Source: Pseudomonadota bacterium
Lineage (GTDB): Bacteria > Oederibacteriota > Muellerivitia > Muellerivitales > Muellerivitaceae
Assembly (NCBI GenBank): GCA_021324075.1
Contig: JAJPJW010000025.1
Coordinates: 43,306 to 107,305 of the forward strand
Length of the DNA stretch: 64,000 nt
Direction: 5' to 3'
Shown piece after piece: positions 1 through 64,000 of the stretch. Within the stretch, counting starts at the first letter, position 1, and each line of letters begins with the position of its first letter. The notes below the pieces were generated by a model. That model saw only the letters and a list, made by a program, of their open reading frames with translations, was not told the origin of the DNA and did no database searches. A program made the translations under genes and the position numbers.

Positions 1-1
1 C

Positions 2-1585
2 ACCACCCAGAAGTTTCCCTATACCCCCATGCTTTACATCGGCCGGGGCGGCAAATGGGACGACGTCCTGTTGTCGGTCTTCACCGACGAATTCGAGGCG
101 CGGGTCCGGGAGAACGCCCAAAAGGCCGCGAAACTCAAGGACGATCCCAACCTGATCGGCTATTTCCTGGACAACGAAATGCCCTGGTGGGGCGATTACG
201 GCTGGCGCTCGGAAGGCCAGAAGACCCTGCTGGAAAAATACGCCCTGGGCGGGATCGACGACGCCAACAAGGCCGCCCTCAAGAAATTTTTCGAGGACAA
301 GTACGACAAGGACATTGAGGCTTTCGACGACGCCTGGAAACAAAACCTGAAAAGTTTCGATGAATTGGAAGGGCCGGTAACCCTGGCGGTCAAGACCCGG
401 AACCAAAAAGAAGCCGCCGAGGAATGGGCGGGTCTGGTGGCCGAGCGGTATTTTTCCGTGGCCACGAAGGCCCTGCGGGAAGCGGACCCCCACCACCTGA
501 TCCTGGGCGTGCGTTTCGCCGGCGAGGCCCCCTGGGCCGTGGTGGAAGCCTGCGGCCGATACTGCGACGTGGTGTCGGTGAACCATTACGCCAAGAGTGG
601 CGACATCGACCAGAACCTGCTCGACAACTTCTACGCCAAGTCCCAGAAGCCCATCCTCATCACCGAATATTCCTTCAGCGCCATGGAAAACCAGAGCGGC
701 GACCCCAACACCCACGGCGCCGACGTGTCCGTGCCCACCCAAAAGGACCGGGTGGAACATTTCAACCGCTACGCCCACGAGGCCCTCAGCCTTCCTTATA
801 TCGTGGGGCTGCACTGGTACGAATGGGCCGACGAGTCGCCCGAGGGGCGCTTCGACGGAGAGGATGCGGACTACGGCCTGGTGGACATCCACGACCATGA
901 ATACACCCTGATCACCCAGGCCCAGGCCAAGATCAACCTGATCGCCGCCTCCCTGCACAAGAAGTCCGACGCGGCTCTACCCCAAACCTTCCAGGAACCC
1001 AAGGGGGTGGATTACCGCCGGGCCGACGCGGGGACGACGGTGGCGGCCTCCCGCGATTTCCTCAAGATCGACAAGACAGCCCATGTGGATACCTGGGGCG
1101 ATAACGGCAAGGGGGGCAAGGCGGTAGCCAATACCACCACGGGCGTGATCGCGCTGGATTACGAGACAGGCACGGGCTGGGGCTGCGGTGCTTCCATGCC
1201 TTGCAACATCCAACCCCTCGTGGCCTGGGGCATCGCAGACCTGAGGGGCTACAACTTCCTCGACTTCAAGGCCTTCGTTCCGGTGGGCGTCACCTTCGAT
1301 GTTTACATGAGCGAGTCGGGTTCGGCCGCGCCGGGTATGGCCCAATACGCCGGCCAAAACGGGGCCGACGGCGAATCCTATTCCTTCCCGCCCTTCACCG
1401 GCACGGGAAAGTGGGAGGACTACCGGGTGGACCTGTCCGAACTGGAGCTTCGCAACAGCTGGGGCAACCAGAAGGGGAACAAGATCCTGGATACGCAGGC
1501 CATCTCGGACGTGCAGCTCTACCTGCCCGGCAACCAGGGCGCGGGACGGATGCTGGTGAAGGATCTGGTATTCCGGGTGAAGTAA
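2..1585 (+). CDS. Glycoside hydrolase-like protein (TIM-barrel GH-type N-terminal region plus C-terminal beta-sandwich/carbohydrate-binding-like domain); 5' end truncated by window edge
   Basis: The ORF is open to position 2 with no upstream stop. Motifs GYFLDNEMPWWGDYGW and LILGVRFAGEAPW...VVSVNHY resemble glycosidase active-site regions. High-GC codon usage matches the host. Confidence 0.45.
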   Translation, partial: TTQKFPYTPMLYIGRGGKWDDVLLSVFTDEFEARVRENAQKAAKLKDDPNLIGYFLDNEMPWWGDYGWRSEGQKTLLEKYALGGIDDANKAALKKFFEDKYDKDIEAFDDAWKQNLKSFDELEGPVTLAVKTRNQKEAAEEWAGLVAERYFSVATKALREADPHHLILGVRFAGEAPWAVVEACGRYCDVVSVNHYAKSGDIDQNLLDNFYAKSQKPILITEYSFSAMENQSGDPNTHGADVSVPTQKDRVEHFNRYAHEALSLPYIVGLHWYEWADESPEGRFDGEDADYGLVDIHDHEYTLITQAQAKINLIAASLHKKSDAALPQTFQEPKGVDYRRADAGTTVAASRDFLKIDKTAHVDTWGDNGKGGKAVANTTTGVIALDYETGTGWGCGASMPCNIQPLVAWGIADLRGYNFLDFKAFVPVGVTFDVYMSESGSAAPGMAQYAGQNGADGESYSFPPFTGTGKWEDYRVDLSELELRNSWGNQKGNKILDTQAISDVQLYLPGNQGAGRMLVKDLVFRVK

Positions 1586-1605
1586 GCTTAGTTGAGGAGG
1601 CCCCC

Positions 1606-1929
1606 ATGCAAAAATTCCTTTTTCTTTTCAAAGGTCTGGCTTTGAACCCCCAGCAAGTGACCGAGTCCTATTCCAACAAGTGGGTGGACTATATGGGCAA
1701 ACTGGTCCAAGGCGGCCACTTGGAGGCTGGGTCTCCGCTGGAACCCGGCGGCAAGGTGGTTGTGGGCCAGGACAGCGTCTCCGATTTCAAGGGCGAGCAG
1801 GTCGACATCTACGGCTATTTGCTCATCAAGGCTTCTTCCCTCGACGAAGCGGTGGAGCTTTCCAAGCAGGCGCCCCATATGGCCCTCGGCGGCACAACGA
1901 TCGTGAGACCCTGTAGGGAAGTTCCATAA
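1606..1929 (+). CDS. YciI-like small protein (107 aa)
   Basis: GAGGAGG RBS at 1592-1598 precedes the ATG at 1606. Size and the C-terminal segment YLLIKASSLDEAVELSKQAPH resemble YciI/Dabb-type proteins. Start chosen inside the longer track ORF 1201..1929. Confidence 0.4.
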   Translation: MQKFLFLFKGLALNPQQVTESYSNKWVDYMGKLVQGGHLEAGSPLEPGGKVVVGQDSVSDFKGEQVDIYGYLLIKASSLDEAVELSKQAPHMALGGTTIVRPCREVP

Positions 1930-2083
1930 GGAAACGCACCAGGCTCGAGTTCAACCCGGGGAGCATAAAAAGGTAAATATCGATGTCGAAAACTGTCCCA
2001 AATGTGGTCTTGAAAATAAATTCAAAAGTCTTTTTTGCAGAGCTTGCGGGACGCCCATTTCTGATAAGCCGAAACGGGTAGGC

Positions 2084-2347
2084 ATGAATAGAAGGAAAAA
2101 TAGGTTAAATGCGAATCAACGCCTAGATAGAATTTTGCTGGAGGAAAGAAAAAAACTCTACGGGTTTGTCGTGTTTACAGGTTTTTTTATCATCGTTTTT
2201 TCAGTTGTTTGTTATTTTTATTTCAATGCTTTTGGCCATTTCATTCGTCATCCGCGAATAGTGATGATTGGAATTTCGAGTTTTTTTATCACGAGGGCTA
2301 TTTGGTATTTATTTGAAAAACTTTTTAAAATTAGCCCCCCGTTTTAA
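2084..2347 (+). CDS. Small hydrophobic membrane protein in an AT-rich islet; an in-frame zinc-ribbon motif (CPKCG...CRACG) lies just upstream of the first ATG, so the true start may be non-ATG and further upstream
   Basis: Two predicted TM helices and very low GC. In-frame upstream translation reads ...NCPKCGLENKFKSLFCRACGTPISDKPKRVG-MNRRKN. Confidence 0.3.
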   Translation: MNRRKNRLNANQRLDRILLEERKKLYGFVVFTGFFIIVFSVVCYFYFNAFGHFIRHPRIVMIGISSFFITRAIWYLFEKLFKISPPF

Positions 2348-2436
2348 TAAGAGTCCGGGTCATATAATGTGTTTTGAAACCGCATTATCTCAAATTTGAT
2401 GGTTCGCAAATCGTACGGAACGGGGAGGGTTGTTAA

Positions 2437-2862
2437 ATGAGCCCGCTTAACTTGAAACCTATCGGTAAAGTCCACGAAGGAAAGATCGTCATCGACTCCA
2501 AATGGGCCAAGGGGCTCACGGGCATCGAAGGCTTTTCCCACGTGGTTGGGCTTTTCTGGATGGACCGCGCCCACAAGCCCGACATGTTGATCCACCCGAA
2601 GAGCCGGATAAAATTTCCAGATATCGGGTTCCTGGCCACCCGCACGGCGCACCGTCCCAATCCCATCGGCCTGACAGTCTTGAAGCTGATCAAGCGCAAA
2701 GGCAACGTTCTCTTTGTCAAAGGTTTGGATGTTTGGGAGGGAACGCCGGTGTTGGACCTCAAGCCCTATACCAAGCGGGAGATCCAAGGCTACCGCCTGC
2801 CCGGCTGGGTGAAGAAACTCGACGCCCTGGAAACGGACCCGCTGCGCAAATACGGAACTTAA
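2437..2862 (+). CDS. trmO: tRNA (adenine37-N6)-methyltransferase TsaA/YaeB/TrmO family
   Basis: Full-length match in size and motif order to TsaA-like SAM-dependent MTases: GFSHVVGLFWMDRA, RPNPIGLT, GTPVLDLKPY. GGGAGGG RBS upstream. Confidence 0.7.
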   Translation: MSPLNLKPIGKVHEGKIVIDSKWAKGLTGIEGFSHVVGLFWMDRAHKPDMLIHPKSRIKFPDIGFLATRTAHRPNPIGLTVLKLIKRKGNVLFVKGLDVWEGTPVLDLKPYTKREIQGYRLPGWVKKLDALETDPLRKYGT

Positions 2863-2872
2863 AACTCCTTTA

Positions 2873-3030
2873 ACCACAGAGGGCACAGGGTACACAGAGT
2901 ACGGCGGGTAAGATTTTCGACCAATGAATACAGATAAATTTTAATTAAGAAGACTTCAAGAAAAACCGATGTTTGTCCATAAAGAATAAGGTTTTGGTTT
3001 GCTCTGTGACCTCTGTGTACTCTGTGGTTC
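2873..3030. repeat. Miniature inverted-repeat element, family 3: CCACAGAG/TACACAGAG-type imperfect terminal inverted repeats flanking an AT-rich core
   Basis: Left arm ACCACAGAGGGCACAGGGTACACAGAGTAC; right arm reverse-complements to AACCACAGAGTACACAGAGGTCACAGAGCAAA. A related copy lies at 48001-48081. Confidence 0.5.
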
Positions 3031-3048
3031 AAGTTGTCTTGATGTGAG

Positions 3049-3645
3049 GTGTTGATGGAAGTCACGCAGACCCTTTACGTCCATACCGTTTCCGCATGGC
3101 GCACCTGGCTGAAGAAACACCAAAAGACCTCCAAGGAAATCTGGCTTATCTATTACAAAAAGGACAGCGGGAAGCCTCGCATCTCCTACAACGACGCGGT
3201 GGACGAGGCCATGTGCTTCGGCTGGATCGATTCCACGGTCAAGGCCATCGACAAAGACAGCTTTTGCCAGCGCTATTCCCCCCGCCGCAAGGGCTCGCCC
3301 TGCTCGGAAATGAACAAGGCCCGCGCCCACCGCATGATCAAAGAGGGAAGGATGACCCCGGCGGGCCTGGAGGCCCTGCAGGGAGTGTTGGGCCATGGGG
3401 CGAAAATCACGAAGCGGGGGATCCAACACCCGAAGGGCTGGGTCATCCCCAAGGATATCCTGGCGGCCATTAAAAAGGATAAGGACACCTGGAAACACTT
3501 CCAGAAATTCCCGGAGACCTACAAACGCATCCGCATTGCCTTTATTGAAGGCGCCCGCAAGCGCCCCCAGGAATTCAGCCGTCGACTCAACAGTTTTTTG
3601 CGCCGGACGGCCCAAAACCAGAAGTTTGGAATGATCCAGGAATAA
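3049..3645 (+). CDS. YdeI/OmpD-associated (OmdA) family protein
   Basis: WRTWLKKHQ...IWLIYYKKDSGKPRISYNDAVDEAMCFGWIDS matches the conserved N-terminal core of this family. Confidence 0.6.
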   Translation: MLMEVTQTLYVHTVSAWRTWLKKHQKTSKEIWLIYYKKDSGKPRISYNDAVDEAMCFGWIDSTVKAIDKDSFCQRYSPRRKGSPCSEMNKARAHRMIKEGRMTPAGLEALQGVLGHGAKITKRGIQHPKGWVIPKDILAAIKKDKDTWKHFQKFPETYKRIRIAFIEGARKRPQEFSRRLNSFLRRTAQNQKFGMIQE

Positions 3646-3705
3646 CCAGACAAAAATTGGTATTCTTAAGGGGCTTTGGCCGGCATTCATCCCCAAGGAA
3701 CTGAT

Positions 3706-6700
3706 ATGACGACCTTCCGAAAAATCGTTTTAATCTCCTCGGCGGTTATCCTCGTTTTGGCGGGCCGGCTTTCGGCCCAGACGGTTGTCACCACCAACGC
3801 GGGGGATGAAAGCAACGGCTCCCTCGGCTGGGCCGTCACCACCCTCAACAACGCGGGGGCGGGGGCCATCAGCATCGGTAACGTAGGCACCATCACGCTT
3901 ACCCAGCCTTTACCCGCCTTTACCCAGGATGTCACCCTCCAGGGCGGCAGTTCCAACGTCATCGGCTCTCCTTTCTCTTTCCAGGGGTTTACCCTCGATT
4001 CCGCCGCCGCACTCACCCTCACGAACAATACGGGGTTGGATACGGCCATGACGGCCACTTCCGGGAACCTTTCCAATAATTCTTCCTTTTCCTTCACCGG
4101 CGGCGCGGGCGCGACGGGAACGGGTTTAGGTGGCGGCAACGCCGGCTCGGCCTCGGTGACGACGACCTCCTTGGCCCTTTCCGGCGCCCAGGGGACCATC
4201 GAAGGCGGTTTAGGCGGGGCGGATTCCTATCAAGACGGAAATGGCGGCTCAGCGACTCTCTCCACCGGTTCCCTCACCCTGGATACGGCGGCCCAGCTCC
4301 AAGTGGTTGGTGGCAGTGTGGGCCTGGGCAACGGGGCCCTGGGCAACGGCGGCAACGCGGTCCTTACGGCCAACTCGGTTTCCTTGACCGGATCGGGCAC
4401 CCAGTTGGCCCTCTTCGGCGGCGACGGCGGAAGCCCCCAGGCGGTCAACACCGGGCCGGGGCCGGTCAATGGCGGCGACGGCGGTTCGGTTTCCTTCGCG
4501 GCTTCCTCGGTTACGATGGATTCCCAGGCCCTCTTCACCGTCACCGGCGGCCAGGCTGGAAGCGTTTCAGCCACCAGCTCGGGCCGGGGTGGAACGGGCG
4601 GGTCCGTGACGGTTCTTTTAGGAAGCTTGGATTTCACCAACAGCGGTGCCTTGAGCATCGTGGCCGGGGATGGCGGCACAGGTGCCAAGGGCTGGATCGG
4701 CGGTAATGCCTTCGTGACCGTGGGCGCGGCCAACCAGGGAACGGGTTCGACCCTCAGCATCGTCAGCGGCATCGGGGGCGGCAATTCCAGCGGCGGTTCC
4801 GTCAACTTCTTCGCCGCTTCCCAAACCCTGGCCTCGGGTGCGACCTTCATCGCCCAGGGCAACGCCGGGGGCTCGGGCGCGTCGGCGGGCGGCAATGGCG
4901 GCTCGGTACAGGTGGGCGTCCAGGCCTTGACCCTCACTTCCGGTTCGCTTTGGGAAGTTTCGGGCGGGGCGGGAGGAACTGGAACCTCCACCAACGGCGC
5001 CGGCGGCAGCGCCTTCGTCAATATCCACGACCTGGAAGGGTCGGGTACGGTCAGCATGGGCGGGCCCGGCCAGGATACCCTACAATTGACCAACGGAAAT
5101 TTTTCGGGCGTCATCGCCGGCAGTGAAGGCCTGAACCTCACCGGTTTCGGCACAGTGACCCTCACGGGCAACAACACCTATAGTGGCGGCACCACCCTTT
5201 CCATCGGAACGGCCGTGGTCAACAACGAGAACAACCTGGGAACGGGCAACCTGACCCTGGACACGGGTACCCTGGTCCTGGGCAACTTCAACACCACTAA
5301 GTCCATCAGCCTGAGCTCCAACGGCGGAACCATCGTCACAACCCCCACCGACATCGCCCTTTTCAGCGGTGTCATCTCCGGCCCGGGCGGCCTGCTGTTG
5401 ACGGGGGGTGGTTCGGTCATCCTCAACGCGGTGGACAGCTACACGGGCCAGACCACGCTTGCCGATGGAAGCCTGGTCCTGGACGGCGGGTCCCAAGTGG
5501 GGGGAGCGGTGGTGGTTGCGGGCGCCGCCTCCACGCTGACCGGAACGGGCAGTATCTCGGGCGCGGTCACCAACAACGGTACGGTGCAAGCGGGGTCGGG
5601 TTCCGCTACCGGCACCCTGGCGATGGGCGCTTACACCCAAGGCGCGGGCGGAACCCTGGACGCCCTTGTCTCCCCGACCGGCGCCAATAGCCTCGCCGTG
5701 GCGGGTGCGGCCAGCCTGGCCGGGGCGGTCACGGTGGACCAGACCGCGGGCACCTATACGGGTTTGCGCTACCGTTACGTCCTGCTCTCGGCCGGATCGC
5801 TGGCTGGGACCTTCACTACGACGGATTTTACTGTCCTGCCCAGTTGGAACCCTCTCGTAACCTACGGCTCCAACGCGGTGACCTTTATCCTTTTCCACAA
5901 CGTGGATTTCACCCCCTGGGCCGTGGGGGCCAACCAGACGGCGGTGGCACAGGCCTTGAACGCGGCGGTTCCAACCGGCAGCGACAGCCTGGTCAACAAG
6001 CTAAACGAGATCAACCAACTACCCTCGGGCCAGGGGCTGGCCCTGGGCCAGTTAACGGGCGACCTCTACACCGCCCTTCCGGGAATCCTCTTGGACAACG
6101 CGCAGTTCGAGGACAGCCTGCTCTTCGACCGGCTCGACGGCGGCACAGGTACGGGCATGGGTTCGGCCCAGGCGGGCCTTGTTCGCAACATCCTTTCGGC
6201 GGAAGTTTCAGGCCCAGGCGGCCAGGCCGCCGGCTTGGCGAATCCCGGTGCGGGCGGCCTGTGGATCGAGAACACCGACAGCGCAGGGTCGGTCAACAGC
6301 GACGGCAACGTGGAAGGTTTCAACCAATCCAACTACGGGTTCCTAGCGGGCTATGATACCGAGCTTTCCAAGGGGCTCACCGGCGGGATCATGGGCGGCT
6401 GGGTGCACACGGACGCCACGGGAACCTATACGGGCGCCAAGGCGGGTGTGGACAGCGCCCAATTCGGCGTCTATGGCAGCAAAAAGTTCGGCGCGGTGGA
6501 ACTGGGCCTGGTGGCGGGCTATGGCTTGGACCACCTGACGGCCAACCGCACGGTTTCCATCGGCAGCGACGTGACGGCCCTGGCGGGCACCGCGGACGGC
6601 AGCCAGATCCAGGCGGCGTTGCAGGGGTCTTACGACCTGGGGGTTCCAGGCTTTACCCTGAAGCCCCTGGCGGGAATGGCCTATGCCCATTTGAGCGAGA

Positions 6701-7083
6701 ATGCCTTTACGGAAACCGGCTCGGACAGCCTGGCCCTGGCGATACCGGCCCAAAGCACCGATTCCCTGAGGCCTTACCTGGGCGTGGAGGGAAGCAAATA
6801 TCTTGTCGTGGACCAGGACCTGGGATTACTGCCCCGGCTCAATCTTTCGGTCAGCCAGGAGCTGATGGCATCGGCTACCAGCTTCCAAACTTCCCTGTCC
6901 GGTGCCACAGGCAACCCCTTTACGGTCACCGGAATCACGCCCTCGGCCACGACCATCGGCGTGGAGGCGGGGGCCAGGCTCATCTTCGGCAAACAGCTCA
7001 ACCTCTTTGCCAATTACCAGGGCCATTTCAGCGCCACCGAAAACCTCAACACTTTCAACGGCGGGTTGGATATTTCGTTCTAG
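3706..7083 (+). CDS. Autotransporter (type Va) with long Gly/Thr/Ser-rich beta-helical passenger and C-terminal beta-barrel translocator
   Basis: Signal peptide MTTFRKIVLISSAVILVLAGRLSAQ. Repetitive GGxGG/GT passenger. C-terminal barrel with alternating hydrophobics, ending in the terminal aromatic ...GGLDISF. AAGGA RBS before the ATG at 3706; the track ORF starts at 3676. Confidence 0.7.
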   Translation: MTTFRKIVLISSAVILVLAGRLSAQTVVTTNAGDESNGSLGWAVTTLNNAGAGAISIGNVGTITLTQPLPAFTQDVTLQGGSSNVIGSPFSFQGFTLDSAAALTLTNNTGLDTAMTATSGNLSNNSSFSFTGGAGATGTGLGGGNAGSASVTTTSLALSGAQGTIEGGLGGADSYQDGNGGSATLSTGSLTLDTAAQLQVVGGSVGLGNGALGNGGNAVLTANSVSLTGSGTQLALFGGDGGSPQAVNTGPGPVNGGDGGSVSFAASSVTMDSQALFTVTGGQAGSVSATSSGRGGTGGSVTVLLGSLDFTNSGALSIVAGDGGTGAKGWIGGNAFVTVGAANQGTGSTLSIVSGIGGGNSSGGSVNFFAASQTLASGATFIAQGNAGGSGASAGGNGGSVQVGVQALTLTSGSLWEVSGGAGGTGTSTNGAGGSAFVNIHDLEGSGTVSMGGPGQDTLQLTNGNFSGVIAGSEGLNLTGFGTVTLTGNNTYSGGTTLSIGTAVVNNENNLGTGNLTLDTGTLVLGNFNTTKSISLSSNGGTIVTTPTDIALFSGVISGPGGLLLTGGGSVILNAVDSYTGQTTLADGSLVLDGGSQVGGAVVVAGAASTLTGTGSISGAVTNNGTVQAGSGSATGTLAMGAYTQGAGGTLDALVSPTGANSLAVAGAASLAGAVTVDQTAGTYTGLRYRYVLLSAGSLAGTFTTTDFTVLPSWNPLVTYGSNAVTFILFHNVDFTPWAVGANQTAVAQALNAAVPTGSDSLVNKLNEINQLPSGQGLALGQLTGDLYTALPGILLDNAQFEDSLLFDRLDGGTGTGMGSAQAGLVRNILSAEVSGPGGQAAGLANPGAGGLWIENTDSAGSVNSDGNVEGFNQSNYGFLAGYDTELSKGLTGGIMGGWVHTDATGTYTGAKAGVDSAQFGVYGSKKFGAVELGLVAGYGLDHLTANRTVSIGSDVTALAGTADGSQIQAALQGSYDLGVPGFTLKPLAGMAYAHLSENAFTETGSDSLALAIPAQSTDSLRPYLGVEGSKYLVVDQDLGLLPRLNLSVSQELMASATSFQTSLSGATGNPFTVTGITPSATTIGVEAGARLIFGKQLNLFANYQGHFSATENLNTFNGGLDISF

Positions 7084-7121
7084 CCAACGAGTCTTTTCGG
7101 ACATCCTTCATCATTTATTTA

Positions 7122-7176
7122 GTCCCCCTCACCCCAACCCTCTCCCTGGTAGGGAGAGGGTTGGGGTGAGGGGGAC
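7122..7176 (+). repeat. Family 2 GC-rich perfect palindrome (22-bp stem, 5-nt loop) with AT-rich flanks, immediately 3' of the autotransporter gene; possible terminator
   Basis: CCCCTCACCCCAACCCTCTCCC-TGGTA-GGGAGAGGGTTGGGGTGAGGGG. A related half-copy lies inside addA at 16208-16244. Confidence 0.5.
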
Positions 7177-7324
7177 ATTAATTCATTAATCTTTTCTTTT
7201 AATCCTGAACCGCCGTTTTTCGTCCGCCAGCCTCCGCTTCCTCCCGCCCGGTACGGCCCTAAATCCGGGCCCTCCCCGTCTTAACCCTGTAAGCTTTAAA
7301 AAAACGGGTTCCCTAGGAGGCACC

Positions 7325-7594
7325 ATGACCATCACCGATACCGTCCTCGTCAAACAACCCCACGGCCTTCACCTGCGGGCCGCGGTCAAGCTGATCCTCT
7401 TAAGCCGCAAATACAAAAGCCGCATCACCCTCAAGAACGGCAGGACTTTGGCGGACGCCCAAAGCATCCTGGGCATCATGAACCTGGGGGCGGCGCATGG
7501 GACGGAACTGGAAGTGGTCTCGGAAGGGGACGACGCGGGGGAAGCCCTGGCGGAAGTACGGGAATTCTTCAACCATCCCCAAAGCTGGTCCTAA
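7325..7594 (+). CDS. ptsH: HPr-family phosphocarrier protein
   Basis: 89 aa. GLHLRAA corresponds to the GLHARPA active-site His region. GGAGG RBS. No ptsI is adjacent. Confidence 0.7.
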   Translation: MTITDTVLVKQPHGLHLRAAVKLILLSRKYKSRITLKNGRTLADAQSILGIMNLGAAHGTELEVVSEGDDAGEALAEVREFFNHPQSWS

Positions 7595-8448
7595 GTCCTG
7601 CGGGCCTTGCCGCTTTTAGGACGGGCGATTTGGATCTTCATCACCGCCTCCATCAAAAGCCCCACCAGGATGGCGAAACCCAATCCCAGTGACGTCTCGA
7701 TAAAGCGGTCCGTGGCGTAAACCCAGGGGGAATCGCCGTGGAACAGGATCACGATGCCGGTGATATAGCCCGTGATCTTGGCGGCCTCCCGCAGGCCGGT
7801 CAATTCGCAGAGAACGATCGAAACCAGGACGCCTCCCGCCATGACCAGCGGGCTGTGGCCCAGGAAGGTGCCGATACCCCCGCCCAGGATAGCCCCGATG
7901 ACGTTCCCGACCAGGCGAAGCAGGCCGGTGCGCCGGGTGACTTCGGGGGAGGCGTCGGTGACGACGATGGCGGCGATGACCGCGTAAATGGGATAGTCCA
8001 TGCCCAGCCGCAGGGCCGTCCAGGCGGCCAGCAGGCTGGCGATGGCGGCCCGCAAACCGATCTGAAGGCCGTAGGCCGGGCTTTGGGACGGGGGTTTGGC
8101 GGGTTGGCTTGCCGGTGTTTTTGAGGTTTTCATTTCCAATCCACAATGAGCGCATTTCCGGCCCAAGGCTACTTTCCAATCGAAAAGATTGCCCCCGGTA
8201 ACCAAACTATATAAGAACCGCTGATGGCATCTTGGACAATTAAGCCTTTGATAGGAAATTCTTAAGAGAATCCAGGCCAAAAAATAGAAAAAACCAAGGG
8301 CGAGGCTGGGCACGAACAACCAAGCCCAAATTTTCGAGAGAAACTCCAAACCTATTCCCAATAGAGGAAACGTAAAGAACATTCCAATAACGGAATAACC
8401 GAGATTGTTTCGCCTCTTGAAGAACGCTTCATACTTATCGGTTTTCAT
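7591..8448 (-). CDS. Integral membrane protein (FUSC-like?) with a compositionally distinct AT-rich N-terminal module bearing a zinc ribbon (CPRCHQRF...CAHCG)
   Basis: Multi-TM ORF. The first ~105 codons (8134-8448) are AT-rich and the remainder GC-rich. An internal Met at 8133 could be an alternative start. Overlaps the ptsH stop by 4 nt. Confidence 0.4.
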   Translation of the reverse strand: MKTDKYEAFFKRRNNLGYSVIGMFFTFPLLGIGLEFLSKIWAWLFVPSLALGFFYFLAWILLRISYQRLNCPRCHQRFLYSLVTGGNLFDWKVALGRKCAHCGLEMKTSKTPASQPAKPPSQSPAYGLQIGLRAAIASLLAAWTALRLGMDYPIYAVIAAIVVTDASPEVTRRTGLLRLVGNVIGAILGGGIGTFLGHSPLVMAGGVLVSIVLCELTGLREAAKITGYITGIVILFHGDSPWVYATDRFIETSLGLGFAILVGLLMEAVMKIQIARPKSGKARRT

Positions 8449-8466
8449 TTGAAGGGAGGCGAAGGC

Positions 8467-9309
8467 TCAGGCCGGAACCAGCGAATCGTAGGAACGGATC
8501 TTGGCGATGACTTCTTCGATCAGGTAATCGGGCGTCGAGGCCCCGGCGGTGATGCCCACCTTGTTCTTCCCCTCGAACCACTTGGGGTCCAACTCCTGGG
8601 CCGTCTCGATATGGTAGGTGGCCTCGGGCAGGTTCATCTTGCAGGTGTCCGCCAGCTTGTGGGTGTTGCTGGAATTGCGCCCCCCGATGACGACCATGAT
8701 GTCCACCGTCCTGGAAAGGGCGGCGGCGGCGCTCTGGCGGTCCTTGGTGGGTTTGCAGATGGTGTTGACCGGCACCACCTCGGCGCAACGGGCCTTCAAA
8801 AGGGTCACGAACTTGTCGAACTTCTCCATCAAAAGGGTGCTCTGGCAGACCACGCCGATCCTCGATCCCTCGGGGACGTTGGGGATATCCTCTTCGTGGT
8901 ACACGATGACCGGGTTCTTCATGCGGCTGGCGATGCCCTTCACTTCCACATGCTTGGGGTCGCCGATGATGACCATCTGCAGGCCCTGGGCTTCCAGTTT
9001 GTGACCCTCGTTATAGATCTTGGTGACCAGGGGGCAGGTGGTGTCCACGATCTCCAGGTTGCGTTCCTTCATCTGGCTGATCACGTTGATGTCCAGGCCG
9101 TGGGCGGTGATGACCACCTTGTTGTCCTCGACCTCCTCCAGCTTGTGGACGATCTTCTTGTTGAGGGAGGCCAGGCGCGCCACTTCCTGGGGGTTGTGGA
9201 TGAGGGAGCCGAAGATGAAGGCGCGGTCCATGGTCTCGGCCTTCTGGATGGCCTTCTTCACGCCGAAGCAGAACCCGGCGGCGTTGGCGATTTGGATTTC
9301 ACGGGGCAT
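8467..9309 (-). CDS. ispH: 4-hydroxy-3-methylbut-2-enyl diphosphate reductase (IspH/LytB)
   Basis: N-terminal GFCFGVKKAI, TTCPLVTK and SSNT motifs; typical 280-aa length. Confidence 0.9.
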   Translation of the reverse strand: MPREIQIANAAGFCFGVKKAIQKAETMDRAFIFGSLIHNPQEVARLASLNKKIVHKLEEVEDNKVVITAHGLDINVISQMKERNLEIVDTTCPLVTKIYNEGHKLEAQGLQMVIIGDPKHVEVKGIASRMKNPVIVYHEEDIPNVPEGSRIGVVCQSTLLMEKFDKFVTLLKARCAEVVPVNTICKPTKDRQSAAAALSRTVDIMVVIGGRNSSNTHKLADTCKMNLPEATYHIETAQELDPKWFEGKNKVGITAGASTPDYLIEEVIAKIRSYDSLVPA

Positions 9310-9396
9310 TCAAAACCTCTTCTTTCAAACTCGGAAGGTCATTATATATAGTAGGCATTGAATTAAAACCCCTCGTCCTCCCCAAAGGATCGGTCC

Positions 9397-12300
9397 TTGG
9401 CGATTTCCCTCTATTTAGGCCCCTACCAGCCCTTCCTCGAAAACGAACTTGCCGCGACCGTCCAAACCCTCCGTCAATCCGATCCCTTGTCACCCTTGGT
9501 TGTCTTGGTCCCCAACCGGGCCCTGGTCCGGCACCTGCGGGAGGAACTGGCCCGGAGGAACGGGTCGACTGTCAATCTGCGTGTCCTAACCCTGCACCAA
9601 TTCCTACTCGAATTCACCGAGGAAAAATGGATCCGGGAGGAAACCCGGCTCCTGCCCGAATCCATCGTTCCCTGGGTGCTGCGCGAGAACGCCAAGAAGG
9701 TCCGGCCCAAGGGCGGCGGGCCCTTTGCGGCGGTGGACAAGACCCCCGGTTTCCCCAAGACCCTGCGGGCCACCCTTTCGGAACTGCGCCAAGGGGGGGT
9801 CACCGCCAAGGAATTGGCCGAATCCGCCAAGGCTATCGGCAAAGCCCGGGACCGCAAGCGCCTGGGGGAGAAATTGGCCGAATTCGCCGCCCTTTTGGAC
9901 GAGAACGGGCGGTGGAAAGCCAAAAACCGTTGGAAGGATCGGGAAGACCTCTATGAGGACGCGCTGGACTTACCTGTTCCCGCCGCCGCCGTCTGGACTT
10001 ACGGGTTTTATGACGCCTCTGTTCTGCAACAAAAAGTTCTACTCCACTTAACCCAAAAACCTAGGATTGCCACGTCGCCAAACGCCCCGATTGGGGCGGC
10101 TCCTCGCAATGACAGTCATTGGTTCATCCCTTATGAAGAGGACCACCCGGCTTTCGAGTACGCGAAACCGTTCGTGGATTGGGCGAAGACGAAGGGAAAG
10201 GTGGCAAAGGTTGAAAAGTGGAAAGGTGAAAAGGGAACGGCCTTAGGAAGGCTGCAATCTGACCTATTTAAATCGGACGACTTAACTGAGATCACCACGC
10301 CCCAAAGCGCGCCGATTGGCGCTGGGGCTCGTGATGACGGCAATTTTGAAAATTCGACGGTCAAGGTCCTCCTTTGTCCCGGCGAACCCCGGGAAATGCG
10401 GGAAGTGGTGCGGGCCGTCACCGAGGAAGCCGAAAGGCGAAAAACCCACTTCTCCCAATGCGGGCTGTTGCTTCGACAACTGGAAACTTACCGGCGCATG
10501 ATCACCCCCGCCTTCGAGGACCAGCAAGTCCCTTTGGCGAAAAAACCCTCCATCTACCTGATGGAAACCCCCGAAGCCAAGGCCTTCCTCCTCTTGTTGG
10601 ACTGTTTCCAGTTGGAATTCGCCCGGGAAAGGCTGATGGACTTCCTGGCCTCTCCCAACCTGGACTCCGAGGGGTTCGGGGTGAGGGAAGAGGATTGGAA
10701 CCCCCATCTTTGGGACCAGGCTTCCAAGGAAGCGGGCGTGGTGGAAGGGGAGGGGGCCTGGATCGACCGGCTGAAAGAATACGAAAGGCCGAGGTCCGGC
10801 AAAGCCTCGTTTGACGAGGAGGGATTCTCAACGGGGGACTCCGCCTCCCTCTCGGCTTTCCGGGTGAAGGTGCTCCAAACGCTTTTCGACGCAAGGCACC
10901 GGTTTGACAAGGAAAAGAACTGGGTCGGGAAGGCGGGGATCCTTTTCGACCTGGCGGAAAAAATTTTCGTGAAGTCCGACGCCAAGGAAGAGTTGAAGAC
11001 CCTGCGGCGGGGCATGGAGATCCTTTCCCGGGAATCCTTCACGGTGGAGAAGGACGAACTGGGGGCCCTCCTCTCGGGGCTTATGGAAGAGGTGAAAATT
11101 CCCTGGAAGGCGCCCGAGGCGGGCGGGGTCGAAGTGTCGGACCTCATGCAGGCCCGGGGCGTGCCCTTCGACGTACTCCTCCTGCCCGGCCTGGTGGAAC
11201 AGGGTTTTCCCCGGGTACCCCGGCCCGACCCCCTGCTCCTGGACGAGGAGCGGCGCATCCTCAACGAGCGCTTTTCCGGCAAGGCCAAGGTGCCCGAAAA
11301 AGCCGAGGGGCGGCTGGAGGAGAAACTGCTCTTCCTGCTGGCGGTACGCGGCGCCCGGCAATGCGTCATCCTCACCGCCTCCCACCTGCACCCCGGCACG
11401 GGGGCGCCCCGGGTCCCTTCCAGCTACCTGCATGAGACCCTGCGGGCGGTCACGGGCGAGCGCCAAACGAAGTGGGGGGATTCCCCCTATGTCCGCAAGG
11501 TCGCGGTGTCCGATTGGGTGCGTGACGCGGGCGAGACCCGTGTGGACGACCTGGAAGAGGTCTTGAGCCGCTTCCAGGAAGCCCGGGAGGGAAATCCCCT
11601 GCCCGCCCAGGCCTATGCCGCCCAGAAGCCTTTTTTCGACGAGGCCCGGAAGCTCCTCAAGGAACGCCAGGGAAGCCGCAAGTTCACGCCCTATGACGGG
11701 GTCTTCCAGGACCCCGCCGCCGTGGAAAAACTCCGCCACGACTATTCCCTCAAGGCCAAGACCCTCTCGGCCTCGCGGCTGGAAACCTACGCCGCCTGCC
11801 CGCTGCGCTATTTCTACCGCTATGTGCTGGGGCTGCAGGTGCACCCCGAACCGGAAAGGGTTTTCCAATTGGACCCGGCGGAAAAGGGCAATCTCATGCA
11901 CTCGATCCTGGAAGAGACACTGGACCGGGGAAAGCAGGACGGCTGGCTGAAGGACCGGAACGGGGAAAAAGCAGCCCAGGCCCTGGCCGAAGAGACCCAA
12001 AAGACCTTCCAGCAGTTTGAAAAAGACGGGGTGACAGGCTCCCCAGCGCTCTGGCAATGGAGCCAGTTCAGCCTGGGCCTCGACTTACGAAAAGCCCTCA
12101 AGAAGGTCCTGGCGGATGAGGAATGGACCCCGGTGGACTTCGAAAAAGCCTTCGGCCGCGAAGGCCAGCCCGAGGTGACCTTTGAAACCCCGGCGGGGAC
12201 TTTCCGATTGGAAGGGTTCATGGACCGGGTGGACCTGTCGGCGGAGGGGAAACACTTGAGGGTGGTGGATTACAAATCCGGGAGCAAGGACGGGTTCAAG

Positions 12301-12657
12301 AACGACAGCGTGAAGGAAGGCACCAAGATCCAGATGCCGCTCTACCTCTGGGCCTGCCGCACCCTTTACCCCGGGGTCGTGCCGCAAGAGGCGGTCTATG
12401 AGTTCCTTACCGCCAAGGGCGATTATGGTTCCATCGGTTTCGACGCGAGTGATTGGAAAAAGGTCGAGGAACCCCTGAAGGCCCTCCTCACCACGGCGTC
12501 CGAAGCGGTGGAGCAGGGGTTGTTCCCGGCGGTCGCCAAGGCGTGCGACCGGTGCGATTACCGGACCCTTTGCGGGCCAGGGGTGGAGAAGCGGGGGGAA
12601 AGAAAGTTAAGAGATCAAAAATTAGAAAAATATTTGAAGTTGACCGAATTGCCATAA
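9397..12657 (+). CDS. addB: AddB-type PD-(D/E)XK nuclease subunit of helicase-nuclease complex (no Walker A), with C-terminal Fe-S cysteine cluster
   Basis: Nuclease motifs SRLETYAACPLRYFYRYVLG and VVDYKSG. Cys cluster CDRCDYRTLCG plus the upstream Cys completes a 4-Cys AddB-like Fe-S signature. ~1086 aa. Confidence 0.65.
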   Translation: MAISLYLGPYQPFLENELAATVQTLRQSDPLSPLVVLVPNRALVRHLREELARRNGSTVNLRVLTLHQFLLEFTEEKWIREETRLLPESIVPWVLRENAKKVRPKGGGPFAAVDKTPGFPKTLRATLSELRQGGVTAKELAESAKAIGKARDRKRLGEKLAEFAALLDENGRWKAKNRWKDREDLYEDALDLPVPAAAVWTYGFYDASVLQQKVLLHLTQKPRIATSPNAPIGAAPRNDSHWFIPYEEDHPAFEYAKPFVDWAKTKGKVAKVEKWKGEKGTALGRLQSDLFKSDDLTEITTPQSAPIGAGARDDGNFENSTVKVLLCPGEPREMREVVRAVTEEAERRKTHFSQCGLLLRQLETYRRMITPAFEDQQVPLAKKPSIYLMETPEAKAFLLLLDCFQLEFARERLMDFLASPNLDSEGFGVREEDWNPHLWDQASKEAGVVEGEGAWIDRLKEYERPRSGKASFDEEGFSTGDSASLSAFRVKVLQTLFDARHRFDKEKNWVGKAGILFDLAEKIFVKSDAKEELKTLRRGMEILSRESFTVEKDELGALLSGLMEEVKIPWKAPEAGGVEVSDLMQARGVPFDVLLLPGLVEQGFPRVPRPDPLLLDEERRILNERFSGKAKVPEKAEGRLEEKLLFLLAVRGARQCVILTASHLHPGTGAPRVPSSYLHETLRAVTGERQTKWGDSPYVRKVAVSDWVRDAGETRVDDLEEVLSRFQEAREGNPLPAQAYAAQKPFFDEARKLLKERQGSRKFTPYDGVFQDPAAVEKLRHDYSLKAKTLSASRLETYAACPLRYFYRYVLGLQVHPEPERVFQLDPAEKGNLMHSILEETLDRGKQDGWLKDRNGEKAAQALAEETQKTFQQFEKDGVTGSPALWQWSQFSLGLDLRKALKKVLADEEWTPVDFEKAFGREGQPEVTFETPAGTFRLEGFMDRVDLSAEGKHLRVVDYKSGSKDGFKNDSVKEGTKIQMPLYLWACRTLYPGVVPQEAVYEFLTAKGDYGSIGFDASDWKKVEEPLKALLTTASEAVEQGLFPAVAKACDRCDYRTLCGPGVEKRGERKLRDQKLEKYLKLTELP

Positions 12658-12684
12658 ATGTGAACGAAAAAGGGATTTGAATTA

Positions 12685-14310
12685 ATGAACGATGACATCA
12701 AAATTTTAATTGAATTACTTAATGCTGAAGGGCGACCTGATATTTCAGAAATTTTTCAAAACGCAGTAAGTGAGCTTAGGGTTTCAGATCAATATGGGAG
12801 TTACTTATTTTCTTTAATTTCTAGTTTTTTAATTTATTTGCCACCGAAAGCTTACGTAAAAGCAAAAAAATTAAAAGAAGAAGACATCAAGTTAATTTTG
12901 GAGTTAGTTTGTGGAATATATCCTTTACAAGACAATGAACCGGAAGTTGTTAAGATCGAATTCATAGTTCAAAAAAATTACTCAACCCAAGAAGTAACAA
13001 ATCAAAAGACATCTAATTCTCGAAAAGAACTTTATTCATTGAAAGGTTTAATTGGAGATGGTGGTTTTGCCGAGGTTTTTGAGGCTGTGGGAAAAGACGG
13101 TAAGATTTATGCCATGAAGTTTTTAAGGGAAGGTCATGATGAAGAAGATATAAAAAGATTCAAACGAGAAGTAAGAATTCAATCTACTTTAAAACATAAC
13201 AACATTGTTTCAGTAATTGACATGGATCTTGAGGCGGATTCTCCTTGGTTTCTAATGCCGAAAGCTTATTTCAATTTAGAAGATTATCTGAAGAAGAATT
13301 ATGGAGAAAGGGAAATACCATTATTTTTTCAAATAGCTGAAGGTGTTTCTTTCGCTCATTCGCAAGGAATTATTCATAGGGATTTGAAACCTTTAAATGT
13401 ATTGATGTTTCCAAGTCAAGATGGAGAAAGCCTTTTTCCTGCAATATCTGATTTTGGTTTGGGCAAAATAATTGAAGGTGATTCTCCCGCGGTAACTTAT
13501 TCAAACACCCCTATTGGAACGATTGGATTTGTTGCACCTGAACAAATTGTAGATGCTAAAAATGCAAGAGAATCAGCAGACATTTATTCTTTAGGAAAAA
13601 TTTTATATCAGATTCTTTCCGGAAAAAATCCTTACCCATCTTTAGACTTTGAATCTTTTCCCAAGAAGTTTTTTTATTCAATTAATAAAGCTACCAACAA
13701 TGATCCAAAACAGAGATACCAAAGTGTGAAAGAATTTTTGGGGGATATTGAATTATTAACTAAAAAAGATATGGAATTTGAAGAGTCTTCGGAAAGTATT
13801 TTAAAAAGAGCCGACGAATTAAAAGAAACTAGTCGTGTTTCGAGCGAGGAGGTAGAAAAATTCGTCAAAACACTCTTTGATATAACTGAAAATAAAATCG
13901 CAATGATTAGGACTCTACCCAAAATACCAGAGCTACTTTTGAAAAGAATGGTAGAAGAACAACCAACGATGTTTAGAGAAATTCTAAAATCCTATGAGTC
14001 ATATATTGATGAAGTTAGTTTTGAATATTGTGATGTTGTTGCCGATCTATATAAAAAAATTTTCTTTTGGACAAATGACAAAGACGTTCAGTTTATAGTC
14101 TTGAAACGCTTGCCAATTCTTGGACTCTCGCATAATCGTTGGCATGTTGGAGAAGTATTTGCTGAATTAGTTCAAAGTTTGAAAGAAGAATCTTTAATTT
14201 TGTTTACAAGAGATGTTTTAAATGAAAACAAACGCGGAGCCGAATGGTGTGAAGCATATCTTTCAAGAGTAAATATTCCGAAACTTGTTAGAAATATATA
14301 TACAAAATGA
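12685..14310 (+). CDS. Hanks-type Ser/Thr protein kinase with unknown N-terminal (~115 aa) and helical C-terminal (~190 aa) domains; strongly AT-rich foreign gene
   Basis: All catalytic motifs are present: GDGGFAEV (Gly loop), YAMKF (Lys), HRDLKPLN, DFG, VAPE, DIYSLG. The gene is roughly 30-35% GC in a >60% GC neighbourhood. Confidence 0.85.
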   Translation: MNDDIKILIELLNAEGRPDISEIFQNAVSELRVSDQYGSYLFSLISSFLIYLPPKAYVKAKKLKEEDIKLILELVCGIYPLQDNEPEVVKIEFIVQKNYSTQEVTNQKTSNSRKELYSLKGLIGDGGFAEVFEAVGKDGKIYAMKFLREGHDEEDIKRFKREVRIQSTLKHNNIVSVIDMDLEADSPWFLMPKAYFNLEDYLKKNYGEREIPLFFQIAEGVSFAHSQGIIHRDLKPLNVLMFPSQDGESLFPAISDFGLGKIIEGDSPAVTYSNTPIGTIGFVAPEQIVDAKNARESADIYSLGKILYQILSGKNPYPSLDFESFPKKFFYSINKATNNDPKQRYQSVKEFLGDIELLTKKDMEFEESSESILKRADELKETSRVSSEEVEKFVKTLFDITENKIAMIRTLPKIPELLLKRMVEEQPTMFREILKSYESYIDEVSFEYCDVVADLYKKIFFWTNDKDVQFIVLKRLPILGLSHNRWHVGEVFAELVQSLKEESLILFTRDVLNENKRGAEWCEAYLSRVNIPKLVRNIYTK

Positions 14311-17300
14311 GTTATTGGAAAAAATTGTGATTTCAGACCAATCCGTTCGGGACCAGGTCATCCATGACCACGAAAGCCTCTTCGCGGTGGACGCGGGGGC
14401 GGGAACTGGCAAAACGACGCTCCTGGTGTCCCGGCTCATCTCGCTGCTCCTGGAAAAGCAGGCGCCCTTAAGCCGCATCGCGGCCATCACGTTCACTGAA
14501 AAGGCTGCCGCCGAACTGGCTGAGCGGTTGCGCTCCAAACTCGAAGAGGCTTTGGGGAAACATCCCGAATCCAAAACCCCTATTCCTCAAGCATTGGAGG
14601 ATATGGAGCGAGCTCCCATTTCCACCATCCACTCCTTCTGCGCGGGGCTCTTGCGGGAATACCCGGTGGAGGCGGGGGTGGATCCCCAATTCACCCTTTT
14701 GGACGAGGTTCAATCCGGGGCCTTCGAGGACCAGGCCTGGGACCATTGGCTCAAGAAGAACCTGGCGAAACCGGTCGAACCCATGTTCCAGTTCTTCCGC
14801 TTGGGCGGCACCTTCGAGCATGTGGATGAACTCAAACAGTTTCTAAAGCGCAACCGCACCCTTTTGACTTTGGCCTCCCCCAAACCCCTGCCTTCCGTGA
14901 AATCTTTCCATGCCCAGTTCAGCACCTTCGTGGCCTTAACGAAGCGGGAAGCCGCCCAATGCGCCAAGCATGAAGACACCCTTTATGAAGCCCTCGAATC
15001 CTTTTGGGCCCAATGTGCGACGATTGAGGGATCGGATGCGGGTGACCTGGACTTCGCCTTGGCAAACCTGAAGGTCCCCAAGGTCGGCAACAAGGGCGCC
15101 CAAGGCAATTGGGGGAAAGAACGGTTGGCGGCACTACGCGAGGGGTTCGTGAAGCTGGCGGAGGACCACCAAACGGCCTTCGCTCCCTTCAAAGAGGCGG
15201 TCATCCTGAACCTGGTCCACTGGGTTGGGAGATACTTGGAGGAATGGGAAAGCCAGAAGGCCCAAGGTGGCTTCCTTGACTTCGACGACCTGCTCCTGAA
15301 GACCCGCGACCTCCTGCGGAATTACCCCGAGGCCCGGGAAGAAATAAAGGGCCGGCTCGACTATCTTTTCGTCGATGAGTTCCAGGATACGGACCCGCTC
15401 CAAGTTGAGATCGTCTTCTTCCTCTGTGAAAAAAAGGGACGGCCCGAAAAGGATTGGAAAAAGGTGAAGCTGGAACAAGGGAAGCTTTTTCTCGTCGGTG
15501 ACCCCAAGCAAAGCATCTACCGTTTCCGGCGGGCGGATGTGGCCATCTACGAAGCCACCAAGGAGCGAATTCTGGCCAACGGGGGCAAGGTCGAGGTGCT
15601 CACCGAAAACTTCCGGACCGTAGGCGGGTTGGTGGAATGGGTCAACGGCTTGTTTCCCACCCAATTCGAGGGGACAGGCATCCACTATCACGCCCTCAAT
15701 GCCAGCCGGGCGAAGGGAAAGACCGAAGGAAGCCTGCCCATCCTCTGGGGCTTGAAGATACCGGCGGCGGGGGAAGAAAAGCCCAGCAAGGCCCTCCTCC
15801 GGCAGCTCGAAGCCGAAACCGTGGCGGCCTTCCTCAAAGACCAAGTGCTCGGCGGCGGGTTCACGGTGTCGGACCCCAAACCCCCTTTCGAGAGGCGTCC
15901 GGTGCGCAAGGGCGATATCGCCATCCTTTTCCGGGACCTCTCCAACGACAACGAGGAATTCTGGGAGGAAGCCCTGCGCAAGCGCGACCTGTCCTACCAG
16001 ATCGTCGGCGGCAAGCGTTTCTACAACCGGCCTGAGATCGTGGCCCTTTCCACCCTTTTGACCTGCCTCTCCTCGCCCGCCGACGAGGCGGCCAACGTCG
16101 CGGTGCTTCGCGGGCCTTTGTTTGGCTTCAGCGACGAGCAATTGTTCCTCCACCGCGCCGGGGGTGGAAATTTTCAATTCCTAAATCCTTCAATCTCAAA
16201 AACAGGCACCCCTCACCCTGGCCCTCTCCCGCAAGGGGAGAGGGGAAATATTAAATTGGCTTTTGTTTACTTGAGGAAATGGCACCAAGCCACCCGGACC
16301 CTGGGGGTGTCGGACACCCTGGCCAAGCTCTATGAAAGCACCAACCTGCTCGCGGTCACGGCGGGCCAGCCCCATGGGGAACAACGCGTGGCCAATTTGA
16401 TGAAGGTCTTGGACCAGGCCCGGGACCTGGAGACTTCCCAACATTTCACCTACCGGGCCTTTACCCAGTGGCTCACCACCCAACAAGAGGAAGGGACGAT
16501 GGAAGGCGAAGCGCCGGGTCCCGATTCCTCCGAGGACCGTATCACGCTCATGACCATCCACAAGGCCAAGGGTTTGGAGTTTCCCATCGTCTTCGTGTCG
16601 GGAATCGCCGCCGACCCCAAGGATTCGGGGAGCCTGGTGGATCGCAAGCATTCGGCGGGCGCCTTCAAGGTGGGCAAGGCAGAGCTGGGTTTGCGCACGA
16701 CGAATTACGAGGCCGTACAGAAAGAGGAGGAAACCCAGCGCAAGGCCGAGGACAGCCGCCTGCTTTACGTGGCCGCCACCCGGGCGAGGGATTGCCTACT
16801 CCTGCCGCATTTTCAATTTACCCCAGGGGGCAAGACCCAGAATGAGAGCCTCTTTGCGGGGCCGCTTCTAAAGGCATTGGAAGAAAAAAACGCTCCCACC
16901 CATTGGGCCGAATCAAAAGAAGGTGAAGAACCTTTGAGCGATCCGCCCGCCTGGGTGGTGCCCCTGGACGAAAAACCAGGCAAAGCTTTGGAGGATGAAA
17001 AAACGAAACTGAAAACCGGGCAGGAAGCCCGCAAGAAGAAAATCGAGGAGATGAGGGGGGAACGCCAATTCAAGTCCGTCAGTTCGGTCCTCCATGTGGA
17101 CGAGGACAAGAAAGATCGGGAAGAACGGGTTTTCGAGGAGCCCGAAGCCGCCTCGCCCTGGGGCGGGAAAGACCTGGGGTCCCTCACCCACCTGCTTTTG
17201 GAAAAGGGATGGGACTGGGACGGGGCGACCTTTGAAAAAGGCGCCGCCTTTTACATTGAGAAAATGGGAATGACGCCCGAACAGGCGGCCCAAGCCTTGG

Positions 17301-17620
17301 ACTGGGTGAAAAAAGCCCTCCAGAGCGACCTCCTCCAAAGGGCCAAAAGATCCGGGAAGGCTTTCCGTGAACTGCCGGTTACCGGCCAAAACCCCGATGG
17401 TTCCTTCTTGAACGCCGTCATCGACCTGGCCTTTTTGGAAGGGGACGAATGGGTGGTGGTGGATTACAAGACCGACCGGGACACGGAAAAACTCAAGGAC
17501 AAGTACCGCCAACAACTGGTCTACTACGGCGACCTCCTGACCCGGTTCACCGGGAAGAAAGTCAAAGAAGCCCACCTTTATTTCCTCCGGCACGACCGCG
17601 TGGACCCCGTTTCTCTTTAA
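14285..17620 (+). CDS. addA: AddA-type ATP-dependent helicase/nuclease (UvrD-like helicase plus C-terminal RecB-family nuclease)
   Basis: Walker A AGAGTGKTT; UvrD motifs; C-terminal nuclease VVVDYKTDR. The track start at 14285 is TTG and overlaps the kinase stop. The conserved N-terminus (SDQSVRDQVI...) suggests the real start is TTG 14315 or GTG 14329, where GC content returns to host-like. Confidence 0.75.
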   Translation: MLEIYIQNELLEKIVISDQSVRDQVIHDHESLFAVDAGAGTGKTTLLVSRLISLLLEKQAPLSRIAAITFTEKAAAELAERLRSKLEEALGKHPESKTPIPQALEDMERAPISTIHSFCAGLLREYPVEAGVDPQFTLLDEVQSGAFEDQAWDHWLKKNLAKPVEPMFQFFRLGGTFEHVDELKQFLKRNRTLLTLASPKPLPSVKSFHAQFSTFVALTKREAAQCAKHEDTLYEALESFWAQCATIEGSDAGDLDFALANLKVPKVGNKGAQGNWGKERLAALREGFVKLAEDHQTAFAPFKEAVILNLVHWVGRYLEEWESQKAQGGFLDFDDLLLKTRDLLRNYPEAREEIKGRLDYLFVDEFQDTDPLQVEIVFFLCEKKGRPEKDWKKVKLEQGKLFLVGDPKQSIYRFRRADVAIYEATKERILANGGKVEVLTENFRTVGGLVEWVNGLFPTQFEGTGIHYHALNASRAKGKTEGSLPILWGLKIPAAGEEKPSKALLRQLEAETVAAFLKDQVLGGGFTVSDPKPPFERRPVRKGDIAILFRDLSNDNEEFWEEALRKRDLSYQIVGGKRFYNRPEIVALSTLLTCLSSPADEAANVAVLRGPLFGFSDEQLFLHRAGGGNFQFLNPSISKTGTPHPGPLPQGERGNIKLAFVYLRKWHQATRTLGVSDTLAKLYESTNLLAVTAGQPHGEQRVANLMKVLDQARDLETSQHFTYRAFTQWLTTQQEEGTMEGEAPGPDSSEDRITLMTIHKAKGLEFPIVFVSGIAADPKDSGSLVDRKHSAGAFKVGKAELGLRTTNYEAVQKEEETQRKAEDSRLLYVAATRARDCLLLPHFQFTPGGKTQNESLFAGPLLKALEEKNAPTHWAESKEGEEPLSDPPAWVVPLDEKPGKALEDEKTKLKTGQEARKKKIEEMRGERQFKSVSSVLHVDEDKKDREERVFEEPEAASPWGGKDLGSLTHLLLEKGWDWDGATFEKGAAFYIEKMGMTPEQAAQALDWVKKALQSDLLQRAKRSGKAFRELPVTGQNPDGSFLNAVIDLAFLEGDEWVVVDYKTDRDTEKLKDKYRQQLVYYGDLLTRFTGKKVKEAHLYFLRHDRVDPVSL
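16165..16272 (+). repeat. Family 2-related element (AT-rich arms plus CCCCTCACCCTGGCCCTCTCCC-GCAAG-GGGAGAGGGG) lying in frame inside the addA ORF
   Basis: ~108-bp low-GC patch inside addA translating to GGNFQFLNPSISKTGTPHPGPLPQGERGNIKLAFVYL. Its left half matches 7123-7144 at 19/22. Confidence 0.4.
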
Positions 17621-17650
17621 CTTTCGGCGGTCGTTCAATTTGAATCGACG

Positions 17651-17745
17651 CCCCCTTTGAAAAAGGGGGGAGGGGGGTATTAGCCTTTGTCTGGGCGAAA
17701 TGATAAGTCTAACTCCCTCTTAGTCCCCCTCTTTCAGAGGGGGAG
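17651..17745. repeat. Family 1 repeat, solo copy: G-tract hairpin CCCCCTTTGAAAAAGGGGGGAGGGGGGTATTAGC plus second hairpin CCCCCTCTTTCAGAGGGGGAG
   Basis: Near-identical copies at 24126-24212 and 25596-25630; an inverted copy at 25982-26018. Confidence 0.6.
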
Positions 17746-17776
17746 AACAGGGGATATTTCAAATTCACCCACTCTA

Positions 17777-19912
17777 TTAATTATCCAGTCCCCATTGCCC
17801 CATTTCCTTTTGGAGCCAGGCGTTCCCTGGTGAAAGCTTCAGGGCCTTTTGGAAAACGGCCTTGGCCTCCTGCTTTTGCCCCTCGAGCGCCAAGAGCCTC
17901 CCGAACTTCTCGCACAATTCCAGGTCCTGGTAGCTCCGGTCGAAGGAGGCCCGGAAGAGGGGTGAAAACCGGGGCCAATCGGACCCTGCCTCGCCGGGGT
18001 AGAAGGTCGTTTCCCAGGCGTAGTTGTACAAAAGCTTTTCGAAAAAGCACGATTGCAGGAAAGGGTCCGCCGGAACGGAAGGATAGACACGGGCCATGTC
18101 CGCCAAGAGGGGCACCCTTCCTTTGCCGTTCGGGAGGTCCATCGCCTGGAAGTTGAACCTGTGGTAATCCGCGTAAAAAGAATTCCAAGCCAGGAAAAGC
18201 GGGCGGTCCGGGGCGGAAATGGGAAAGACACCCAGGACATAGGGGTTTTGGGCGCCGGATTTGGTCCCCGGAAATTCAATCCAGCGCGCACCGGGGAAAC
18301 GGCTCTTGAGGAAGGGTTCGTAATGGGCCTCGGTAAAAAGGCCGCACCAGGACGCTTTTTCCGGTGAAAGGCCCGGATTCATGGCCGCGTTAAAAGGGAA
18401 GCAATAGAACGAGAGGGAATAATCGTCGACGGCGGGGATCATTTCGGGGAAAACCAATCCGGGCCCGAACCTGGAGGAAAGGGTTTCCAGGACGGCGTAG
18501 CTTTCCTTTTTCTCCCGGACCGTTTCCGTCCCCGGATTTCCGGGAAAGAAAGAACGCCCCAAGTCCAGGCCGCAGGAAATCAGGAGCAGCAGGGCTGCCG
18601 CCCAGGCCCTCCCGCGCGGGGGAAAAACGAAGGCCAGTGCTCGGACCCCCAATGTTGAAACCAGGATGAGCAGGGGCAGGACCAGGAGCACACGGTTGGG
18701 CTCCATGCCGTTGGAAAGGAAGCCCGGCGTCATCAAAATCAACAGGCCCGCCCCCGAAAGAAACAAGGGAAAGCGGTCCCGGGAACGGACCAACTCCATC
18801 ATTCCCAAGAAAAAGAAGGATGCGGAAAAAAGGTTCAGGAACCCGCCGCCATGAAGCGGGCCCTTGGGCCCCAGGTTCCAGAAGAGGGTGTAAAGGTATT
18901 GCAAAATGATCCTGGCCTGGGAGAGGACTGAAAAATTCCTCCAAAACCCGACTTTCATCAAATGGCCCCCATAGCCTTCCTGTCCCGCCGCCACCAGGAA
19001 GGGGACCAGGGCCAAAGCGAAGGAAAGGCCGAACCCGATCCATGGACCCGGGCCCCTCCGGGGCTTGGACCTTAGTTTCCAGGCCGCCAGCCCCAGGACC
19101 ACCGGCACCAGGGCGGGCCAGCAGGGAAAGGTGAAGGGACCCAGTCCCAAGGCAAAACCCAGGAGCCCGCTTTCAACCTGCAGGGAGGAAGAGGGCGGGG
19201 CCTTGAGGAACCACGCCAATAAATAAAGGACCAGGCTTTCCCAAAAAAGCAGGCAGAGGAGGTTCCGGGAGGCCTGTAAGGACCAAAAGTTGAGGGCGAA
19301 CAAGGCCAGGAAAAGCAGGGCGAAGGAGGCGGGAAAGCGCAATCGGACCGCCTGGTAACCCGCCAGCACCGCCCCCAGGGCCAACAAGGTGGCGGGCAAT
19401 TGGTAGGCCCAGAAGGGGGAATGGGTGAGCTTCAGGAAAAACCAGCAAAGGTAACAGCCCGTGCTGGGCGTCTGCCCGAAGGTGACAAACAAGCGCAGGT
19501 TCCAGTGCCGAAGAAGGTCCAGGGCGTATAGACCGGGTTGGATCTCGTCGCCGCCCTGCCACCGGGCGGGGGACCCCAAGCCCCAAAAATAAGCGACGCC
19601 GAGGAGGGGCAGGAAACCCAGCAGGAAAGGGAGCAGGGGCATTTCCACGTCGGTCCCGGCCAGGGGTGACGGCGTTCTTTCGCCGGGCGGCAGGGTTGCG
19701 GCGAAGACGACCAGGGGAAGGGCGAGCCCGAATAAGAGGACGGAAAATTTGGCGGCCAGGGACCAGGAGGTCTCCGCCACAAGGATGTTGGAAAGGGTAA
19801 AAAGAAGGAAATAGGGCCAGGGGTGGTAGGGAAGGTAAAGGTCCGACTGGAAAATTTTTTTCATTTGTTTTCCAACCCCAGGCATTATTGAAAAGAACCG
19901 GGCTTTTTCCAA
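17777..19912 (-). CDS. Polytopic membrane protein with C-terminal TPR-like soluble domain (GT-C-fold glycosyltransferase candidate)
   Basis: More than 10 predicted TM helices, an acidic DE motif in the first loop (GDEIQPGLY), and a C-terminal ~250-aa soluble region ending in TPR-like helices. Confidence 0.4.
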   Translation of the reverse strand: MEKARFFSIMPGVGKQMKKIFQSDLYLPYHPWPYFLLFTLSNILVAETSWSLAAKFSVLLFGLALPLVVFAATLPPGERTPSPLAGTDVEMPLLPFLLGFLPLLGVAYFWGLGSPARWQGGDEIQPGLYALDLLRHWNLRLFVTFGQTPSTGCYLCWFFLKLTHSPFWAYQLPATLLALGAVLAGYQAVRLRFPASFALLFLALFALNFWSLQASRNLLCLLFWESLVLYLLAWFLKAPPSSSLQVESGLLGFALGLGPFTFPCWPALVPVVLGLAAWKLRSKPRRGPGPWIGFGLSFALALVPFLVAAGQEGYGGHLMKVGFWRNFSVLSQARIILQYLYTLFWNLGPKGPLHGGGFLNLFSASFFFLGMMELVRSRDRFPLFLSGAGLLILMTPGFLSNGMEPNRVLLVLPLLILVSTLGVRALAFVFPPRGRAWAAALLLLISCGLDLGRSFFPGNPGTETVREKKESYAVLETLSSRFGPGLVFPEMIPAVDDYSLSFYCFPFNAAMNPGLSPEKASWCGLFTEAHYEPFLKSRFPGARWIEFPGTKSGAQNPYVLGVFPISAPDRPLFLAWNSFYADYHRFNFQAMDLPNGKGRVPLLADMARVYPSVPADPFLQSCFFEKLLYNYAWETTFYPGEAGSDWPRFSPLFRASFDRSYQDLELCEKFGRLLALEGQKQEAKAVFQKALKLSPGNAWLQKEMGQWGLDN

Positions 19913-19945
19913 TTAAATTCCTGCCCGATGGTAATAAAATAGGCC

Positions 19946-20917
19946 ATGCCCCACGACCACAGCCACGAACACGAACATTCCCATAGCCGCGCCGGTTTTC
20001 CCCACGGCCATTCCCACGGCGACGCCGGCCACGACCATTCCCACGGATTCTCCCGCCGCAGCCAGATGCTTTGGGCCATCGGCATCACCGGCTCCATCCT
20101 CGTCCTGGAAGTGATCGGCGGATTCCTTTCCCATTCCCTGGCCCTCTTGTCCGACGCCGGCCACATGCTCACCGACCTGGCGGCGCTCTCGGTTTCACTG
20201 ACCGCCATGATCATGGCTGAAAGGCCCGTCAGCGACCGCCACACCTACGGTTTCGCCCGCCTGGAAGTGCTGGCGGCCTTCGGCAACGCCCTGACCTTCT
20301 TCGTCATGGTGGGGGCGGTGGGATGGGAGGCCTTCCAGCGGCTGGCCACGCCCGCCCTGCCCGACTGGAAGACCATGGGCCTGATCGCGGCCATCGGGCT
20401 TTTGGCCAACGTGCTTTCCGCCTGGTTCCTGCACGGGGCGCATGAGGACGACCTGAACATGAAAAGCGCCTGGGTGCACGTGATGGGCGACCTGGCCTCA
20501 TCGGTGGGGGTCCTGGTGGGAGTGGCGGTCATCGCCAGGACCGGATGGACCTGGGTGGACCCCCTGCTCAGCATTGGCATCGCCGTTTTGATCGCGCTGA
20601 GCGCCTTCAAGCTTTTCTGGAAAGCCCTTCACATCCTGCTGGAGTCGGCCCCCCGGGGGCTGACGCCGGAAAAGATCAGTTCCTGCCTGACCTCCCAACT
20701 GCCCCAGGTCAAGGAAGTGCACCACGTGCACCTTTGGGAAGTGGGCTCGGGGGAGATCCACCTGACGGCCCACGTCGTCGTGGAAGACCAGCCCTTAAGC
20801 CGGGCCCAGGATGTCCTGGAGAAGGCCGTGCAGAACCTGGCCAAGGACTGCGGCATCCACCACGCCACGCTTCAGTTGGAAGTGCCGGGGCAGGAATCCA
20901 AAGAGAAGCCTGAGTGA
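19946..20917 (+). CDS. czcD: Cation diffusion facilitator family divalent-metal exporter (CzcD/ZitB-like) with His-rich N-terminus
   Basis: HSLALLSDAGHMLTD metal-binding-site-A motif, six TM helices, C-terminal cytoplasmic domain, and a His-rich (HxHxH) N-terminal leader. Confidence 0.8.
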   Translation: MPHDHSHEHEHSHSRAGFPHGHSHGDAGHDHSHGFSRRSQMLWAIGITGSILVLEVIGGFLSHSLALLSDAGHMLTDLAALSVSLTAMIMAERPVSDRHTYGFARLEVLAAFGNALTFFVMVGAVGWEAFQRLATPALPDWKTMGLIAAIGLLANVLSAWFLHGAHEDDLNMKSAWVHVMGDLASSVGVLVGVAVIARTGWTWVDPLLSIGIAVLIALSAFKLFWKALHILLESAPRGLTPEKISSCLTSQLPQVKEVHHVHLWEVGSGEIHLTAHVVVEDQPLSRAQDVLEKAVQNLAKDCGIHHATLQLEVPGQESKEKPE

Positions 20918-22491
20918 CCCCAAAAACGGATAAAGGCCGCTGGTGGGCCCTCGCCGTCCTGGCCCTGGCGGGCCTGGCCATCGTCCTGGAGCGTTGCCAC
21001 ACCTACTCCGAGCCCCTGGAAAGGGACATCACCACCTACGCGGTCATCGGGGCGGAGATCCTCAAAGGCCGCTCCCTTTATTCCGACCTTTGGGACCACA
21101 AACCCCCCGCCATCCACGTCACCTTCGCGCTGGCCGAAGCCGCGGCGGGTGAGGGGCCCCTGGCGGTCTTCCTCTTGAATGTCTTCGCGGCCCTGGCGAC
21201 GCTGGCCGGGCTTTACCAGGCGGGAAAAAACCTGGGAGGCCGGGCCGGAGGCCTTTGGGCGGCGGCGATCTGGACCGTCGTTTGCGGCGACCTCTACCTG
21301 CAAGCCAACCAGCCCAACGAGGAAGTCTTCCTGAACGCCCTCCAAACTTCGGTTTTCGCGCTTTGGCTTGGGGCGAAGGCGAAAAAACCCGAACCCCGGC
21401 GGTGGGTGATCATCGGCGTCTTATGCGCCGCCGCCTCCCTTTACAAGCCCTTCGCGGCGCTGGAAGTCCCGGCATTGTCCGCGGCCTTCCTGGCGCTCCA
21501 TTGGAACCCGGAGTCCTTGAGGCAAACCGTCCTTCAAAAAATCTCCACTGTTTTCACTTGTGCCTTCGTCGCCTGGGCAGGTTTCGTCGGCTGGTTCGCC
21601 GTGCAAGGCCATTGGGGCGACTTTTGGGACGCGGTCTTCACCTACAATTTTTATTACAGCGGATACCGCAGCTTTTCCCCGGGAGAATTATTGCGAGCCC
21701 TGGGCGGCCAGGACCCGGGCACCCTTGCCTGGCTTTTTCTTCTCTTGGTTTTGGGATGTTGGGGGGCTTTTACCGGGAAAAAGAAAAAGGAAGAAAGGGG
21801 TCCTTGGTTGTTTTGGGCCGTCTTTCTTGCGGTCGCCTTATTGGAAATCCTGCTTCCCGGGCGGTTCTTCCCCCATTACGACCAGCTCCTGCTGCCGCCG
21901 CTGATCCTTGGCGCGGCCTGGAGCATGAACTTACTGGATCGAGGGGTTGGGAAAGGATGGAAAGGCCTGCCGGGCCTTGTCCTGCTGGTCCTTCTTGTCC
22001 TCCACGAGGCCCCTTTCTACCGGCTCGCGCCCGAACAATGGGCGGAAAAAAAATACGCCGCCGATGGGAAATTGTTCCTCCAGTCCTACCAAGTGGGCAG
22101 GGCATTGAACACATGGTTGTGGCCGGGTGAGACTTTCTACGAGTGGGGAAACGAATCCGAACTTTACTTCGCCTCCCGGCGCTCCCCGCCCAGCGGGGTC
22201 TTCTACGGCTATCCCCTCCTGAACAATCCCTTGGCCGGAGATTTGGCCGCAAGGGTGGTCATGGACCTGGAAATGAAAAAGCCCGAGTTGATCGTGCTCA
22301 ATACGACCTATTACCTGTCGAGCGACCTGTTGGAGCGCCATCCGGTACTCCGGTGGGTGAAGGAAAATTATGATCCTGTTGTTGAGGACCCGCCACGGGA
22401 AGCGTTTCATTTCATGATGCTCAAGGGTGGGAATCTGGAAAAACGGATCGCCGGGACTTCCGTCAATCCTCCTTCGGGGAGCAAGCCTTAA
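20914..22491 (+). CDS. Glycosyltransferase family 39 / ArnT-PMT-like membrane protein
   Basis: Multi-TM protein with the DHKPP motif (YSDLWDHKPPAIHV) in the first periplasmic loop, as in the ArnT/PMT family. Overlaps the czcD stop by 4 nt. Confidence 0.5.
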   Translation: MTPKTDKGRWWALAVLALAGLAIVLERCHTYSEPLERDITTYAVIGAEILKGRSLYSDLWDHKPPAIHVTFALAEAAAGEGPLAVFLLNVFAALATLAGLYQAGKNLGGRAGGLWAAAIWTVVCGDLYLQANQPNEEVFLNALQTSVFALWLGAKAKKPEPRRWVIIGVLCAAASLYKPFAALEVPALSAAFLALHWNPESLRQTVLQKISTVFTCAFVAWAGFVGWFAVQGHWGDFWDAVFTYNFYYSGYRSFSPGELLRALGGQDPGTLAWLFLLLVLGCWGAFTGKKKKEERGPWLFWAVFLAVALLEILLPGRFFPHYDQLLLPPLILGAAWSMNLLDRGVGKGWKGLPGLVLLVLLVLHEAPFYRLAPEQWAEKKYAADGKLFLQSYQVGRALNTWLWPGETFYEWGNESELYFASRRSPPSGVFYGYPLLNNPLAGDLAARVVMDLEMKKPELIVLNTTYYLSSDLLERHPVLRWVKENYDPVVEDPPREAFHFMMLKGGNLEKRIAGTSVNPPSGSKP

Positions 22492-22831
22492 GCCACTGGG
22501 ACAGGTGCTGGTCGACGTTGTTCAGGCGCTTGGCCCAGCGCTCCTGAAGCTCGGCCGAGAGCAGGTTCTTGCGGACGCAAAGGCTCATCAGGGGCACGCA
22601 TTCGTTCGTGAGGGCGACGGCCTGCTCCAGGAAGCGGGCGGTGCGGGCGGCGTTGGTGGAATCCTTGGCCTTGTGCACGGCCTGGGAAAGCTCGTGCACC
22701 TGGCGTTTCAGGCGCGAGACGGCCTCGTGCTTCAAGGCCCAGGGCAGGTTCTGGTAGGTCTTGTTGATCTCCCCCGCCAGGTCGTCGCAAACGGCGGTGA
22801 GATCGACGTTCAGGAAGTCCGAAGACGCCAA
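22463..22831 (-). CDS. Hypothetical protein (~122 aa); probable TTG start with GGAGGA RBS
   Basis: Coding-like composition on the minus strand. The upstream part of the longer track ORF (to 23164) overlaps the acyltransferase gene and is rejected. The plus-strand ORF 22427..22936 looks like a GC shadow ORF. Confidence 0.3.
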   Translation of the reverse strand: MASSDFLNVDLTAVCDDLAGEINKTYQNLPWALKHEAVSRLKRQVHELSQAVHKAKDSTNAARTARFLEQAVALTNECVPLMSLCVRKNLLSAELQERWAKRLNNVDQHLSQWLKACSPKED

Positions 22832-22869
22832 GGTATTTTCCTCCGTTCCCCGCCGGGCCCTTTTTCCAA

Positions 22870-24054
22870 TCAAGCCGCCTTTAAGCCGAAAGCCCTTCGA
22901 ACAGCCAGGTTGGCCGGCGCCTCGAAAAAATGGTAGCAAAGGGCGGCAACCCCCGTCGAGATCAATACGAAGAGGACATAGGCGGTCAAAAGGTCCCCAT
23001 GGGCGATCAAGAGGGGGTAGGAAAAATAAAAAACGAAGATGTGTAGGAGGTAGATTCCGTAACTGTATTTTCCCGGCCAGGCCAGGGGGGCCCAAAAGGC
23101 GGATTGGAAAAAGCGCAAGTGCAGCCCACCCAGCAGCAGTAAAAAGGAGCCCAAAGCCACGCAACTGGCCCCGACAACGTCCTCGGACCGGTGGTCATAG
23201 GTGTCGGTCCCCAGGTAGGCCAAGGCCAGCAAGGCCACCCCCGAAAGGCAGGCCAGCGCGCAGAGGCGGGGGCGGAGGCCCAGGAAGGGCCCGTATTTTT
23301 TGGCCACGAAGTAAAGCAGGGCCCCGAAAGCGATCTGGTCGAAGGACCCGAAAGAACCGAACTTCCCCCATTCGGAATAAGAGGGCGAAAGCCGGCCCAT
23401 GGCGAAGCGCCACAAGGGACCCAGGACCACCATGGCCGATAGGAAGGCCAGGTAGGGCCCCGCCCGGCCCAGGCGTTTCAGGAGTAGGGGATAGAAAATA
23501 TAAAACTGCTCCTCCACCGAAAGGGACCACATCACTCCCCAAGCGACGGCGATGAGCTTGCCGGCGCTCAAGGCGCAGTACCAATTGAAGGAAAAGGTGA
23601 AAAGGGAGGACCAAAAGAGGAAATTAAACTGGCCGGGGTCGGCCAGGAAGCAGTAATTGAACCGCGGCATGGCCCGCGGCAAAAGGTAGGCCGCCGCCAG
23701 GCCCAGGAGGATGGTCAGGAAGAACAGGGGGAAAATACGGGCGACGCGCCGCGCGTAAAAGGTTTTGAACGAGGGCGAAAAAAGCCCCTTCCCCTGGCCG
23801 TCGATCAAACGGGTGATGAGAAAACCCGAGACCACGAAAAAAACCCCGACCCCATAGGCACCGTTTTTTTGGAAGTGGTACCACCACCAACCGTAGGCGG
23901 GATCGGGAGGGGGCACGTAGACAAAATGCGCCGCCATCACCGACAAAATGGAAAAGCTGCGCAACAAATCGACGATCTGCAGCTTAACGGGCGCGGCAGG
24001 TTTGGTTTTTGGCCTTGCTTTGATGGACAGCCTCCCGGAAACACCTGTCATCAT
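22870..24054 (-). CDS. Acyltransferase family 3 (OafA/OpgC-like) membrane protein
   Basis: N-terminal VDLLRSFSILSVMAAHF and FFVVSGFLIT motifs; ~10 TM helices. Paralog of 26998..28173. Confidence 0.7.
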   Translation of the reverse strand: MMTGVSGRLSIKARPKTKPAAPVKLQIVDLLRSFSILSVMAAHFVYVPPPDPAYGWWWYHFQKNGAYGVGVFFVVSGFLITRLIDGQGKGLFSPSFKTFYARRVARIFPLFFLTILLGLAAAYLLPRAMPRFNYCFLADPGQFNFLFWSSLFTFSFNWYCALSAGKLIAVAWGVMWSLSVEEQFYIFYPLLLKRLGRAGPYLAFLSAMVVLGPLWRFAMGRLSPSYSEWGKFGSFGSFDQIAFGALLYFVAKKYGPFLGLRPRLCALACLSGVALLALAYLGTDTYDHRSEDVVGASCVALGSFLLLLGGLHLRFFQSAFWAPLAWPGKYSYGIYLLHIFVFYFSYPLLIAHGDLLTAYVLFVLISTGVAALCYHFFEAPANLAVRRAFGLKAA

Positions 24055-24125
24055 AACAAAACAACCGCATAGGACGGACGGCGGGAAACCTTACGGGGTC
24101 TGGGTAATGATTCAGTTTGAACATT

Positions 24126-24212
24126 CCCCACTTTGAAAAAGGGGGGACAGGGGGGTATTAGCTTTTGCGGTGAGGCTAACTCCCCCCCAATCCCCCTCTT
24201 TCAGAGGGGGAG
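24126..24212. repeat. Family 1 repeat, solo copy
   Basis: CTTTGAAAAAGGGGGGACAGGGGGGTATTAGC ... CTAACTCCCCCCCAATCCCCCTCTTTCAGAGGGGGAGG. Lies between acyltransferase-1 and hpnE. Confidence 0.6.
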
Positions 24213-24217
24213 GAAAA

Positions 24218-25570
24218 TCATCCACCAGATGGAGACACTGCCGGGGTCTGGGGTCCCAGGATTTTTCCGGCGGCCCGGTGGCCCGAGAGGCAGGCGCCTT
24301 CCAGGGTGGCCGGCAGGCCCGTGTCGGTCCAATCCCCGGCCAGGAAGACGTTGGGACAGGGTGTCTCGCAGGGCGGGCGCAGCTTGTCCGTTTCACGGCT
24401 CCAAACGAAGGTGGCGGCCATTTCCCGCGTGGCCTTGGAATGGAGGACCCGGACCCCCCGGGCAGTGGGGCAACGGTCGGACAGTTCCTTCAAGGCCATC
24501 TCCACCAGTTCGGGGTCCTTCAGGCGGGCCAAATCGTCGGCCGCGCTGGCGGTGAAAGAAAGGTACTGGCCGTCCATTTTCAAACCCCAATTGGCGTTGC
24601 GGTTGAAGACCCACTCAAACTTTGCGCCGGAGAGGCCCACCAAGTGCCCCTCGAGGACGGGCTTGGCGAGGATCAGGTGCACGGAAACGATGGAGGACTT
24701 GCCCATTTGGGGGAAATGGGCCGCAGCGTCCCAAGTTCCCACGGGCCACAGGGCCGAAAGGGAGGAGGGCGGCACGGCGAGGACGAGGGCGTCCGCCGAA
24801 TAAAAGGCGCCGGAACGGGCTTTTACCCCCACCGTTTTTCCCTCCACAACGAAGGATTGGACTCCTTCGTGAAAAAGAACCCGGGCCCCTTTTCCTTCCA
24901 TGAATTTTTTCGCCTGGGTGGAAACCACTTCGCTCAAGGGAAGGCGGGCCACCCCCAGGGCGCTGTCCCGGCGGCTGCCGAAGAAAACCCGGCGCAGGAC
25001 CTCGCCCAAGCCTTCGATGGGAGCGACCGGGGGCGGCACATTCATGACGGCGTTGCAAAGCGGGCCCCAGAACCTCTCGCGGACCTTCGGGCCCTGGGCC
25101 GTGGCCTCCAGGTATTGGGCGACCGTTTCAACACCTGGCGGGATCTTGAAGGGTTTGCGGGAAAAAGCCGAGAGGGCGCGGGCCAGGGAGATTTTTTCCC
25201 CCCAAGGAAAGGCGTTGGAAAAGAGCAAGCCCCAGGCCAGGTGCAAGGGCGCGGGCCAGGGGGTGCATTTCAGGGAAACCTCCCTGCCGCCGGGGGTGAG
25301 CCAGGCCAGGGCCAGGGGATCGATCCATTGGAGGTTTTTTTCCACGCCGATGCGGCGGAACAGCCGGAGGGTTTCGGCATAACAGCCCATGAAAAGATGG
25401 GGCCCGTTGTCCATGGGCGCGGGAAAGGTTTCCGAAGGGGCGATGGAATAGGCCCGGCCGCCCAGGAAGCCGCGGGATTCCAACAGGTCCACTGAATGGC
25501 CCGCTTCGGCCAGGGCCGTGGCCGCCGCCAGGCCCGCGTAACCGCCGCCGACCACGATGACTTTGGGCAT
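24218..25570 (-). CDS. hpnE: Hydroxysqualene dehydroxylase (squalene-associated FAD-dependent desaturase)
   Basis: FAD-binding N-terminus VIVVGGGYAGLAAA. Amine-oxidase/desaturase fold. Gene order places it after hpnC and hpnD. Confidence 0.7.
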   Translation of the reverse strand: MPKVIVVGGGYAGLAAATALAEAGHSVDLLESRGFLGGRAYSIAPSETFPAPMDNGPHLFMGCYAETLRLFRRIGVEKNLQWIDPLALAWLTPGGREVSLKCTPWPAPLHLAWGLLFSNAFPWGEKISLARALSAFSRKPFKIPPGVETVAQYLEATAQGPKVRERFWGPLCNAVMNVPPPVAPIEGLGEVLRRVFFGSRRDSALGVARLPLSEVVSTQAKKFMEGKGARVLFHEGVQSFVVEGKTVGVKARSGAFYSADALVLAVPPSSLSALWPVGTWDAAAHFPQMGKSSIVSVHLILAKPVLEGHLVGLSGAKFEWVFNRNANWGLKMDGQYLSFTASAADDLARLKDPELVEMALKELSDRCPTARGVRVLHSKATREMAATFVWSRETDKLRPPCETPCPNVFLAGDWTDTGLPATLEGACLSGHRAAGKILGPQTPAVSPSGG

Positions 25571-25595
25571 TTCAAAATCCTTAAGGAGAAAAAAT

Positions 25596-26018
25596 CCCCC
25601 TTTGAAAAAGGGGGGTAGGGGGGTATTAGCTTTTCACAACCGCCCTTAGTATTTCCTCTAGAACCGCCTCTTTATTTTTCAAAACTTGGTGGTTATCCAA
25701 TCGAAGTACCCTTAAACCCTGGTTCTTGAAAAACGAATCCCGAAGAACATCTTTTTCTTTTACTTCGCCATGAAAATGTTGTCCGCCATCTATTTCAATG
25801 ACCAGAGCGGCCTCACGGCAATAGAAATCCACAATGTAGTTGCCGATGATCCGCTGACGATAAAAACAAGCTCCAGCAATTTGTTTGCGGCGAAGATGGG
25901 ACCAGAGAAGACGTTCGGCATCCGTCATCCCGCGACGGAGTTTTCGGGCAGTTTGTGTTTGATTCCTACGATAAGGCAACAACTAATACCCCCCTTCCCC
26001 CCTTTTTCAAAGGGGGGA
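25596..26018. mobile_element. Small element bounded by ~35-bp inverted copies of the family 1 G-tract repeat and carrying a single DUF559 endonuclease-like gene
   Basis: Left end TCCCCCTTTGAAAAAGGGGGGTAGGGGGGTATTAGC (25596-25630). The right end reverse-complements to CTCCCCCCTTTGAAAAAGGGGGGAAGGGGGTATTAGTTGT (25982-26018). Inserted between hpnD and hpnE. Confidence 0.55.
25626..25982 (-). CDS. DUF559 domain protein (Vsr/restriction-endonuclease-like fold)
   Basis: 118 aa. Conserved DUF559 core RKLRRGMTDAERLLWSHLR...IVDFYC...LVIEIDGGQH. The ORF runs exactly from one terminal repeat to the other. Confidence 0.7.
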   Translation of the reverse strand: MLPYRRNQTQTARKLRRGMTDAERLLWSHLRRKQIAGACFYRQRIIGNYIVDFYCREAALVIEIDGGQHFHGEVKEKDVLRDSFFKNQGLRVLRLDNHQVLKNKEAVLEEILRAVVKS

Positions 26019-26074
26019 GCGGCGTTTTACTGCATCGCTGGTTGTGGAAACACTCCTCGCAATGACATAAAAAA

Positions 26075-26914
26075 CTAATTTGAGGACCATTTCCACAACC
26101 AGCACCTTCCCACCGCGCCCAAGACCGACAAGAGCTTGTCCGCCTTCGAGAGGGTGGTGCGCCCCTTGAGGATGCGGTAGGGGTTCGCCCTCAGCTTCTG
26201 GTAAAGCTTCACGTAAACCGCCGCGATGGCCTCGGCGGTGGCCAGTTGGGCGCGCTGGCGGCGGCTCAAGGCCGTCCTCGCCTTTTCCAGGAAGGACCAG
26301 GCACGGTCCAACTGGAACTCCACGAATTTTTTCCAGTGTGAGTTGTCCTCGTCCAAGTGGGAGGGGTTCAGGTGGAAGCGGTTGAAATCCTCCTCCGGCA
26401 GATACCGGCGGCCCAAGGCGCCGTCCTCCCGGTAGTCGCGGGTGATATTGACCAGTTGGAGGAAGACCCCCAGGTTCTCCGCGTAATCCCGGTGGGCTTG
26501 GTCCTTGAAGCCGAAGATCTCCATGCTGGACAGGCCGGGGCCCCCCGCCACCCGCAGGGCGTATTGGTGGAGCTCGGCGAACTTCTTGAAACGGATGGGC
26601 CTTAGGTCCTGCTCCACGCCCCGGAGGATGCGGTTCAGGGGTTCGCGGGTAAGCCCGAAGGCGGGAATCAGGGCCTGGAGTTTCTGGAAGAGGCCATCCT
26701 TCGCCCGGCCCTGGAAGGCGGCGTCCAGCCCCTGCTTGAACCGGGAAAGCCCCCGGCGCTTGGCAACAGGGGAACCGGGGCTGTCGGCGATCTCATCAGC
26801 CACCCAGCAAAACCGGTAAAGCACTTCCATGGCCCGGCGCTGGCCGCGGGGCAAAAGAAGGAGCGGGTAGTAAAAGCTGGTCTTGTTCTCGAGCGATTGT
26901 TTCGGGGGAGCCAT
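26075..26914 (-). CDS. hpnD: Presqualene diphosphate synthase (squalene/phytoene synthase family)
   Basis: SFYYPLLLLP...AMEVLYRFCWVADEIAD matches the HpnD/CrtB N-terminal signature. Start chosen at the Met 12 aa before SFYY; the track ORF extends to 26959. Confidence 0.7.
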   Translation of the reverse strand: MAPPKQSLENKTSFYYPLLLLPRGQRRAMEVLYRFCWVADEIADSPGSPVAKRRGLSRFKQGLDAAFQGRAKDGLFQKLQALIPAFGLTREPLNRILRGVEQDLRPIRFKKFAELHQYALRVAGGPGLSSMEIFGFKDQAHRDYAENLGVFLQLVNITRDYREDGALGRRYLPEEDFNRFHLNPSHLDEDNSHWKKFVEFQLDRAWSFLEKARTALSRRQRAQLATAEAIAAVYVKLYQKLRANPYRILKGRTTLSKADKLLSVLGAVGRCWLWKWSSN

Positions 26915-26997
26915 CCATTCCGTCCCTTTAGGATGGCTGGATTTTAACAGTCCGCCCATTCCGGAAGGGATAAAAGTCCCGCCGGATCAAGGAAAAG

Positions 26998-28173
26998 TCA
27001 CGCCCGGGCCGCGCCCCGGGACCGCCACCGATCCCAGGCCCCGCGGATCAGTCGGTTGGCGGGCCATTCGAAGAAACGGTAGGAAAGGGAAGCCACCAGG
27101 GTGGTGAGAAGGACCAAGAGGGCGAAGCCGCCGAGGAGGCCCAGGCTTCCTAAAAGGGGCCGGCTGATGAAAAGCACAAGGGGGTGGAGCAGGTAACAGC
27201 CGTAGCAGTACCTGCCGGGGTAAGCCAGGGCCTTCAGCCAGGGTGATTCCCAGAAGGAAAGGGAGAGGCCGCCCATCAGGAAAAGGAAGAGCCCCCCGGC
27301 CAGGACTTCGGGGACGAAAATTTCCTGCAGGGGGTCGTTCTCGCGGGTCCCGAAATAGGCCGACAGGAGGACCAGGGCCCCCGCAAGACAAAGGAGAACG
27401 GCGGTTTTTTTCTTCCGCAAAAGAGAGGGGCCGTAGCGCCGGAAAGCCAGATAAAGCGCGATACCGCAGGCGATCAAGTCGAATTTGGCTGGGGAAGCGT
27501 AGGATTCCACGAAGTCGTTGGAGCCCCTGTGGAAATAAAAATAAGACCTCCAGGCCAATCCGGCCAAAACGACCAGGGCCAAAACCACCCGGAAATTCCG
27601 GGTGTTCCGGATCTTTCCCAGGGCCCAGGGATAAAGCAGGTAAAACTGTTCCTCGATAGCCAGGCTCCAGAGGATCATCCAAGGGACCGAATAGTTCCAA
27701 TCAGGCCGGAAGACCAGAAGCCAGTTGAAGAGGAAGGTGGATGCGCAAAACCAGAACCAGCCATCGTGGTTGCCGCCGGGGGTGAAGAATTGCCGGTAGA
27801 GCGCCGAGGCGGGCGGGGCGAGGAAAAAAACGGCGATTCCCCAGGCGAGGCAAAGCAGGAAAAGGGGCCAGATACGGCCGATGCGGCGCAGGTAAAAGCG
27901 GGGAAGGTCGGGCTTGAAAAGGCCGCCCGCGTCGCGCGCAAGGACGTGGGTGATGAGGAAGCCCGAGACCATGAAAAAAAGGAAGACCCCGTAGAAGCCG
28001 TTGACGCAAAACCGGCCCCAGAGCCAGGCTTTCCAGGGGCTGTCGAAGGGGACGTTGGAGTAATAATGGACGCCCATGACGGCGATCACGCAGGCGCCGC
28101 GCACCAGGTCGATGACCTGCCAAGTGGGGGGAGCAGCCGAATTTTTGCGGGTACTGGAAGGACGGGTGGTCAA
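26998..28173 (-). CDS. Acyltransferase family 3 membrane protein embedded in the hpn operon
   Basis: VIDLVRGACVIAVMGVHYY and FFMVSGFLITH motifs. Probable TTG start at 28173 overlapping the hpnC stop (TTGA). The track ORF extends to 28227. Confidence 0.6.
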   Translation of the reverse strand: MTTRPSSTRKNSAAPPTWQVIDLVRGACVIAVMGVHYYSNVPFDSPWKAWLWGRFCVNGFYGVFLFFMVSGFLITHVLARDAGGLFKPDLPRFYLRRIGRIWPLFLLCLAWGIAVFFLAPPASALYRQFFTPGGNHDGWFWFCASTFLFNWLLVFRPDWNYSVPWMILWSLAIEEQFYLLYPWALGKIRNTRNFRVVLALVVLAGLAWRSYFYFHRGSNDFVESYASPAKFDLIACGIALYLAFRRYGPSLLRKKKTAVLLCLAGALVLLSAYFGTRENDPLQEIFVPEVLAGGLFLFLMGGLSLSFWESPWLKALAYPGRYCYGCYLLHPLVLFISRPLLGSLGLLGGFALLVLLTTLVASLSYRFFEWPANRLIRGAWDRWRSRGAARA

Positions 28174-29042
28174 GAGCCCTTCCCCGGGGGCAGCAAGGCG
28201 GCCAAGAAGACCTGGAACTTGTCCCAAACCCCCAAATGGGGGCGTTGCTCCAGGACCTGGTAGTCCATCCCGCGGATTTTCCCCAGGATCCGGGAACCTC
28301 CCCGGCAGGTGGCTTTCAGCTCCAACTTGAGGCGCCCGGTCACCGCGTCCAAAAGGGGCAGGCCTTTCCGAAAGTAACCTTCGGTGAAATCCACCGCGCT
28401 CCGAACCATCCGGCGCACCGGGGGGGAATCCTGCAAGGCCAACAGGCCTTTCGCCCCCACCCCCGCTTTTTTCAATTCGGCCAGGGGGTAGTAAATCCGG
28501 CCGCGTTTCAAATCGATGGAACTGTCCTGCCAGAAGTTGATGAGCTGCAGGCCGCTGCAGATGAAATCCGAATACCGGTGGAGCTTTTCGTCCCGGATGC
28601 CCGAGATGAGCAGGACCATCCGGCCCACGGGGTTGGCGCTATGGCGGCAATAGTAAAGAAGGGCGTTCCAGGTGGAATAGCGGTGGTTCACCACATCCAT
28701 ACGGTAGGCGCGCAGGAGGTCCAGCGGGAGGGAAAGGGGGATTTGGAAGGTCCGGACCGTATGGGCGAAGGCCATGAGGGCCGCGGGGGCTTTTTTGCCT
28801 TTGAGGGCGTCTTTCAGGCCCCTTTCCCATCGGGCGATCTCCTTAAGCCGCCGGCCCTCATATTTTTCCTCGTCGGCGAAGTCGTCGGCGGTGCGGGCAT
28901 AGGCATAGAGGGCCGCCACATGGGGGCGGGAGACCTTGGGCAGGAGCAGGGAGGCCACCGGAAAATTCTCGTAGTGGCCGAAGGCCTGCCTTTGGCAGTC
29001 CTCATAGGCTTTTTCCAGGTGGGACGGGATGGAGACATCCAT
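28170..29042 (-). CDS. hpnC: Hydroxysqualene synthase (squalene synthase HpnC)
   Basis: HYENFPVASLLLP...ALYAYARTADDFADE is the N-terminal trans-isoprenyl diphosphate synthase head-to-head motif. First gene of the hpnC-D-E set. Confidence 0.7.
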   Translation of the reverse strand: MDVSIPSHLEKAYEDCQRQAFGHYENFPVASLLLPKVSRPHVAALYAYARTADDFADEEKYEGRRLKEIARWERGLKDALKGKKAPAALMAFAHTVRTFQIPLSLPLDLLRAYRMDVVNHRYSTWNALLYYCRHSANPVGRMVLLISGIRDEKLHRYSDFICSGLQLINFWQDSSIDLKRGRIYYPLAELKKAGVGAKGLLALQDSPPVRRMVRSAVDFTEGYFRKGLPLLDAVTGRLKLELKATCRGGSRILGKIRGMDYQVLEQRPHLGVWDKFQVFLAALLPPGKGS

Positions 29043-29174
29043 GGTCCCAAGGATAAAGGGGAAAGGTAGGGAGAGAAACGCTTATTTGCCCTTGGAATTA
29101 GGCCAATCGCCTTGCGATTGGCACTACCCAAGCTTAGCCCTTCGCCTCGTGGACCCAGGGCTGGGACGGCCTTT

Positions 29175-29861
29175 TTAGCGACCGCTGCCCAGCACTTCAC
29201 TAGCGGTCTGTGGGCCTTGCCTTAGGAAATTGTAAAGGAGCGCCGCGGCCACGGCGCCCAAGACCGGGCCCAGGGTGTAAATCCACATTTCCCCCAATTG
29301 TCCCTGGAACAGGGCGGGGGCCAGGGACCGGGCGGGGTTCATGGAGGCCCCGGTGACGGGCCCGCCCACGAAGGCCGCCAGCATGACCGTGCCGCCGATG
29401 GCGGCCCCCGCCATGGTGCCCTCGGCCCGGGTGTCGGTGGCCACCGCCATGATGACGAACATGAGGAAGAAGGTCAGGACCCCTTCCCAGGCCAGGGCCT
29501 GCGGGGGATGCACCGAGGAGAAGGTGGTCCCGTAGGCCCGGCCGGAGGGAAGGAGTAGAACCAAAAGCCCGCTGGCCGCGACGGCGCCGGAGAATTGGGC
29601 CAACCAATAAAAGGGGATCTGCCGCAGGGGGAAATGCCTTCCCACCGCGAAGGCCAGGGTGACGGCGGGGTTGAAATGGGCGCCGGAAATATGGCCCACC
29701 GCGTAAATCATGACGGCCACCGCCAGCCCGAAAACCACCGGGACGGCCGCAGGGGGGACGGAACCGGGGAACCGGTCCGCCACCATGACGGCCCCGCAGC
29801 CCGCGAAGACCAGGGTGAAGGTGCCCACCGCCTCGGCGATGGATTTTTTCAGGAGGGTCAC
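29175..29861 (-). CDS. MIP-family aquaglyceroporin (probable arsenite channel, AqpS-like)
   Basis: Two NPA boxes (HFNPAVT and SMNPARS). Six TM helices. Immediately downstream of arsC. Confidence 0.8.
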   Translation of the reverse strand: MTLLKKSIAEAVGTFTLVFAGCGAVMVADRFPGSVPPAAVPVVFGLAVAVMIYAVGHISGAHFNPAVTLAFAVGRHFPLRQIPFYWLAQFSGAVAASGLLVLLLPSGRAYGTTFSSVHPPQALAWEGVLTFFLMFVIMAVATDTRAEGTMAGAAIGGTVMLAAFVGGPVTGASMNPARSLAPALFQGQLGEMWIYTLGPVLGAVAAALLYNFLRQGPQTASEVLGSGR

Positions 29862-30280
29862 GGTTGGATTCCCTCCAGCGCGGCCCTCTTGAATTTCTCC
29901 TGGATCATGTCCCGGACCCTGCGGAACTCCTTCAGGAATTCCTCATTGGGTTCCTCGGTCTGGGGCGGGTCGGGGAAGGACCAGTGCAGGCGGTGCTTGG
30001 CGCCGGGGAAGACCGGGCAGGTTTCGTTGGCGTTGTCGCAAACCGTGATGACGTAGTCGAAAGGCTGGCCCAGGAACAGGTCCAGGCCCTTGGAAGCCTG
30101 GCCGGAAATGTCGATGCCGACCTCCTCCATGACCCGCACGGCGTTGGCATTGACGTGGGAAGCCACGGTGCCGGCGCTGAAAACCTCGAACTTGCCGGAA
30201 CCGTAGTGACGGAGGAAGCCTTCGGCCATTTGGGACCGGCAGGAGTTCTTGGTGCAGAGGATGAGGACGCGTTGTTTCAT
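29858..30280 (-). CDS. arsC: Arsenate reductase, LMW-PTP / thioredoxin-coupled type
   Basis: ILCTKNSCRSQMAEG P-loop. 141 aa from the internal Met. ATGA start-stop overlap with the upstream regulator and a 4-nt overlap with the aquaporin gene. Confidence 0.8.
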   Translation of the reverse strand: MKQRVLILCTKNSCRSQMAEGFLRHYGSGKFEVFSAGTVASHVNANAVRVMEEVGIDISGQASKGLDLFLGQPFDYVITVCDNANETCPVFPGAKHRLHWSFPDPPQTEEPNEEFLKEFRRVRDMIQEKFKRAALEGIQP

Positions 30281-30663
30281 TTTTTCCTTCCGGGCTTTTT
30301 CACCCAGCCGCCCAGGGTTTCCTTCAAACGGCTTTTCATGCCTTCCAATTCCCCGATTTTGGACTCCAATTCCCTGACCTTCCGGCTGAAGAGGTCCTTG
30401 GTCAGGTCGCAGCAGGGCCCCAGGCCTTTTTCCCCGCAAAAGGTGATCGTGTGGATCTCCTTGAGGGTCAATCCCATGGCCTGGGCCTTTTGGATGAACC
30501 GGAGCCGTTCCACCGTTTCGGCGGGGTAGAGCCGGAACCCCCCGGCCGTCCGAGCCGGCTTTTTCAACAGGCCTATTTGTTCGTAATAGCGGATGGTATG
30601 GATGGAGGCCCCGCTTTTTTTTGAAACCTGGCCTATTTGAAGTGCCTGACCCTTGGGCTCCAT
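30277..30663 (-). CDS. MerR-family metal-responsive transcriptional regulator with C-terminal Cys motif
   Basis: HTH IGQVSKKSGASIHTIRYYEQIGLL. Cys residues CGEKGLGPCC in the effector region. GGGAGG RBS. Confidence 0.7.
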   Translation of the reverse strand: MEPKGQALQIGQVSKKSGASIHTIRYYEQIGLLKKPARTAGGFRLYPAETVERLRFIQKAQAMGLTLKEIHTITFCGEKGLGPCCDLTKDLFSRKVRELESKIGELEGMKSRLKETLGGWVKKPGRKK

Positions 30664-30682
30664 GGTTCCTCCCGGTGAAGAA

Positions 30683-30720
30683 TGGTAAGGTCTAGAGCAT
30701 ACTCTAGAGTCAAGGTTTTA
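30683..30720 (-). promoter_or_regulatory. MerR-type promoter for the ars-like operon: -35 TTGACT, 19-bp spacer containing dyad CTAGAG-TATG-CTCTAG, -10 TACCAT-like
   Basis: Minus strand reads CCTTGACTctagagtatgctctagaCCTTACCATtcttcaccGGGAGGaaccATG. A 19-bp spacer with an operator dyad is the hallmark of MerR-regulated promoters. Confidence 0.55.
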
Positions 30721-30988
30721 GAGGAATTTAGGAAAGCGGTCCGAAGCCCGAAGTAACTTGGTAAAAATCCACCATGACATTGGAATTTACCCGGAAATCC
30801 CGTTAAGCTCGTTCCGCTGCGGCAAATAAAAGGATAAAAAGTGGAAAAGGAAAAAGCCCCCAGCCTCCCTGAGGTTTCCGGGCCCCCGGCGGTGGAGCCG
30901 GGGCCGGCCTGCGAGAAGGAAGTCCCCCATTACGAGGATGGGTTCACCCTGTCCGGCGGTTGTTGCAGCGGGGATTAAACGCCGGACG

Positions 30989-32038
30989 TCAGGGCGCGGC
31001 CAAGTCGAATTTTTGGACGCGGTGGTTTTCAGCGTCCACCACGAAGACGGAGCCGCCGGGGCCGAAGGCCAAGGCGGTGGGCCGGTTGAACTGCCCCTTT
31101 TGGTTTCCCGAATCGCCCCACTGCCCCTCGAACCCCAGGTCCGGCCCGAAAACCTGGATGCGGTTGTTGCCGTCGTCGGCCACGAAGAGGTTGTCCTGGG
31201 CATCGAACTTCAAGCCCTGGGGATGTTCGAACTGCCCGGGCGAGGAGCCCCTTTCCCCGAGCACCGAGAGGAACTGGCCGGCCCCATCGAACCGTTCGAT
31301 CCGGTTGTTGTTGAAGTCGGAGACGAAGACCTCGCCGGCCTTGTTGACGTCGATGCCCACCGGCCAATTGAACTGCCCGTCGCGCCCGCCCAGGCTTCCC
31401 CATTGAAGGAGATAATTCCCGCCCGTGTCGAACTTCTCAATCCGGTGGTTCCACTGGTCCGTCACGTAGACCCCGTCCCCGTGGATGGCGATGTCGTGGG
31501 GCTTGTTAAACTGGCCGTCGCCCTGGCCCGGAGTGCCCCATTGCGAAAGGAAAGCCCCAGAGGGATCGAACTTCTGGACCCTGGAATTGCCCGAATCCAC
31601 CACGTAAATGGCGCCGTCCCCGCCCACGGCAATGCCCAGGGGGGTGTTGAACTGGCCGCTTTGGTCGCCACAGGTCCCGAAGGAAAACTGGAATGATCCC
31701 CAGGAATCGAATTTTTGGACCCGGCAATTATGCCAGTCGGTGACCAGGGGAAATCCCTTGGCGTCCACGGCGACACCGATGGGCTCGCGGAACTGGCCAT
31801 TGTCCCCGCCCTCGCCGCCCCAGGAACTTTCAAACCGGCAGCTGACGGAAGCCGGCTTGGAGGAAGGCCTGGAACCTGAGAAACGGCCGGCCTTCGCGAA
31901 GAAAAAATAATAGGCGCCAAAGCCCAGGAGAAAAACGGCCAGGAAGAGGATGAGGACATTCATGAAGGTGAGGTCGATTTTGGGGGGGGAAGGGGGTTGG
32001 GGATCTAATTCCGGCATAGGGGTCCTCCTTATATACAT
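30989..32038 (-). CDS. NHL-repeat (6-bladed beta-propeller) protein with N-terminal membrane anchor
   Basis: Repeated xYVxDxxNxRIxKF units (VYVTDQWNHRIEKFD, VFVSDFNNNRIERFD, LFVADDGNNRIQVFG, VFVVDAENHRVQKFD). Confidence 0.75.
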   Translation of the reverse strand: MYIRRTPMPELDPQPPSPPKIDLTFMNVLILFLAVFLLGFGAYYFFFAKAGRFSGSRPSSKPASVSCRFESSWGGEGGDNGQFREPIGVAVDAKGFPLVTDWHNCRVQKFDSWGSFQFSFGTCGDQSGQFNTPLGIAVGGDGAIYVVDSGNSRVQKFDPSGAFLSQWGTPGQGDGQFNKPHDIAIHGDGVYVTDQWNHRIEKFDTGGNYLLQWGSLGGRDGQFNWPVGIDVNKAGEVFVSDFNNNRIERFDGAGQFLSVLGERGSSPGQFEHPQGLKFDAQDNLFVADDGNNRIQVFGPDLGFEGQWGDSGNQKGQFNRPTALAFGPGGSVFVVDAENHRVQKFDLAAP

Positions 32039-32121
32039 TCCGGCCGAAGGCTTTATAAGGCCTTATCTTAACAAACCCCTCCGGGCGTATTTTCTTTAAT
32101 TTTCGGATTCCTTGATTTCAT

Positions 32122-33243
32122 TTGGTATTCTTCTTCAACATGACCCTTTCCAAATCCTTTTTACGGGGCGCCTGCTTTTCCTTCTTCGGGCTCCTCCTGC
32201 TGGCCGAAATCCTCCTGCGGCTTACCGTTCCCACGGGCTTTTGGTACCGCCATTTCGACTTTTCCGGCGATATGACCAGCCTGGCCGAACTGAGGGACCG
32301 GATCCATTACGCCGTCCCCGGGGACCACCACATCCTGCTTTTGGGGGACAGCGTGCTGGGCGCCAGTTCCCTCATCGAACATCGAATCCCTGGCGCAAAA
32401 CAAAAAACCCTATCTTTTTTTTTACAAGGAGACATCCGGGAAGAAGATAAAAAAGACCCCTATGCGGGTCCCCGCCAAACTTTAAGCGTCCTCAGCCTTG
32501 GTTCGGATGGGCTGCTGCTAACCGATATCCAAGGCTTAAACGCGGAGTTGCCTTCCTCATCTCCAACTAAGATCCTCCTCCTTTTAAATTTCCGGATGTT
32601 TTCCAAGGATTTCGCCGACGGCCCCAAGGCCCTCTCCCGGCATTTTCTTTTAACCGACCTGCCCGAAGACATCCAAAAAAGGCTGGCGCCGGACAAGGCC
32701 CCTTCCGCCGAAACCCAGTTGAGCGACCGGGTCTATGCCGGGATGTGCGACCATTGGTTTCTTTTCCGGGAAACCCAGATGGCCAAGACCCTTTGGTATT
32801 ACCCCAGCCAGGCCGATTTCTTCCAGCGCCGACTGGAGCAGGTGCTGCCCCCCAATGAAACCCTCGCCGAGATCACCGAAGCCAGCCTGAAACAAAAGGT
32901 GGCTCCCTACTACCAAGCCTATCTTTGGGACCCCAGGGCCCTGCCCCTGACCTGCCTGAAGGGGATATTGAACCAATGGGCGGGCCGGCATCTTCAAGTC
33001 ATGGTGGTACTCACGCCCCAGAACCAGAAATACCTGGGGAGTTACCTGGACAAGCCCAGCTTTGAGAAGAACCGGAAAGCCTTGGCGGCCTTCATGAAGC
33101 CCTATAGGAAGCAGGGAATCACCTACCAGGATTGGGCGGACCGATATCCTTCCTCCGCCTTCCTGGACCATTGTCATTTGACGCCCGAGGGGAACCAGCT
33201 CTATGCAAAGGATTTAGCCATTGCCTGTATTGGGTGGGATTGA
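32122..33243 (+). CDS. SGNH/GDSL-family hydrolase/acyltransferase-like protein with N-terminal TM anchor
   Basis: Block I LLLGDSVLGAS and C-terminal block V DHCHLTPEGN. Divergent from the NHL gene; upstream of the MBOAT gene. Confidence 0.55.
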   Translation: MVFFFNMTLSKSFLRGACFSFFGLLLLAEILLRLTVPTGFWYRHFDFSGDMTSLAELRDRIHYAVPGDHHILLLGDSVLGASSLIEHRIPGAKQKTLSFFLQGDIREEDKKDPYAGPRQTLSVLSLGSDGLLLTDIQGLNAELPSSSPTKILLLLNFRMFSKDFADGPKALSRHFLLTDLPEDIQKRLAPDKAPSAETQLSDRVYAGMCDHWFLFRETQMAKTLWYYPSQADFFQRRLEQVLPPNETLAEITEASLKQKVAPYYQAYLWDPRALPLTCLKGILNQWAGRHLQVMVVLTPQNQKYLGSYLDKPSFEKNRKALAAFMKPYRKQGITYQDWADRYPSSAFLDHCHLTPEGNQLYAKDLAIACIGWD

Positions 33244-33450
33244 ATGAAAAACAAAAAATCCAGGGAACAACTGGTCCCGCCAACGCCTTTTCCACCCTTG
33301 AGTTACGGGGGCGAGAAACGGTTTTTCCACCGGTCGGACCCATTCTGGAAGGGCTTTGGGTTGGGGGTCCTCCTCTTTGCCCTTTTCCTGGCGATCCTGC
33401 TTTTTTCGGGGGATCTGTCAGCCTCCAAATTCATCTATGTGGATTTTTAA
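33244..33450 (+). CDS. Small single-pass membrane protein (68 aa), start overlapping the upstream stop (TGAATG)
   Basis: One C-terminal TM helix GLGVLLFALFLAILLF. Tight coupling to the SGNH gene; precedes the MBOAT gene. Confidence 0.35.
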   Translation: MKNKKSREQLVPPTPFPPLSYGGEKRFFHRSDPFWKGFGLGVLLFALFLAILLFSGDLSASKFIYVDF

Positions 33451-33518
33451 GGGCAGTCCACCGTTCGCAGTCGGCAGTCCGCAGTTAAGGCAGAAACTGA
33501 AACCTAAGAGGCTTCCTT

Positions 33519-34736
33519 TTGATTTTTAATACAAGTTGGTTCCTCCTCTTTTTTCTCCTCTTTTACTTCTTCCTCTGGCTCATGCCCAACGCCAAGGTCC
33601 GCTTTTTCTACACGCTCATTTGCAGCGCCATCTTCCATTACCACTTCGCCGGGCCCGCGGGGGTGATGCCGATCATCCTGATGGCCATCCTCACTTTTTT
33701 CATGGCCCTTTGGGTGGCCCGCTGCCCGCAGGGGAGCCCCCGGAAAAAATGGGTCTACGGCGTTTCCCTGTTAGTGCCCGTCTTCGGGCTGGTGTTCTAC
33801 AAATACCGCGCCCTTTTGCTGGGGTCCCTGGGGCCCTTCCTGGGCGGGGCGGCGGGCGGGTGGATGACCGCCAATGCGGTCCAACCCGCCATGCCGCTGG
33901 CCATTTCCTTTTTCACCTTCGAGTTCGTGCATTACCTGACCGACGTCTACCACGGCCACGGACAGCCGGTGAAGAACCCCTTCAAGTTCGCCTTGTTCTG
34001 CATTTTTTTCCCCTCCATCGTGTCCGGGCCCATCAAGCGGTTCCAGCCCTTCCTGGCCCAGTTGGAGCAGGGGTTGGAAAGGCCGGCGGCCTCCCAAGCC
34101 CTCTTGGGGCTCGCCCAAGTCTTGCTGGGGTTCTTCAAGAAGCTGGTCATCGCCGACAACGCCACCCTGGCCATCCACCTGCTGGAAAAGCGCAATGACC
34201 TGACCTCCGGGCCGGTCTGCCTCCTGTTGGCGCTGCTTTCCATCCGCATCCTCTTCGATTTCAGCGGCTATTCGGACATCGCCATCGGCCTGGGCAAGAT
34301 GATCGGCCTGGACCTTCCCGTGAACTTCAACTTCCCCTATGTCGCCCGCAACATCACCGATTTCTGGCGCCGGTGGCACATGTCCCTGAGCAGCTGGATC
34401 CGGGACTACATCTATATCCCCCTCGGGGGAAACCGGCACGGCCCCTTGCGGAAGTTCCTCAACCTCATGGTGACCATGTTCGTCTGCGGGCTTTGGCACG
34501 GGGCCAGCTGGCACTTCGGCCTTTGGGGCATGTACCATGGGGCGGCCCTGGCGGCGCACAACGCCTGGGGAAAATCCCGGGTGGGCCAAAGATGGGCTTC
34601 CTGGCCTTTCAGCCGCTGGGTCGACATCGGGGTGACCAATGTTTTCGTGGCCTATGGCTGGCTTTTGTTCTTTTACCCGGTGGACCAAGTGGTGAAATTC
34701 ACGAAATTCCTTTTTTCGATCCGAGGTGGAATGTGA
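33519..34736 (+). CDS. MBOAT-family membrane-bound O-acyltransferase (AlgI/DltB/PatA-like)
   Basis: Signature WRRWHMSLSSWIRDYIYIPLGGNRHG with the conserved His; ~10 TM helices. Confidence 0.85.
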   Translation: MIFNTSWFLLFFLLFYFFLWLMPNAKVRFFYTLICSAIFHYHFAGPAGVMPIILMAILTFFMALWVARCPQGSPRKKWVYGVSLLVPVFGLVFYKYRALLLGSLGPFLGGAAGGWMTANAVQPAMPLAISFFTFEFVHYLTDVYHGHGQPVKNPFKFALFCIFFPSIVSGPIKRFQPFLAQLEQGLERPAASQALLGLAQVLLGFFKKLVIADNATLAIHLLEKRNDLTSGPVCLLLALLSIRILFDFSGYSDIAIGLGKMIGLDLPVNFNFPYVARNITDFWRRWHMSLSSWIRDYIYIPLGGNRHGPLRKFLNLMVTMFVCGLWHGASWHFGLWGMYHGAALAAHNAWGKSRVGQRWASWPFSRWVDIGVTNVFVAYGWLLFFYPVDQVVKFTKFLFSIRGGM

Positions 34737-36778
34737 GCCGGGGGATAAAAGCTTTTGGGCCCGCCTTGTTTTCGAGGCTCCACCTGGGATGGCTGTTCCT
34801 CTTCTTTTCCGCCGCCCCGGCCTTCAGCCTGACGCCCATGGAATGGTTCAACAGCCTGGTGGCGGGGTCGGACGACCCTGGGTTCCGTGACGGCCCTTTT
34901 TACCGGGCCCAGTTCGACCACCCCGCGGGCCTGGCCCTGGACGCCGCCGGCGGGCGGCTCTTCGTGGCGGATGCCAACAACCACCGGATCCGGGTTGTCT
35001 ATTTAAACGAGCAAAACCGGGTGGAAACCCTGGCCGGTACGGGCCAACCGTTGGAGACGGACGGTCCCCTGGAAAAGGCTTCCTTCGGCATGCCCACGGC
35101 CCTGGCCTGGATTCCGCCGGACCGGCTGGCGGTGTATGACGACGGCAGCCGCCGGTTGAGGATGGTGGACCTGGGCAAGAAGGCCGTTACGACCCTGGGG
35201 GTGGACAACAAGGGGCAAGCGGTCACGGTGGGCGCCCTCTGGAGCCTGGTTTACCGGGCCCAGGACGACAGCCTTTATTTTTCCCTTCCGGCCGCCCATT
35301 CCATCCAAAAGTTGGATTTAAAGACCCAAACCTTCTCGACGCTTTTGGCCAATGAGGAACGCCTTCCCGCCCCGAAGGCCCTCTGTGCGGTCGGCAACAA
35401 GCTTTACGCGGCGGACCAGGATGGTTCGGCCATCTACGAGGTCGGATTGGATACCGCGGCCCAGCAGCCCCCGCTGGCCAAGGTCGGGAAGGGCCGTCAG
35501 GTCCTGGCCCTGGCGGAATCCAACGGCCTGCTCTATGCGCTCCAGGCCGGGGATGAGCCCTTGGCCCAGGTGGCCCCCGCTTACCGGCCCGTCAGCCTGG
35601 CAACCGCCTGGGGCCTCCTGCTGGAGAACCAAAACCCCGGGGCGCCCCCCTTTTTCCAGCTCAACGCCTTCCAACAGGCGGGCCTGGCGTCCTCCCCCCT
35701 GGAGCCGGGGAAACTTTTCATTGCGGGGCATGGGGTGAACCAGATCGTCAGCGTCAAGGACTACCATTTCGATACGACTTGGGGCGCCAGGTCCGTCACC
35801 GAAATGGGGGTGTTGTCCGATTTCACCTATCCGGAGGCCAAGCCCCCCAAAACCTTCCGGATCCTGGTGGTCGGGAATTCCCGGGCCATCACCGCCCCCG
35901 TCCTTGTTCCCGGAGCGGGGGAGAAGGGGTCCCGGGTGGACGCCGGCGCCCAGGGGGAGCTTTCCCTGAGGACGAACACCTTCCCCAAGCAGCTCGAGTT
36001 CCTCCTCAACGAGAAGGCCTCGCTGGAGGGGGTGGACCGGCATTTTGAGGTCCTGACGCTGGCCCATCCGGGACAGCCCACCCATTTTTTCGCCTATTAC
36101 GAGGTACCGGTCATCGCCCGCAAATACGACGCCGACCTGGTTTTCATCCTCGTTTCCCCCTTGAAGGAGCAGGACTACGCCGAATATTTCCTGCGGCCCC
36201 TGACCCCCGAGGGGATTCCCTCCCCCACCATCGACCCGGAATTTTTGCTGAAGCCCTTTTCGAAGCGCATTCCGGACGGGGCTCCCCGGCGATTTTTCGA
36301 GCATTGCCGCCAACAAGGCCTCATCCAGGTCCAAGATTCGGGGGCGGTCGGTTTCCCCTTCTTCGACGGCCTCCTGCGGGCCGCGGACCGGGAGACCCGG
36401 GACGGCTTGATTGAATTAACCGGCAGGCCCCTGGGGCTTTTGGCCCGGAAGATGGAAGGGACGAAGAACGCCGGGGGCGCGGCCGTGAAGTTTTTCCTTT
36501 GCTATACGCCGGCCTTTGACAACGGTTCGGCCCCCCTCGCGGACTATGAATCGTTCTGGGTGGACCTCTGCGCCCGGGAAAAAATCGACCTTTTGGATTT
36601 AACCGACCCCTATACGGCCCTGGAGACCAGCTTTTATCCCGCCAGCGAGGCCTGCTGCCACAACCATTACACGGCCTATGGGAACTATCTCATTGCCACG
36701 CTGTTGAGCTATTATTTACCCGAAAAAAAATGGATCCCTTTCGAACCGGCCCAAAACCGGGGTGAAAGGACCCCCTAA
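34733..36778 (+). CDS. Secreted NHL beta-propeller plus SGNH/AlgX-like domain protein (paralog 1; catalytic motifs degenerate)
   Basis: GTG start overlapping the MBOAT stop (GTGA), followed by a signal peptide. NHL units (LFVADANNHRIRVV). C-terminal domain FRILVVGNSRA (GNS in place of GDS) and YGNYL where the paralog has DGH. The track's longer N-terminal extension is rejected. Confidence 0.5.
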   Translation: MSRGIKAFGPALFSRLHLGWLFLFFSAAPAFSLTPMEWFNSLVAGSDDPGFRDGPFYRAQFDHPAGLALDAAGGRLFVADANNHRIRVVYLNEQNRVETLAGTGQPLETDGPLEKASFGMPTALAWIPPDRLAVYDDGSRRLRMVDLGKKAVTTLGVDNKGQAVTVGALWSLVYRAQDDSLYFSLPAAHSIQKLDLKTQTFSTLLANEERLPAPKALCAVGNKLYAADQDGSAIYEVGLDTAAQQPPLAKVGKGRQVLALAESNGLLYALQAGDEPLAQVAPAYRPVSLATAWGLLLENQNPGAPPFFQLNAFQQAGLASSPLEPGKLFIAGHGVNQIVSVKDYHFDTTWGARSVTEMGVLSDFTYPEAKPPKTFRILVVGNSRAITAPVLVPGAGEKGSRVDAGAQGELSLRTNTFPKQLEFLLNEKASLEGVDRHFEVLTLAHPGQPTHFFAYYEVPVIARKYDADLVFILVSPLKEQDYAEYFLRPLTPEGIPSPTIDPEFLLKPFSKRIPDGAPRRFFEHCRQQGLIQVQDSGAVGFPFFDGLLRAADRETRDGLIELTGRPLGLLARKMEGTKNAGGAAVKFFLCYTPAFDNGSAPLADYESFWVDLCAREKIDLLDLTDPYTALETSFYPASEACCHNHYTAYGNYLIATLLSYYLPEKKWIPFEPAQNRGERTP

Positions 36779-36789
36779 GGGAAGCCCCT

Positions 36790-37302
36790 ATGAAAAAAAA
36801 TATCTTTCTGTTGATGCTGTTCTGCGCCGGAACGCTTCGGGCCCAGGGGACGGACCCGACCCCCGGGGCCTCCCATTACACCACCCCGACCCCCGTCGTG
36901 ATCCAAAAGTGGAGCATGTCCGCCATCCCATGGGACAACTGGTTCAAGTCCAACCCTTACAACATCACCGTCACCGACAAGACCGACTATGTCCATTTCA
37001 TGTGGAACGCCTGGGACTTTAAGGCCGCCTTCGAAGTGAAGGACAAAAAACCGCGGCTCTCCCAATCCGTGCTCCAACTGGTTTTGCGGCTTTACCCTCC
37101 GGACGCCAAGGCCGACCTGGTGAAAGTGGATGTGGTCTACGCCCCGGAGGATGAATACTACGGCACGCCCCATTGGGACAGCCTCCAACAGGTCGCCCAT
37201 TTCGAGTTCCTCAAATCCAAGGCCTTGAAGGCCTTCAAGGGGAAAAAGGACCCACCTCCCGCGGCCCTCCAAAAGGCCTTCGACCAGGCGGTGTTCTATT
37301 GA
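36790..37302 (+). CDS. Secreted hypothetical protein (signal peptide, 170 aa)
   Basis: MKKNIFLLMLFCAGTLRAQG signal peptide. Stop overlaps the next gene's ATG by 1 nt. Confidence 0.45.
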   Translation: MKKNIFLLMLFCAGTLRAQGTDPTPGASHYTTPTPVVIQKWSMSAIPWDNWFKSNPYNITVTDKTDYVHFMWNAWDFKAAFEVKDKKPRLSQSVLQLVLRLYPPDAKADLVKVDVVYAPEDEYYGTPHWDSLQQVAHFEFLKSKALKAFKGKKDPPPAALQKAFDQAVFY

Positions 37303-39272
37303 TGAAAGGATTCCTACTATTTCTTTTTTGCTGCCTGTTGCCGCCCAGAACTTGGGCACTCCTTCCCCTGCAAACCTACGAGGACCTGGCGGCGGGGAGC
37401 CCGGCCATGGGTTACCAAGACGGGCCCTTTTATGCGGCCCTTTTTCACGGGCCCCAAGGGCTGGCTTTTAATACCGATGGAACCCTGCTCTACGTCGCCG
37501 ACGGGGAGAACCATTGCATCCGGGTGGTGGACCGGGGCAAGGGCAACCTGGTTTCGACCCTCACCGGCGGCGGAAAAGCGGGCTATGCGGACGGCCCCCT
37601 CGCCGCCGCCCTTTTCAGCCATCCCACCCTCCTGCTTTTCCTGCCCGGCCAGCAGCTCGTCGTTTATGACGAAGGCAATGCCCGGCTGCGGTTGGTCGAC
37701 CTCGCCCAAAAGACCGTGACGACCCTGGCGGGGGACGGCGAGCCGGGATTGAGCGACGGCCCGGGTGCCAAGGCCTCCCTGGGGAACCTCTCGGGCATGG
37801 CTTATCTTCCTTCCCGCGGGGGGGTCTATTTTTCCAGCTTCGGGGCGCTTCGGAAGGTCGACTTTAAAACAGGACAGGTTTCCACGGTTTTCCGCGGCAA
37901 GGCCGAAGTGCCAGCACTTGGGGCCATGACAGTGGACCAGGGCCGGCTTTACCTGGCGGATGGGACATCGGGGCAGGTGTACCAGCTGACACCCAAGGAA
38001 AAATTCGACCGGGAAGATGAAACTTCCTTCGATTGGCAGCCTTTTGCCAAGGGCCAGGCCATCGGCCAAATGGCCTTCTCCGACGGCGTCCTTTACGCCG
38101 TACAGCGCGGCGGCGCCCCCTTCCTGGCGCGGTTGACGCCCCAATACCAGCCTGTCACCTTCGTTTCCCTATGGGGGGACGAGCAGTCCCAAAGCGTCGG
38201 TTCCAACCCCCTGCTGGGGGGCGAGGGGGAGGGAAACCCCTGTTTCCTTGCGCCCGACCCCCTGTCGCCCCGCAAACTCTATTTCTCCCATCCGGGCGCC
38301 AACATGGTCACCTCCTACCGCGATCTTTTCCTGGAGGAGTTCAAGGATTCGGAATCGGAGAACCCGGAGGGATTGACGGATTTCCGTTATCCCACCGCCA
38401 AGCCTCCGGGAACCTTCCGTATCCTGTTGGTCGGGGATTCCCACACCTTCCACCAATATCCCGACGACGTCAAAAAGAGGGGTTGGAACGCCTTCAACCG
38501 GTTCGCCATCCTTCCCAAAAGGGCGGAGGAAACCCTCAACACCTTGGCGGCCCTGCAGGATGTCCCTTGGCATTACGAAGTCCTGCATTACGGGGAAGTT
38601 TCAGGAAATCACCTGAACCTCTGGCCCTATTACGTCGTGCCGAGGCTCGCAAAGAAATTCGATGTGGACCTGGTGGTCATCATGTATTCACCCGATTTCG
38701 ACCTGGGCCCCTTCTATGATTACCCCTATTCGGCCGAGGGCATTCCGGTGGAAAAGCAGGACAACGAGTTTTTGCTCAAACCAGTCGAACAGCGCATCCA
38801 GGGGGGACTGCCCCGCGAACTCTTCGACTATTGCAAGGCCCACGAGCTTGTCAAGGTCATCAATCACCAGGCCCAATTCGCCCCCTTTGACAGGATCTCC
38901 GGGGACCCCCAGGCCGCGGAGAAATTGATCCAGTTGACCGCGCGGCCCCTGAAGTTATTGGACGAGAAATTAAACGGGATGAAAACCAGCACCGGGGCAC
39001 CCGTCCGGCTGGAAATGGTCCGCTTCCCCTTGGGCCGATTTCCAGGTCCCTATGAAGGAGACCAGGCTTATTGGGGGAAATATATGAAAGAGATCAACGC
39101 GCCCCTGTTGGATTTGACTGCCGCCATGAGCATATTGCGGTTCAGCTATTACCCCCTTTCCCAAGTGGGGGGCTACGACCACTTCAACGCGGACGGGCAT
39201 CTGTTGATGGGTTTCCTGCTGGCGGAAGAGCTGATCCGTGAAAAGCTCATTCCTTTTGAACCGGCAAAATAA
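37302..39272 (+). CDS. Secreted NHL beta-propeller plus SGNH/AlgX-like O-acyltransferase/esterase candidate (paralog 2; motifs intact)
   Basis: Signal peptide MKGFLLFLFCCLL. NHL units (LYVADGENHCIRVV). C-terminal FRILLVGDSHT (GDSH block I) and YDHFNADGHLL (D-x-H). Ends LIPFEPAK, like paralog 1. Confidence 0.6.
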   Translation: MKGFLLFLFCCLLPPRTWALLPLQTYEDLAAGSPAMGYQDGPFYAALFHGPQGLAFNTDGTLLYVADGENHCIRVVDRGKGNLVSTLTGGGKAGYADGPLAAALFSHPTLLLFLPGQQLVVYDEGNARLRLVDLAQKTVTTLAGDGEPGLSDGPGAKASLGNLSGMAYLPSRGGVYFSSFGALRKVDFKTGQVSTVFRGKAEVPALGAMTVDQGRLYLADGTSGQVYQLTPKEKFDREDETSFDWQPFAKGQAIGQMAFSDGVLYAVQRGGAPFLARLTPQYQPVTFVSLWGDEQSQSVGSNPLLGGEGEGNPCFLAPDPLSPRKLYFSHPGANMVTSYRDLFLEEFKDSESENPEGLTDFRYPTAKPPGTFRILLVGDSHTFHQYPDDVKKRGWNAFNRFAILPKRAEETLNTLAALQDVPWHYEVLHYGEVSGNHLNLWPYYVVPRLAKKFDVDLVVIMYSPDFDLGPFYDYPYSAEGIPVEKQDNEFLLKPVEQRIQGGLPRELFDYCKAHELVKVINHQAQFAPFDRISGDPQAAEKLIQLTARPLKLLDEKLNGMKTSTGAPVRLEMVRFPLGRFPGPYEGDQAYWGKYMKEINAPLLDLTAAMSILRFSYYPLSQVGGYDHFNADGHLLMGFLLAEELIREKLIPFEPAK

Positions 39273-39533
39273 CGCCACTGTTCCACTCTTGAACCGAATA
39301 GGACGGTGACCTCCCCGGGGATGGGGATGGTCCTGAGTCTCCCTGTTCGCGACAAAATAGGAACTCATAAATATCTTTAATGTTAAATTTGCGGATTTCC
39401 TTTTGGAATAAGGCCAATTTGCCCCTTTTTTCCTTTGGGAAACCGGTATCCCTCTCTATAGAATCCATTCCACCGGTAGGGTGCTTTTAAGGATGTTGGA
39501 ACAGCCCGCCTATTTTGTCCAAGGAGTTTAGCC

Positions 39534-40727
39534 ATGAAATTCAAAATCCCGGGTATCGCCCTTCTCCTCGTCACTTCCATTCTTTTTGTCATCAGCTGTT
39601 CGAGCAATAACAACAATCCCTCCGCACCCGCCGCCCCCACGCCGACCTTTACGCCCCCCTGCGTGAACGCCAGCAACACCCCCTGCACCTCGACCTTCAC
39701 CGCCACGCCGACCAATACGGGGACCGCCACCCCGACCGGTACGCCGACCAGCACGGCAACCGTTACCGACACCCGCACTCCCACGGCCACAACCACCAAT
39801 ACGGGGACTTCGACGTCGACGGCCACCATTACCAATACTGCCACACTGACTGCGACGGCCACCATTACGGACACGCCCACCGTGACCCCGACCGCAACCA
39901 TCACCAGCACGCCCACCGACACCCCGCTGGTCACTTCGACGGCCACTTCGACAGCGAGCAGCACCCCCAGCAACACGCCGACTTCCACCAGCACGAATTG
40001 CACGGGGAACCCGACTCCTACGAACACGGTCGTGGCTTCCAACGGGATCGCCATGCATGTGACTTATAGCGGTGTCGGAACGGTCAGTGCCAGCAACCCC
40101 ATTTACGTCTATCTTACGGATACCTTTGGAAGCGGCGCCTCTTTCCAGGCGGTGCGGTTCATTGATACCAACAGCGGCGGAATCACCATTTACGGCATGA
40201 ACACCGGAACCTATTACCTGGCGATGTTCTATAACGCCGCGGGCGACGGGCATTTTTACCAAGGCGGGGGCGGCGTCAAGCCCCATGTGGGGGACCAGGC
40301 CCAGTTCCTCGGCGTTTCCAGCGGCTGCAACCCCTCCGGCGCCACGGCCCTCAGCGTGGCCGGCGGCGTTACCAACATTGGAACCGTGAGCTTCACGGGC
40401 GGCGGCCTTTGGGGCTTCGGAGGAACCTTGACCTACAATGGAAGCGTGGGAGGAACGGTGAGCACTTGCAATCCGCTCTGCGTGGGCTTCTATACGGACA
40501 GCGGCTATACCGCCCAAGACACCAACCAGCTTAATTTCACCAATGGCTCCCGCTATGACCTGAACACTTTCGACATCGGAGGCGGGTGCAGCACTGCCAG
40601 CGCCTATGTCCAAGCCTGGTACGCCAAGAGCGGCAATACGGGAAGCCCCCAAGCCGGCGATTCCGTGACCCAATTGGGATTGGTGGCTAACTCCGCCGTT
40701 ACGAACCTCAACATCACCATTCCTTAA
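39534..40727 (+). CDS. Lipoprotein with long Thr/Pro-rich linker and C-terminal beta-rich domain
   Basis: Lipobox-like FVISC after a signal peptide. ~120 aa of (T/P/A/S)-rich low complexity encoded by ACC/ACG-rich DNA at 39650-40010. Confidence 0.5.
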
Positions 40728-40899
40728 TCCATCAACCGTCGAACTGTTTTAAAAGCCCGGGTCAGAGACCTGGGCTTTTTTATTTTTGGCCTTCAGAACG
40801 GTTGAAGCGTAACCCATTAAAACCTAACAAATAATAAACATTTCCCTTGGTTAAACGGATATAATTCGTCCAACTAATCGGGTATCCCCAGGAGGATTT

Positions 40900-41706
40900 A
40901 TGAAAAAGTCTTCAACTGTGATTTCGGTTTTGGCCGCAACGGCTTTCTTAATGGCCAATGCCAAGACCCTGGCGGATGATTCAACGCCTTCGGCCTCCTC
41001 GACACCTTCCTCCAAATCCACCAAGTCTAAAAAGAAGAAATCCTCCGCGACTCCCACTCCCCAGGTGACCGTCGTTGCTACGACTCCGGCCGCTCCCTCA
41101 ACGACCCCCACCCCCTTGCCCAAGGCCACTGCCACCCCCACTCCCGCTCCGGCGGCTTCCGCCGCTCCGTCGCTTTTCTCCGGTAATGCCCGGCTTTACG
41201 ACCGCGTGGGCGCTCCGGGGGACTTACAAAAGGCCGTCTCCACCGCGGCCCGCGTCATCGGTTCGGGTTCCTCGAAACACGACCGGTCGGTTTTCCTGTG
41301 GCTGGGAAGGGTGACGAACGGCAGTGACTACCAAAAAGATAATTCCTACATCCGGTTCAACCTGGAAGGCGTGGCCTTTGCCGGTCCCAAGAAGCCGTCC
41401 CTGGTCCTGACGGGCACGGTCTTCGACCAGTCGGGAAGCAACTGCAAATCCGGCGACCCCATTTCGGTGGCCGTGGATTTCCGCCAGATCCGGGTGGACT
41501 ACGAAGGCACCAAATTGGGCGAGGTGAACAAGGGCAACGACATCGCCGACCAAGTGTTCGCCATCCTCAACGATCGTGCCGCCTACCAATGGGTGGTGAT
41601 CGCCCAGGACCAAGTCAGTGACGCCCAGGAATCCATGGGAGTACCGACCTTCGTGGTCAAGGCCCAGGAAGGCTACGCTTTCCTCTCCAGTACCTCCAAC
41701 CACTGA
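40900..41706 (+). CDS. Secreted protein with Lys/Ser/Thr/Pro-rich N-terminal linker; hypothetical
   Basis: Signal peptide MKKSSTVISVLAATAFLMANA; PT-rich region; globular C-terminal domain. Confidence 0.45.
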   Translation: MKKSSTVISVLAATAFLMANAKTLADDSTPSASSTPSSKSTKSKKKKSSATPTPQVTVVATTPAAPSTTPTPLPKATATPTPAPAASAAPSLFSGNARLYDRVGAPGDLQKAVSTAARVIGSGSSKHDRSVFLWLGRVTNGSDYQKDNSYIRFNLEGVAFAGPKKPSLVLTGTVFDQSGSNCKSGDPISVAVDFRQIRVDYEGTKLGEVNKGNDIADQVFAILNDRAAYQWVVIAQDQVSDAQESMGVPTFVVKAQEGYAFLSSTSNH

Positions 41707-41707
41707 G

Positions 41708-43228
41708 ATGGACATGAAAAAAGACCTTTTTAAACTCCTGCGCCAAGGGGCCGTATTGGTGCTCCTGGCCTGCCCGGCTTGGGCCTCGGCCCTGGGGCTT
41801 CCTTTTGGCTCCCCGCCCCTGGTCATCGAGGCCAAGGGCATGGGCAATGCGGTGGTGGCGGACGGCAGCTTGTTCAACGCCACCGCCTATAACCCCGCCC
41901 TGCTTGAAAGCATGAGCGACTTCGGGGAAGTGCACCTGGAACTCAACTTGGGCAACGATCCGCTCGGCATCATCGATTATTTGACCAACCATTACAACAT
42001 CCAGAACCTACAAGATGCGGTCAGCAATGTTCGCCCAGCTTTCAACCAAATCAATGACGCCCTCAACCTTTCCAACCATGGCGGTTCGGTGGACGTCAAT
42101 GAATACAACCAGGGTGTAGACGGCCTTCAAAACGCCGTCACCAACATCCAGACGGCCATTTCAAAATTGACCAACAAAACCCTCCAGGTCGGCGCGGGCC
42201 TTCAACTGGCTTTCAAGATCGACGACAATTGGGGTTTCCAGGCTTACAACACGTCCCAAGCGGCTTTTTATGTGGGCCGTGGGAATCTGATCCCGTCCCT
42301 GCTGGCGCTTCTATCGCTTCCTAAAATGCAAGGTTCCAGCAACACCCAGATCCAAGCGGCTGCGGTTTCGATGTACAACAATACTTCTTCGGTTGTGAAC
42401 GCCTTCTTAACCCCTTCCCAACAACAGCAATTGAACGCCGCCGTAACAACGTTCCAGGGAAAATCCTCGCCCACCAATACAGACGTCCAGAATTTCACCA
42501 ACAGCGTCAATAGCGTGCTGTCCAGTATCGATACCCAGACTTCCCAGCAAGCCCTTTTCGACGACATCGCCCCGATCACGGCGTTGGTTTATTCCGATAC
42601 GGTCCTGATGGCCACTTATTGCACGAGGCCCTTGGAGAGTGATGGGAATCTCACAACCGGGATCAACGTCAAGGCGGTCAACCGGCGGATCGCTTCCGTC
42701 AATTCGCCCTTCCTGGCCACGCAAAACACCAGCAAGTTCTCGGATATCGGGGATGATCTCAAGAACGATATCGAGCAATCCACCTGGCGCTGGGGGGTGG
42801 ACCTGGGCTTCCTCTACAACTTCGACGACCCCAAGGTGGCGGTGGGAGCTTCGGCTACCGACCTGATCCATTCGACGGCCACACTGAACACGAACCCCAG
42901 CGACCCCCTTTATGGGTTGGTCACCGATTCGGCGCCCACGGTGTTGCGGATTGGGGCTTCTTACAAGCCCATGCCGGAGCTGACCGTGAACGCGGACATC
43001 GACGACCTATTCGGTAATACCTCTTATTACCAGGGCCTGGACGCTTTTTCCCACGTCGATTTCGGCTTCAACTACAACCTATTGGGAATCCTGCAGCTGC
43101 GGGGCGGCGTGACCAACGACAACCTCTGCGGCGGGCTCGGTCTTCCCTTCGGAATCCAATACGCCTTCGCGGTCGACAACCTCACCCAAAGCTATAACCA
43201 TTACCTGCAGTTCGACGTGGCCTTCTAA
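41708..43228 (+). CDS. Outer-membrane beta-barrel protein candidate (TraF/FadL-like fold?)
   Basis: Signal peptide. N-terminal AKGMGNAVVADG...YNPAL motif. C-terminal alternating strands ending in YLQFDVAF with a terminal Phe. The track ORF starts at 41618; ATG chosen just after the upstream stop. Confidence 0.45.
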   Translation: MDMKKDLFKLLRQGAVLVLLACPAWASALGLPFGSPPLVIEAKGMGNAVVADGSLFNATAYNPALLESMSDFGEVHLELNLGNDPLGIIDYLTNHYNIQNLQDAVSNVRPAFNQINDALNLSNHGGSVDVNEYNQGVDGLQNAVTNIQTAISKLTNKTLQVGAGLQLAFKIDDNWGFQAYNTSQAAFYVGRGNLIPSLLALLSLPKMQGSSNTQIQAAAVSMYNNTSSVVNAFLTPSQQQQLNAAVTTFQGKSSPTNTDVQNFTNSVNSVLSSIDTQTSQQALFDDIAPITALVYSDTVLMATYCTRPLESDGNLTTGINVKAVNRRIASVNSPFLATQNTSKFSDIGDDLKNDIEQSTWRWGVDLGFLYNFDDPKVAVGASATDLIHSTATLNTNPSDPLYGLVTDSAPTVLRIGASYKPMPELTVNADIDDLFGNTSYYQGLDAFSHVDFGFNYNLLGILQLRGGVTNDNLCGGLGLPFGIQYAFAVDNLTQSYNHYLQFDVAF

Positions 43229-43447
43229 AGCAATAGGGAAGCACAACTCCCCGATTCAGCACAAACCCGGCCCATTTAGGGCGGGTTTTTGTTTCTTGCA
43301 ACCCTTTTTGTTTCCGAATAAACTACGACCCCTTAAAACCCTTGGTTTTCTCACAAGGATAAGGACATTTATCCATTAGAGCCTCGCTCTAAGGATTAAA
43401 TACCGATTCGGTTTTAAGCTGGCCTCCGGCCAGTGTTTTTTGATATC

Positions 43448-43524
43448 GGACATTTAGCTCAGCTGGTTAGAGCGTCGCGTTCACATCGCGAAGGTCACTG
43501 GTTCAAATCCAGTAATGTCCACCA
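43448..43524 (+). tRNA. tRNA-Val (anticodon CAC), CCA encoded
   Basis: Cloverleaf: acceptor GGACATT/AATGTCC, D-arm AGCTCAGCTGGTTAGAGC, anticodon stem TCGCG/CGCGA with loop TTCACAT, T-arm GGTTCAAATCC, discriminator A plus CCA. Confidence 0.85.
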
Positions 43525-43526
43525 CA

Positions 43527-43566
43527 TGAACCGCCCTCCCTCAGGGGGAAGGGCGGTTTTTTTATT
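43527..43566 (+). terminator. Rho-independent terminator after tRNA-Val
   Basis: ACCGCCCTTCCCCTCAGGGGGAAGGGCGG hairpin followed by TTTTTTTATT. Confidence 0.6.
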
Positions 43567-43632
43567 GGGGCATTGCTGGATTTGGACCAGGTCCCCCATG
43601 ACGCCCCTGCCGGCTTTTGTTAAAATAGCCCC

Positions 43633-44322
43633 ATGTGCTCCCGCTTCGTGCTGAAAAGCCCGCCGAAGGCCATCGCCAACCTTTTCAAGCTGGAAAAAAC
43701 CGCCGATTGGAAGCCCCGCTACAACGTCGCCCCCTCCCACATCATCCCGGTGGTTACCCGCGACCTGGATAAGAAAGAGCGCGAGCTCAAGATGATCCAA
43801 TGGGGTTTCGTGGCCTCCTGGACCCAGGGCGGCCGGCTTTTAGTGAACATCCAAAGCGAGAATATCGGCGAGAAGCCCATCCTGCAGGAGTCCTTCGAGA
43901 AGTGGAGGTGCCTGATCCCGGTGGACGGTTTTTACGAATGGCGGCACCAGGCCAAGGAGACCCACCCCTATTACATCCGGATGAAGGACCGGAAGCCCTT
44001 CGCCCTGGCCGGGCTTTGGGCCCCCCAAAAGCTGGAGGACAAAGCCCAGGACGTTTGCGCCATCCTGACGACGATGCCCAATGACGTGGTGCGGGTGGTC
44101 CACGACCGCATGCCCGTGATCGTGGGGCCGAAGGACTATGACCTGTGGTTGAATTCGGACGATGTGAGGAACTTCAAGGAGATCGAGAAGCTTTTCAGGC
44201 CCCACCCGCCGGAGGAGATGGAAGCCTACCAGGTGGGCGCCTGGGTGAACAAGGTCACCCACGACGATGAGAGGTGCATCGAGCCTTCCAGCGAGCCGGA
44301 AACCCTACCCTTCAATTTCTAA
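43633..44322 (+). CDS. SOS response-associated peptidase (SRAP/YedK/HMCES family)
   Basis: N-terminal MCSRF (catalytic Cys2). Conserved ...WKPRYNVAP...IPVDGFYEW... core. Confidence 0.8.
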   Translation: MCSRFVLKSPPKAIANLFKLEKTADWKPRYNVAPSHIIPVVTRDLDKKERELKMIQWGFVASWTQGGRLLVNIQSENIGEKPILQESFEKWRCLIPVDGFYEWRHQAKETHPYYIRMKDRKPFALAGLWAPQKLEDKAQDVCAILTTMPNDVVRVVHDRMPVIVGPKDYDLWLNSDDVRNFKEIEKLFRPHPPEEMEAYQVGAWVNKVTHDDERCIEPSSEPETLPFNF

Positions 44323-44567
44323 CAGGGTGTAGGGAAAATGTCGTTCACCCTGTCGACAGCCACGGGCTACCCTCATTTTCATTTGTTGTATCGGGCTATG
44401 CCCGGTGAAGGTAATGAGGGTGATACAGTTCTCAATACTTGGGCCGAAGGCCCAATGAGTAAAGAAAAACTGCATATGAGCGAATCGATTTTTATCCCCT
44501 TCATCCCAAGGGGATTATTCGCGACTAAGATACGAAAAACATTCCTTTTGAGTTTTTCATCATGCTG

Positions 44568-45038
44568 TCACCGGCCTTTCCCGCCCCGGAAGGCGGCGGA
44601 GCTGTCGGGCGTTTCCCAAAGGGCCACTTCCACCAGCTTCACTTTTTGTTTTTTGAGGAAGGGCTCGACGAGTTTCCAAATGACCTGGGCCATGTTTTCG
44701 GCGGTGGGTTGGAAGGAAGGGTTGCCTTTGAACGGTTCCACTTCCTTGTTGATGAAACGGTGGTCGAAACGGCCGTAAATCTCGCGTTTCAAGATCTCCT
44801 TTAAGACCCGGAAATCCATCACGAAGCCGGTCACCGGGTCCACCGGGCCCTGGACCATCACTTTGAGCCGGTAGGAATGGCCGTGGGGGTAAAAGGACGC
44901 CTTGGGGTCGTCCTTGCGGTAACCGGCGCATTTTCGGAACACTTCCAGGTTTTTCGCCCGGTCCCATTTGGGATTGTTGAGGTAATGGGCCGCCTCAAAA
45001 GAAATTTCCTTCGAAATTTCCGCGATGTTTTTTTTCAT
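44568..45038 (-). CDS. queD: 6-carboxy-5,6,7,8-tetrahydropterin synthase (QueD/PTPS family)
   Basis: FEAAHYL...CxxxHGHSYRL zinc-binding motif. ATGA overlap with the upstream nadE stop. Confidence 0.8.
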   Translation of the reverse strand: MKKNIAEISKEISFEAAHYLNNPKWDRAKNLEVFRKCAGYRKDDPKASFYPHGHSYRLKVMVQGPVDPVTGFVMDFRVLKEILKREIYGRFDHRFINKEVEPFKGNPSFQPTAENMAQVIWKLVEPFLKKQKVKLVEVALWETPDSSAAFRGGKGR

Positions 45039-46678
45039 GGTTCCTCTTTGAATTTCTGCGCGATGGGCACCCGGCGGCCCATGCCGAAGGCCTTTCCGGT
45101 CACTTTCAGGCCCGGCGCCATCTGCCGGCGCTTGTATTCGTTGCGGTTGACCTTCCCCAGGACTTCCCCCACCAGTTGGGCGTCGAATCCGGCCTTCACG
45201 ATCTTAAGGGGCGGTTGGTTCTCTTCTATATACAGGCGCAGGATGGCGTCCAGGGTTTCATAAGGCGGAAGGCTGTCCTGGTCCGTCTGGTTGGGCCGAA
45301 GCTCCGCCGAAGGCGGCTTGGTAAAGACCGCTTCCGGGATGATGGGTTCCTTGCGGTTCACGTGCCGGGAAAGTTGGTACACCATCACCTTGGGCACGTC
45401 CGAAATGACCGCCAGCCCCCCGCACATGTCCCCATAGAGGGTGCAATAACCCACCGACAACTCGCTCTTGTTGCCGGTGGAAAGCACCAGGCGGTTGAAC
45501 TTGTTGGAAAGGGCCATGAGGATCAGGCCCCGCAGGCGGGCCTGGAGGTTTTCCTCCGCCAGGTCCCTGGCCAGGCCCTGAAAGGCCGGTTCCAGGGTTT
45601 CGAGGGATTTCTCGAAAATCGGGGTGATGGGGATCTCCTTGAACTCCATCCCCAGGGCCTCGGCCAATTGGCGGGAATCCTCGATGGAGCCCCTGGAGGA
45701 AAAGGGCGAAGGCATGGTGACCCCCAGGACGTTTTGGGGCCCCAGGGCTTCGCAGGCGATGGCCGCCACCAGGGAGGAATCGATCCCCCCCGAGAGCCCG
45801 ATCAGGACCTTTTCGAAGCCGCATTTGCGCACGTAATCCCGTGTGCCCAAAACCAGGGCCCGGTAGATGTTTTCGATCTCCCCGCCCGCCGGGGCGGCCT
45901 CCTTCAGGGAAGGCTTTTCGGTGTCGTAGACGAAAAAATCCTCCTCAAAGGCCTTGCCCAACTCGAAAAGGTTGCCCGCGGCGTCCATGGCCATGCTGCA
46001 GCCGTCGAAGACCAGCTCGTCGTCGCCGCCCACCAGGTTGCAGTAAAGCACGGGCGCCTTCGTCTTGCGGCTGACATCCTTGAGCAGGGCCTGGCGCACC
46101 GAAAGCTTGGCGTAATGGAAGGGGGAGGCGGAAAGGTTCAAGACCAGGTCGGGTTTGGACTTCGCTATTTCCTCCACCGGGTCCTTGGCGTAAAGCCGGC
46201 GGGTGAAGACCCCCTCCACGTTCCAGATGTCCTCGCAGATGGTCAGGGCGATCTTGAGGCCCTTGTAGCTGAATGGCGGCTCGGGTTTGGGGGCGGGGGC
46301 GAAATAACGGGCCTCATCGAAGACATCGTAATTGGGAAGCAGGACCTTCTTGTAAACCTGCAGGATGGCGCCGTTTTCCACGGCCACGGCGCAGTTGAAG
46401 AGGGGGTTGCCCGGGTCCCGGTTTTCCAGGACGGTGCCCACCACCGCCAGGATGCCCTGGGCGGCCTGGGCCACCTTTTCCAGGGCCTTCCGGGACTTCT
46501 CAAAGAAGGAGAAGCGGTCCAGCAGGTCCCGGGGTGGATAGCCCGTCAGGGTCAGTTCGGGGAAGAGGGCCAAGGCGCAGCCGGCCTTCCGGGCCTTGTC
46601 CAGGTAAAGGAGGATCTTCTCGACGTTGCCGTCGAAGTCGCCCACGGTCGTGTTGATCTGGCAGACGGCGATTTTCAT
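45035..46678 (-). CDS. nadE: Glutamine-dependent NAD+ synthetase (N-terminal CN-hydrolase domain plus C-terminal NAD synthetase domain)
   Basis: MKIAVCQINTTVGDFDGN...FPELTLTGYPPRDLL (nitrilase domain). SGGIDSSLVAA PP-loop. 547 aa. Confidence 0.85.
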   Translation of the reverse strand: MKIAVCQINTTVGDFDGNVEKILLYLDKARKAGCALALFPELTLTGYPPRDLLDRFSFFEKSRKALEKVAQAAQGILAVVGTVLENRDPGNPLFNCAVAVENGAILQVYKKVLLPNYDVFDEARYFAPAPKPEPPFSYKGLKIALTICEDIWNVEGVFTRRLYAKDPVEEIAKSKPDLVLNLSASPFHYAKLSVRQALLKDVSRKTKAPVLYCNLVGGDDELVFDGCSMAMDAAGNLFELGKAFEEDFFVYDTEKPSLKEAAPAGGEIENIYRALVLGTRDYVRKCGFEKVLIGLSGGIDSSLVAAIACEALGPQNVLGVTMPSPFSSRGSIEDSRQLAEALGMEFKEIPITPIFEKSLETLEPAFQGLARDLAEENLQARLRGLILMALSNKFNRLVLSTGNKSELSVGYCTLYGDMCGGLAVISDVPKVMVYQLSRHVNRKEPIIPEAVFTKPPSAELRPNQTDQDSLPPYETLDAILRLYIEENQPPLKIVKAGFDAQLVGEVLGKVNRNEYKRRQMAPGLKVTGKAFGMGRRVPIAQKFKEEP

Positions 46679-46767
46679 CCCAAATCCTTTTTACCCGGTC
46701 ACCTTGTGGTGAATAATGTGGCTTAGTTTAGGGACAAAGACAGGCTAAGTCAAAATAAGGAGCGTCC

Positions 46768-47280
46768 TTGATCTTCGGGGTTTTGGCGGATACCCAGGGC
46801 GTGCTGGCGGCGGCCCAGCTGGCGGCCTTGAAGAAAGCCTTCAAGGGCGTGGACTATATCCTGCACGCCGGGCCCGTGGGGGACCTGAGGGTCATCGAAC
46901 AACTGGCCCAACTGGCGCCCACGCGGGCGGTGTGCGGCAACGCGGAAAATTCCATCGTGCGTTCCGAGCTTTACGTGCGGCAGTCCTGGCGCGCGGGGGT
47001 CACCACCATGGGCCTGGTGCACGGCTACGGCAAGCCCCATGGCCTCAAAAGCTGGCTGCTCAAACAGTTCGAGGAGGACCCGGTGCAGGTGATCGTCTAT
47101 GGGCGCAACTTCGAGCCGACGGCCCGTCCGGTCGGCGCCCATTATTTTTTCAACCCCGGTTCCTTCTCGGGCAACCTGCCCGAAGGCCAGCATGGCAAAA
47201 AAGGGCCGGCCCGCGTAGGATTGTTGTTCGTCCGCGGCAAAAAAGTGGACGGCCAGGCCGGTATCCCGGCCCACTCCTGA
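46768..47280 (+). CDS. YfcE/MJ0936-family metallophosphoesterase
   Basis: IFGVLADTQG (DxH-like) and CGNAEN (GNHE) motifs. TTG start 7 nt after an AAGGAG RBS. Confidence 0.5.
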   Translation: MIFGVLADTQGVLAAAQLAALKKAFKGVDYILHAGPVGDLRVIEQLAQLAPTRAVCGNAENSIVRSELYVRQSWRAGVTTMGLVHGYGKPHGLKSWLLKQFEEDPVQVIVYGRNFEPTARPVGAHYFFNPGSFSGNLPEGQHGKKGPARVGLLFVRGKKVDGQAGIPAHS

Positions 47281-47297
47281 CTTTGAATCGGACCCTT

Positions 47298-47999
47298 ATG
47301 AACTGGCGGTTGATCCCTTCTTCCAGCGTCCCCACCCCCGGCCAAATGGCTTATGACGCCGAGCTGTTCAAGCGGTTCAAGGCCGGGGAACCGCCCATCC
47401 TGCGGTTTTTCCATTTTGAGCGGCCCACCCTGACCCTGGGAAGGCTGGAGGCCCGCCGGCTGGACCTGGAGGCCCTGTCCTACCCCTGTGAGATCCGCCC
47501 CACGGGCGGGCGGGCCGTTTTGCACGGTGCGGGGGACCTTTGTTATTCCATCGTGGCGGGAACCAAGGACCCCCTGGTGGGGGGGGAATTGCTGGAAAGC
47601 TACCGGAAGATCAGCGGGCTGTTGTCCTATGCCCTAAGGGGATTGGACCGGGAAGTCCGGCTCTCGGAGGAAAGGCACGCGGGTTTGGAGGCGGGCCACT
47701 GTTTTTCGGCGCCGTCCTTCGCCGAACTGGTTTTAAACGGGAAAAAGGTGGCCGGGGGTGCCCAGGCCCGGGAAGGCGGGGTTTTCCTCCAACAAGGGGT
47801 CATCCTCTTGTCCGTGGACGAAGGATGGAAAACCCTTTTTCCGGAAGCCGCGGGCGGCGGGATGGCGGGCCTGAACGACGGGAAGCCGCTGCCCCCCTTA
47901 AGCCGGATGGACGTGGAGAGGGCCATTGTGGCGGCTTTCGAGGAAACGGGAGTGGAGTTCGAGAAACATCGTGCGATCACGGAAACAAGAATCATTTAG
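47298..47999 (+). CDS. Lipoate/biotin protein ligase family (BPL/LPL catalytic domain; octanoyl- or lipoyl-transferase)
   Basis: RPTGGRAVLHG and GKKVAGGAQ motifs typical of LplA/LipM-type catalytic domains. ATG chosen inside track ORF 46932..47999. Confidence 0.55.
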   Translation: MNWRLIPSSSVPTPGQMAYDAELFKRFKAGEPPILRFFHFERPTLTLGRLEARRLDLEALSYPCEIRPTGGRAVLHGAGDLCYSIVAGTKDPLVGGELLESYRKISGLLSYALRGLDREVRLSEERHAGLEAGHCFSAPSFAELVLNGKKVAGGAQAREGGVFLQQGVILLSVDEGWKTLFPEAAGGGMAGLNDGKPLPPLSRMDVERAIVAAFEETGVEFEKHRAITETRII

Positions 48000-48000
48000 C

Positions 48001-48081
48001 CACAGATGCACACGGATGAACACAGATGGCTTTAGATTCAAATCCAAAATAATCTGTGTTTATCTGTGTTAATCTGTGGCA
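48001..48081. repeat. Miniature inverted-repeat element, family 3 (CCACAGATG...ACACAGATGG / ATCTGTG x3 ...CTGTGG)
   Basis: The right arm reverse-complements to CCACAGATTAACACAGATAAACACAGAT, matching the left arm CCACAGATGCACACGGATGAACACAGAT. AT-rich centre. Sits between the lipoate ligase gene and lpd. Confidence 0.5.
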
Positions 48082-48113
48082 AAAGATATTTTGGCCTTTG
48101 TTTGGAGCATTGA

Positions 48114-49397
48114 ATGAAGAAATTCGACGCATTGGTGATCGGCGGCGGGCCCGGAGGCTATACGGCCGCCTTGCTGTTGGCCCAGCAAGGAAAGACCGTC
48201 GCCCTTTTTGAGAAGCGCAGGATCGGCGGTTCCTGCCTGCACGTGGGCTGCATTCCCACCAAGCTTTTGCAATCGGCGGCCTTCCGCTACCACAGTCTTT
48301 CCAAGGAAGGCGCGGCCTGGGGCATCGAGGCCGACAACATCCGGTTCAACTTCAAGGCCCTGGTGGACCGCACCCAGAAGACCCTCTCCATCCTGGAGAG
48401 GGGCATCGTCTCCCAGCTTTCCGCCGCCAAGGTGGAGGTGGTCCAGGGCGAGGCCCAGATCAAGGCCAAGGACCTGGTGGAGTGCAACGGTGAGGAATAC
48501 CGGGGAACCAGCCTTATCCTGGCCCTGGGATCCCGGCCCCGGCAACTGCCCGCCTTTCCCCTGGGGGACGATGTCGTCACCAGCGACGAGCTTTTAAGCC
48601 AGCCCCGGCTGCCCAAATCCCTCCTCATCGTGGGCGCGGGCATCATCGGCCTGGAGTTCGCCTGCCTTTACGCCCAGCTGGGCGTGAAGGTCCGCATGGG
48701 GGACGTGCTGCCCAAGCTGCTTCCCAACATGGACGAGGAGATGGGGCAGGTCATCCTGAATTCGGTGCGCAAACTGGGAGCGGAGGTGGAATTGGGGCTC
48801 CTGGAAGTCAACCGCAAGGACGAGGAGATGGTGCTGGTCTCGGCGGGACGCGTTCCCAATTCGGACAAGGCGGGCGTCGGCAACCTGGGTTTGAAAGCCC
48901 CGGGCGGAAAGATCGAAACCAACGGATTCCTGGAAACTTCGGTGCCGGGGGTCTTCGCCCTCGGCGACATGACCGGTAAATACCCTTACGCCCATACGGC
49001 CTATGAGCACGCCCGCATCGTGGCGGGGAAGATCGGCGGCGGCCGGGAGGAGATGGACGACTTCAAGGTCCCCCACGTGGTCTTCACCTCGCCCGAAATC
49101 GCCTCGGTGGGCTTCACCGAAGCCGAGGCCAAGGGCCGGTTCAAGAACGTGAAGGTGATGAAGCACAACTTCGCGGCCAACAGCAAGGCCCGCATCCTGG
49201 GCGAGATCGGCGGCTGGTCCAAAACGGTTTACGACGGCGACACGGGCGTCATCCTGGGTGTCCATGTGACCGGCCCGGAAGCCACGGACCTTATCGGGGA
49301 GGCCTGCGTATTGGTCTCCCAAAAGATCACCCTGGACCAGTTGGACAAAGTGGTTCATCCACATCCAACATTAAATGAGATATTTGGAACACATTGA
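48114..49397 (+). CDS. lpdA: Dihydrolipoyl dehydrogenase-family flavoprotein disulfide reductase
   Basis: N-terminal FAD motif VIGGGPGGY. Redox-active GGSCLHVGCIPTK. C-terminal HPHPTLNE interface motif. Confidence 0.7.
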   Translation: MKKFDALVIGGGPGGYTAALLLAQQGKTVALFEKRRIGGSCLHVGCIPTKLLQSAAFRYHSLSKEGAAWGIEADNIRFNFKALVDRTQKTLSILERGIVSQLSAAKVEVVQGEAQIKAKDLVECNGEEYRGTSLILALGSRPRQLPAFPLGDDVVTSDELLSQPRLPKSLLIVGAGIIGLEFACLYAQLGVKVRMGDVLPKLLPNMDEEMGQVILNSVRKLGAEVELGLLEVNRKDEEMVLVSAGRVPNSDKAGVGNLGLKAPGGKIETNGFLETSVPGVFALGDMTGKYPYAHTAYEHARIVAGKIGGGREEMDDFKVPHVVFTSPEIASVGFTEAEAKGRFKNVKVMKHNFAANSKARILGEIGGWSKTVYDGDTGVILGVHVTGPEATDLIGEACVLVSQKITLDQLDKVVHPHPTLNEIFGTH

Positions 49398-49528
49398 GGA
49401 TGTGGATGAAAGGGGGAGTGGGGGAAGGGTCCCCCACGGTGGCGATGGGGTAACGTAGGGGGAAATTCCCCTACGAGCGCGGAGCGCGCATCCACATCCA
49501 ACATTAAACGAGATATTTGGAACACACT
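49356..49528 (+). repeat. 40-bp direct duplication of the lpd 3' end (38/40 identical) separated by a ~95-bp GC-rich spacer containing the inverted motif GGATGTGGATG and a 20-bp palindrome GTAGGGGGAAATTCCCCTAC
   Basis: CATCCACATCCAACATTAAATGAGATATTTGGAACACATT (49356-49395) versus CATCCACATCCAACATTAAACGAGATATTTGGAACACACT (49489-49528). Confidence 0.6.
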
Positions 49529-49665
49529 CATAACGGGGGAAATTCCCGGGTTCTCCTGCAAATAAGGCCGGTCTTTTAGTTAAAGCCTTTCCCCTTTTTG
49601 CCGTTAGGAACCCTTGTGGCGCCGTTTTGACCCGAGTTAAATGGGGTTCCTAAGGAGTCGGTCGG

Positions 49666-50022
49666 ATGAAGAAAAATACCGGGTTGTTCCTTCTCTTGTT
49701 CCTCGTGGCGGTCCCCGTATTGGCGGGCCCGCCCCTGAAGGTTATTTATACCTCCGGTTCCACCACCACCTTTAAATGGACCTGGCCCTACCATCCGGTG
49801 CGTGTTTATAACGCCACCCAGACCAAACCCTACTACGCCACCGGCCGTGTCCTTTACTTGAGCGGTGAGGACGTCTCCAAATACCGCTTCCATTATCCCG
49901 ACCGGACCTGCCGCAACGATTGGGGTTATTTTTTCCCCAAGGGTGTGAAGCTTTGCCCCCGCCGTCCCGCCATCATTTTCGGGGCCCCGGCCGCCTATAC
50001 CGAGGTCATCTACCAGAAATAG
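49666..50022 (+). CDS. Small secreted protein (118 aa), hypothetical
   Basis: Signal peptide MKKNTGLFLLLFLVAVPVLAG; GGAG RBS; two Cys. Confidence 0.4.
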   Translation: MKKNTGLFLLLFLVAVPVLAGPPLKVIYTSGSTTTFKWTWPYHPVRVYNATQTKPYYATGRVLYLSGEDVSKYRFHYPDRTCRNDWGYFFPKGVKLCPRRPAIIFGAPAAYTEVIYQK

Positions 50023-50247
50023 CCCGTCTGACCTGGGTTATTTCTACAATTTTGTTCCGTCCTTTTGGCTCTGCTTTTTCTCCTGGCTCCCAAAATTCCG
50101 TTTTGAACCCCGATTCCGAGTTAAAACCTCCCGGTTGGGACTTCCAGGATGACTTTTTTGGGCCTCTTTCAATCGGGGTCTAATGTTTTCCCGCTGGTAC
50201 AACTATTGCTTTAAATCCCCCCGAACTCGGCAGGGCCTCCAAAACCG

Positions 50248-50745
50248 TTGGATATGAGGTCGGGGATGTTCCGGAAATTCAAATTTGAAGAGGATGTCTA
50301 CTCCAAATTGCAGGGAATCCCGATGTCCACCCGCTATAAGCTGGACCGGATCGGGCTTAAGATCGGGGCCAAGACCTGGAACCGCTTCTCGGCGGAGGAA
50401 AAACAGGTGCTTTGCCACCTTTCGGTTCGAAGCCAGGGGGAATTGGAGTGCTACAAGGAATACCTGGTTTACCTTTTGAACCGGCTCAAGGAAAAACCCG
50501 AGTGGCTGGACCCGGAAGCGGGCAAAAAAGAAAGGGCCCAGTGGGAAAACCTGAGCCGCATCCCTGAAAGCGTTTATTTGAAGGTCCTTTCCCTGAAAGG
50601 CCTCATGACCCCGGTGGAATGGATCCGACTGGACGACCTGGAGCGCTACGCCCTTTTCCGCCTGTCCCTCGAAAAATACAGCGACGCCCTTTTCGGCAAA
50701 GCGCTGGAGGAGTTTTTAGGGCTTTCCACGGCCAAACCGGCCTAA
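50248..50745 (+). CDS. Hypothetical protein (165 aa); weak resemblance to the 'nitrate reductase-associated protein' family
   Basis: Coding-like composition; motif STRYKLDRIGLKIG...W..FS..EKQVL. The family assignment is from memory and unverified. Confidence 0.35.
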   Translation: MDMRSGMFRKFKFEEDVYSKLQGIPMSTRYKLDRIGLKIGAKTWNRFSAEEKQVLCHLSVRSQGELECYKEYLVYLLNRLKEKPEWLDPEAGKKERAQWENLSRIPESVYLKVLSLKGLMTPVEWIRLDDLERYALFRLSLEKYSDALFGKALEEFLGLSTAKPA

Positions 50746-50920
50746 TCCGGGGGAATTTTTCAACCTCGCGGACTACTTGTTACCAAGTCGAGGAAGTTCT
50801 GTAACAAAAGATTAACCTTCCTTTGGGACCATTCTACCCAGCGACAACGACCCACGCTCTTTCAACGCCCACTCCACGCCTTAAGTTGTTCCCTTCGGGG
50901 AGGAGGATCGAGGAGGACTT

Positions 50921-51106
50921 ATGTTGAAACTGGACCGATATTCCGAGAGCATCCTGTTCCAATGCGACCGGTGCCAGCGCGCGGGGGAATTGTTCACCGA
51001 TGTGGTGGAAGATGAAGGTTTCTTTTATTGCTGGGGTTGCCTGGGAGAGATGCGGAACAAGAAAGAAAAGAAAGGGGAGGTGAACCAAAGATCCTATGCC
51101 CACTAA
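50921..51106 (+). CDS. Small zinc-ribbon protein (CxxC...CxxC), 61 aa
   Basis: FQCDRCQRAG...FYCWGCLGE. GGGAGGAGG RBS upstream. Paralog of the next ORF. Confidence 0.4.
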   Translation: MLKLDRYSESILFQCDRCQRAGELFTDVVEDEGFFYCWGCLGEMRNKKEKKGEVNQRSYAH

Positions 51107-51278
51107 CGAAGTTTTTGCCGGGGAAACCGCGCAAGAGCGCTGTGATGGTTGCGGGACCGAAGTTGACGCAAGGTCCATATTCACCGAGGAAAGCGGGAAC
51201 CACTACTGCCTGGCCTGCTGGCTGCAAAAGGGGAACCGCAAGACTCCAGGCCGCAAACTGACTCTCGTCGAACTGTAA
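51096..51278 (+). CDS. Small zinc-ribbon protein (CxxC...CxxC), 60 aa, overlapping the previous ORF by 11 nt
   Basis: ERCDGCGTEVD...HYCLACWLQKG. Same cysteine spacing as the upstream ORF. Confidence 0.4.
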   Translation: MPTNEVFAGETAQERCDGCGTEVDARSIFTEESGNHYCLACWLQKGNRKTPGRKLTLVEL

Positions 51279-51342
51279 AAACCAAGCAGCACCAAGAATT
51301 CCAAATCCACAATCAGGTGGGTCTGGAATTTTTTTTGCCCGG

Positions 51343-52086
51343 TTAAATCTGGATCTTCGAGAAGAGATAGCCCCCCACCACCAGCAGGAAGGCCGAACAA
51401 AGGCTCAAGACCAAAAAGTCGGTCCCCATCCCGTAGAAAGAGGCCATTCCCAGCGACGCCCTCAAGCCGTCGATGCCGTAGGAAAGGGGGTTCAAGGTCG
51501 TCACCAGCGCCATTCCGGAAGGCAGTCCTTCCAGGGGGAACATGGCGCCGGAGAGGAAAAACAACGGCATGACCAGGAAATTCATGATCAGGGGAAAAGC
51601 CTGCATATCACTGAGTTGGGACGCCAAGGCCGTACCGAAGGCAGTGAAGAGGAGGGCGATCAGGAACATGAAAACCAGGGCGAGCGGCAGGGCCTGGAGC
51701 TGGGGCCTAAAGCCGAAAAGAAAGGCCAGGGCGAAGACGACGATTCCCTGCATCATGGCCACGGTGGCCCCACCCAGGGTCCGGCCGATCATAATCGTTA
51801 AACGCGGCACGGGCGCGACCAGGGTTTCCTTGAGGAAGCCGAACTGGCGGTCCCAGATGATCTCGATGCCGGAAAAGACCCCGGTGAAAAGAACCCCCAT
51901 GGAAATGACGCCGGGGGCGAGGAACTGCAGGTAATCGCCGCGGCCGGACTGGGAGTAGATCTTGCCGAAGCCGAAACCGAAGGCCAAAAGAAAGATCAGG
52001 GGTTGGCCCAGGGACCCGATCATTCGGGGCTTGGAGCGGAAATACCGCTTTAACTGCCGAAGCCACATGATGTAAATCGCGCTCAT
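51343..52086 (-). CDS. ABC-2 type transporter permease
   Basis: Six TM helices, ABC-2 family pattern, directly downstream of the ATPase gene. Confidence 0.7.
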   Translation of the reverse strand: MSAIYIMWLRQLKRYFRSKPRMIGSLGQPLIFLLAFGFGFGKIYSQSGRGDYLQFLAPGVISMGVLFTGVFSGIEIIWDRQFGFLKETLVAPVPRLTIMIGRTLGGATVAMMQGIVVFALAFLFGFRPQLQALPLALVFMFLIALLFTAFGTALASQLSDMQAFPLIMNFLVMPLFFLSGAMFPLEGLPSGMALVTTLNPLSYGIDGLRASLGMASFYGMGTDFLVLSLCSAFLLVVGGYLFSKIQI

Positions 52087-52087
52087 C

Positions 52088-52885
52088 TTACCGCCTCCAC
52101 ATTTTTTTCATCATCCGCATGGTTTCGGCGTTGGAGGCATCCTCATCCCTCAAGTTGTGGCCTGTCAGGCGGATGAAGGCGTCCTCCAGGGTTTTGGCCC
52201 TCGCCTTCTTCTTCAAGGCGGCGGGCGTCCCTTGGGCGATGATTTTGCCGTGGTCCACGATCGTCACCTGGTCCGCCACCCGGTCGGCTTCTTCCATGTA
52301 ATGGGTGGTGAAAAAGACGGTGATCTTTTCCTTTTTGTTCAGGTTCCTGATGTAGTTCCAAATATGGTTGCGGGTCTGGGGGTCGAGGCCCACGGTGGGC
52401 TCGTCCAGGAAGAGGATCTGGGGGTGGTGCAACAGGCCCCGGGCGATTTCCAGGCGCCGTTTCATGCCCCCGGAAAACTGCTTCACCAGGTCGTTGCGAC
52501 GGTCCCACAACTCCACCACCTTCAAAAGCTCCTCGGTGCGGCTTTTACGCAAAAGAGGCGGGACCTTGTAAAGAACGCCGTGGAATTCCATGTTTTCCTG
52601 GGCCGTCAGTTCATCGTCCAGGCTGGGGTCCTGGAAGACGATGCCGAAGGTCCGGCGCACGCCGGCCTGGTCGGTCACGGGGTCCTTGCCGTCCAAAAGC
52701 ACCTGGCCGCCGGTGGGTTTTAAAAGGGTCGTCAGCATCTTGATGGAAGTGGTCTTGCCCGCGCCGTTGGGACCGAGGAAGCCGAAGATGGAACCCTTTT
52801 CCACGGTGAAGGAAACGCCGTTGACCGCGGTGAAATCGCCGAATTTCTTGGTGAGGTTTTCAACTTGGATGATGGAATTTTTCAT
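52088..52885 (-). CDS. ABC transporter ATP-binding protein
   Basis: Walker A GPNGAGKTT, ABC signature, Walker B LFLDEPTVGLD. Start at the internal Met MKNSIIQVENLTKKFG; the track ORF starts 15 codons earlier. Confidence 0.8.
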   Translation of the reverse strand: MKNSIIQVENLTKKFGDFTAVNGVSFTVEKGSIFGFLGPNGAGKTTSIKMLTTLLKPTGGQVLLDGKDPVTDQAGVRRTFGIVFQDPSLDDELTAQENMEFHGVLYKVPPLLRKSRTEELLKVVELWDRRNDLVKQFSGGMKRRLEIARGLLHHPQILFLDEPTVGLDPQTRNHIWNYIRNLNKKEKITVFFTTHYMEEADRVADQVTIVDHGKIIAQGTPAALKKKARAKTLEDAFIRLTGHNLRDEDASNAETMRMMKKMWRR

Positions 52886-53084
52886 GCCGATTTTCCTTGG
52901 GGCTATGTCGTGCGGCTTGCCGCACGACAATGAGTGGAAGTCGGTATAGTACCGATTTCGAGTTTTGAATCTTCAAAAATGTGAATCGGTACATGGGGAC
53001 AAATCTTTTAAGGAAGCCTTTTTAACACAAAGCCGGGGGTAGAACCAAGAAAGGATTGTAACAGTTTGTTATGGAACGCCGGCC

Positions 53085-54713
53085 TTATCCCATGTCGGCG
53101 AAAGAATAGTCCGGGCATTTGCGGGCGGTGTAGTCCTTGTCCCAACTGGTTTTGAAGAGGATGACGGGGCGGTTCAGCTTATCCTTGGTTTTCAGGACCT
53201 GCACGGGGGGATCGAAGGTATCGGGGTTTCCCACCAGCCAGGCGCTGCTGGTGTAGGGCAGTGTTTCCAGTTCCGTATCCACGCCGTACTCGCTCTTGAG
53301 GCGGTATTGCAGCACGTCAAACTGCAGGCGCCCCACGGCCGCGACGTAAAAATCCAATTCATCCCAGCTTTTGAGCATTTGCACCGTGCCCTCGGCGGTC
53401 ATCTGCTCCACCCCCTTATCGAAGCTTTTGCGCTTGGCCACGTCCTTGGGCCGCACGCGGGCGAAGATTTCGGGTTGGAAGGAGGGCAGGGGCTTGAAGT
53501 TGAAGCCGCCGGTCATGGAAAGGCTGTCCCCGATGGCGAAGACCCCGGGGTTGATGACGCCCACGATGTCGCCCGGATAGGCCACGTCCAGGGTGTTGCG
53601 GTCGGCGGCCAGCATGGTGTGGGGGCGGGAGAGGCGCAGTTCGCGGTTAAGGCGGTGGTGCCGCACCACCAGGTCTCGCTCGAAACGGCCCGAACAAACG
53701 CGCAGGAAGGCCGTGGAGTCCCGGTGCTTGGGGTTCATGTTGGCCTGCAATTTGAAGACGTAGGCGGAAAAAGGGGTTTCGACCGGGTCGATGGTGATTT
53801 CACCCGCCGGGGAATCGGCGGGCCGGGCTCCGGGCGGCGGCGCCATTTCCACGAAGGCGTCGAAGAAGGGCTCAACGCCGAAGTTGGTCAGGGCCGAGGC
53901 GAAGAAGACCGGCGTCACCTTGCCCTTGAGGAATTCGGCGTGGTCATAGGGGTTGCCCGCCACCTCCAGCAATTCCATATCCTGGTGCAGCTTTTCCCAA
54001 AGCTCTTCGGAGACATGGGTCTTCACGTTGGGATCCGATAGGGGGATCCGTTCCACGGCGGCCTTGGCCGCGCCACCCACGGAGACCTTGGTGAAGAGGA
54101 TGAGTTCCTTGGTGTGGCTAGCCTGCCCTGAAATGATTTTGGGCAGGCGTTCCACGACCCCCACGAACTCGCGGCCCGAACCCACGGGCCAGTTGACGGC
54201 GGAGGAATGGATGCCCAGCACTTCCTCCACCTCATGCATCAGGTCCAGGGGTTCCCGGCCGGGCAGGTCCATCTTGTTGATGAAGGTCATGACCGGGATG
54301 CCCCTCAGGCGGCAGACCTCGAAGAGCTTGCGGGTCTGGGTTTCCACGCCCTTGGCGGCGTCGATGACCATGATGGCGCAGTCTGCGGCGGTCAGCGTCC
54401 GGTAGGTGTCCTCCGAAAAGTCCTGGTGGCCCGGGGTGTCCAGCACGTTGATGATGGCGTTCTTGTAAGGGAACTGCATGGCCGAGGCGGTGATGGAAAT
54501 ACCGCGTTCCTGCTCCATGCCCATCCAGTCCGAGACGGCCACCTTGCCGCCCTTGCGGCCGCGCACCATGCCGGCGGTCTGGATCATGCCCGAATAAAGC
54601 AGCAGCTTCTCCGTGAGGGTGGTTTTCCCCGCGTCCGGATGGCTGATGATGGCGAAGGTGCGCCGTTTGGCCACCGCGTTCTTGATTTCGGTCATTAATT
54701 GGGGATCGGACAT
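53085..54713 (-). CDS. prfC: Peptide chain release factor 3
   Basis: VAKRRTFAIISHPDAGKTT G-domain and further GTPase motifs. ~540 aa. Start at MSDPQLMTEIKN by N-terminal length comparison; the track ORF begins 12 codons earlier. Confidence 0.85.
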   Translation of the reverse strand: MSDPQLMTEIKNAVAKRRTFAIISHPDAGKTTLTEKLLLYSGMIQTAGMVRGRKGGKVAVSDWMGMEQERGISITASAMQFPYKNAIINVLDTPGHQDFSEDTYRTLTAADCAIMVIDAAKGVETQTRKLFEVCRLRGIPVMTFINKMDLPGREPLDLMHEVEEVLGIHSSAVNWPVGSGREFVGVVERLPKIISGQASHTKELILFTKVSVGGAAKAAVERIPLSDPNVKTHVSEELWEKLHQDMELLEVAGNPYDHAEFLKGKVTPVFFASALTNFGVEPFFDAFVEMAPPPGARPADSPAGEITIDPVETPFSAYVFKLQANMNPKHRDSTAFLRVCSGRFERDLVVRHHRLNRELRLSRPHTMLAADRNTLDVAYPGDIVGVINPGVFAIGDSLSMTGGFNFKPLPSFQPEIFARVRPKDVAKRKSFDKGVEQMTAEGTVQMLKSWDELDFYVAAVGRLQFDVLQYRLKSEYGVDTELETLPYTSSAWLVGNPDTFDPPVQVLKTKDKLNRPVILFKTSWDKDYTARKCPDYSFADMG

Positions 54714-54815
54714 GGCGCGGTATCTTACCAAATTCCCCTGGAGGGACAAGCGTTCCGCCGGAGGGAAGGGGTGAGAAGGGACATCGGGTTAAGGTAAAAT
54801 GTCCCGTGTTTATAT

Positions 54816-55406
54816 TTGATAAAGGAGTCTTATCGGATGACGGAAATCCAGAAAAAATCAACGTATACGGACATGTTCCTCGGCCTCTTGTGCGGTCTTA
54901 CCTTTATGCCGGGTGTCTTCGGCATTCTTTTGCTTTTCATCGTGTTGGTTTATTTCAGCGGCTTCCAGCGACTGGTGGAATGGGACCCGACCGCCGTCAA
55001 TTATTTTGTTTTTTACCTGACCTATTCGGTCGTTGTATTTCTTTTCATCGGCGCCTTATTTATCTTCGTCAATTATTGGAGCGTCAAACGCAGGGATTCG
55101 CTGCAAAGCCGAATTGTTTTCGATGAGGAGCAGGTCGGTTATCACACCCCTAACACTGATTTAAAGGTCAAATGGGGACAGATCAAACAATGCAGGGCCT
55201 CCAAGAACCGTTTGTTTTTGATCCTGGACCGGTTCGTCATCCTCCATTTCTCACGGAAAAAACTTCCAAAAAACGAATGGGAGGAAATCCTGGAACTGGT
55301 CGGCCGTAAGACAAAAATCCGCGGATTCGGGCTTATTTTTTTGTTGTCCGGAGTTTTGGCGTTATTTTGCGTTTACGGTTGGCTCAGGATGCTGGCTTAC
55401 ATGTGA
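54816..55406 (+). CDS. YcxB-like membrane protein (hypothetical), lower-GC gene
   Basis: Two N-terminal TM helices plus a C-terminal TM helix; PH-like middle region as in YcxB-family proteins. AT-rich composition. Confidence 0.4.
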   Translation: MIKESYRMTEIQKKSTYTDMFLGLLCGLTFMPGVFGILLLFIVLVYFSGFQRLVEWDPTAVNYFVFYLTYSVVVFLFIGALFIFVNYWSVKRRDSLQSRIVFDEEQVGYHTPNTDLKVKWGQIKQCRASKNRLFLILDRFVILHFSRKKLPKNEWEEILELVGRKTKIRGFGLIFLLSGVLALFCVYGWLRMLAYM

Positions 55407-55407
55407 T

Positions 55408-55442
55408 GAAATAAAAAAGCCCCCGGGGTTGACCCCAGGGGC
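55408..55442 (-). terminator. Rho-independent terminator for the small secreted-protein gene (minus strand)
   Basis: Minus strand reads AGCCCCTGGGGTCAACCCCGGGGGC followed by TTTTTTATTT. Confidence 0.5.
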
Positions 55443-55461
55443 TTGAACAACAACGGCTTGA

Positions 55462-55665
55462 TTACTTCGTGGTGGCAGGAGCCGCAGCAGGAGCCGGGGC
55501 GGTGGTGTCAGCGCCCTTCTTGTTCTTCTTGCCGCCCTTGTGGCCCTTCTTGTGGGTCTTGTGGACCTTGGTCGTATCCGTGGAACCCCCGCCCGCTTGG
55601 GCGAAGACCATTCCGGTCGAACCGAGGAACAATACGGCCATCAACGCAACCATTAACTTTTTCAT
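55462..55665 (-). CDS. Small secreted Lys/His-rich basic peptide (67 aa)
   Basis: Signal peptide MKKLMVALMAVLFLGSTGMVFA. Mature part KVHKTHKKGHKGGKKNKKG...APAPAAAPATTK. GGAG RBS. Terminator downstream. Confidence 0.45.
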   Translation of the reverse strand: MKKLMVALMAVLFLGSTGMVFAQAGGGSTDTTKVHKTHKKGHKGGKKNKKGADTTAPAPAAAPATTK

Positions 55666-55851
55666 GGTTTTCAAACCTTTCTCCAATGGAATTAGCCTTT
55701 TAAGGGGCCGCTTATAAGACGGACGGGGTCGCGGAAAAGTTCACGGAAAAAAGCCGGGTTTTCCCAATAAAAAGCCCGGGACCCCAGGCCCCGAAGCTTG
55801 ATAGCCCCCCTTTGGCTCATTAAACTGTGCCGGTTTTGATGAAAGGGCCTT

Positions 55852-56514
55852 ATGAAAAACCCGCGTGAAATTCCGAAAGAAATCGCTATTTTCCTCCGGC
55901 AATGCTGGTTCCTGGTATTGCTGCTGGCCGCGGCCCTGGCGGCCTATCCCCTGGCGCGGGAGAGCCAGTTCTGGGTCTGGGTGAGCCTCTCCTATGTGAC
56001 CTCCTTCATTTTTTACGTCCTGACGATCTACCTGCCCGACCGAAAGAACCGGAAGAACATCCACCGGGTATTGGTACCCTACCTGCAAAAGGTGGTCAAC
56101 GACGCCCGCAGCGTTTCCTATTCCTTCCTGGCGGCCTCCGAAACCCACGCGGACGTGAAGCATCTGACGGCCAACGACTTCCACGAAATCTTCAAACGCA
56201 TCAAGCCCTCCGACCGGTCCACCCGGCTGGACTTCCTGGGTTTCGTCAACTGGCAGGACTACCTGGTCCAGCAAAAGGGCCAGGTGGTGCGCAGCCTGGA
56301 GAGGATACTCACTTACGAGCATTACCTGGAGACGGAATTCATCCTGCAGATCGAGGCCCTGCAAAATTGCGGCCTGTTCGAGATCGTGGATTACATGGAG
56401 AAGAAACCGGTGGAACACGAGGATTTTGCCTTCCTGTCCTCGGCCTATTACGAGTGCTACCTGCTGGTGCGCCAACTGGAAACCTACCTGGAAAAGTACA
56501 TGGCCGACAGCTGA
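55852..56514 (+). CDS. Membrane protein, hypothetical (220 aa)
   Basis: Three N-terminal TM helices and a soluble C-terminal helical domain. No recognisable motif. Confidence 0.4.
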   Translation: MKNPREIPKEIAIFLRQCWFLVLLLAAALAAYPLARESQFWVWVSLSYVTSFIFYVLTIYLPDRKNRKNIHRVLVPYLQKVVNDARSVSYSFLAASETHADVKHLTANDFHEIFKRIKPSDRSTRLDFLGFVNWQDYLVQQKGQVVRSLERILTYEHYLETEFILQIEALQNCGLFEIVDYMEKKPVEHEDFAFLSSAYYECYLLVRQLETYLEKYMADS

Positions 56515-56600
56515 GAAAGGCCTTGCAACCCCTCCCCCTTGGGCTAAAGTAACCCCATTCCAATTCCGGTAAACCATGCGGTGTTTCACACGGGGAGATT

Positions 56601-57383
56601 ATGAAGAAGCGGATGTTCCTGGCTTTGATCCTCGCCTTACCCCTCGCGGCCCACGCGTCTACCGACGCGAAAACCATTGAGTTCATGAAAAAACTGAACT
56701 TGTATTACTATTGCCTGCAGCGGGAAGGGCTTCGGAATTTCACCTGCGATGTCGCCTTCAAATTCCCGCCAAGTTTCAAAAACAACACGGTCATCCAAAA
56801 AAGAGGCCCGGAATGGCTCGCGACGATGGAAAAACTGCGGTGCAAGGCTTCCCTTTCCGATGATGGAACTCTTAGCGTGACCCTTTTACCACCGCCGGCC
56901 ACGGGCGACTCGGCTACGGACCAGGCCGTCCTCTCCTCCGCCGAATCTTTCCGGAAAATGGCCTTGGATGCCACCACCAGCTGGCAGGAAGCGGTGGTCA
57001 AGACGCTCTATGACGAGCGGGACTACTCGGGTGATTGCAAAGTCCAAAACACGGCCGACGGGTTCACGGTGGAAGTTAAAAAAACGGATAGCGACCTCAC
57101 CGGAAGTTTCACCCCGCAAGCGGAAGAAACATCGTCATCCGGAACCCTCGGGGAGATCCCGGTAAAAAGCAGGAACCGTTACCAAAGTGGTCCCAAAGGT
57201 TTTATTTTCATAGGGACGGAGGGTGAATATGGAAACGCCCACCTCAAGGTTGACATCGAAAACCAAAAAGTCGGGGAGTTCCTCATGCCACAGGAAATTC
57301 GGTTTGCTATGTCCGGCATAAGGGCCATTGGAGGGGGACTGGAGATTGACCTTGAGTTTTCGAATTACCTGGTGAACCAATAG
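56601..57383 (+). CDS. Secreted hypothetical protein (260 aa)
   Basis: Signal peptide MKKRMFLALILALPLAAHA. GGGGAG RBS. Confidence 0.45.
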   Translation: MKKRMFLALILALPLAAHASTDAKTIEFMKKLNLYYYCLQREGLRNFTCDVAFKFPPSFKNNTVIQKRGPEWLATMEKLRCKASLSDDGTLSVTLLPPPATGDSATDQAVLSSAESFRKMALDATTSWQEAVVKTLYDERDYSGDCKVQNTADGFTVEVKKTDSDLTGSFTPQAEETSSSGTLGEIPVKSRNRYQSGPKGFIFIGTEGEYGNAHLKVDIENQKVGEFLMPQEIRFAMSGIRAIGGGLEIDLEFSNYLVNQ

Positions 57384-57440
57384 GAAAAGGTCCGCCATAA
57401 GACGGGCCTTGGGTGAAAGAAATTTACAAAAGGATTTTCA

Positions 57441-58529
57441 ATGAGAGACACTTTTTGCCTGAAGTGGGACCAGGAACACGGCGCCAAGCTGGTGGATTTC
57501 CACGGCTGGAACATGCCGGTCTCCTACGCCAAGGGCATCCTGGCCGAGCACGAGGCCACCCGCAATAGCGCGGGGCTTTTCAACATCACCCACATGGGAA
57601 GGCTGCGCATCAGCGGCCCCCAGGCCTATAAATTTTCCCAATACGCCTTCACCAACGACCTCTCCAAGGTCAACATCGGCAGCGCCCTCTACGGGTTCCT
57701 CCTCAACGACAAGGGCGGCATCATCGACGACGTCATCATCTATAAAGAGGCCAACGACCGGTTTTTGTGGATCATCAACGCGGGCGGCCGGGAAACGGAC
57801 GTGGACCACTTGAAGCGCCTGTCGGCGGGCAAGGACCTGAAGCTCGACAACCTTTCGGATGAGACCGCCCTGCTGGCCCTGCAAGGGCCCAAGGCCGACG
57901 CGGTGCTGAAGCGGCTGGTGAAGGACGTGGACCTGGACAAGGTGCCCTATTTCGGCTTCGGCCGGGGGACGATCAACGGCAAGGCCGCTTTCCTCATGGC
58001 GACGGGCTATACGGGCGAGGACGGTTACGAGCTCATGGTGGACGTGAAGGATGCGCCGATGGTTTGGGAAGTTTTAGCGGCCCAGCCCGAAGTGACCGCC
58101 TGCGGCCTGGGCGCGCGGGACTCCCTGCGCCTGGAGGCGGGCCTGCCCCTGCACGGCAACGACATCGACGACAAAACCCAGCCTTACGAAGCAGGCCTGG
58201 GTTGGGCGGTCAAACTGGACAAGGAAGGCGGTTTCTTTGGGAAGGAAGCCTTGAACAAGACTCCCTCGCGCAAGCTCATTGGCCTGACCTTAGAGGGCCA
58301 GAACATCCCCCGAGCCCACTACAAAGTGGTTGAATCCTGCGGCAAAGAGGCCGGGGAAGTGACCAGCGGCGTCTTCTCGCCCACGCTCAAAAAGGGCATC
58401 GCCCTCGCCTATGTGAAAGCCGAGTCACTGGGCCAGCCCTTGGCGGTGGATATCCGTGGCAAAGGCGTCCCCGCCGCCGTCACCAAGCTGCCCTGGGTTC
58501 GGCACGTCACCAAAGCCAAGGCGAAATAG
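57441..58529 (+). CDS. gcvT: Glycine cleavage system aminomethyltransferase (T protein)
   Basis: N-terminal ...DFHGWNMPVSYA..., GLFNITHMGRLRISG, and the C-terminal barrel domain. Confidence 0.85.
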   Translation: MRDTFCLKWDQEHGAKLVDFHGWNMPVSYAKGILAEHEATRNSAGLFNITHMGRLRISGPQAYKFSQYAFTNDLSKVNIGSALYGFLLNDKGGIIDDVIIYKEANDRFLWIINAGGRETDVDHLKRLSAGKDLKLDNLSDETALLALQGPKADAVLKRLVKDVDLDKVPYFGFGRGTINGKAAFLMATGYTGEDGYELMVDVKDAPMVWEVLAAQPEVTACGLGARDSLRLEAGLPLHGNDIDDKTQPYEAGLGWAVKLDKEGGFFGKEALNKTPSRKLIGLTLEGQNIPRAHYKVVESCGKEAGEVTSGVFSPTLKKGIALAYVKAESLGQPLAVDIRGKGVPAAVTKLPWVRHVTKAKAK

Positions 58530-58540
58530 GGGGTCGAACC

Positions 58541-58897
58541 ATGGCAGCCAAGAAAAAAATCGCATCCAAGGCGAATTCCCAACCCAATGAGTTGGATTCG
58601 TTTCTGGCCGGGTTGGTCGGGAAGTTGCCCAAAGTCACGGTGGGCCAGAAGTTCGGCCATGTGAACTTCACGGTGGGGAAGAAGGTCTTCGCCTTCAGCC
58701 GGCCCGACGGGGTGGCGATGAAACTACCCCTGGCCACTGTGGATGCCCTGGTCCTCCAGAAGAAAGCCGCCCGGCTGGTCATGGGCCAGAAGGTCATGAA
58801 GGAATGGGTGGTCCTCAAGCACCCCAAACCCGCCGATTACCGGGGCGACCTGGGGCTTTTCAAGGAATCCGCAAAGTTTGTCGCAGGGGGCAAATGA
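58541..58897 (+). CDS. Hypothetical protein, possibly MmcQ/YjbR-like
   Basis: 118 aa. GHVNFTVGKKVFAF...VAMKLP resembles the YjbR core; unverified. Confidence 0.35.
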   Translation: MAAKKKIASKANSQPNELDSFLAGLVGKLPKVTVGQKFGHVNFTVGKKVFAFSRPDGVAMKLPLATVDALVLQKKAARLVMGQKVMKEWVVLKHPKPADYRGDLGLFKESAKFVAGGK

Positions 58898-59301
58898 AAG
58901 GGTTAAGAAAAACGGCCTGGGCGCTCCTCTTGGTTTGTCTGGGGACAACAGCCTGCGCCCCGAAATCCCAGGTCCAATCCCAGCCAGCCCTTGTCGAAGA
59001 CGACCTTTATTTCGGCCTCTCCACTTCCAACGGCCCTGTGACAAGGGCCCAATGGGAGGGCTTTCTCAATGAGCAAGTGACGCCCCGTTTTCCGGACGGG
59101 CTGACGGTTTTAGATGCCAAGGGACAGTGGAAGAACGCCCAAGGGAACATCGGCAAGGAACCCACTAAGGTCCTCATCCTTATCCACCCGGATAATCCAG
59201 GCGCGGACAAGGCTGTCCAAACCCTCATCGATATCTACAAAAAGGAATTTCATCAGGAATCGGTGATGAAAGTGAGAAGTCGGCCGCAAGTTTCTTTTTA
59301 A
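58894..59301 (+). CDS. Lipoprotein, hypothetical (135 aa)
   Basis: Lipobox LGTTAC after a signal peptide. ATGA overlap with the upstream gene. The track ORF's longer N-terminus is rejected. Confidence 0.5.
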   Translation: MKGLRKTAWALLLVCLGTTACAPKSQVQSQPALVEDDLYFGLSTSNGPVTRAQWEGFLNEQVTPRFPDGLTVLDAKGQWKNAQGNIGKEPTKVLILIHPDNPGADKAVQTLIDIYKKEFHQESVMKVRSRPQVSF

Positions 59302-59312
59302 CTCATTTGAAA

Positions 59313-59660
59313 TCAAGCCAAGACTTTTTCCCGCTCCCGAGCGGCTCTTTTTTTTGTTCTTGGCGCTGGTTCGGGTTGAAGGAAGATGAATTGCGGGGCA
59401 TGGTTCCCAACTTTGACTTTGGATTTCTTCGGGGAATTTTGACGTTTCCATTCGAGCCAAAACACCCAAACTTCAAAAACCAGGAAGAGGGGTGGAACAA
59501 CAAGCACCCAATGGTTGGGGTATAGAAACTCTCTGGGTACGGGGGCGATGGGGCTTGCCGATCCGGCCGAGGCAGGCCCCAGACCGGTCAACATCAAAGT
59601 ACAAAGCAGCAACAAAAGTCCACTGCCGATAAACCATAACCTGAAAAATAATTTTTCCAT
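59313..59660 (-). CDS. Small membrane protein, hypothetical (low GC)
   Basis: Two TM helices and a basic C-terminus. AT-rich. Weak support. Confidence 0.3.
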   Translation of the reverse strand: MEKLFFRLWFIGSGLLLLLCTLMLTGLGPASAGSASPIAPVPREFLYPNHWVLVVPPLFLVFEVWVFWLEWKRQNSPKKSKVKVGNHAPQFIFLQPEPAPRTKKRAAREREKVLA

Positions 59661-59882
59661 GCCGGCACCTCCACCGTTTCTTTGGTGAGTCCTTGAGGAT
59701 TAAAATTATGGGAACGGCTCCGAAGAAATAGAAAGCCTGGGAAGGAAGATTTTCGTTAAGCGTTTTATGTAAAACTGATTTTAGCTTTGGAAAATGCCCC
59801 CAAAGAAAAAATTAAACGATTGTTCGATGAAATTGTTTTATGCCGCGATGGTTTTGGCAGACGCTCTACATCAGTAAGGGTG

Positions 59883-60320
59883 TTAGCCCGCCTTTTCGGA
59901 CTGATCCACTTCCAGCCAGGCCATGGCCTTTTCCAAATCCGTGAAGGTCCTTACCGGCAATCCGTTGTTGACGGCCACGGTTTCCTCGAAGCGGTTGGGG
60001 TCCACCAGGGGATGGCGGCCCAGCACCGCGAAGCGGCAGGGAGGGATGCGGTGGGACAGCCGGAGTTTCAGGAACTTCACGGCGAACTGGGTGGACATGT
60101 AAAAGCGGCTCATGGTGGAGGGGTTGCCGGAAAGTTCCAGGAAGTCGAAGAGGATCTTGGAAGCCTGGTGTTTTTCACAAAGGGCCAGGAGGCGGTCGGA
60201 GGTTTCGCCGATGAGGTTGTCCGCCCATTGGCCTTCCACGCTGATCTTGAGATAGTTGGCCTGGAGATCGTCTTTGATTAAATAACCCATAACATTCTTC
60301 CTGCCCGCCCATTTGGGCAA
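59883..60320 (-). CDS. Hypothetical protein (STAS-like fold?), ~135-145 aa
   Basis: Coding-like. The internal Met MGYLIKDD at 60290 is an alternative start. The antisense ORF 59787..60281 looks like a shadow ORF. Confidence 0.4.
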   Translation of the reverse strand: MPKWAGRKNVMGYLIKDDLQANYLKISVEGQWADNLIGETSDRLLALCEKHQASKILFDFLELSGNPSTMSRFYMSTQFAVKFLKLRLSHRIPPCRFAVLGRHPLVDPNRFEETVAVNNGLPVRTFTDLEKAMAWLEVDQSEKAG

Positions 60321-60370
60321 AACTCCCAGGAATTATTTTCTCGCCAAGGGCATGGATTGGCAATCACCGG

Positions 60371-61087
60371 TCACGACTCACCCAGGTAATCCGGGACGAT
60401 GGATTCCTCCACCACTTTTCCCTTTTGAAGGCCGACTTTATAGGCACGGGCCTGGGGCCGGGAGGAGATAAAACGGGCGATTTTACCGTCGATGTAATGA
60501 ATCGCCACGCCGTCATCGGCGGCATGGCCCGGCTTGATCTTCTTTTGGGCGATCATCCGGTGGTAGGAAGGCCGCCGGTCCTTCTCGCTGTCGTAGTGGG
60601 GACAATTGCTTCCCTTCAAGAAACCCAGGCACTTGAGCGGCATCAGGGGGCTGGTCCAAGAATCGGTCACGCCCTCCTCGAACCAACAAATGGAACCCGC
60701 GCTGGGGCCGCAAAGCAGGATGCCCTTCTGGTAAGCCTTTTTCATGATTTTATCCAGGCCCCAAAGTTCCCAAAGGGCCAGGAGATTCCGGGTGTTTCCG
60801 CCGCCAACGTAAATAACGTCATTGCATAAAAGATATTTCTCCAGGCTGCCCACGGGCGGCTTGAAAAGCGCCAGGTGGGAAGGGACGCAATCCAGTTTTT
60901 TGAAGGCGGAGTTGAGCATCCGCAGGTACCATTCGGCGTCGCCGCTGGCGGTGGGAACGAAGCAAACCTTCGGTTTTTTCTTGCCCGATTGCCGCAGGAT
61001 ATAGTTTTCCAACAGCAGGTTTTCCTTTGTCGAGAACCCACCCCCGCCGATGCAGATGATTTGTTTTTTCGCTTTGCGTTGATCCAT
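60371..61087 (-). CDS. Peptidase S51 family (peptidase E/cyanophycinase-like, class I glutamine-amidotransferase-like fold)
   Basis: GGGGFS...YVGGGNT...LLCGPSAGSI matches the S51 Ser-nucleophile motif. Confidence 0.6.
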   Translation of the reverse strand: MDQRKAKKQIICIGGGGFSTKENLLLENYILRQSGKKKPKVCFVPTASGDAEWYLRMLNSAFKKLDCVPSHLALFKPPVGSLEKYLLCNDVIYVGGGNTRNLLALWELWGLDKIMKKAYQKGILLCGPSAGSICWFEEGVTDSWTSPLMPLKCLGFLKGSNCPHYDSEKDRRPSYHRMIAQKKIKPGHAADDGVAIHYIDGKIARFISSRPQARAYKVGLQKGKVVEESIVPDYLGES

Positions 61088-61102
61088 TATTTGCCTTTCG
61101 GA

Positions 61103-62014
61103 TTAAACGATTTTGCCCGTCAGCCGGAAGACTTCCTGAAGGGAGGGCGGATATTGGGCCGCCGGGAATTTCCGGCAGACGCAGGCGGCCAGGCCCGCGG
61201 CGAAGCGAACGCTTTTGGCATCGTCCCATCCGCGCCAAAGGCCATAAACCATGCCGGCCCGGAAGCTGTCGCCGGCCCCCAGGGTCCCCGAGACCTTCAC
61301 CTTGTACGGTGTGAACCGCCGGAGGGGTTGTCCCCGCCGGGCGTACCAGAGGGGTTTGGAGCCGAAGGTGAAGACCGTCAGACCCTTGGAGGCCGCGGTG
61401 TAACGAGCCAGGAGATCCCGGGGGTCCTTTCCCGGATAGCGCCGTTTGAGGAAGAACTGGGATAGCACGTTGACGGCCGAAAGGCGGTGGCAATCCGAAT
61501 CATAAGGGCAGTCCTGCGTGACGTAGGGAACGGCAGTCGCATGGCAAAGCCGCGCGGCTTGCCGGGACTGGGTCTTGAAATAGGAATCCACGGCGGCCAC
61601 ACGGGCCCGACGGATGGCGGCCTTATCCGGTACGGACCATTTCCGCCCGCCCTTCCGGGAATAGCGCAGGATGAACTGGCCGAATACGGTGCGGTGTTCG
61701 CCGTCCACCAGGATGACGTCCTTCCAACCCTCGAAAGAAGGATCGGCCCTCATCCCGGACGGGTCCACGCCCCACTTCCGGAAGTAACGCAAAAGGGGTT
61801 CCCGGGTCCGGGTTCCCAACCAAGCGCCCTCGGGCCGGACACGCAGGCCCAAGCGGGCCAGGAGGATCGAGGCATTACCGGTCTCCCCGCCGGGAACGGT
61901 CAGGGACCAGTCGATTTCCTGGTAGGAATCGGCCTTAGGATAGGGGCCTTTCAACCGGTGGATGGTGGAAAGCAATGTCATGCCGTAGAGATAAACGTCG
62001 AGTTTTGGAGCCAT
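61103..62014 (-). CDS. PfkB-family carbohydrate/nucleoside kinase
   Basis: C-terminal signature VSGTLGAGDSFRAG (DTxGAGD). Ribokinase-like length from the internal Met MAPKLDVY; the track ORF's 70-aa Arg-rich extension is rejected. Confidence 0.65.
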   Translation of the reverse strand: MAPKLDVYLYGMTLLSTIHRLKGPYPKADSYQEIDWSLTVPGGETGNASILLARLGLRVRPEGAWLGTRTREPLLRYFRKWGVDPSGMRADPSFEGWKDVILVDGEHRTVFGQFILRYSRKGGRKWSVPDKAAIRRARVAAVDSYFKTQSRQAARLCHATAVPYVTQDCPYDSDCHRLSAVNVLSQFFLKRRYPGKDPRDLLARYTAASKGLTVFTFGSKPLWYARRGQPLRRFTPYKVKVSGTLGAGDSFRAGMVYGLWRGWDDAKSVRFAAGLAACVCRKFPAAQYPPSLQEVFRLTGKIV

Positions 62015-62052
62015 TTTTTCCAACCTTCGTTTGGGAGGTCTTCGGGTGATTC

Positions 62053-63453
62053 TTACAGTTTTTCTTTCCGCATGGGTATGAAATCGATCGTCAAGCCGTC
62101 CTTTAAAGGGTAGGTGACCCGTTTTTCCCCGACGTACCCGAATGCCCGGTAAAGCCTTTGGCCGGGAAGGGTGGCCACCAACTCGGCGGACTGGAACCCC
62201 CAAGCCTTGGCTTCCAACTCGCATTTTTCCAAGAGCGCCTTTCCGATTCCCCGGCGGGCCCAGCCGGGGTGGACGAAGAAGGCCCTGATCCGGACTGAAT
62301 CCCGGGCCGGATCGAGGCTCTCGGATTGGCGTCCGGCCTGACCGTCGGCACCAAAGAGGGTTTTCCGGCGGCTCCAGCCGCCACAGGCAATGATCTTTCC
62401 GGCCGACTCCGCGGCGAAAAAAGTCCCGTCTTGGATGAGTTCGGTGTCGACGCCCCAGGCTGTTCCCAAGGCGGCTTCGACCTGCTCCGGCGAGTAATCC
62501 GGCAGGCCCAAACCACGGGCTGATTCCCCGATCAGTTCCTCCAAAATCGGGATGTCTTCCAGGACGGCTTTACGCAAGGTGAAGCCGGCGTCCCTCCAGG
62601 GTGACAGCTTCTTCCAATCCTCTTCGATAAACCGCGCCACGCTGTCCTTGTGATGGGAGCCGATGACGCGGTGGGCCAGCTTTTTCAATTCCGGCGTGGC
62701 ATTTTCCACGGCGATGCCGCGGTGCGCCAACTTGAACATTCTGACGTCGTTGACCTGGTCCCCGAAGACCACCAGTTCCCTGTCCTTCAAACCGTGACGT
62801 TCCTGAAGAACCTGGATGCCCTGGTCCTTTGTGGCCCGGTGGTCGTGGATGGTCAGCCAGTACCATCCTTTGGCGTAAATATCCTCGTAACAATGGGTTT
62901 CTATCCGGCTGCCGTGTTTTTTCCGTATGTCTTTTTCCAGCGGGTCCAACCGGTCGGCTTGCGCGATGACGTTAAAGCAAACCACATTTTGGGCGACAGC
63001 CTTTTCCCAGGTCGGGACTTCTTGAAGCCGGGGGTCGTTGTTGTCCCGGCGGTCCTTCAGGTAGACGTCCATTCCCGCGTTCAAGGAGCGGGTGTAATAG
63101 ACCTGGTCCCGCTCCCCGTCGAAGGCCGAAACAAAGGGCAGCAACCCATGGTCCAGGACGGTTTTGAGGACATCCTCCACGATCGGGGGATCGATGCGGT
63201 TGACGACCTGGTGCCGGCCCGTTTTTAAGTCGGAGATAAAGGCGCCGTTGAATTCGATGATGGGAAGGGAGAGGGGAAGGTTCCCCAAAACCTCGCGGAT
63301 GGAAACGACGCTGCGCGCACTGGCGACGGTGAAGGGAAGGCCTTTCTCCAACAAGTCCGTCAAGATTTGGCGGGAAGGGGCCGACAGCTCACCTTCGCCG
63401 TTGAGGAGGGTTCCGTCCAAATCCGAAACATAAAAGGCAGTCATGGGGTTCAT
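62053..63453 (-). CDS. Fusion protein: N-terminal HAD-superfamily (Cof-like) hydrolase plus C-terminal GNAT acetyltransferase
   Basis: HAD motif I VSDLDGTLL and motif IV VFGDQVNDV. GNAT motif A VHPGWARRGIGKALL. Start among M1/M6/M9 is uncertain. Confidence 0.6.
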   Translation of the reverse strand: MNPMTAFYVSDLDGTLLNGEGELSAPSRQILTDLLEKGLPFTVASARSVVSIREVLGNLPLSLPIIEFNGAFISDLKTGRHQVVNRIDPPIVEDVLKTVLDHGLLPFVSAFDGERDQVYYTRSLNAGMDVYLKDRRDNNDPRLQEVPTWEKAVAQNVVCFNVIAQADRLDPLEKDIRKKHGSRIETHCYEDIYAKGWYWLTIHDHRATKDQGIQVLQERHGLKDRELVVFGDQVNDVRMFKLAHRGIAVENATPELKKLAHRVIGSHHKDSVARFIEEDWKKLSPWRDAGFTLRKAVLEDIPILEELIGESARGLGLPDYSPEQVEAALGTAWGVDTELIQDGTFFAAESAGKIIACGGWSRRKTLFGADGQAGRQSESLDPARDSVRIRAFFVHPGWARRGIGKALLEKCELEAKAWGFQSAELVATLPGQRLYRAFGYVGEKRVTYPLKDGLTIDFIPMRKEKL

Positions 63454-64000
63454 TTTAGTTTTACACAAAGAAAGTGGTAATGCCCGGCTTTACGCTCCCG
63501 GACCAGGGCCTTCCGCAAAACCTTAAAGCCGATTTCCTCGAGCCATTGGTGGTAGGTTTTTTGGTCGGTGTGGCTGAAAAACATCGCGGCCCCGTACCAA
63601 TCCTTTTCCTTCCCGGTCCAACGGCCCCAACCCAGGACGGGCAGGAAAAAACCACCCGGTTTCAGCCAGCGGAAGATCCTCTTGAACAGGGGCTTCTGTT
63701 CCCGCAGGGGCAAGTGGAGGATGGAATAGAACGCGAGGACGGCGTCAAAGGAAGACGGCTTGAACCTCAAACGGCCCATGTCGGCCCTTTGGAAACGGCC
63801 CCGGGGAACCAGTTGCTTCGCCCGCCGGATCTGGACGTCCGAGATGTCCACGCCCAAATAGGCGTGCCGGCGGCTCAAGAACTTCGCCACGGGCACGCCC
63901 ATGCCGCAGCCCAGTTCGAGGATGTGGCTGTCCCGCTCCAGTTTTTTGTCCACGGCTTTAAACCAATAGCGGTCGTATTTCGCGTCCGGGCCGTCGCCCC
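63450..64000 (-). CDS. Class I SAM-dependent methyltransferase (Methyltransf_11-like); N-terminus runs off the window end
   Basis: Motif I ILELGCGMG; post-I acidic LGVDISD; motif II FDAVLAF. The ORF stays open to position 64000. Confidence 0.6.
   Translation of the reverse strand, partial: GDGPDAKYDRYWFKAVDKKLERDSHILELGCGMGVPVAKFLSRRHAYLGVDISDVQIRRAKQLVPRGRFQRADMGRLRFKPSSFDAVLAFYSILHLPLREQKPLFKRIFRWLKPGGFFLPVLGWGRWTGKEKDWYGAAMFFSHTDQKTYHQWLEEIGFKVLRKALVRERKAGHYHFLCVKLK

Follow-up and report, generated by a model that had tools for sequence, protein, structure and literature searches.

A gene inserted between the addB-like and addA-like genes in the 64 kb stretch of DNA analysed here (the window) probably encodes a horizontally acquired, stand-alone kinase of the Abi type with three domains: an AbiJ-NTD-like module, an active Hanks kinase and a HEAT-like repeat. 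It is best read as a variant of the Stk2/PD-T4-6 type of defence kinase that is located in a lineage-specific hotspot. The locus is laid out as follows.

9397–12657, + strand: addB-like gene (1086 residues), with an inactive-helicase/RecC-like region and a C-terminal PD-(D/E)XK nuclease; left border of the slot
12658–12684, + strand: spacer of 27 nt separating the kinase ATG from the addB stop; foreign segment with no counterpart in relatives
12685–13032, + strand: kinase residues 1–116, comprising a modular domain (1–100) and a low-complexity linker (101–116)
13033–13839, + strand: kinase residues 117–385, predicted Hanks-type Ser/Thr catalytic domain (Pfam Pkinase, PADLOC and invariant residues)
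13840–14310, + strand: kinase residues 386–541 and stop codon, C-terminal HEAT/ARM-like helical-repeat domain
14311–14326, + strand: spacer of 16 nt leading from the kinase stop to the addA start favoured by homology
14327–17620, + strand: addA-like gene (1097 residues), with a UvrD-type helicase and a C-terminal PD-(D/E)XK nuclease; right border of the slot

The kinase open reading frame (12685–14310, + strand) starts with ATG, ends with TGA and encodes 541 residues. Its product is a predicted Hanks-type (eukaryotic-like) Ser/Thr protein kinase with all catalytic motifs intact, as the first-pass annotation had proposed. Residues 117–399 match Pfam Pkinase (PF00069) with an E value of 1.4e-41 (143 bits; cut-off, 31.7). 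Residue alignment identifies the glycine loop (GDGGFAEV), the VAIK-type lysine (K145, in AMK), the αC glutamate (E162), the catalytic loop (H231-R232-D233-L-K235-P-L-N238), the DFG motif (D256-F257-G258) and the APE motif (A-P285-E286); apart from the glycine loop, the catalytic residues are invariant in 15 homologues. The three-part layout of the earlier annotation was also borne out, with an N-terminal region of about 115 residues, a central kinase and a helical C-terminal region of about 155–190 residues. The C-terminal domain displays two family-specific motifs, FEYCDVVA and SHNRWHVG.

The composition of the gene marks it as foreign and horizontally acquired. Its GC content is 0.322 (GC3 0.229), compared with 0.607 (0.760) for addB and 0.586 (0.732) for addA, so that a kinase gene of 32% GC is flanked by genes of 59–61% GC, and the relatives carry other cargo or none at this position. 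The description of the operon as exceeding 60% GC holds for addB and fails for addA, at 58.6%. The open reading frame lies 8.1 standard deviations below the mean of 586 equal-length segments elsewhere in the 64 kb, the minimum of which is 0.485, and no other AT-rich segment of the window comes close to the insert in size. The gene is intact, and purifying selection acts on it: in each of the three domains, dN/dS does not exceed ∼0.15 for pairs with an estimable dS (most pairs are saturated), and an identical (100%) protein is encoded on three independent metagenome contigs from different datasets in the same context.

Among the known kinases, the housekeeping type was rejected, in agreement with the first-pass annotation, which had set the protein apart from PknB. 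The Stk1/PknB model (NF033483) is the highest-scoring NCBIfam match, aligns over positions 9–208 of 563 and reaches 149 bits, far under its cut-off of 450; the kinase contains no PASTA domain (Pfam) or transmembrane segment, its distribution is patchy and its composition foreign. The top-scoring PADLOC model is mad6 (168 bits, 8e-50; kinase residues 96–321 against 32–260 of 659). Assignment to MADS Mad6 was rejected as only the kinase core aligns and the NCBIfam model antiphage_MADS6 (NF047741) gives 92.2 bits, its cut-off being 460; no other mad genes adjoin the kinase, the neighbours of which are only addB and addA.

The two single-gene defence kinases offer a closer comparison, membership of which was judged in PADLOC from individual profile matches. 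PD-T4-6, a single-gene Ser/Thr kinase defence of E. coli, forms the most populated group of PADLOC matches, with more than 20 models (set PDLC04039–04064). The best of these (PDLC04042) has an E value of 1e-45 over kinase residues 113–350 (profile 7–241 of 292). Matches to PD-T4-6 are limited to the kinase domain (residues ∼110–350), unlike the whole protein considered here, in which the N-terminal module and HEAT-like domain are left uncovered. Stk2 is a single-gene Ser/Thr kinase abortive-infection system of Staphylococcus (Depardieu et al., 2016, according to the summary in PMC11341870), in which the phage protein PacK activates the kinase and the infection is aborted. Like Stk2, the present protein is the host-encoded, cytoplasmic product of a single gene in which a Hanks kinase is combined with a non-kinase N-terminal region of ∼120 residues and a C-terminal region, and by analogy it may share trigger-activated broad phosphorylation. 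The Stk2 model (PDLC02375) matches residues 119–496 (profile 126–486 of 500) with an E value of 3.6e-38 and 129.6 bits. However, this score is essentially that of the kinase domain; neither accessory domain alone matches Stk2, and those of the present kinase are instead an AbiJ-NTD-like module and a HEAT-like repeat. Searched separately against PADLOC, residues 1–116 gave no match at E ≤ 0.001 and residues 386–541 gave none at E ≤ 0.1, Stk2 included. All of the likeness to validated defence kinases thus lies within the generic kinase domain, a point that weighs against the Abi reading.

Residues 1–100 form a predicted modular α/β domain of the AbiJ-NTD type with a KH/DnaA-domain-I-like fold. 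The assignment is based on its fusion pattern; the module has no Pfam counterpart and none of the Pfam AbiJ_NTD models match the kinase sequence. The module is carried by 135 representative proteins, that is, 134 besides the kinase. Its partners are TIR_2 (42), TIR (21) and the Abi_C/AbiJ-type HEPN domain (27 of the 134), and more rarely caspase (2), HEPN (2), REase, AAA_15/21 (PtuA-like ATPase) and Pkinase domains. Three of the proteins with the Abi_C/AbiJ-type HEPN domain (P0134, P0145 and P0127) match PADLOC AbiJ, with E values down to 1e-29; the module was not detected in a BLAST search of plasmid-borne AbiJ-like genes. The kinase shares with Abi_C/AbiJ-type HEPN proteins an N-terminal α+β module of ∼100 residues. 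It is not AbiJ proper, as the protein has no Abi_C/HEPN match and the kinase and HEAT-like domains occupy that position. An architecture of AbiJ-NTD plus effector, kinase fusions included, was predicted in 2013 by Anantharaman et al. (PMC3710099), who suggested that the NTD detects viral components and keeps a C-terminal toxin in check; as in their architectures, the same module is swapped onto TIR, REase, ATPase and kinase effectors. The suggestion of a new defence candidate was therefore partly upheld: the defence signatures (PADLOC mad6, PD-T4-6 and Stk2, the AbiE, GmrSD and Gabija-like neighbours of homologues described below, and the partners of the N-terminal module) stand, whereas 'new' was overstated.

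By homology, the kinase belongs to a widespread mobile family of proteins of ∼430 residues, each with a kinase and a conserved HEAT-like C-terminal domain. The family counts hundreds of bacterial and archaeal members, which occur as low-GC solo genes in defence islands, on plasmids and within unrelated operons; a subclade of four clusters, to which the present kinase belongs, adds the N-terminal module. In chromosomal contexts the GC content of the family gene is 5–16 percentage points below that of its flanks, the exceptions being one AT-rich context (L027) and a plasmid (L028). The three closest full-length homologues are located after AbiE or an unknown gene. Two homologues (P0002, 71% identity; P0004, 62%) start 27 nt after AbiEi/AbiEii, and this 27 nt leader has no similarity to the 27 nt spacer that precedes the present kinase. 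The surroundings of P0002 also include, at distances of up to 8 kb, GmrSD, a DNA methylase, HNH and NERD. A further homologue (P0025) adjoins a Gabija-like OLD-TOPRIM and UvrD pair and a HEPN/NTase pair, and another (P0055) lies within an integrative element. Relatives are also found on plasmids, including an Acinetobacter member (∼30% identity) beside a PP2C phosphatase and BrnTA. Two members are close to repair genes (recR in one case, ruvCAB at ∼2.4 kb in the other), and in another genome a member is wedged between hisA and hisF, which suggests that insertion within operons is a habit of the family and is not specific to addAB. Four of the nine chromosomal or contig contexts are plain housekeeping surroundings in which no defence genes adjoin the kinase; these, together with the largely unrecognizable cargo of the slot described below, also count against the Abi reading.

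The genes that flank the kinase encode a predicted AddAB helicase–nuclease. The addB product matches Pfam PDDEXK_1 (1.3e-40), ADDB_N and Exonuc_V_gamma and bears a C-terminal cysteine motif (CDRCDYRTLC); the addA product matches UvrD-helicase (1.9e-54), UvrD_C and PDDEXK_1. The NCBIfam AddAB equivalogs all fall under their cut-offs (addB_Gpos, 1e-28; addA_Gpos, 1.4e-95), which is consistent with a divergent phylum. The addB stop codon is at 12655–12657 and the AddB C-terminus is conserved right up to it in all relatives; the AT-rich final ∼50 nt of addB are conserved Lys/Glu-rich coding sequence and lie outside the insert. Comparison with 14 relatives places the addA start at GTG 14327, 16 nt past the kinase stop, and two of three public gene calls agree; from this start, the N-terminus (MISDQS) is conserved in all relatives beginning with residue 1. 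The kinase does start 27 nt after the addB stop, as first annotated. The overlap of its stop with the addA start, reported at the same time, exists only for the longest-ORF TTG at 14285 and was discarded. Nucleotide homology to every relative ends at 12650–12659 and restarts at 14328.

We surveyed 15 distinct related addAB loci from genomes resembling candidate division FCPU426. Two are empty, with the addB stop overlapping the addA start as TTGA, and 13 contain 13 mutually unrelated AT-rich genes on the same strand. The ancestral state is the TTGA overlap, which the kinase insert has broken. The first-pass annotation had named universal carriage of the kinase by relatives, at host-like GC, as the outcome that would speak against it; the 12 other cargo genes, unrelated to each other, do not include the kinase. 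It had also asked whether addB and addA are normally adjacent without this gene; the kinase is absent from relatives, and most of their loci are filled by something else. The slot usually holds one same-strand open reading frame of 145–541 residues, the start codon of which overlaps the addB stop in seven of 13 cases, and the spacing to addA varies from a 4 nt overlap to ∼67 nt. The cargos include an AbiV HEPN protein (PF18728, 1.4e-14); toxin–antitoxin pairs, among them PhdYeFM with PIN and RHH with PemK, also occur at three loci, and at three loci the addA 5′ end is present in a degenerate second copy. Most of the cargo has no recognizable defence signature and consists of signal-peptide, membrane, Sel1 and TPR proteins and ORFans. 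Turnover within the lineage is fast, such that even the closest AddA relative (90% identity) has a different cargo. Because the cargo differs in nearly every relative, the position of the kinase points to an insertion hotspot and not to a link with DNA repair, and the addB|addA junction is, as judged from these comparisons, a lineage-specific hypervariable slot and a generic site of insertion.

The cargo shows no visible mobility machinery. An integron cassette was rejected, as the spacers are too short for most attC sites and no element is common to the cargos; the open reading frames listed around addAB include no noted integrase. A transposon or IS passenger was also rejected, as the insert boundaries show no inverted or direct repeats beyond chance-level matches of 12–25 nt; the addB–addA interval lacks a transposase, and the slot cargo a mobility gene. 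The slot resembles the hotspots of the E. coli pan-genome (PMC10121019) in its fixed site, conserved flanks and variable low-GC cargo (or none), in the presence of defence genes among this cargo (the kinase, AbiV and toxin–antitoxin pairs) and in the lack of a mobility gene. It differs from them in being intra-operonic, at the stop/start overlap of two subunits of one enzyme, in usually holding a single same-strand gene, in the frequent overlap of the cargo start codon with the addB stop, and in the second copies of the addA 5′ end at three loci.

In the preferred reading as an Abi-type kinase, the flanking domains would keep the kinase inactive in uninfected cells. Binding of a phage component, protein or nucleic acid, by the N-terminal module and/or the HEAT domain would release the kinase, which may then phosphorylate many host and/or phage proteins and halt infection, as for Stk2. 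Because no promoter-like or terminator-like site was seen on the + strand of the insert (searched by consensus, from which the promoters of the host phylum may differ), the gene is probably transcribed by read-through of the addB–addA operon. Its expression from this operon would reflect its landing site and not its target.

A selfish or accessory gene with no antiphage role, such as an addiction-type toxin comparable to plasmid kinase/phosphatase modules, or a signalling kinase with a niche-specific task that was carried along into a permissive hotspot, is an unlikely alternative, although several observations fit it: the Acinetobacter plasmid relative and its PP2C phosphatase resemble a toxin–antitoxin arrangement, toxin–antitoxin pairs accumulate at the same slot, many cargos are without a defence signature and several family members are solitary among housekeeping genes. 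However, no phosphatase or other partner gene adjoins the kinase here, the closest homologues lie within defence islands and the partners of the N-terminal module are overwhelmingly immune effectors (TIR, HEPN, caspase and REase).

We consider it quite improbable that the kinase regulates or guards AddAB, either by phosphorylating AddA or AddB to tune end resection or by sensing phage inhibition and triggering abortive infection, with co-expression from the same operon being exploited. The exact same-strand position between the two genes, in an insert that shows neither a terminator-like nor a promoter-like site, would suit such a role, as would the members near recR and ruvCAB. Escape mutants of lactococcal AbiJ, which a review (PMC13064643) mentions as mapping to phage ssDNA-annealing proteins, add a loose thematic link to recombination. 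But addAB is absent from all nine chromosomal or contig contexts and the one plasmid context of homologues that were examined, the three closest full-length homologues are preceded by AbiE or an unknown gene, and the family also inserts between hisA and hisF. The 12 unrelated cargos and two empty loci of relatives, the different cargo beside the most similar AddA, and several secreted or membrane cargos that are unable to act on AddAB also argue against it. The link to end resection drawn from the addAB position was thus not supported.

There is similarly little probability that the addB-stop/addA-start overlap of FCPU426-like genomes is a dedicated operon-embedded slot for single genes, with cargos recruited through expression or function tied to AddAB, or with a hotspot made by AddAB-dependent recombination. 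Such cargos might be guards that fire once phage inhibitors disable AddAB, and AddAB-dependent recombination at its own gene might in addition account for how precise the junctions are and for the duplication of addA 5′ ends. Finally, a decaying passenger, that is, a recent non-functional or silenced fragment acting mainly by polar disruption of addB–addA translational coupling, is highly improbable: the extreme compositional mismatch, the broken TTGA overlap and the fast turnover would be compatible with it, but the 541-codon frame retains all catalytic residues, dN/dS against homologues is low in every domain where dS is estimable, the protein is unchanged on the three contigs and addA is intact with its start codon only 16 nt downstream.

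On present evidence, the location of the kinase at addAB does not point to a previously unrecognized regulator of DNA end resection. The kinase is a candidate for a third kind of defence by a single kinase gene, alongside Stk2 and PD-T4-6, and comes from a family (active Hanks kinase; FEYCD and HNRWHVG motifs) that has so far been uncharacterized, and its subclade shows, in a clean natural case, how effectors are swapped on a common putative sensor. In this uncultured lineage, the addB|addA slot forms a compact and sharply bounded hotspot (13 cargos at 15 loci, often start-codon-coupled to addB), which poses the question of how promoterless single genes are exchanged precisely without visible mobility machinery and which could be a source of new small defence or accessory genes.

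The kinase is encoded by an ORF that lies between addB-like and addA-like genes, arranged in the window as follows.

9397–12657, AddB-like gene encoding 1086 aa (PDDEXK_1, 1.3e-40; C-terminal motif CDRCDYRTLC)
12685–14310, + strand, kinase ORF of 541 codons
14327 (GTG start), AddA-like gene (UvrD helicase domain, 1.9e-54; UvrD_C; PDDEXK_1)

The kinase ORF has a GC content of 0.322 (GC3 0.229), compared with 0.607 (0.760) for addB and 0.586 (0.732) for addA, and lies 8 SD below the mean of 586 windows of equal length from the rest of the 64 kb (0.586; SD 0.033, minimum 0.485). It forms the sole large AT-rich island within the window. Genome-wide AT-rich insertions were rejected as the cause, the other notable patch in the 64 kb being just 580 nt long. 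This second patch (1921–2500, GC 0.39) holds an 87-aa ORFan (ORF 2084–2347, + strand) that is membrane-embedded by appearance, with GC-rich genes on either side, and may be another small foreign insertion. The ORF, domain and GC analyses confirm the AT-rich kinase gene between addB and addA. The overlap of its stop codon with the addA start, also proposed in the first-pass annotation, is obtained only with the longest-ORF start (TTG 14285); AddA begins M-ISDQS in all relatives, which corresponds to GTG 14327 in the window, 16 nt downstream of the kinase stop. Elsewhere in the window, at 31549–31637 on the − strand, ARAGORN calls a 'tRNA-???' of 89 nt whose anticodon is given as two bases (ta); this is a false positive or else a tRNA-like structure of atypical form.

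Relatives of the locus were gathered by an AddA search of genomes and metagenomes (AddA N-termini 68–91% identical); one of them is labelled candidate division FCPU426. Nucleotide homology with every relative ends at window positions 12650–12659 and restarts at 14328, and the kinase is absent from all of these genome and metagenome loci. The identical protein was found only on three other metagenome contigs, each with the same addB–kinase–addA order. This break exactly at the insert, together with the low GC content, bears out the proposal that the gene is foreign. Further indels are present near addA among the relatives. A phage origin was rejected, the phage collection giving only kinase-domain matches of at most 34% identity. 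Among repeats, just one touches a boundary of the insert: a 15-nt direct repeat, GAGTGATTGGAAAAA at 12447–12461 and GAGTTATTGGAAAAA at 14309–14323 (14/15 identical). The first copy lies ∼200 nt inside addB, the second directly follows the kinase stop codon, and the repeat is probably due to chance.

The Pfam Pkinase domain spans residues 117–399 (E = 1.4e-41), and all of the catalytic residues are present, most of them invariant across the family. Pfam and NCBIfam domain searches ruled out a PknB-like housekeeping kinase. Full-length homologues form only three other 90%-identity clusters (71, 63 and 62% identity), while the wider family runs to hundreds of members of ∼430 aa, found in diverse bacteria and in one archaeon, which contain the kinase and the conserved C-domain without the first ∼115 residues. 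Invariant C-domain positions (Tyr448, Asp450, Ala453, Asn484 and Arg485) lie inside the motifs FEYCDVVA and SHNRWHVG. In the PDB, sequence relatives of the C- and N-domains were limited to designed repeats or were absent altogether. Among the four full-length homologues dS is saturated; where estimable, dN/dS is no more than ∼0.15 in all three domains, indicating purifying selection along the full length of the protein.

The N-terminal 100 residues matched nothing in Pfam or PADLOC. A profile of this domain searched against 1.84 billion representatives found it in 135 proteins, nearly always at the N-terminus, with TIR_2 (42), TIR (21) and Abi_C (27) as C-terminal partners, as well as CAP12-type TIR, caspase, HEPN, ThsB-TIR, REases, AAA_15/21 and one other kinase. 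Several of these fusion proteins match PADLOC AbiJ (up to 1e-29), ThsB, PDC-S66/RT-TIR or PtuA/PDC-M01A, in each case through the effector half. The same pattern of effector partners characterizes the 'AbiJ-NTD' modules, which are fused to TIR, REase, ATPase and protein kinases and were proposed to sense a viral component and restrain the C-terminal toxin (PMC3710099). Pfam AbiJ_NTD and tblastn comparisons did not place the N-module in any one of the five classes in that work: tblastn with the N-domain gave no match in plasmid AbiJ genes, and with an AbiJ-like N-module protein (P0134) the matches were confined to the HEPN half.

PADLOC matches the kinase to mad6 (8e-50), PD-T4-6 (1e-45) and Stk2 (3.6e-38), with scores that derive from the kinase core. 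Stk2-type C-terminal homology was rejected, as the C-domain alone matches no PADLOC model, and so was membership of MADS, the match being below the NCBIfam cutoff and mad neighbours being absent at the locus. The 'DNA-damage-activated kinase' CapK is an anti-sigma-type kinase and is unrelated. More telling for a defence role than these scores is the genomic context of the homologues. AbiEi/AbiEii end 27 nt upstream of two of them (P0002 and P0004), the first of which has GmrSD, a methylase, HNH and NERD within 8 kb. The kinase in the window has a leader of equal length that is unrelated in sequence, so that the shared spacing is a coincidence. Another homologue (P0025) adjoins a Gabija-like pair and a HEPN/NTase pair, a further one (P0055) lies inside an integrative element, and relatives occur on plasmids of Streptomyces and Rhodococcus and on small Acinetobacter plasmids. 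Two contexts are laid out as follows.

L007, 6277–17629, dense defence island around the 71%-identical homologue: AbiEi/AbiEii, kinase, HNH fragment, ECF sigma factor, RadC, GmrSD, DNA methylase and second HNH, with a NERD protein and a deaminase on the upstream side
L028, 2856–4880, Acinetobacter schindleri plasmid p4AsACE (10 kb): ∼30%-identical kinase with C-domain, directly followed by a PP2C phosphatase, with BrnT/BrnA adjoining

The latter layout suggests that some family members act as kinase/phosphatase toxin–antitoxin-like pairs. The kinase-core matches and the AbiE, GmrSD and Gabija-like neighbours of homologues uphold the description of a defence-like kinase.

Several members with the kinase and HEAT domains are solo low-GC insertions among housekeeping genes.

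L030, 7001–8281: 3 nt after hisA, before hisF (GC 0.29 versus 0.45)
L031, 7001–8314: directly after dnaX–ybaB–recR
L025, 7001–8290: after aconitase, with a Y1 transposase next
L026, 7001–8368: after dnaK, with ruvCAB ∼2.4 kb downstream

In chromosomal contexts the family gene is 5–16 GC points below its flanks, compared with only 1–4 points in the AT-rich locus L027. Insertion within operons looks like a habit of this family.

The gap between addB and addA is itself variable. It is empty in two of the 15 distinct lineage loci (L013 and L016), where the addB TGA overlaps the addA TTG as TTGA, and also in a distant relative (L022, 37% identity). The other 13, the window included, each carry a different same-strand ORF of GC 0.28–0.40 between flanks of 0.51–0.60; the whole-gap GC is 0.43–0.46 in the three loci with an additional toxin–antitoxin (TA) pair.

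Window: 541-aa kinase
L020: 216-aa HEPN_AbiV protein (1.4e-14)
L019: Sel1-repeat protein (4e-44)
L006: TPR protein
Remaining loci: ORFans with signal peptides or membrane segments

These cargos are not diverged copies of one gene, being unrelated in all-against-all BLASTP except for Sel1-like repeats common to L011 and L019. Seven cargos begin with a start codon that overlaps the addB stop, and in these loci addA has acquired a new start downstream of the cargo. Three loci contain, after the AT-rich cargo, a degenerate duplicate of the addA 5′ end (first ∼70–140 nt, ∼90% identical to the intact one), succeeded by a gene pair and then by intact addA.

L004, 10001–11012: PhdYeFM and PIN (Pfam-confirmed TA pair)
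L011, 6236–6909: RHH and PemK (Pfam-confirmed TA pair)
L005, 10001–10833: two-gene module with a weak CcdA-like match only

This arrangement suggests a second insertion event that regenerated the addA 5′ end. Even the nearest AddA pairs differ in slot content, as in L013 (empty) versus L019 (Sel1), which are 93% identical, and the window versus L004 (90%). A transposon or integron origin was rejected: flanking inverted repeats, target duplications, a transposase and attC-sized spacers are all absent. Directly downstream of addA, within 17590–19963, the window carries a 711-aa PMT_2/TPR glycosyltransferase-like gene (ORF 17777–19912, − strand) that is strongly divergent in relatives and apparently missing from L011 (∼160 nt instead of ∼2.5 kb); its position is a second variable spot adjoining the addAB operon.

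These observations are most simply explained if a mobile single-gene kinase of the Abi type landed in a hotspot specific to this lineage. Expression of the kinase probably comes from read-through of the addAB operon; on the insert's + strand no sites resembling a terminator or promoter were seen, although their absence is weak evidence in an unstudied phylum. The first-pass annotation had gone further in coupling the kinase to the helicase–nuclease. Its position in the operon favours such a link, and loose thematic hints come from the DnaA-domain-I-like fold of the N-module, from AbiJ escape mutations in phage ssDNA-annealing proteins (PMC13064643) and from family members near recR and ruvCAB. 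However, in the contexts examined none of the relatives of the kinase adjoins addAB, and the slot also takes in cargos without plausible contact with a cytoplasmic nuclease, so that we regard a functional link as quite unlikely. For the mobile Abi-type kinase, analogy with Stk2 (mechanism summarized in PMC11341870) and the NTD hypothesis (PMC3710099) suggest a scheme in which the N-module and/or the HEAT domain would sense infection, the kinase would then be released and its broad phosphorylation would arrest the infection. The kinase is best read as a variant of the known single-gene defence kinases, of an architecture class predicted already in 2013. A literature search on an addAB hotspot found nothing relevant. 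The cassette-like slot within the operon is a more original result than the kinase that occupies it.

Follow-up and report, generated by a model that had tools for sequence, protein, structure and literature searches.

To our knowledge, the BoxC (PIT, TM_ECO) repeats have been known for about thirty years, and neither a function nor a mechanism of spreading has ever been assigned to them. Their literature is said to include work by Bachellier et al. in the 1990s and by Hoyne et al. in 2000. The TM_ECO pattern, 5'-CCCTCNCCC-N3-6-GGGNGAGGG-N3-GGGNGAGGG-3', was published by Holder et al. (2015; PMC4666352), whose catalogue covers 262 proteobacterial genomes and for whom the motif of E. coli K-12 is 'always located intergenically'. 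As single-stranded DNA, the BoxC unit adopts a stable intrastrand purine-motif triplex (CD, NMR, Tm 70-82 C) (PMC4666352). The copy described here was found in a 64-kb stretch of DNA (i.e. the window, at its full length). It shares with E. coli BoxC the identical pattern, the stem and loop lengths, the 35-nt unit and the occurrence of single and palindromic double forms; a multi-copy state and small deletions that turn paired forms into single ones are probably common to both as well. Unlike the E. coli K-12 elements, it lies in frame inside a conserved coding sequence of an uncultured lineage, an intergenic location being no part of the pattern itself.

Three further classes of repeat are similar in some respects. 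RPEs, the palindromic elements of Rickettsia (Ogata et al. 2000, reviewed in PMC10969869), resemble it functionally, as short palindromes carried in frame by many unrelated, often essential genes, with added surface peptides that are compatible with the fold and a patchy distribution among orthologs (PMC10969869). By description, the level at which the comparison was made, RPEs are AT-rich, ~100-150 bp in length, restricted to Rickettsia and defined by a conserved peptide each, whereas BoxC is a G/C-rich 35-nt unit that crosses phyla and can be translated in several frames and from either strand, its conservation residing in the DNA structure. REP/BIME and REPIN sequences are also short, GC-rich, imperfect palindromes that are highly repeated and often form inverted pairs; REPs, however, are found outside genes, in genomes that also encode a RAYT, with a conserved GTAG-type tetranucleotide on their 5' side, and they lack the third, mirror-repeat segment of BoxC. 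MITEs (e.g. Correia/NEMIS, ERIC and cyanobacterial elements, the last with in-frame copies within genes) are small, non-autonomous and occasionally intragenic with in-frame fusions (PMC10969869). They inherit terminal inverted repeats and target-site duplications from an IS parent, whereas the arms around the present copy are locus-specific and are not inverted repeats.

A BoxC motif within an addA-like gene

The host gene and its partner are encoded as follows.

9397-12657, plus strand: AddB-like partner gene (Pfam PDDEXK_1 and weak ADDB_N; NCBIfam addB_Gpos under cutoff).
14327-17620, plus strand: AddA-like helicase-nuclease gene, host of the repeat (Pfam UvrD-helicase, UvrD_C and PDDEXK_1).

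The host product combines an N-terminal UvrD-like SF1 helicase with a C-terminal RecB-type PD-(D/E)XK nuclease. Among known folds it was closest to the AddA subunit in B. subtilis AddAB (4ceh_A, E = 9e-36), and a second AddA chain, 3u44_A, was also among the top matches. The gene is termed AddA-like (addA below) because its NCBIfam equivalog scores, i.e. 321, 253 and 280 bits for addA_Gpos, addA_alphas and recB, fall below the respective cutoffs of about 708, 861 and 696. Translation likely starts at the GTG at 14327, which is also the start of P0001 (1097 aa, 100% identical to the AddA of the window); the mechanical ORF opens at a TTG at 14285. The AddB-like gene lies upstream of addA and this synteny is conserved in orthologs. 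Within the clade, AddA orthologs are 1070-1235 aa long, and inserts are polymorphic at six or more sites; different repeats occupy other AddA and AddB sites in different lineages. In the window, a palindromic repeat other than BoxC occurs twice in frame in addB (10063-10113 and 10291-10340). The addB segment ITTPQSAPIGAGARDD was considered as a decayed BoxC relic and rejected, being a copy of a palindromic family distinct from BoxC.

A preliminary description of this DNA had marked a 108-nt patch of addA (16165-16272), and the low-GC arms, GC-rich core, intact frame and translation that it reported are all present. The core and its relative elsewhere in the window contain these features.

16210-16244, minus strand: BoxC/TM_ECO intrastrand-triplex motif in addA (regular-expression match to the published pattern).
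16222-16244, no strand: 9-bp hairpin of the motif (arms 16222-16230 and 16236-16244, loop GCAAG).
16210-16218, plus strand: CCCTCACCC, complement of the third-strand segment GGGTGAGGG, with no hairpin partner in the addA copy.
7122-7176, no strand: palindromic double BoxC, intergenic, 3' of an autotransporter gene (perfect 26-bp hairpin).

Read on the minus strand, 16210-16244 is CCCTCTCCC-cttgc-GGGAGAGGG-cca-GGGTGAGGG, which fits the published BoxC/PIT/TM_ECO pattern exactly; the G-rich motif is therefore on the template strand of addA. A custom search, in which G.G-C, A.A-T and T.A-T triplets were allowed and the third G-rich segment was mirror-symmetric to the purine arm, returned nine Watson-Crick pairs and nine Hoogsteen-compatible triplets for this motif, with no mismatches of either kind and loops of 5 and 3. 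No hits were obtained from 20 shuffles of the window. The 9-bp hairpin was the sole stable pairing in the patch, and ViennaRNA predicted this hairpin alone, triplexes being outside its model; the 108-nt patch as a whole was not more stably folded than its shuffles (z = -1.2 as DNA and -1.1 as RNA). The GC palindrome originally assigned to this copy is accordingly real for its nine inner base pairs, while the CCCCTCACCC on its left has no complementary partner and corresponds to the third-strand segment. Three-way covariation was observed in related loci, where a variant motif, CCTTCTCCC / GGGAGAAGG / GGATGAGGG, was triplex-compatible in 9/9 occurrences at six loci (occurrences named: three in L001, two in L005 and one each in L006, L007 and L128). 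Judged by its sequence, the addA core is a BoxC/PIT/TM_ECO intrastrand-triplex motif, the triplex being predicted from the pattern. Elsewhere in the window CCCTCACCC also occurs at 4271, 10679, 17181 and 21147, as lone 9-mers in ordinary coding sequence that were discounted as repeat copies.

Derivation of the patch from a dispersed repeat related to the intergenic palindrome at ~7122-7176 had been proposed from a match of 19/22 positions. Both proposals are supported, the relationship residing in the shared motif, although the match aligns to 7125-7146 and not to 7123-7144. The intergenic copy consists of two overlapping TM_ECO motifs (7126-7160 on the minus and 7138-7172 on the plus strand) and has a folding z of -9.2. 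The 64-kb window thus contains two BoxC loci with three motifs, and CCCTCTCCC-N5-GGGAGAGGG occurs in it exactly twice (at 7138 and 16222) against an expectation of 0.03. The intergenic copy matched 5008 of 5426 E. coli genomes, at a median of 15 places per genome and with 86-90% identity over ~50 nt, and these matches fall at unannotated sites. The addA core matched the same class of sites on plasmids of Enterobacter, Klebsiella and Azospirillum.

Insert alleles, flanking haplotype and encoded loop

Comparison with orthologs delimited two further features.

16184-16258, plus strand: segment without counterpart in empty-site orthologs (aligned to P0002/L002 and P0004/L007 as protein and by codon).
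16169-16288, plus strand: diverged haplotype block of the insert alleles, comprising AT-rich arms and insert (pairwise nucleotide identity).

The segment without counterpart comprises 25 codons (NPSISKTGTPHPGPLPQGERGNIKL) in place of nine (e.g. EHAPGKIGE) and lengthens the gene by a net 48 nt (16 codons); the loop reads FLEHAPGKIGEAF in orthologs that lack the segment and FLNPSISKTGTPHPGPLPQGERGNIKLAF in the window. The alignment thereby upholds the earlier claim of an in-frame insertion relative to most AddA orthologs but reduces its size from 36 codons to a net 16. The short loop, xxAxGKMGE, was present in 17 of the 22 close orthologs in the tree and in all seven of the more distant ones in the alignment. 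An insert occupies the site in the other five close orthologs (window included), in short and long forms that add 14, 16, 32 or 42 codons. The short form is a single motif and the long form an inverted pair of motifs, both at one site. All five alleles have the insert in the same frame and orientation, at 74-85% amino-acid identity. One ortholog, P0054, holds an unrelated repeat (SPFAKASGDRE) in the same loop, indicating that the site is an insertion hotspot.

The AT-rich arms had been regarded as part of the element. Their GC contents are 0.31 (16169-16207) and 0.32 (16245-16288), over 39-44 nt, as compared to 0.586 for the coding sequence, and the GC minima of the gene over 39-nt windows fall within them, 0.31 or less being reached by only 0.46% of windows. 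Both BoxC copies of the window sit in AT-rich surroundings. On folding, the arms do not pair with each other and are not inverted repeats. No arm match was detected at other repeat copies: hits on plasmids were confined to positions 44-114 of the query and covered no more than 38% of it. In the metagenome collection, the arm-core junction turned up only on the L006/L129 addA contig, in a sequence that by its equal length and match offset looks like L006 once more; this is a weak negative because the collection evidently lacks L005. The NFQFL and AFxYL residues are native AddA positions and not insert, and all five alleles carry the same flanks (i.e. NFQFLNPSIS... and ...KIKLAFxYLREWHQ). The arms are an addA-specific haplotype of the insert alleles and are outside the dispersed repeat. 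Next to the insert, nucleotide identity was 0.42-0.64 between insert and empty alleles and 0.76-0.94 among insert alleles, as compared to gene means of 0.74; divergence in these flanks was 0.27-0.40 versus 0.17-0.24 gene-wide. A GC-to-AT excess in the native flanks was considered as deamination near a structured motif and rejected, since it was seen only against L002 and was equal in empty-versus-empty comparisons.

Insert alleles were monophyletic in none of 500 bootstraps. P0013, which has the insert, pairs with P0014, which is empty, at 100% support, and the other insert alleles sit in clades of 92% and 98% support. The short form is common to the window and L004, though these belong to different clades. 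As far as sequence comparison goes, the scatter of the insert alleles and their shared flank haplotype fit a single origin followed by spread through homologous recombination.

In an AF2 model the insert region was predicted as coil (residues 626-655, with pLDDT <50 at 636-654) between helices at 617-625 and 656-670; this model is a modest one, with a mean pLDDT of 67.9, a pTM of 0.45 and an alignment 30 sequences deep. The site aligns to residues ~665-700 of B. subtilis AddA and ~440-470 of PcrA, between two predicted helices, and not to the helicase-nuclease linker in which it had been placed. These residues we take to be helicase domain 2B. The added 16-residue Pro/Gly-rich loop is thus probably disordered and located between two helices of that domain.

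The pattern of conservation was examined at synonymous sites. Six of the seven fourfold-degenerate sites in the core were invariant, as compared to 59 of 296 (20%) gene-wide (binomial estimate, p ~ 4e-4), and the sole variable one is in loop 1. Residues encoded by the loops vary among alleles (G/D/N and E/A). The synonymous sites of the triplex stems are frozen, indicating that constraint acts on the DNA and not on the peptide; frozen stems could, on the other hand, reflect recent conversion rather than selection. No family other than a tRNA at 43448 was found by Rfam in the whole window at the gathering threshold, and nothing at E <= 1 within 16050-16400. A scan at the site detected no terminator-like tail after the motif hairpin and no promoter signal.

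Origin and maintenance of the insert

We consider it likely that a BoxC copy resides in frame in addA as a tolerated passenger, which entered by a single insertion, spread by recombination and has been kept as a DNA motif. The insertion would have arisen once in the clade through whatever process spreads BoxC, which is conjecture; one plausible route would be a template switch, or error-prone repair, where a DNA structure stalls the fork. The insert may have survived because it was in frame, lacked stop codons and fell in a permissive surface loop. A cassette of ~120-300 nt would then have moved between related lineages by homologous recombination or, alternatively, an old polymorphism may have persisted and been re-assorted by recombination. 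A deletion between inverted motifs may have reduced a paired form to the short form of the window, or a second motif may have been added to give the long form. Maintenance of the DNA motif could be due to structural constraint or to copy correction against other BoxC copies of the genome, and for the AddA protein the segment would be a tolerated passenger and not a functional module.

Separate entry of BoxC into the same permissive or targeted site in each carrier lineage, with no recombinational spread, would also produce insert alleles scattered over well-supported clades. The unrelated repeat of P0054 marks this site as a hotspot, and the different repeats at other AddA and AddB sites of different lineages point the same way. 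We nevertheless regard repeated entry as unlikely: the diverged AT-rich flanks, which lie outside the dispersed repeat, are the same in all five alleles, identity among insert alleles around the site exceeds the gene mean, and frame and orientation agree in 5/5. A gain of AddA function by the Pro/Gly-rich loop, such as a contact with DNA, AddB or a partner, would be in keeping with its in-frame retention in 5/22 close orthologs at 74-85% amino-acid identity and with its location, domain 2B being regulatory in SF1 helicases. Such domestication, which the preliminary description had favoured, now appears very unlikely, as the segment is missing from most orthologs (sisters of the carriers included), varies in length from +14 to +42 codons and is predicted to be disordered, and as conservation follows the DNA stems, synonymous sites included, while loop-encoded residues vary.

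The constraint at the DNA level is equally what would be expected if the hairpin or triplex modulated addA expression (by pausing transcription or translation, or as a site for RNase) or promoted local instability or phase-like switching between long, short and empty alleles. Long and short forms do coexist, divergence is raised in the flanks beside the insert, and in E. coli TM_ECO loci are locally more variable, with small deletions where the motifs form palindromic pairs (PMC4666352). A cis-acting role of either kind is quite improbable given the lack of a terminator-like tail, promoter signal or Rfam family at the motif, and PIT elements showed no promoter or terminator activity, nor was a triplex of theirs detected by footprinting in vivo, even in E. 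coli (PMC4666352). Every allele seen keeps the frame and thus no on/off switching is evident; the occurrence of the same motif in many unrelated genes disfavours a function specific to addA. Highly improbable, finally, is the initial 'MITE/REP-type' assignment, i.e. to a non-autonomous transposon with AT-rich terminal arms, moved by a transposase or RAYT. The repeat is multi-copy and palindromic, with AT-rich surroundings at both window copies and a weak GGnAAA(A/T) similarity on both sides of the insert, as compared to GGA AAA ATG at the empty site; this direct-repeat similarity could be a decayed target-site duplication, pointing to transposition instead. Against this, the core is a BoxC/PIT/TM_ECO motif, the arms do not pair, lack the character of inverted repeats and recur at none of the other copies, and no clean target-site duplication is visible at the insert junctions. 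GTAG-tagged REP architecture was not seen, with no GTAG 5' of the motif at either window copy and no RAYT among the ORFs scanned within the 64 kb, nor was a transposase domain present in the subset of window ORFs scanned. In E. coli, no association of the BoxC triplex motif with transposons, phages or plasmids was found (PMC4666352).

In-frame BoxC copies in other bacteria

Copies conforming to the strict pattern were detected in Planctomycetota, Verrucomicrobiota, Chloroflexota, Acidobacteriota, Omnitrophica and others. Eleven of the 147 copies scanned in other bacteria were in frame with Pfam domains on both sides, the condition set for a genic location; spanning by a stop-to-stop ORF is unreliable in GC-rich genomes. 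Among the proteins with in-frame copies in other phyla are Mfd, LigA, HsdR and a class I aminoacyl-tRNA synthetase. A 42-aa peptide query gave no candidates through the word index of a set of 5.8 billion proteins, a negative that says little about in-frame copies. Chances are a little short of even that BoxC/TM_ECO repeats are a pan-bacterial selfish or structural DNA that has repeatedly landed in frame in conserved proteins (among them AddA, AddB, Mfd, LigA, HsdR, class I aminoacyl-tRNA synthetase, ABC transporters and IcmF-like mutases). They would then be a domain-wide analogue of RPEs, kept as DNA motifs, as evidenced by three-segment covariation and frozen synonymous sites, and exchanged by recombination.

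The addA locus presents a BoxC motif inside an essential-type coding sequence, conservation of the DNA and not of the peptide, and a cassette that is polymorphic among related lineages. Coding context separates DNA from protein constraint, and the locus therefore offers a handle on how the motif is maintained. If the wider reading is true, in-frame copies would be natural experiments in which DNA-level and protein-level selection are separated and could show what maintains such motifs. The locus also shows that repeats of this kind account for a sizeable share of the length differences among large conserved proteins in uncultured bacteria. Annotators and users of structure prediction should expect Pro/Gly-rich peptides of the PHPxPLPxGERG and SPLxGEGxGEG kinds to be repeat-derived disordered loops and not functional motifs. 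The tryptic peptide of the inserted segment in the window, by conceptual translation, is TGTPHPGPLPQGER.

Host gene and motif

The low-GC patch lies in an open frame of 1111 codons that is stop-free across it (...NFQFLNPSISKTGTPHPGPLPQGERGNIKLAFVYL...) and contains UvrD-helicase, UvrD_C and PD-(D/E)XK domains (Pfam). The best structural matches of this frame were AddA chains of B. subtilis AddAB (4ceh_A, E = 9e-36). The gene is termed AddA-like because its top NCBIfam matches (i.e. addA_Gpos, recB and addA_alphas) each scored under the curated cutoff. Its start codon is probably the GTG at 14327, in agreement with the database protein P0001. The gene order autotransporter, HPr, LytB, addB, variable cargo and addA was kept in relatives.

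Features of the window
7122-7176, intergenic BoxC copy
9397-12657, AddB-like gene, upstream of the addA-like gene
12685-14310, addB-addA spacer, a variable cargo slot occupied by a Ser/Thr protein kinase
14285-17620 (+), open frame of the addA-like gene
16165-16272, low-GC patch
16169-16207 and 16245-16288, AT-rich arms
16210-16244 (-), BoxC copy in the addA-like gene

At orthologous loci (L001, L002, L004 and L128), the cargo slot held toxin-antitoxin pairs (PhdYeFM/PIN and RHH/PemK), a UvrD fragment and a Phage_Mu_F-like gene.

At the patch, GC content dipped from ~0.63 to 0.43-0.47 in 60-nt windows, and the 39-nt windows of minimum GC in the coding sequence fell in the arms (0.31 and 0.32 vs 0.586 for the gene), bearing out the preliminary description of an in-frame low-GC patch. 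The string CCCTCTCCC-N5-GGGAGAGGG occurred exactly twice in the 64 kb (7138 and 16222; 0.03 expected). The intergenic palindrome does match at 19/22 positions, but over 7125-7146 and not 7123-7144. Both copies had been called palindromic; the intergenic copy folds as a 26-bp hairpin without mismatch (z = -9.2), whereas the addA copy is self-complementary over the inner 9 bp only. Folding of the whole 108-nt patch was not above that of shuffled sequence (z = -1.2 for DNA, -1.1 for RNA). All three reading frames are open across the addA copy, and no terminator-like, promoter-relevant or Rfam signals were found with the motif in addA.

A scan of one genome per species with the half-motif CCTCACCC-N3-CCCTCTCCC produced at least 120 loci from nearly every bacterial phylum; among the matches listed, 100 of 152 copies continued with a loop and GGGAGAGGG. 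These copies form a single, strikingly conserved family, and the addA insert, judged by its sequence, is a member of BoxC (i.e. the PIT element or TM_ECO; Holder et al. 2015, NAR 43:10126, PMC4666352). The TM_ECO pattern is 5'-CCCTCNCCC N3-6 GGGNGAGGG N3 GGGNGAGGG, and as single-stranded DNA it forms a very stable intrastrand purine-motif triplex with a Tm of 70-82 C (PMC4666352). Neither promoter or terminator activity, nor an in vivo triplex footprint, nor an association with transposons, phages or plasmids was found, and local sequence variability was raised at TM_ECO loci (PMC4666352). The 23 copies of E. coli K-12 are 'always located intergenically' (PMC4666352), whereas the window's addA copy is an in-frame, polymorphic insert in a conserved repair enzyme.

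The addA copy matches the TM_ECO pattern exactly (CCCTCTCCC-CTTGC-GGGAGAGGG-CCA-GGGTGAGGG), and in the intergenic copy two motifs overlap, one on each strand, the published 'palindromic' configuration. Triplex compatibility was searched as a 9-bp hairpin plus a third segment under G.G-C, A.A-T and T.A-T triplet rules; the addA copy had zero mismatches and 20 window shuffles gave no match. Of 5426 complete E. coli genomes, 5008 had unannotated sites (median 15 per genome) that were 86-90% identical to the intergenic copy over ~50 nt. Long forms of the insert (in L001, L005 and L006) are an inverted pair of one TM_ECO motif and a variant, CCTTCTCCC / GGGAGAAGG / GGATGAGGG, which was perfectly triplex-compatible in 9/9 occurrences, the change in the hairpin being matched by one in the third segment. 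Such covariation of three segments indicates that what is propagated or kept is the triple-segment architecture itself. The closest functional analogue of the addA insert is the Rickettsia palindromic element (PMC10969869); the insert itself belongs to BoxC/TM_ECO.

Further triplex-compatible hairpins were present intergenically at 17712-17744 (-), 24179-24211 (-), 25595-25627 (+) and 25985-26017 (-), with an adjacent mirror-symmetric G-rich third segment of other sequences (TCCCCCTCT-gaa-AGAGGGGGA..., CCCCCCTTT-gaa-AAAGGGGGG...) and none in shuffles; one such motif immediately follows addA on its 3' side, with a counterpart of the same kind in an L002/L003 ortholog. The longest inverted repeat listed for the window (47995-48084) is a 44-nt imperfect, CACAGAT/ATCTGTG-rich repeat with 80% complementarity and a 2-nt spacer.

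Insertion site and constraint

Orthologs were aligned (n = 30; 22 close orthologs placed in a tree and seven distant ones of 49-52% identity). A short loop of consensus FLxxAxGKMGEAF was found in 17 of the 22 close and all seven distant orthologs vs FLNPSISKTGTPHPGPLPQGERGNIKLAF in the window, and the patch carries an insertion relative to most orthologs. The indel is in frame as proposed; the proposed 36 codons are too many because NFQFL and AFxYL are native positions, and by codon comparison 25 codons stand in place of 9, so that the net gain is 16 codons (48 nt). The same site was filled in four other orthologs: by a short form in P0010/L004 (+14 codons), a long form in P0005/L006 (+32 codons) and a longer form in P0006/L001 and P0013/L005 (+42 codons). 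The long form also occurs in P0121, a second member of the P0006 cluster. Ten more orthologs spanning the site were empty, and P0054 carried a different repeat, SPFAKASGDRE, exactly there.

By sequence alignment to solved structures, the segment corresponds to B. subtilis AddA ~665-700 and PcrA ~440-470, which we take to be helicase domain 2B from the domain boundaries of PcrA, UvrD and Rep, and not the helicase-nuclease linker suggested earlier. An AlphaFold2 model of modest quality (mean pLDDT 67.9, pTM 0.45) placed a coil at 626-655, with pLDDT <50 at 636-654, between helices 617-625 and 656-670; the insert therefore probably lengthens an exposed, disordered loop.

Fourfold-degenerate sites were counted in columns whose amino acid the five insert alleles share. 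Over the gene as a whole, 59/296 (19.9%) were invariant, vs 6/7 in the motif core (p ~ 4e-4, binomial estimate), where the variable site is the first base of loop 1. Loop-encoded residues varied (G/D/N, E/A) and synonymous arm positions varied normally. Frozen synonymous sites beside varying loop residues show that the DNA stems, and not the peptide, are conserved, whether by structural constraint or by copy correction against other BoxC copies, which argues against the protein-level domestication first envisaged.

Across the AddA orthologs of the clade (1070-1235 aa), in-frame inserts are polymorphic at six sites at least, at window residues ~90, ~251, ~388, ~636, ~750 and ~871 (alignment of P0002-P0054). 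BoxC-family inserts, in short and long forms, follow residue ~251 in P0003, P0004, P0006, P0012, P0013 and P0014 (KPSPLxGEGRVRG...HPHPxLLPSREKG), another lies near residue 388 in P0030, and the addB of L001 holds a paired BoxC. Repeat-like peptides at AddA insert sites included PVRLASLAQ, LRQGFGGQVQV, DRTGVFNDTGTVKSSASAGGLGA, VRSxxRPPAEAQDL and BoxC types. The window's addB carries a second, unrelated palindromic family in frame at 10063-10113 and 10291-10340 (+), translated PRIATSPNAPIGAAPRND and ITTPQSAPIGAGARDD, with no other matches in the window (0 expected). The AddB orthologs of L001 and L002 lack this pair; its two sites hold other repeats in L004, L005 and L007, and the second is the site of the paired BoxC in L001.

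Proposed spread among addA alleles

A neighbour-joining tree with 500 bootstraps was computed without the patch, on 1021 ungapped columns. The five insert-bearing alleles were monophyletic in 0/500: P0013 was sister to the empty P0014 (100% support), P0010 grouped with the empty P0008 and P0018 (92%), and the window and P0006 shared a clade (98%) with four empty alleles, P0002, P0003, P0004 and P0007. The short form is common to the window and L004, in separate clades, and the long form to L001, L005 and L006.

The arms had been regarded as part of the element, but the dispersed repeat does not include them. Against 72,556 plasmids (BLAST), only the core region matched (<=38% of the query, positions 44-114), and the arms neither pair with each other nor form inverted repeats. 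A metagenome scan for the arm-core junction gave only one contig, by its length and the place of the match L006 itself, a weak result from a collection evidently without L005. The arms are a diverged haplotype common to all insert-bearing alleles. In 15-codon windows adjoining the insert, nucleotide identity was 0.42-0.64 for insert-vs-empty pairs (gene means 0.79-0.82), 0.81-0.82 for empty-vs-empty pairs and 0.76-0.94 for insert-vs-insert pairs, above their gene means of 0.74. The low GC of the arms may reflect intergenic DNA co-inserted with the motif or faster divergence next to it; a directional GC-to-AT change in the flanks was tested and was not robust.

The empty alleles retain the ancestral loop sequence of the outgroups and so cannot be explained by precise loss. 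The main rival is independent insertion at a hotspot, lineage by lineage, which fits the unrelated repeat in the same loop of P0054 but not the flanks shared among insert-bearing alleles. Parsimony favours one origin, after which homologous recombination transferred a ~120-300-nt cassette, or else an old polymorphism reassorted by recombination. Under this single-origin account, the BoxC-spreading process would have placed the motif in the addA-like gene, where, being in frame and stop-free in a permissive loop, it could pass the filter as a passenger tolerated by the protein and then travel between lineages by recombination. The short form would probably stem from deletion within the inverted pair, paralleling the deletions reported within palindromic TM_ECO sites of E. 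coli (PMC4666352).

In-frame copies in other bacteria

Copies were scored as intragenic and in frame where the same open frame encoded Pfam domains both before and after them. Among the matches listed, 11 of 147 copies sampled from other bacteria were of this kind.

Genes with in-frame BoxC copies
Mfd (L015), two copies, between the UvrB-interaction domain and D3
IcmF-like mutase (L024, Acidobacteriota), linker
Class I aminoacyl-tRNA synthetase (L040, Devosia), catalytic domain
NAD-dependent ligase LigA (L108, Planctomycetota), adenylation domain
ABC transporter (L019, Verrucomicrobia), linker
Type I restriction subunit HsdR (L074)
Molybdopterin-binding/cytochrome c fusion (L125, Variovorax isolate)
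Lipoyl-domain dihydrolipoamide dehydrogenase (L097), linker
MetRS (L009), two copies

The strict TM_ECO pattern had 80 matches in 60 of the 120 scan loci (L008-L127), among the matches listed. Its hosts (Planctomycetota, Verrucomicrobiota, Chloroflexota, Acidobacteriota, Bacteroidota/Rhodothermota, Omnitrophica, Caldithrix, Myxococcota and others) extend far beyond the 262 proteobacterial genomes surveyed in 2015 (PMC4666352). No description of in-frame copies was found in the literature searched, mostly without subscription-journal papers, which does not prove novelty. The evidence indicates that in-frame insertion into genes is general in the BoxC family, a habit apparently not described before.

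In a Variovorax MAG (JANOCL010000198.1, L009:2-2161 (+)), the MetRS frame holds a DUF559 endonuclease-like domain (aa 467-575) with inverted BoxC copies on both sides (aa ~435 and ~585), all in frame. This unit follows the synthetase body, precedes the C-terminal tRNA-binding domain and may be a mobile cassette using BoxC ends.

Follow-up and report, generated by a model that had tools for sequence, protein, structure and literature searches.

The genes for squalene synthesis, hpnC, hpnD and hpnE, are interleaved in this DNA with two paralogous acyltransferase-3 (AT3) genes, and they lie close to genes for GT-C glycosyltransferases that accompany them in related loci. The explanation that we favour, and hold with moderate confidence, is that the AT3 proteins acylate a sugar on a glycoconjugate on which the linked GT-C enzymes act, and are co-expressed with squalene synthesis. 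An uncultured soil or peat lineage would have joined its hpnCDE genes to an envelope-glycosylation module consisting of TPR-bearing GT-C enzymes, AT3, a small four-helix-bundle ORF and PMT_2. The window, by which we mean the whole 64-kb stretch of DNA analysed, would carry a rearranged version of this string, with one AT3 gene (AT3a) in its interior, two GT-C genes gone and a repeat remnant in their place, and a DUF559 element between hpnD and hpnE.

Table 1. Features of the hpn region and its surroundings, in positions of the window
Feature	Position	Strand	Support
hpnC, hydroxysqualene synthase, 290 aa	28170-29042	-	TIGR03464 289.8 bits (cut-off 250.45); PF00494 202 bits
AT3a, AT3-only transmembrane acyltransferase, 391 aa	26998-28173	-	PF01757 96.0 bits (cut-off 31)
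hpnD-like presqualene diphosphate synthase	26075-26959 (or start 26914)	-	PF00494 189 bits; TIGR03465 best NCBIfam match
DUF559 ORF (Vsr-like endonuclease fold)	25626-25982	-	PF04480 124 bits
Whole element, DUF559 ORF with 39-nt inverted repeats	25596-26016	-	Repeats 25596-25634 and 25978-26016
hpnE, hydroxysqualene dehydroxylase, 450 aa	24218-25570	-	TIGR03467 385.2 bits (cut-off 283.05)
Degenerate solo repeat copy, hpnE-AT3b spacer	24127-24168		Similarity to DUF559-element repeat
AT3b, AT3-only transmembrane acyltransferase, 394 aa, AT3a paralogue	22870-24054	-	PF01757 94.4 bits (cut-off 31)
orf122, small ORF	22463-22831	-	Weak four-helix-bundle (23S_rRNA_IVP/Avd-like) similarity; PF05635 21.7 bits, under cut-off
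PMT_2 (GT39/ArnT-type GT-C) glycosyltransferase, 525 aa	20914-22491	+	PF13231 37.9 bits (cut-off 26.1)
GTC711, 711-aa GT-C-fold membrane protein, C-terminal TPR	17777-19912	-	Paralogy and predicted fold

The minus strand carries, in this order, hpnC, AT3a, hpnD-like, the DUF559 ORF with its inverted repeats, hpnE, the degenerate repeat and AT3b (Table 1), and the PMT_2 gene is convergent to this string. The same order, with the acyltransferases interleaved among the squalene genes, had been proposed in the preliminary description of the region, and profile matches uphold every one of its gene calls. The TTGA junction that it placed between hpnC and AT3a is also present in the sequence: the tail of hpnC reads GGC TCT TGA and the AT3a frame opens with cTTGa, a TTG start overlapping a TGA stop. 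When gene calling was done independently on two further assemblies of this DNA, the 4-nt overlap and an identical 391-aa AT3a product were obtained again. Since the arrangement and identical proteins occur on contigs of three independent assemblies (ENA, Logan and JGI), the region is not an assembly chimera.

AT3a and AT3b, which had been described as paralogues, are 39% identical over about 400 aligned residues (E = 2e-68), and both pass the PF01757 cut-off with matches that cover profile positions 4-325 of 326. They are proteins of about 390 aa, in which a crude scan marks 9-10 hydrophobic segments, and the GC content of their genes (0.58-0.61) is native. The R/K-X10-H, FFxxSG and RXXR motifs are readable in both, and in a 37-sequence alignment of the family the corresponding AT3a positions (R25-X10-H36, FFxxSG 66-71 and R97xxR100) show full or at least 90% conservation; PMC7448272 describes R/K-X10-H (TMH1), FFxISG (TMH2) and RXXR (loop 2-3) as essential in OafA/Oac. 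A Pfam scan gave no match to the SGNH domain (PF19040) in either protein, which makes them AT3-only, unlike OafA, and neither is matched by any NCBIfam equivalog or subfamily model. Judged by their sequences, AT3a and AT3b are intact, canonical AT3-only acyltransferases. The AlphaFold model of AT3a (pLDDT 93.4, pTM 0.91) had only two high-probability matches in the PDB, 8jl4_A (probability 1.00, TM 0.50), whose entry title says only “membrane proteins”, and 8vli_A, the human HGSNAT with CoA (probability 0.99, TM 0.47); a search by sequence for solved AT3 structures found none. HGSNAT is structurally unified with AT3 in PMC12423673, and the model predicts for AT3a the transmembrane acyltransferase (TmAT, HGSNAT-type) fold.

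In size, motifs and fold the two proteins are like the AT3-only glycan O-acyltransferases (Oac of Shigella phage Sf6, WecH, ExoZ, NodX and the OpgC type); they differ from them in their location, which is in or beside hpnCDE and not among O-antigen, EPS or Nod genes, and in standing apart as a distinct environmental subfamily. The scores of this large subfamily set it well apart from generic AT3 proteins; of clusters made at 50% identity, at least 150 reach 248 bits and 4144 have E <= 1e-30. AT3a and AT3b belong to two of its old branches. In those parts of PMC9558356 and PMC7448272 that were accessible, the acceptors of characterised AT3 enzymes are all carbohydrates, and a term search of the AT3 review met no mention of hopanoid, squalene or carotenoid. 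This precedent, along with the neighbouring GT-C genes, suggests that the acceptor is a carbohydrate, probably acylated on the extracytoplasmic side.

Among the squalene-synthesis proteins, HpnC and HpnE pass the NCBIfam equivalog cut-offs (TIGR03464 and TIGR03467), and HpnC has the Asp-rich motifs DDFAD and DSSID. The HpnD-like protein, for which an independent gene caller chose the shorter of the two starts in Table 1, scores 199.2 bits against TIGR03465, whose cut-off is 278.6, but this is still its best match. Its orthologues are likewise low (204 bits in locus L172 and 178.6 bits in L175), and its position, SQS_PSY domain and Asp-rich motifs all fit HpnD. Many hopanoid producers carry shc after hpnCDE, a place that is taken here by ArnT-like GT-C genes. 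No squalene-hopene cyclase (shc/hpnF) was matched among the 30 window ORFs scanned, which included every ORF of at least 500 aa, and the gene tables of the related loci contain no cyclase genes. CrtN/CrtP or any other squalene-consuming enzyme was likewise absent from the 64-kb window and from the examined flanks of its relatives, and the HpnE equivalog was the sole amine-oxidase gene. Relative to the canonical hpnC-hpnD-hpnE pathway (Pan et al. 2015, as summarised in PMC7306690), the window keeps the C-D-E order and the Asp-rich motifs, but an AT3 gene of 1.2 kb and a DUF559 element break up its operon, its HpnD is below the equivalog cut-off, and no shc/hpnF was found in the window.

The second component of the string is the GT-C family to which GTC711 belongs. 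This protein is 28% identical over 629 aa (E = 7e-52) to the product of the gene that overlaps the hpnE stop in L084. PMT_2 is matched by 9 of its 11 paralogues (best E = 5.3e-07), whereas GTC711 itself, at 21.1 bits, is under the 26.1 threshold. Its model (pLDDT 76.6) has ArnT as top PDB match (5f15, E = 8.6e-06; 5ezm, 2.2e-05; TM up to 0.52), with AglB, AftB, ALG12 and PglB among the further matches, and all of those listed have probability 1.00. All sequences of the paralogue alignment share D122, which comes just past a near-invariant W-P pair in a predicted N-terminal loop. As modelled, GTC711 has a GT-C fold, and an acidic residue of its first extracytoplasmic loop is conserved. The fold is that of ArnT/PMT_2 (GT39, GT83), whose cut-off is passed by the 525-aa neighbour, but the members of the GTC711 family are longer (about 700 aa), have an extra C-terminal alpha/beta domain and TPR, and are expanded in arrays; a 15-kb stretch of L172 holds at least five paralogues. 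The 525-aa PMT_2 protein has a 64% identical orthologue in L172/L173. Orthologues of orf122 (55-88% identity) follow the AT3 gene in L172, L174 and L175 and come right after hpnE in L083.

A member of the AT3 subfamily shares a gene string with hpnCDE in six distinct loci, the window included, and the string that recurs comprises hpnC-hpnD-hpnE, at least one ArnT-like GT-C gene, AT3, the small four-helix-bundle ORF and PMT_2. The order in L172, L174 and L175 is hpnC-hpnD-hpnE-GTC-GTC-AT3-orf120(-PMT_2). L172 and L174 are the closest relatives of the window (HpnC, HpnD and HpnE 72-88% identical); they have no AT3 gene between hpnC and hpnD, and their two GT-C genes separate hpnE from an AT3b orthologue (62-68% identity). 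The AT3 behind the GT-C pair in L175 is instead of the AT3a type (51% identical), so both branches use that slot. GT-C paralogues also come directly after hpnE in L084 and L089, and in L095 an inserted GT-C gene separates hpnD from hpnE. The insertion of AT3 between hpnC and hpnD is common to three more distant relatives and has been kept across 26-44% protein divergence; the TTGA overlap is peculiar to the window, the corresponding gaps in L083 and L084 being about 105 nt. In 57 still more distant metagenomic loci with both hpnC and hpnD, the extrapolated gap between these is 464 nt or less (median about -27), the hpnD-hpnE gap is 213 nt or less in 41 of the 57 that also hold hpnE, and no AT3a/b-like match or inserted gene was seen in any of these 57 canonical hpnC-hpnD loci. 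The interleaving of AT3 and hpn genes is an unusual, lineage-specific variant of the operon.

These comparisons support the interpretation given in the preliminary description only in part. The coupling of AT3 within the squalene operon holds for the window, but the overlap is not conserved, and in the closest relatives hpnC and hpnD enclose no AT3 gene. The absence of AT3 from the hpn loci of relatives, which would have spoken against a link to squalene, was not found, since AT3 is present in six hpn loci, that of the window included; the co-variation of AT3 with glycan genes that it had set beside this was found, in the form of the ArnT/PMT-like GT-C array. Because the closest relatives are without the inserted AT3, the overlap is confined to the window and AT3 co-varies with GT-C genes, the acyl modification, which had been linked either to squalene- or hopanoid-derived lipids or to an associated envelope polymer, is better sought on the polymer; no finding speaks directly for squalene- or hopanoid-derived lipids, and we regard the acylation of a squalene-derived lipid by the AT3s as improbable.

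A further proposal is that AT3a directly esterifies the hydroxyl of hydroxysqualene and so diverts the pathway ahead of HpnE. Only the place of AT3a right after hpnC, with the start/stop overlap, recommends it, hydroxysqualene being the product of HpnC (PMC7306690). We find it scarcely credible: the hpnC/AT3a overlap is not conserved, the closest relatives do without AT3a, the characterised AT3 acceptors named in the literature passages cited above are carbohydrates, and the AT3a branch is also represented behind the L175 GT-C pair and, in L086 and L088, at sites that lack hpn genes.

It could also be that the AT3 proteins are generic O-acetylases of surface polysaccharide or peptidoglycan, placed here by local rearrangement and functionally tied neither to squalene nor to the GT-C enzymes, a view that we think unlikely but would not dismiss lightly. 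The hpn-linked AT3 loci all belong to one lineage with shared flanks (arsC-aquaporin upstream and addAB downstream), so that the synteny may partly reflect no more than common descent. In L089, L172 and L174 the unrelated arsC-type LMWPc and MIP channel genes are equally tight to hpnC (39-58 nt), which makes close spacing a property of these genomes. The region is moreover in flux: L175 has an IS21, the number of GT-C genes varies, and AT3a and AT3b each come and go among close relatives. The DUF559 ORF with its repeats is an inserted selfish element. Its two 39-nt inverted repeats are 92% complementary, and its GC content is 44.8%, against 58% for the window; a hairpin (25614-25596) with a T-run behind it has a terminator-like score. 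L172 has the same element at the same site between hpnD and hpnE, and L174 lacks it. The third, solo copy of the repeat (D3, 82% identity; I2, 79% complementary) occupies the place of the two GT-C genes of the closest relatives; in shuffled sequence the repeat had no matches.

Most of the AT3 subfamily, furthermore, is found elsewhere. Half of 12 AT3-family loci (L086, L088, L003, L176, L177 and L178) have neither hpn genes nor an adjacent TPR-bearing GT-C gene, and the pairing of AT3 with GT-C is thus not universal; one of these, L178, has a tandem AT3 pair with two YfhO-type GT-C genes some 5 kb away. Against a merely historical association, however, the hpnCDE-GTC-AT3 linkage survives differing upstream neighbours (L083, L084 and L175 compared with L172 and L174), 4-nt overlaps link hpnD/hpnE/GTC/GTC and orf120/PMT_2 in L175, and both AT3 branches independently hold slots in the same string.

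The same linkage can be read as the tailoring of a triterpenoid. GT-C enzymes would attach a sugar to a lipid derived from squalene, be it hydroxysqualene, a hopanoid or some other cyclised product, and this sugar would be acylated by the AT3s; the product, an acylated glycosyl-triterpenoid of the envelope, would parallel the C30 carotenoids by way of different enzyme families. This scheme, which we rate as rather unlikely, draws on the tight coupling of hpnE to GT-C (the L175 overlaps, a 1-nt overlap in L084 and gaps of about 10 nt in L172 and L174), the GT-C gene within the L095 hpn string, and the persistence of AT3a in the hpnC-hpnD interval of three diverged loci. A gene for a secreted START lipid-binding protein, 26 nt upstream of the AT3a-type gene in L086, hints at a lipid acceptor. 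There is also a precedent in the C30 carotenoids that are made from squalene supplied by HpnCDE and are glycosylated and acylated (PMC9907078, PMC10448405). The likeness is conceptual, a squalene-derived lipid being first glycosylated and then acylated; the carotenoid clusters need CrtN/CrtP, a GT2 (CrtQ) and CrtO or an LPLAT, and the hpn string of the window has no GT2, CrtO or LPLAT genes, its glycosyltransferases being GT-C rather than CrtQ-type and its acyltransferases AT3 rather than of the CrtO or lysophospholipid-acyltransferase type.

Several further points weigh against such tailoring, beginning with the lack of a squalene-consuming enzyme noted above. The closest relatives are without AT3a, L083 is without an adjacent GT-C gene and AT3b, and the more distant members of the AT3 family are unlinked to hpn. 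We know of no GT-C enzyme with a triterpenoid acceptor, and a C-terminal TPR is more typical of GT-C enzymes directed to proteins. In its strongest form, with hpnCDE, GT-C and AT3 as one pathway leading to a squalene-derived triterpenoid to which GT-C adds sugar from polyprenyl-phosphate donors at the periplasmic face and which AT3 then O-acylates, it would define a new class of envelope lipid, with the first triterpenoid acceptor for a GT-C and the first role of AT3 linked to an isoprenoid lipid. We consider that version quite improbable.

If the acceptor is instead a glycoconjugate, as we prefer, an acyl-CoA, most likely acetyl-CoA, would be bound from the cytoplasm in the transmembrane pore of the AT3 by way of R-X10-H and RXXR, and a sugar hydroxyl would then be esterified at the outer face of the inner membrane, most probably on a glycoconjugate built by the linked GT-C enzymes from polyprenyl-phosphate sugars. 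The AT3s would not be steps in squalene synthesis; rather, squalene synthesis and glycan modification would form one envelope-remodelling unit, presumably co-transcribed and physiologically linked. Ahead of its hpn genes, L175 also carries genes for a Gmd-like dehydratase, a sugar-type methyltransferase and a GT2. Several observations sit less easily with this reading. They include the loci in which AT3 is not paired with GT-C, the shared flanks of the hpn-linked loci, the START protein gene beside the AT3a-type gene of L086, and the fixed position of AT3a between hpnC and hpnD across such divergence, for which a purely glycan-directed enzyme offers no obvious reason.

The squalene-synthesis genes hpnC, hpnD and hpnE (together hpnCDE) normally form a compact unit of three genes, the product of which goes into hopanoids or, in certain bacteria, into C30 carotenoids. 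On the minus strand of the window, they are interleaved with two paralogous genes for acyltransferases of the AT3 family (AT3a and AT3b), and a combination of ORF listing and profile searches bore out every gene that had been named in this string by the preliminary description. The ENA, Logan and JGI assembly contigs carry identical proteins of the locus and hence the arrangement is real. The TTG in the AT3a frame (28173-28171) overlaps the TGA stop codon of hpnC (28172-28170); where this DNA is present in other assemblies, genes called independently there yield the 391-aa product with its 4-nt overlap as well. The positions of these and the other features discussed here are collected in the following table.

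Positions of features in the window and in the metagenomic or MAG loci compared with it (L numbers)
Sequence	Feature	Position	Strand	Evidence
window	addB-like gene	9397-12657		
window	Ser/Thr protein-kinase ORF (541 aa)	12685-14310	+	
window	addA-like gene	14285-17620		
window	GTC711 (711-aa GT-C membrane protein with C-terminal TPR)	17777-19912	-	
window	orf122 (122 aa)	22463-22831	-	sub-threshold four-helix-bundle / 23S rRNA IVS / Avd similarity
window	AT3b	22870-24054	-	PF01757, 94.4 bits
window	degenerate third repeat copy	24127-24168		
window	hpnE	24218-25570	-	TIGR03467, 385.2 bits (cut-off 283.05)
window	repeat-bracketed DUF559 element	25596-26016		
window	DUF559 ORF	25626-25982	-	PF04480, 124 bits
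window	hpnD-like	26075-26959	-	top match TIGR03465, 199.2 bits (below cut-off, 278.6)
window	AT3a	26998-28173	-	PF01757, 96 bits (cut-off 31)
window	hpnC	28170-29042	-	TIGR03464, 289.8 bits (cut-off 250.45)
window	MerR, LMWPc (ArsC-type) phosphatase, MIP channel	29175-30663	-	
window	NHL-repeat ORF	30989-32038		ScyF PEP-CTERM similarity, 198 bits (below cut-off)
window	ARAGORN tRNA call	31549-31637	-	anticodon undetermined
window	NHL-repeat protein	34373-36778		
window	NHL-repeat protein	37173-39272		
L172	DUF559 element	3648-4062		
L172	GT-C/TPR array	5436-20000		
L089	GT-C/TPR array	9153-14303		
L095	GT-C gene (720 aa)	1911-4073	-	
L086	START-domain gene and AT3	7207-9149		START, 31.9 bits (cut-off 22)
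L178	AT3 tandem pair	8764-11143		
L178	two YfhO GT-C genes	within 16160-20390		

The DUF559 ORF has a GC content of 44.8%, against 58% for the window, and is bracketed by 39-nt inverted repeats, each of which contains the hairpin CCCCCCTTTTTCAAAGGGGG; a degenerate copy of this repeat lies between hpnE and AT3b. The ORF and its repeats behave as a small mobile element, with no further copies within the 64-kb window. The same element occupies the same hpnD-hpnE site in L172 (81% protein identity) and is missing from L174; it is an old insertion. Its distal hairpin and T-run, just ahead of hpnE, have a terminator-like score, and hpnE may thus need a promoter of its own; a sigma-70 promoter scan of 22000-30600 gave no sites. 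None of the 30 window ORFs scanned, which included all those of at least 500 aa, is a squalene-hopene cyclase.

The gene context of this AT3 subfamily was compared in 12 distinct loci, the window included. In six of them, the AT3 gene is in the same string as hpnCDE and in the other six it does not adjoin hpn genes.

Loci carrying the AT3 subfamily, with protein identities to the window
Locus	HpnC/HpnD/HpnE (%)	Gene order or AT3 neighbourhood
window	reference	hpnC-AT3a-hpnD-DUF559-hpnE-AT3b
L083	68/74/62	hpnC-AT3a (74%)-hpnD-hpnE-orf122
L084 (same AT3 protein on L085)	66/64/65	hpnC-AT3a (56%)-hpnD-hpnE-GTC
L172 (same AT3 protein on L173)	72/88/84	hpnC-hpnD-DUF559-hpnE-GTC-GTC-AT3b orthologue (68%)-orf122
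L174	80/84/82	hpnC-hpnD-hpnE-GTC-GTC-AT3b orthologue (62%)-orf122
L175	68/61/51	hpnC-hpnD-hpnE-GTC-GTC-AT3 (AT3a branch, 51%)-orf120-PMT_2
L086		no adjoining hpn; secreted START-domain protein precedes AT3
L088		no adjoining hpn; NHL protein neighbours AT3
L003 (FCPU426 MAG)		no adjoining hpn; beta-lactamase-family gene precedes AT3
L176, L177		no adjoining hpn
L178		no adjoining hpn; AT3 tandem pair

The position of AT3 genes within or beside hpnCDE is therefore confirmed as a non-trivial feature, and the possibility that they are absent from the hpn loci of all relatives is set aside because such genes are present there. The translational coupling that had been proposed for hpnC and AT3a is not conserved: the TTGA overlap is found in the window only, with gaps of ~105 nt in L083 and L084. 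Three further close relatives recovered by a search from hpnC (L089, L094 and L095) have no AT3 gene between hpnC and hpnD; in L089 three GT-C genes follow hpnE. In L095, hpnD and hpnE are separated by a GT-C gene on the other strand; this is a second type of hpn operon interruption by an envelope-glycosylation gene, independent of the first. Among 57 more distant loci, hpnC and hpnD lie next to each other with an extrapolated gap of no more than 464 nt, and the hpnD-hpnE gap does not exceed 213 nt in the 41 that also hold hpnE; no match resembling AT3a, AT3b or GTC711 was found in these 57 loci, of which 31 continue for 1.5 kb or more beyond hpnE. A profile search of genome contigs with the AT3 alignment returned mostly generic AT3 proteins, so that the lack of hpn genes beside AT3 in the 80 loci listed says little; the one true family member among the matches listed was that of L003, from a MAG of candidate division FCPU426 (38% AT3 identity), a group on which we found no literature concerning squalene or hopanoids.

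How did the window arrangement arise? Across all quarters of HpnC, HpnD and HpnE, the nearest relatives of the window are L172 and L174, both of which are without AT3a and have two GT-C genes at the position of the window's repeat remnant. No recombination signature points to an import of AT3a together with flanking hpnC and hpnD sequence from an L083-like donor. The identities of AT3a, HpnD and HpnC to L083 are similar, and on these comparisons a vertical inheritance of an old hpnC-AT3-hpnD state followed by later losses would fit; AT3a may instead have been gained. Set against the corresponding GT-C junctions in L172 and L174 in search of a deletion scar, the hpnE-AT3b spacer is, by eye, unlike them, so that a loss of the GT-C pair is deduced only from gene order. 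The two tandem AT3 genes of L178 (~40% identical), which lie ~5 kb from two YfhO GT-C genes in a locus that lacks hpn genes, suggest that a pair of the AT3a/AT3b kind may predate the association with hpn.

AT3a and AT3b are 39% identical and fall, in a neighbour-joining tree, into two separate branches of one subfamily. This group scores at least 159 bits in a word-indexed search, set apart from generic AT3 (at most 114 bits), and it is large: an exhaustive search, with 4144 clusters at E <= 1e-30, yielded at least 150 clusters at 50% identity scoring at least 248 bits. The motifs of AT3a (R25...H36, F66-F67-x-x-S70-G71 and R97-x-x-R100) are either invariant across the 37 members of the family alignment or conserved in 90% or more of them. 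Mutagenesis has established R/K-X10-H in TMH1, FFxISG and RXXR as essential in OafA/Oac (PMC7448272), and these motifs are present in both proteins. Neither has an SGNH domain, which makes them AT3-only proteins of the Oac type, unlike OafA, which is of the fusion type. No NCBIfam model names either protein in a profile search, and a PDB sequence search with the AT3 profile gave no match. The AT3a structure model (pLDDT 93.4) has only two high-probability PDB matches, 8jl4_A (“membrane proteins”) and 8vli_A (human HGSNAT with CoA); structures of the HGSNAT type have recently been united with AT3 as the TmAT superfamily. Hence AT3a and AT3b are canonical, and the proteins of the string belong to families already known, in which they are unremarkable; the novelty lies in the operon architecture of hpnCDE, GT-C and AT3, which is specific to this lineage and of which we found no description in the literature. 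In PMC9907078 and PMC10448405, which mention hpnC, hpnD, hpnE and an acyltransferase, the acyltransferases belong to the CrtO or the lysophospholipid-acyltransferase type and not to AT3.

In this lineage hpnE is accompanied most regularly by a GT-C gene, often with AT3 as a third member. In the window, the MerR, LMWPc and MIP genes stand immediately upstream of hpnC, and the hpn string is followed by orf122, a convergent PMT_2 glycosyltransferase gene, a CDF transporter gene, GTC711 and the addA/addB-like genes. Over 629 aa, GTC711 shares 28% identity with the product of the gene overlapping the hpnE stop in L084; 9 of 11 of its paralogues have weak PMT_2 matches and most have a C-terminal TPR. 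Its predicted structure, computed with database homologues (pLDDT 76.6), best matches ArnT, followed by AglB, AftB, ALG12, PglB and Pmt4, all of them GT-C enzymes using polyprenyl-phosphate-linked sugars. Database names of its homologues include “Ara4N transferase-like” and “GT39”; a PDB sequence search matched only the C-terminal TPR. When the paralogue profile was aligned by hhalign with the 525-aa PMT_2 protein nearby, the match was not significant (probability 0.4), which places them in different GT-C subfamilies and led us to reject a recent duplication linking them. The ~700-aa GT-C/TPR paralogues also occur in arrays, with five or more of them inside 15 kb of L172 and three consecutive ones in L089; they are mutually only 25-31% identical, an unusual expansion of ArnT-like enzymes. 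In L175, hpnD/hpnE/GTC/GTC and orf120/PMT_2 are joined by 4-nt overlaps, and a Gmd-like sugar dehydratase, a methyltransferase and a GT2 gene also precede the hpn genes; together with the GT-C partners, these sugar genes indicate that hpnCDE is embedded in glycan-type genes in this lineage. Homologues of orf122 lie after the AT3 gene in four relatives and directly after hpnE in L083.

The preliminary description had proposed an acyl modification of squalene- or hopanoid-derived lipids or of an associated envelope polymer. This proposal is supported in part: it is the polymer that the evidence favours, rather than squalene or hopanoid acylation. AT3 genes of the window type travel with GT-C glycosyltransferases in relatives. 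In the available portions of the AT3 literature every characterised acceptor named is a carbohydrate, and the terms hopanoid, squalene and carotenoid, when searched for in the AT3 review, did not occur there (PMC9558356, PMC7448272). With moderate confidence, we suggest that the AT3 genes acylate a sugar on a glycoconjugate built by the GT-C enzymes, in a module co-expressed with squalene synthesis. Acyl-CoA of the cytoplasm would be the donor from which the AT3 proteins transfer an acyl group (probably acetyl) to the sugar, and the co-expressed AT3/GT-C module and squalene synthesis would constitute an envelope-remodelling unit. All of the hpn-linked AT3 loci are from one lineage and also have unrelated flanking genes in common, which makes their synteny and tight spacing weak evidence of function and leaves a purely historical adjacency with a fairly low but appreciable probability. 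For example, the arsC-type LMWPc and MIP (aquaporin) genes are kept upstream of hpnC, 39-58 nt away, in L089, L172 and L174 (MerR, among these, only in L174), and close spacing of unrelated genes is thus normal in this lineage.

A triterpenoid-tailoring pathway appears unlikely, although the hpnE-GT-C junction persists where the upstream genes differ, AT3a is retained between hpnC and hpnD, a GT-C gene is inserted inside the hpn genes of L095 and AT3 has a START partner in L086. Direct acylation of hydroxysqualene is highly improbable. The glycoside esters of C30 carotenoids made by the squalene route are a conceptual analogue only, and a carotenoid reading was rejected since their enzymes (CrtN/P, GT2, CrtO or LPLAT) are absent from the window string. 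The START-domain gene of L086 lies 26 nt upstream of an AT3 gene whose product is 55% identical to AT3a and encodes a protein with a signal-peptide-like N-terminus; this neighbour could hint at a lipid ligand.

In this uncultured soil or peat lineage hpnCDE is physically fused to genes for ArnT-like GT-C and AT3 proteins. Should this linkage have a function, squalene-type lipids and the modification of surface glycans may share regulation in one envelope-remodelling programme; a less likely possibility is that the string makes a glycosylated and acylated triterpenoid not described before. Should it be historical only, the locus warns that, where genomes are compact, overlapping start and stop codons and a neighbourhood conserved between close relatives are weak evidence of shared function.

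Elsewhere in the window several NHL-repeat proteins are encoded, and the ARAGORN tRNA call within the first of their ORFs is probably a false positive, since Rfam gives it no support. The 541-aa kinase ORF between the addB-like and addA-like genes, whose GC content is 32% in a window of 58%, has the appearance of a foreign insertion.
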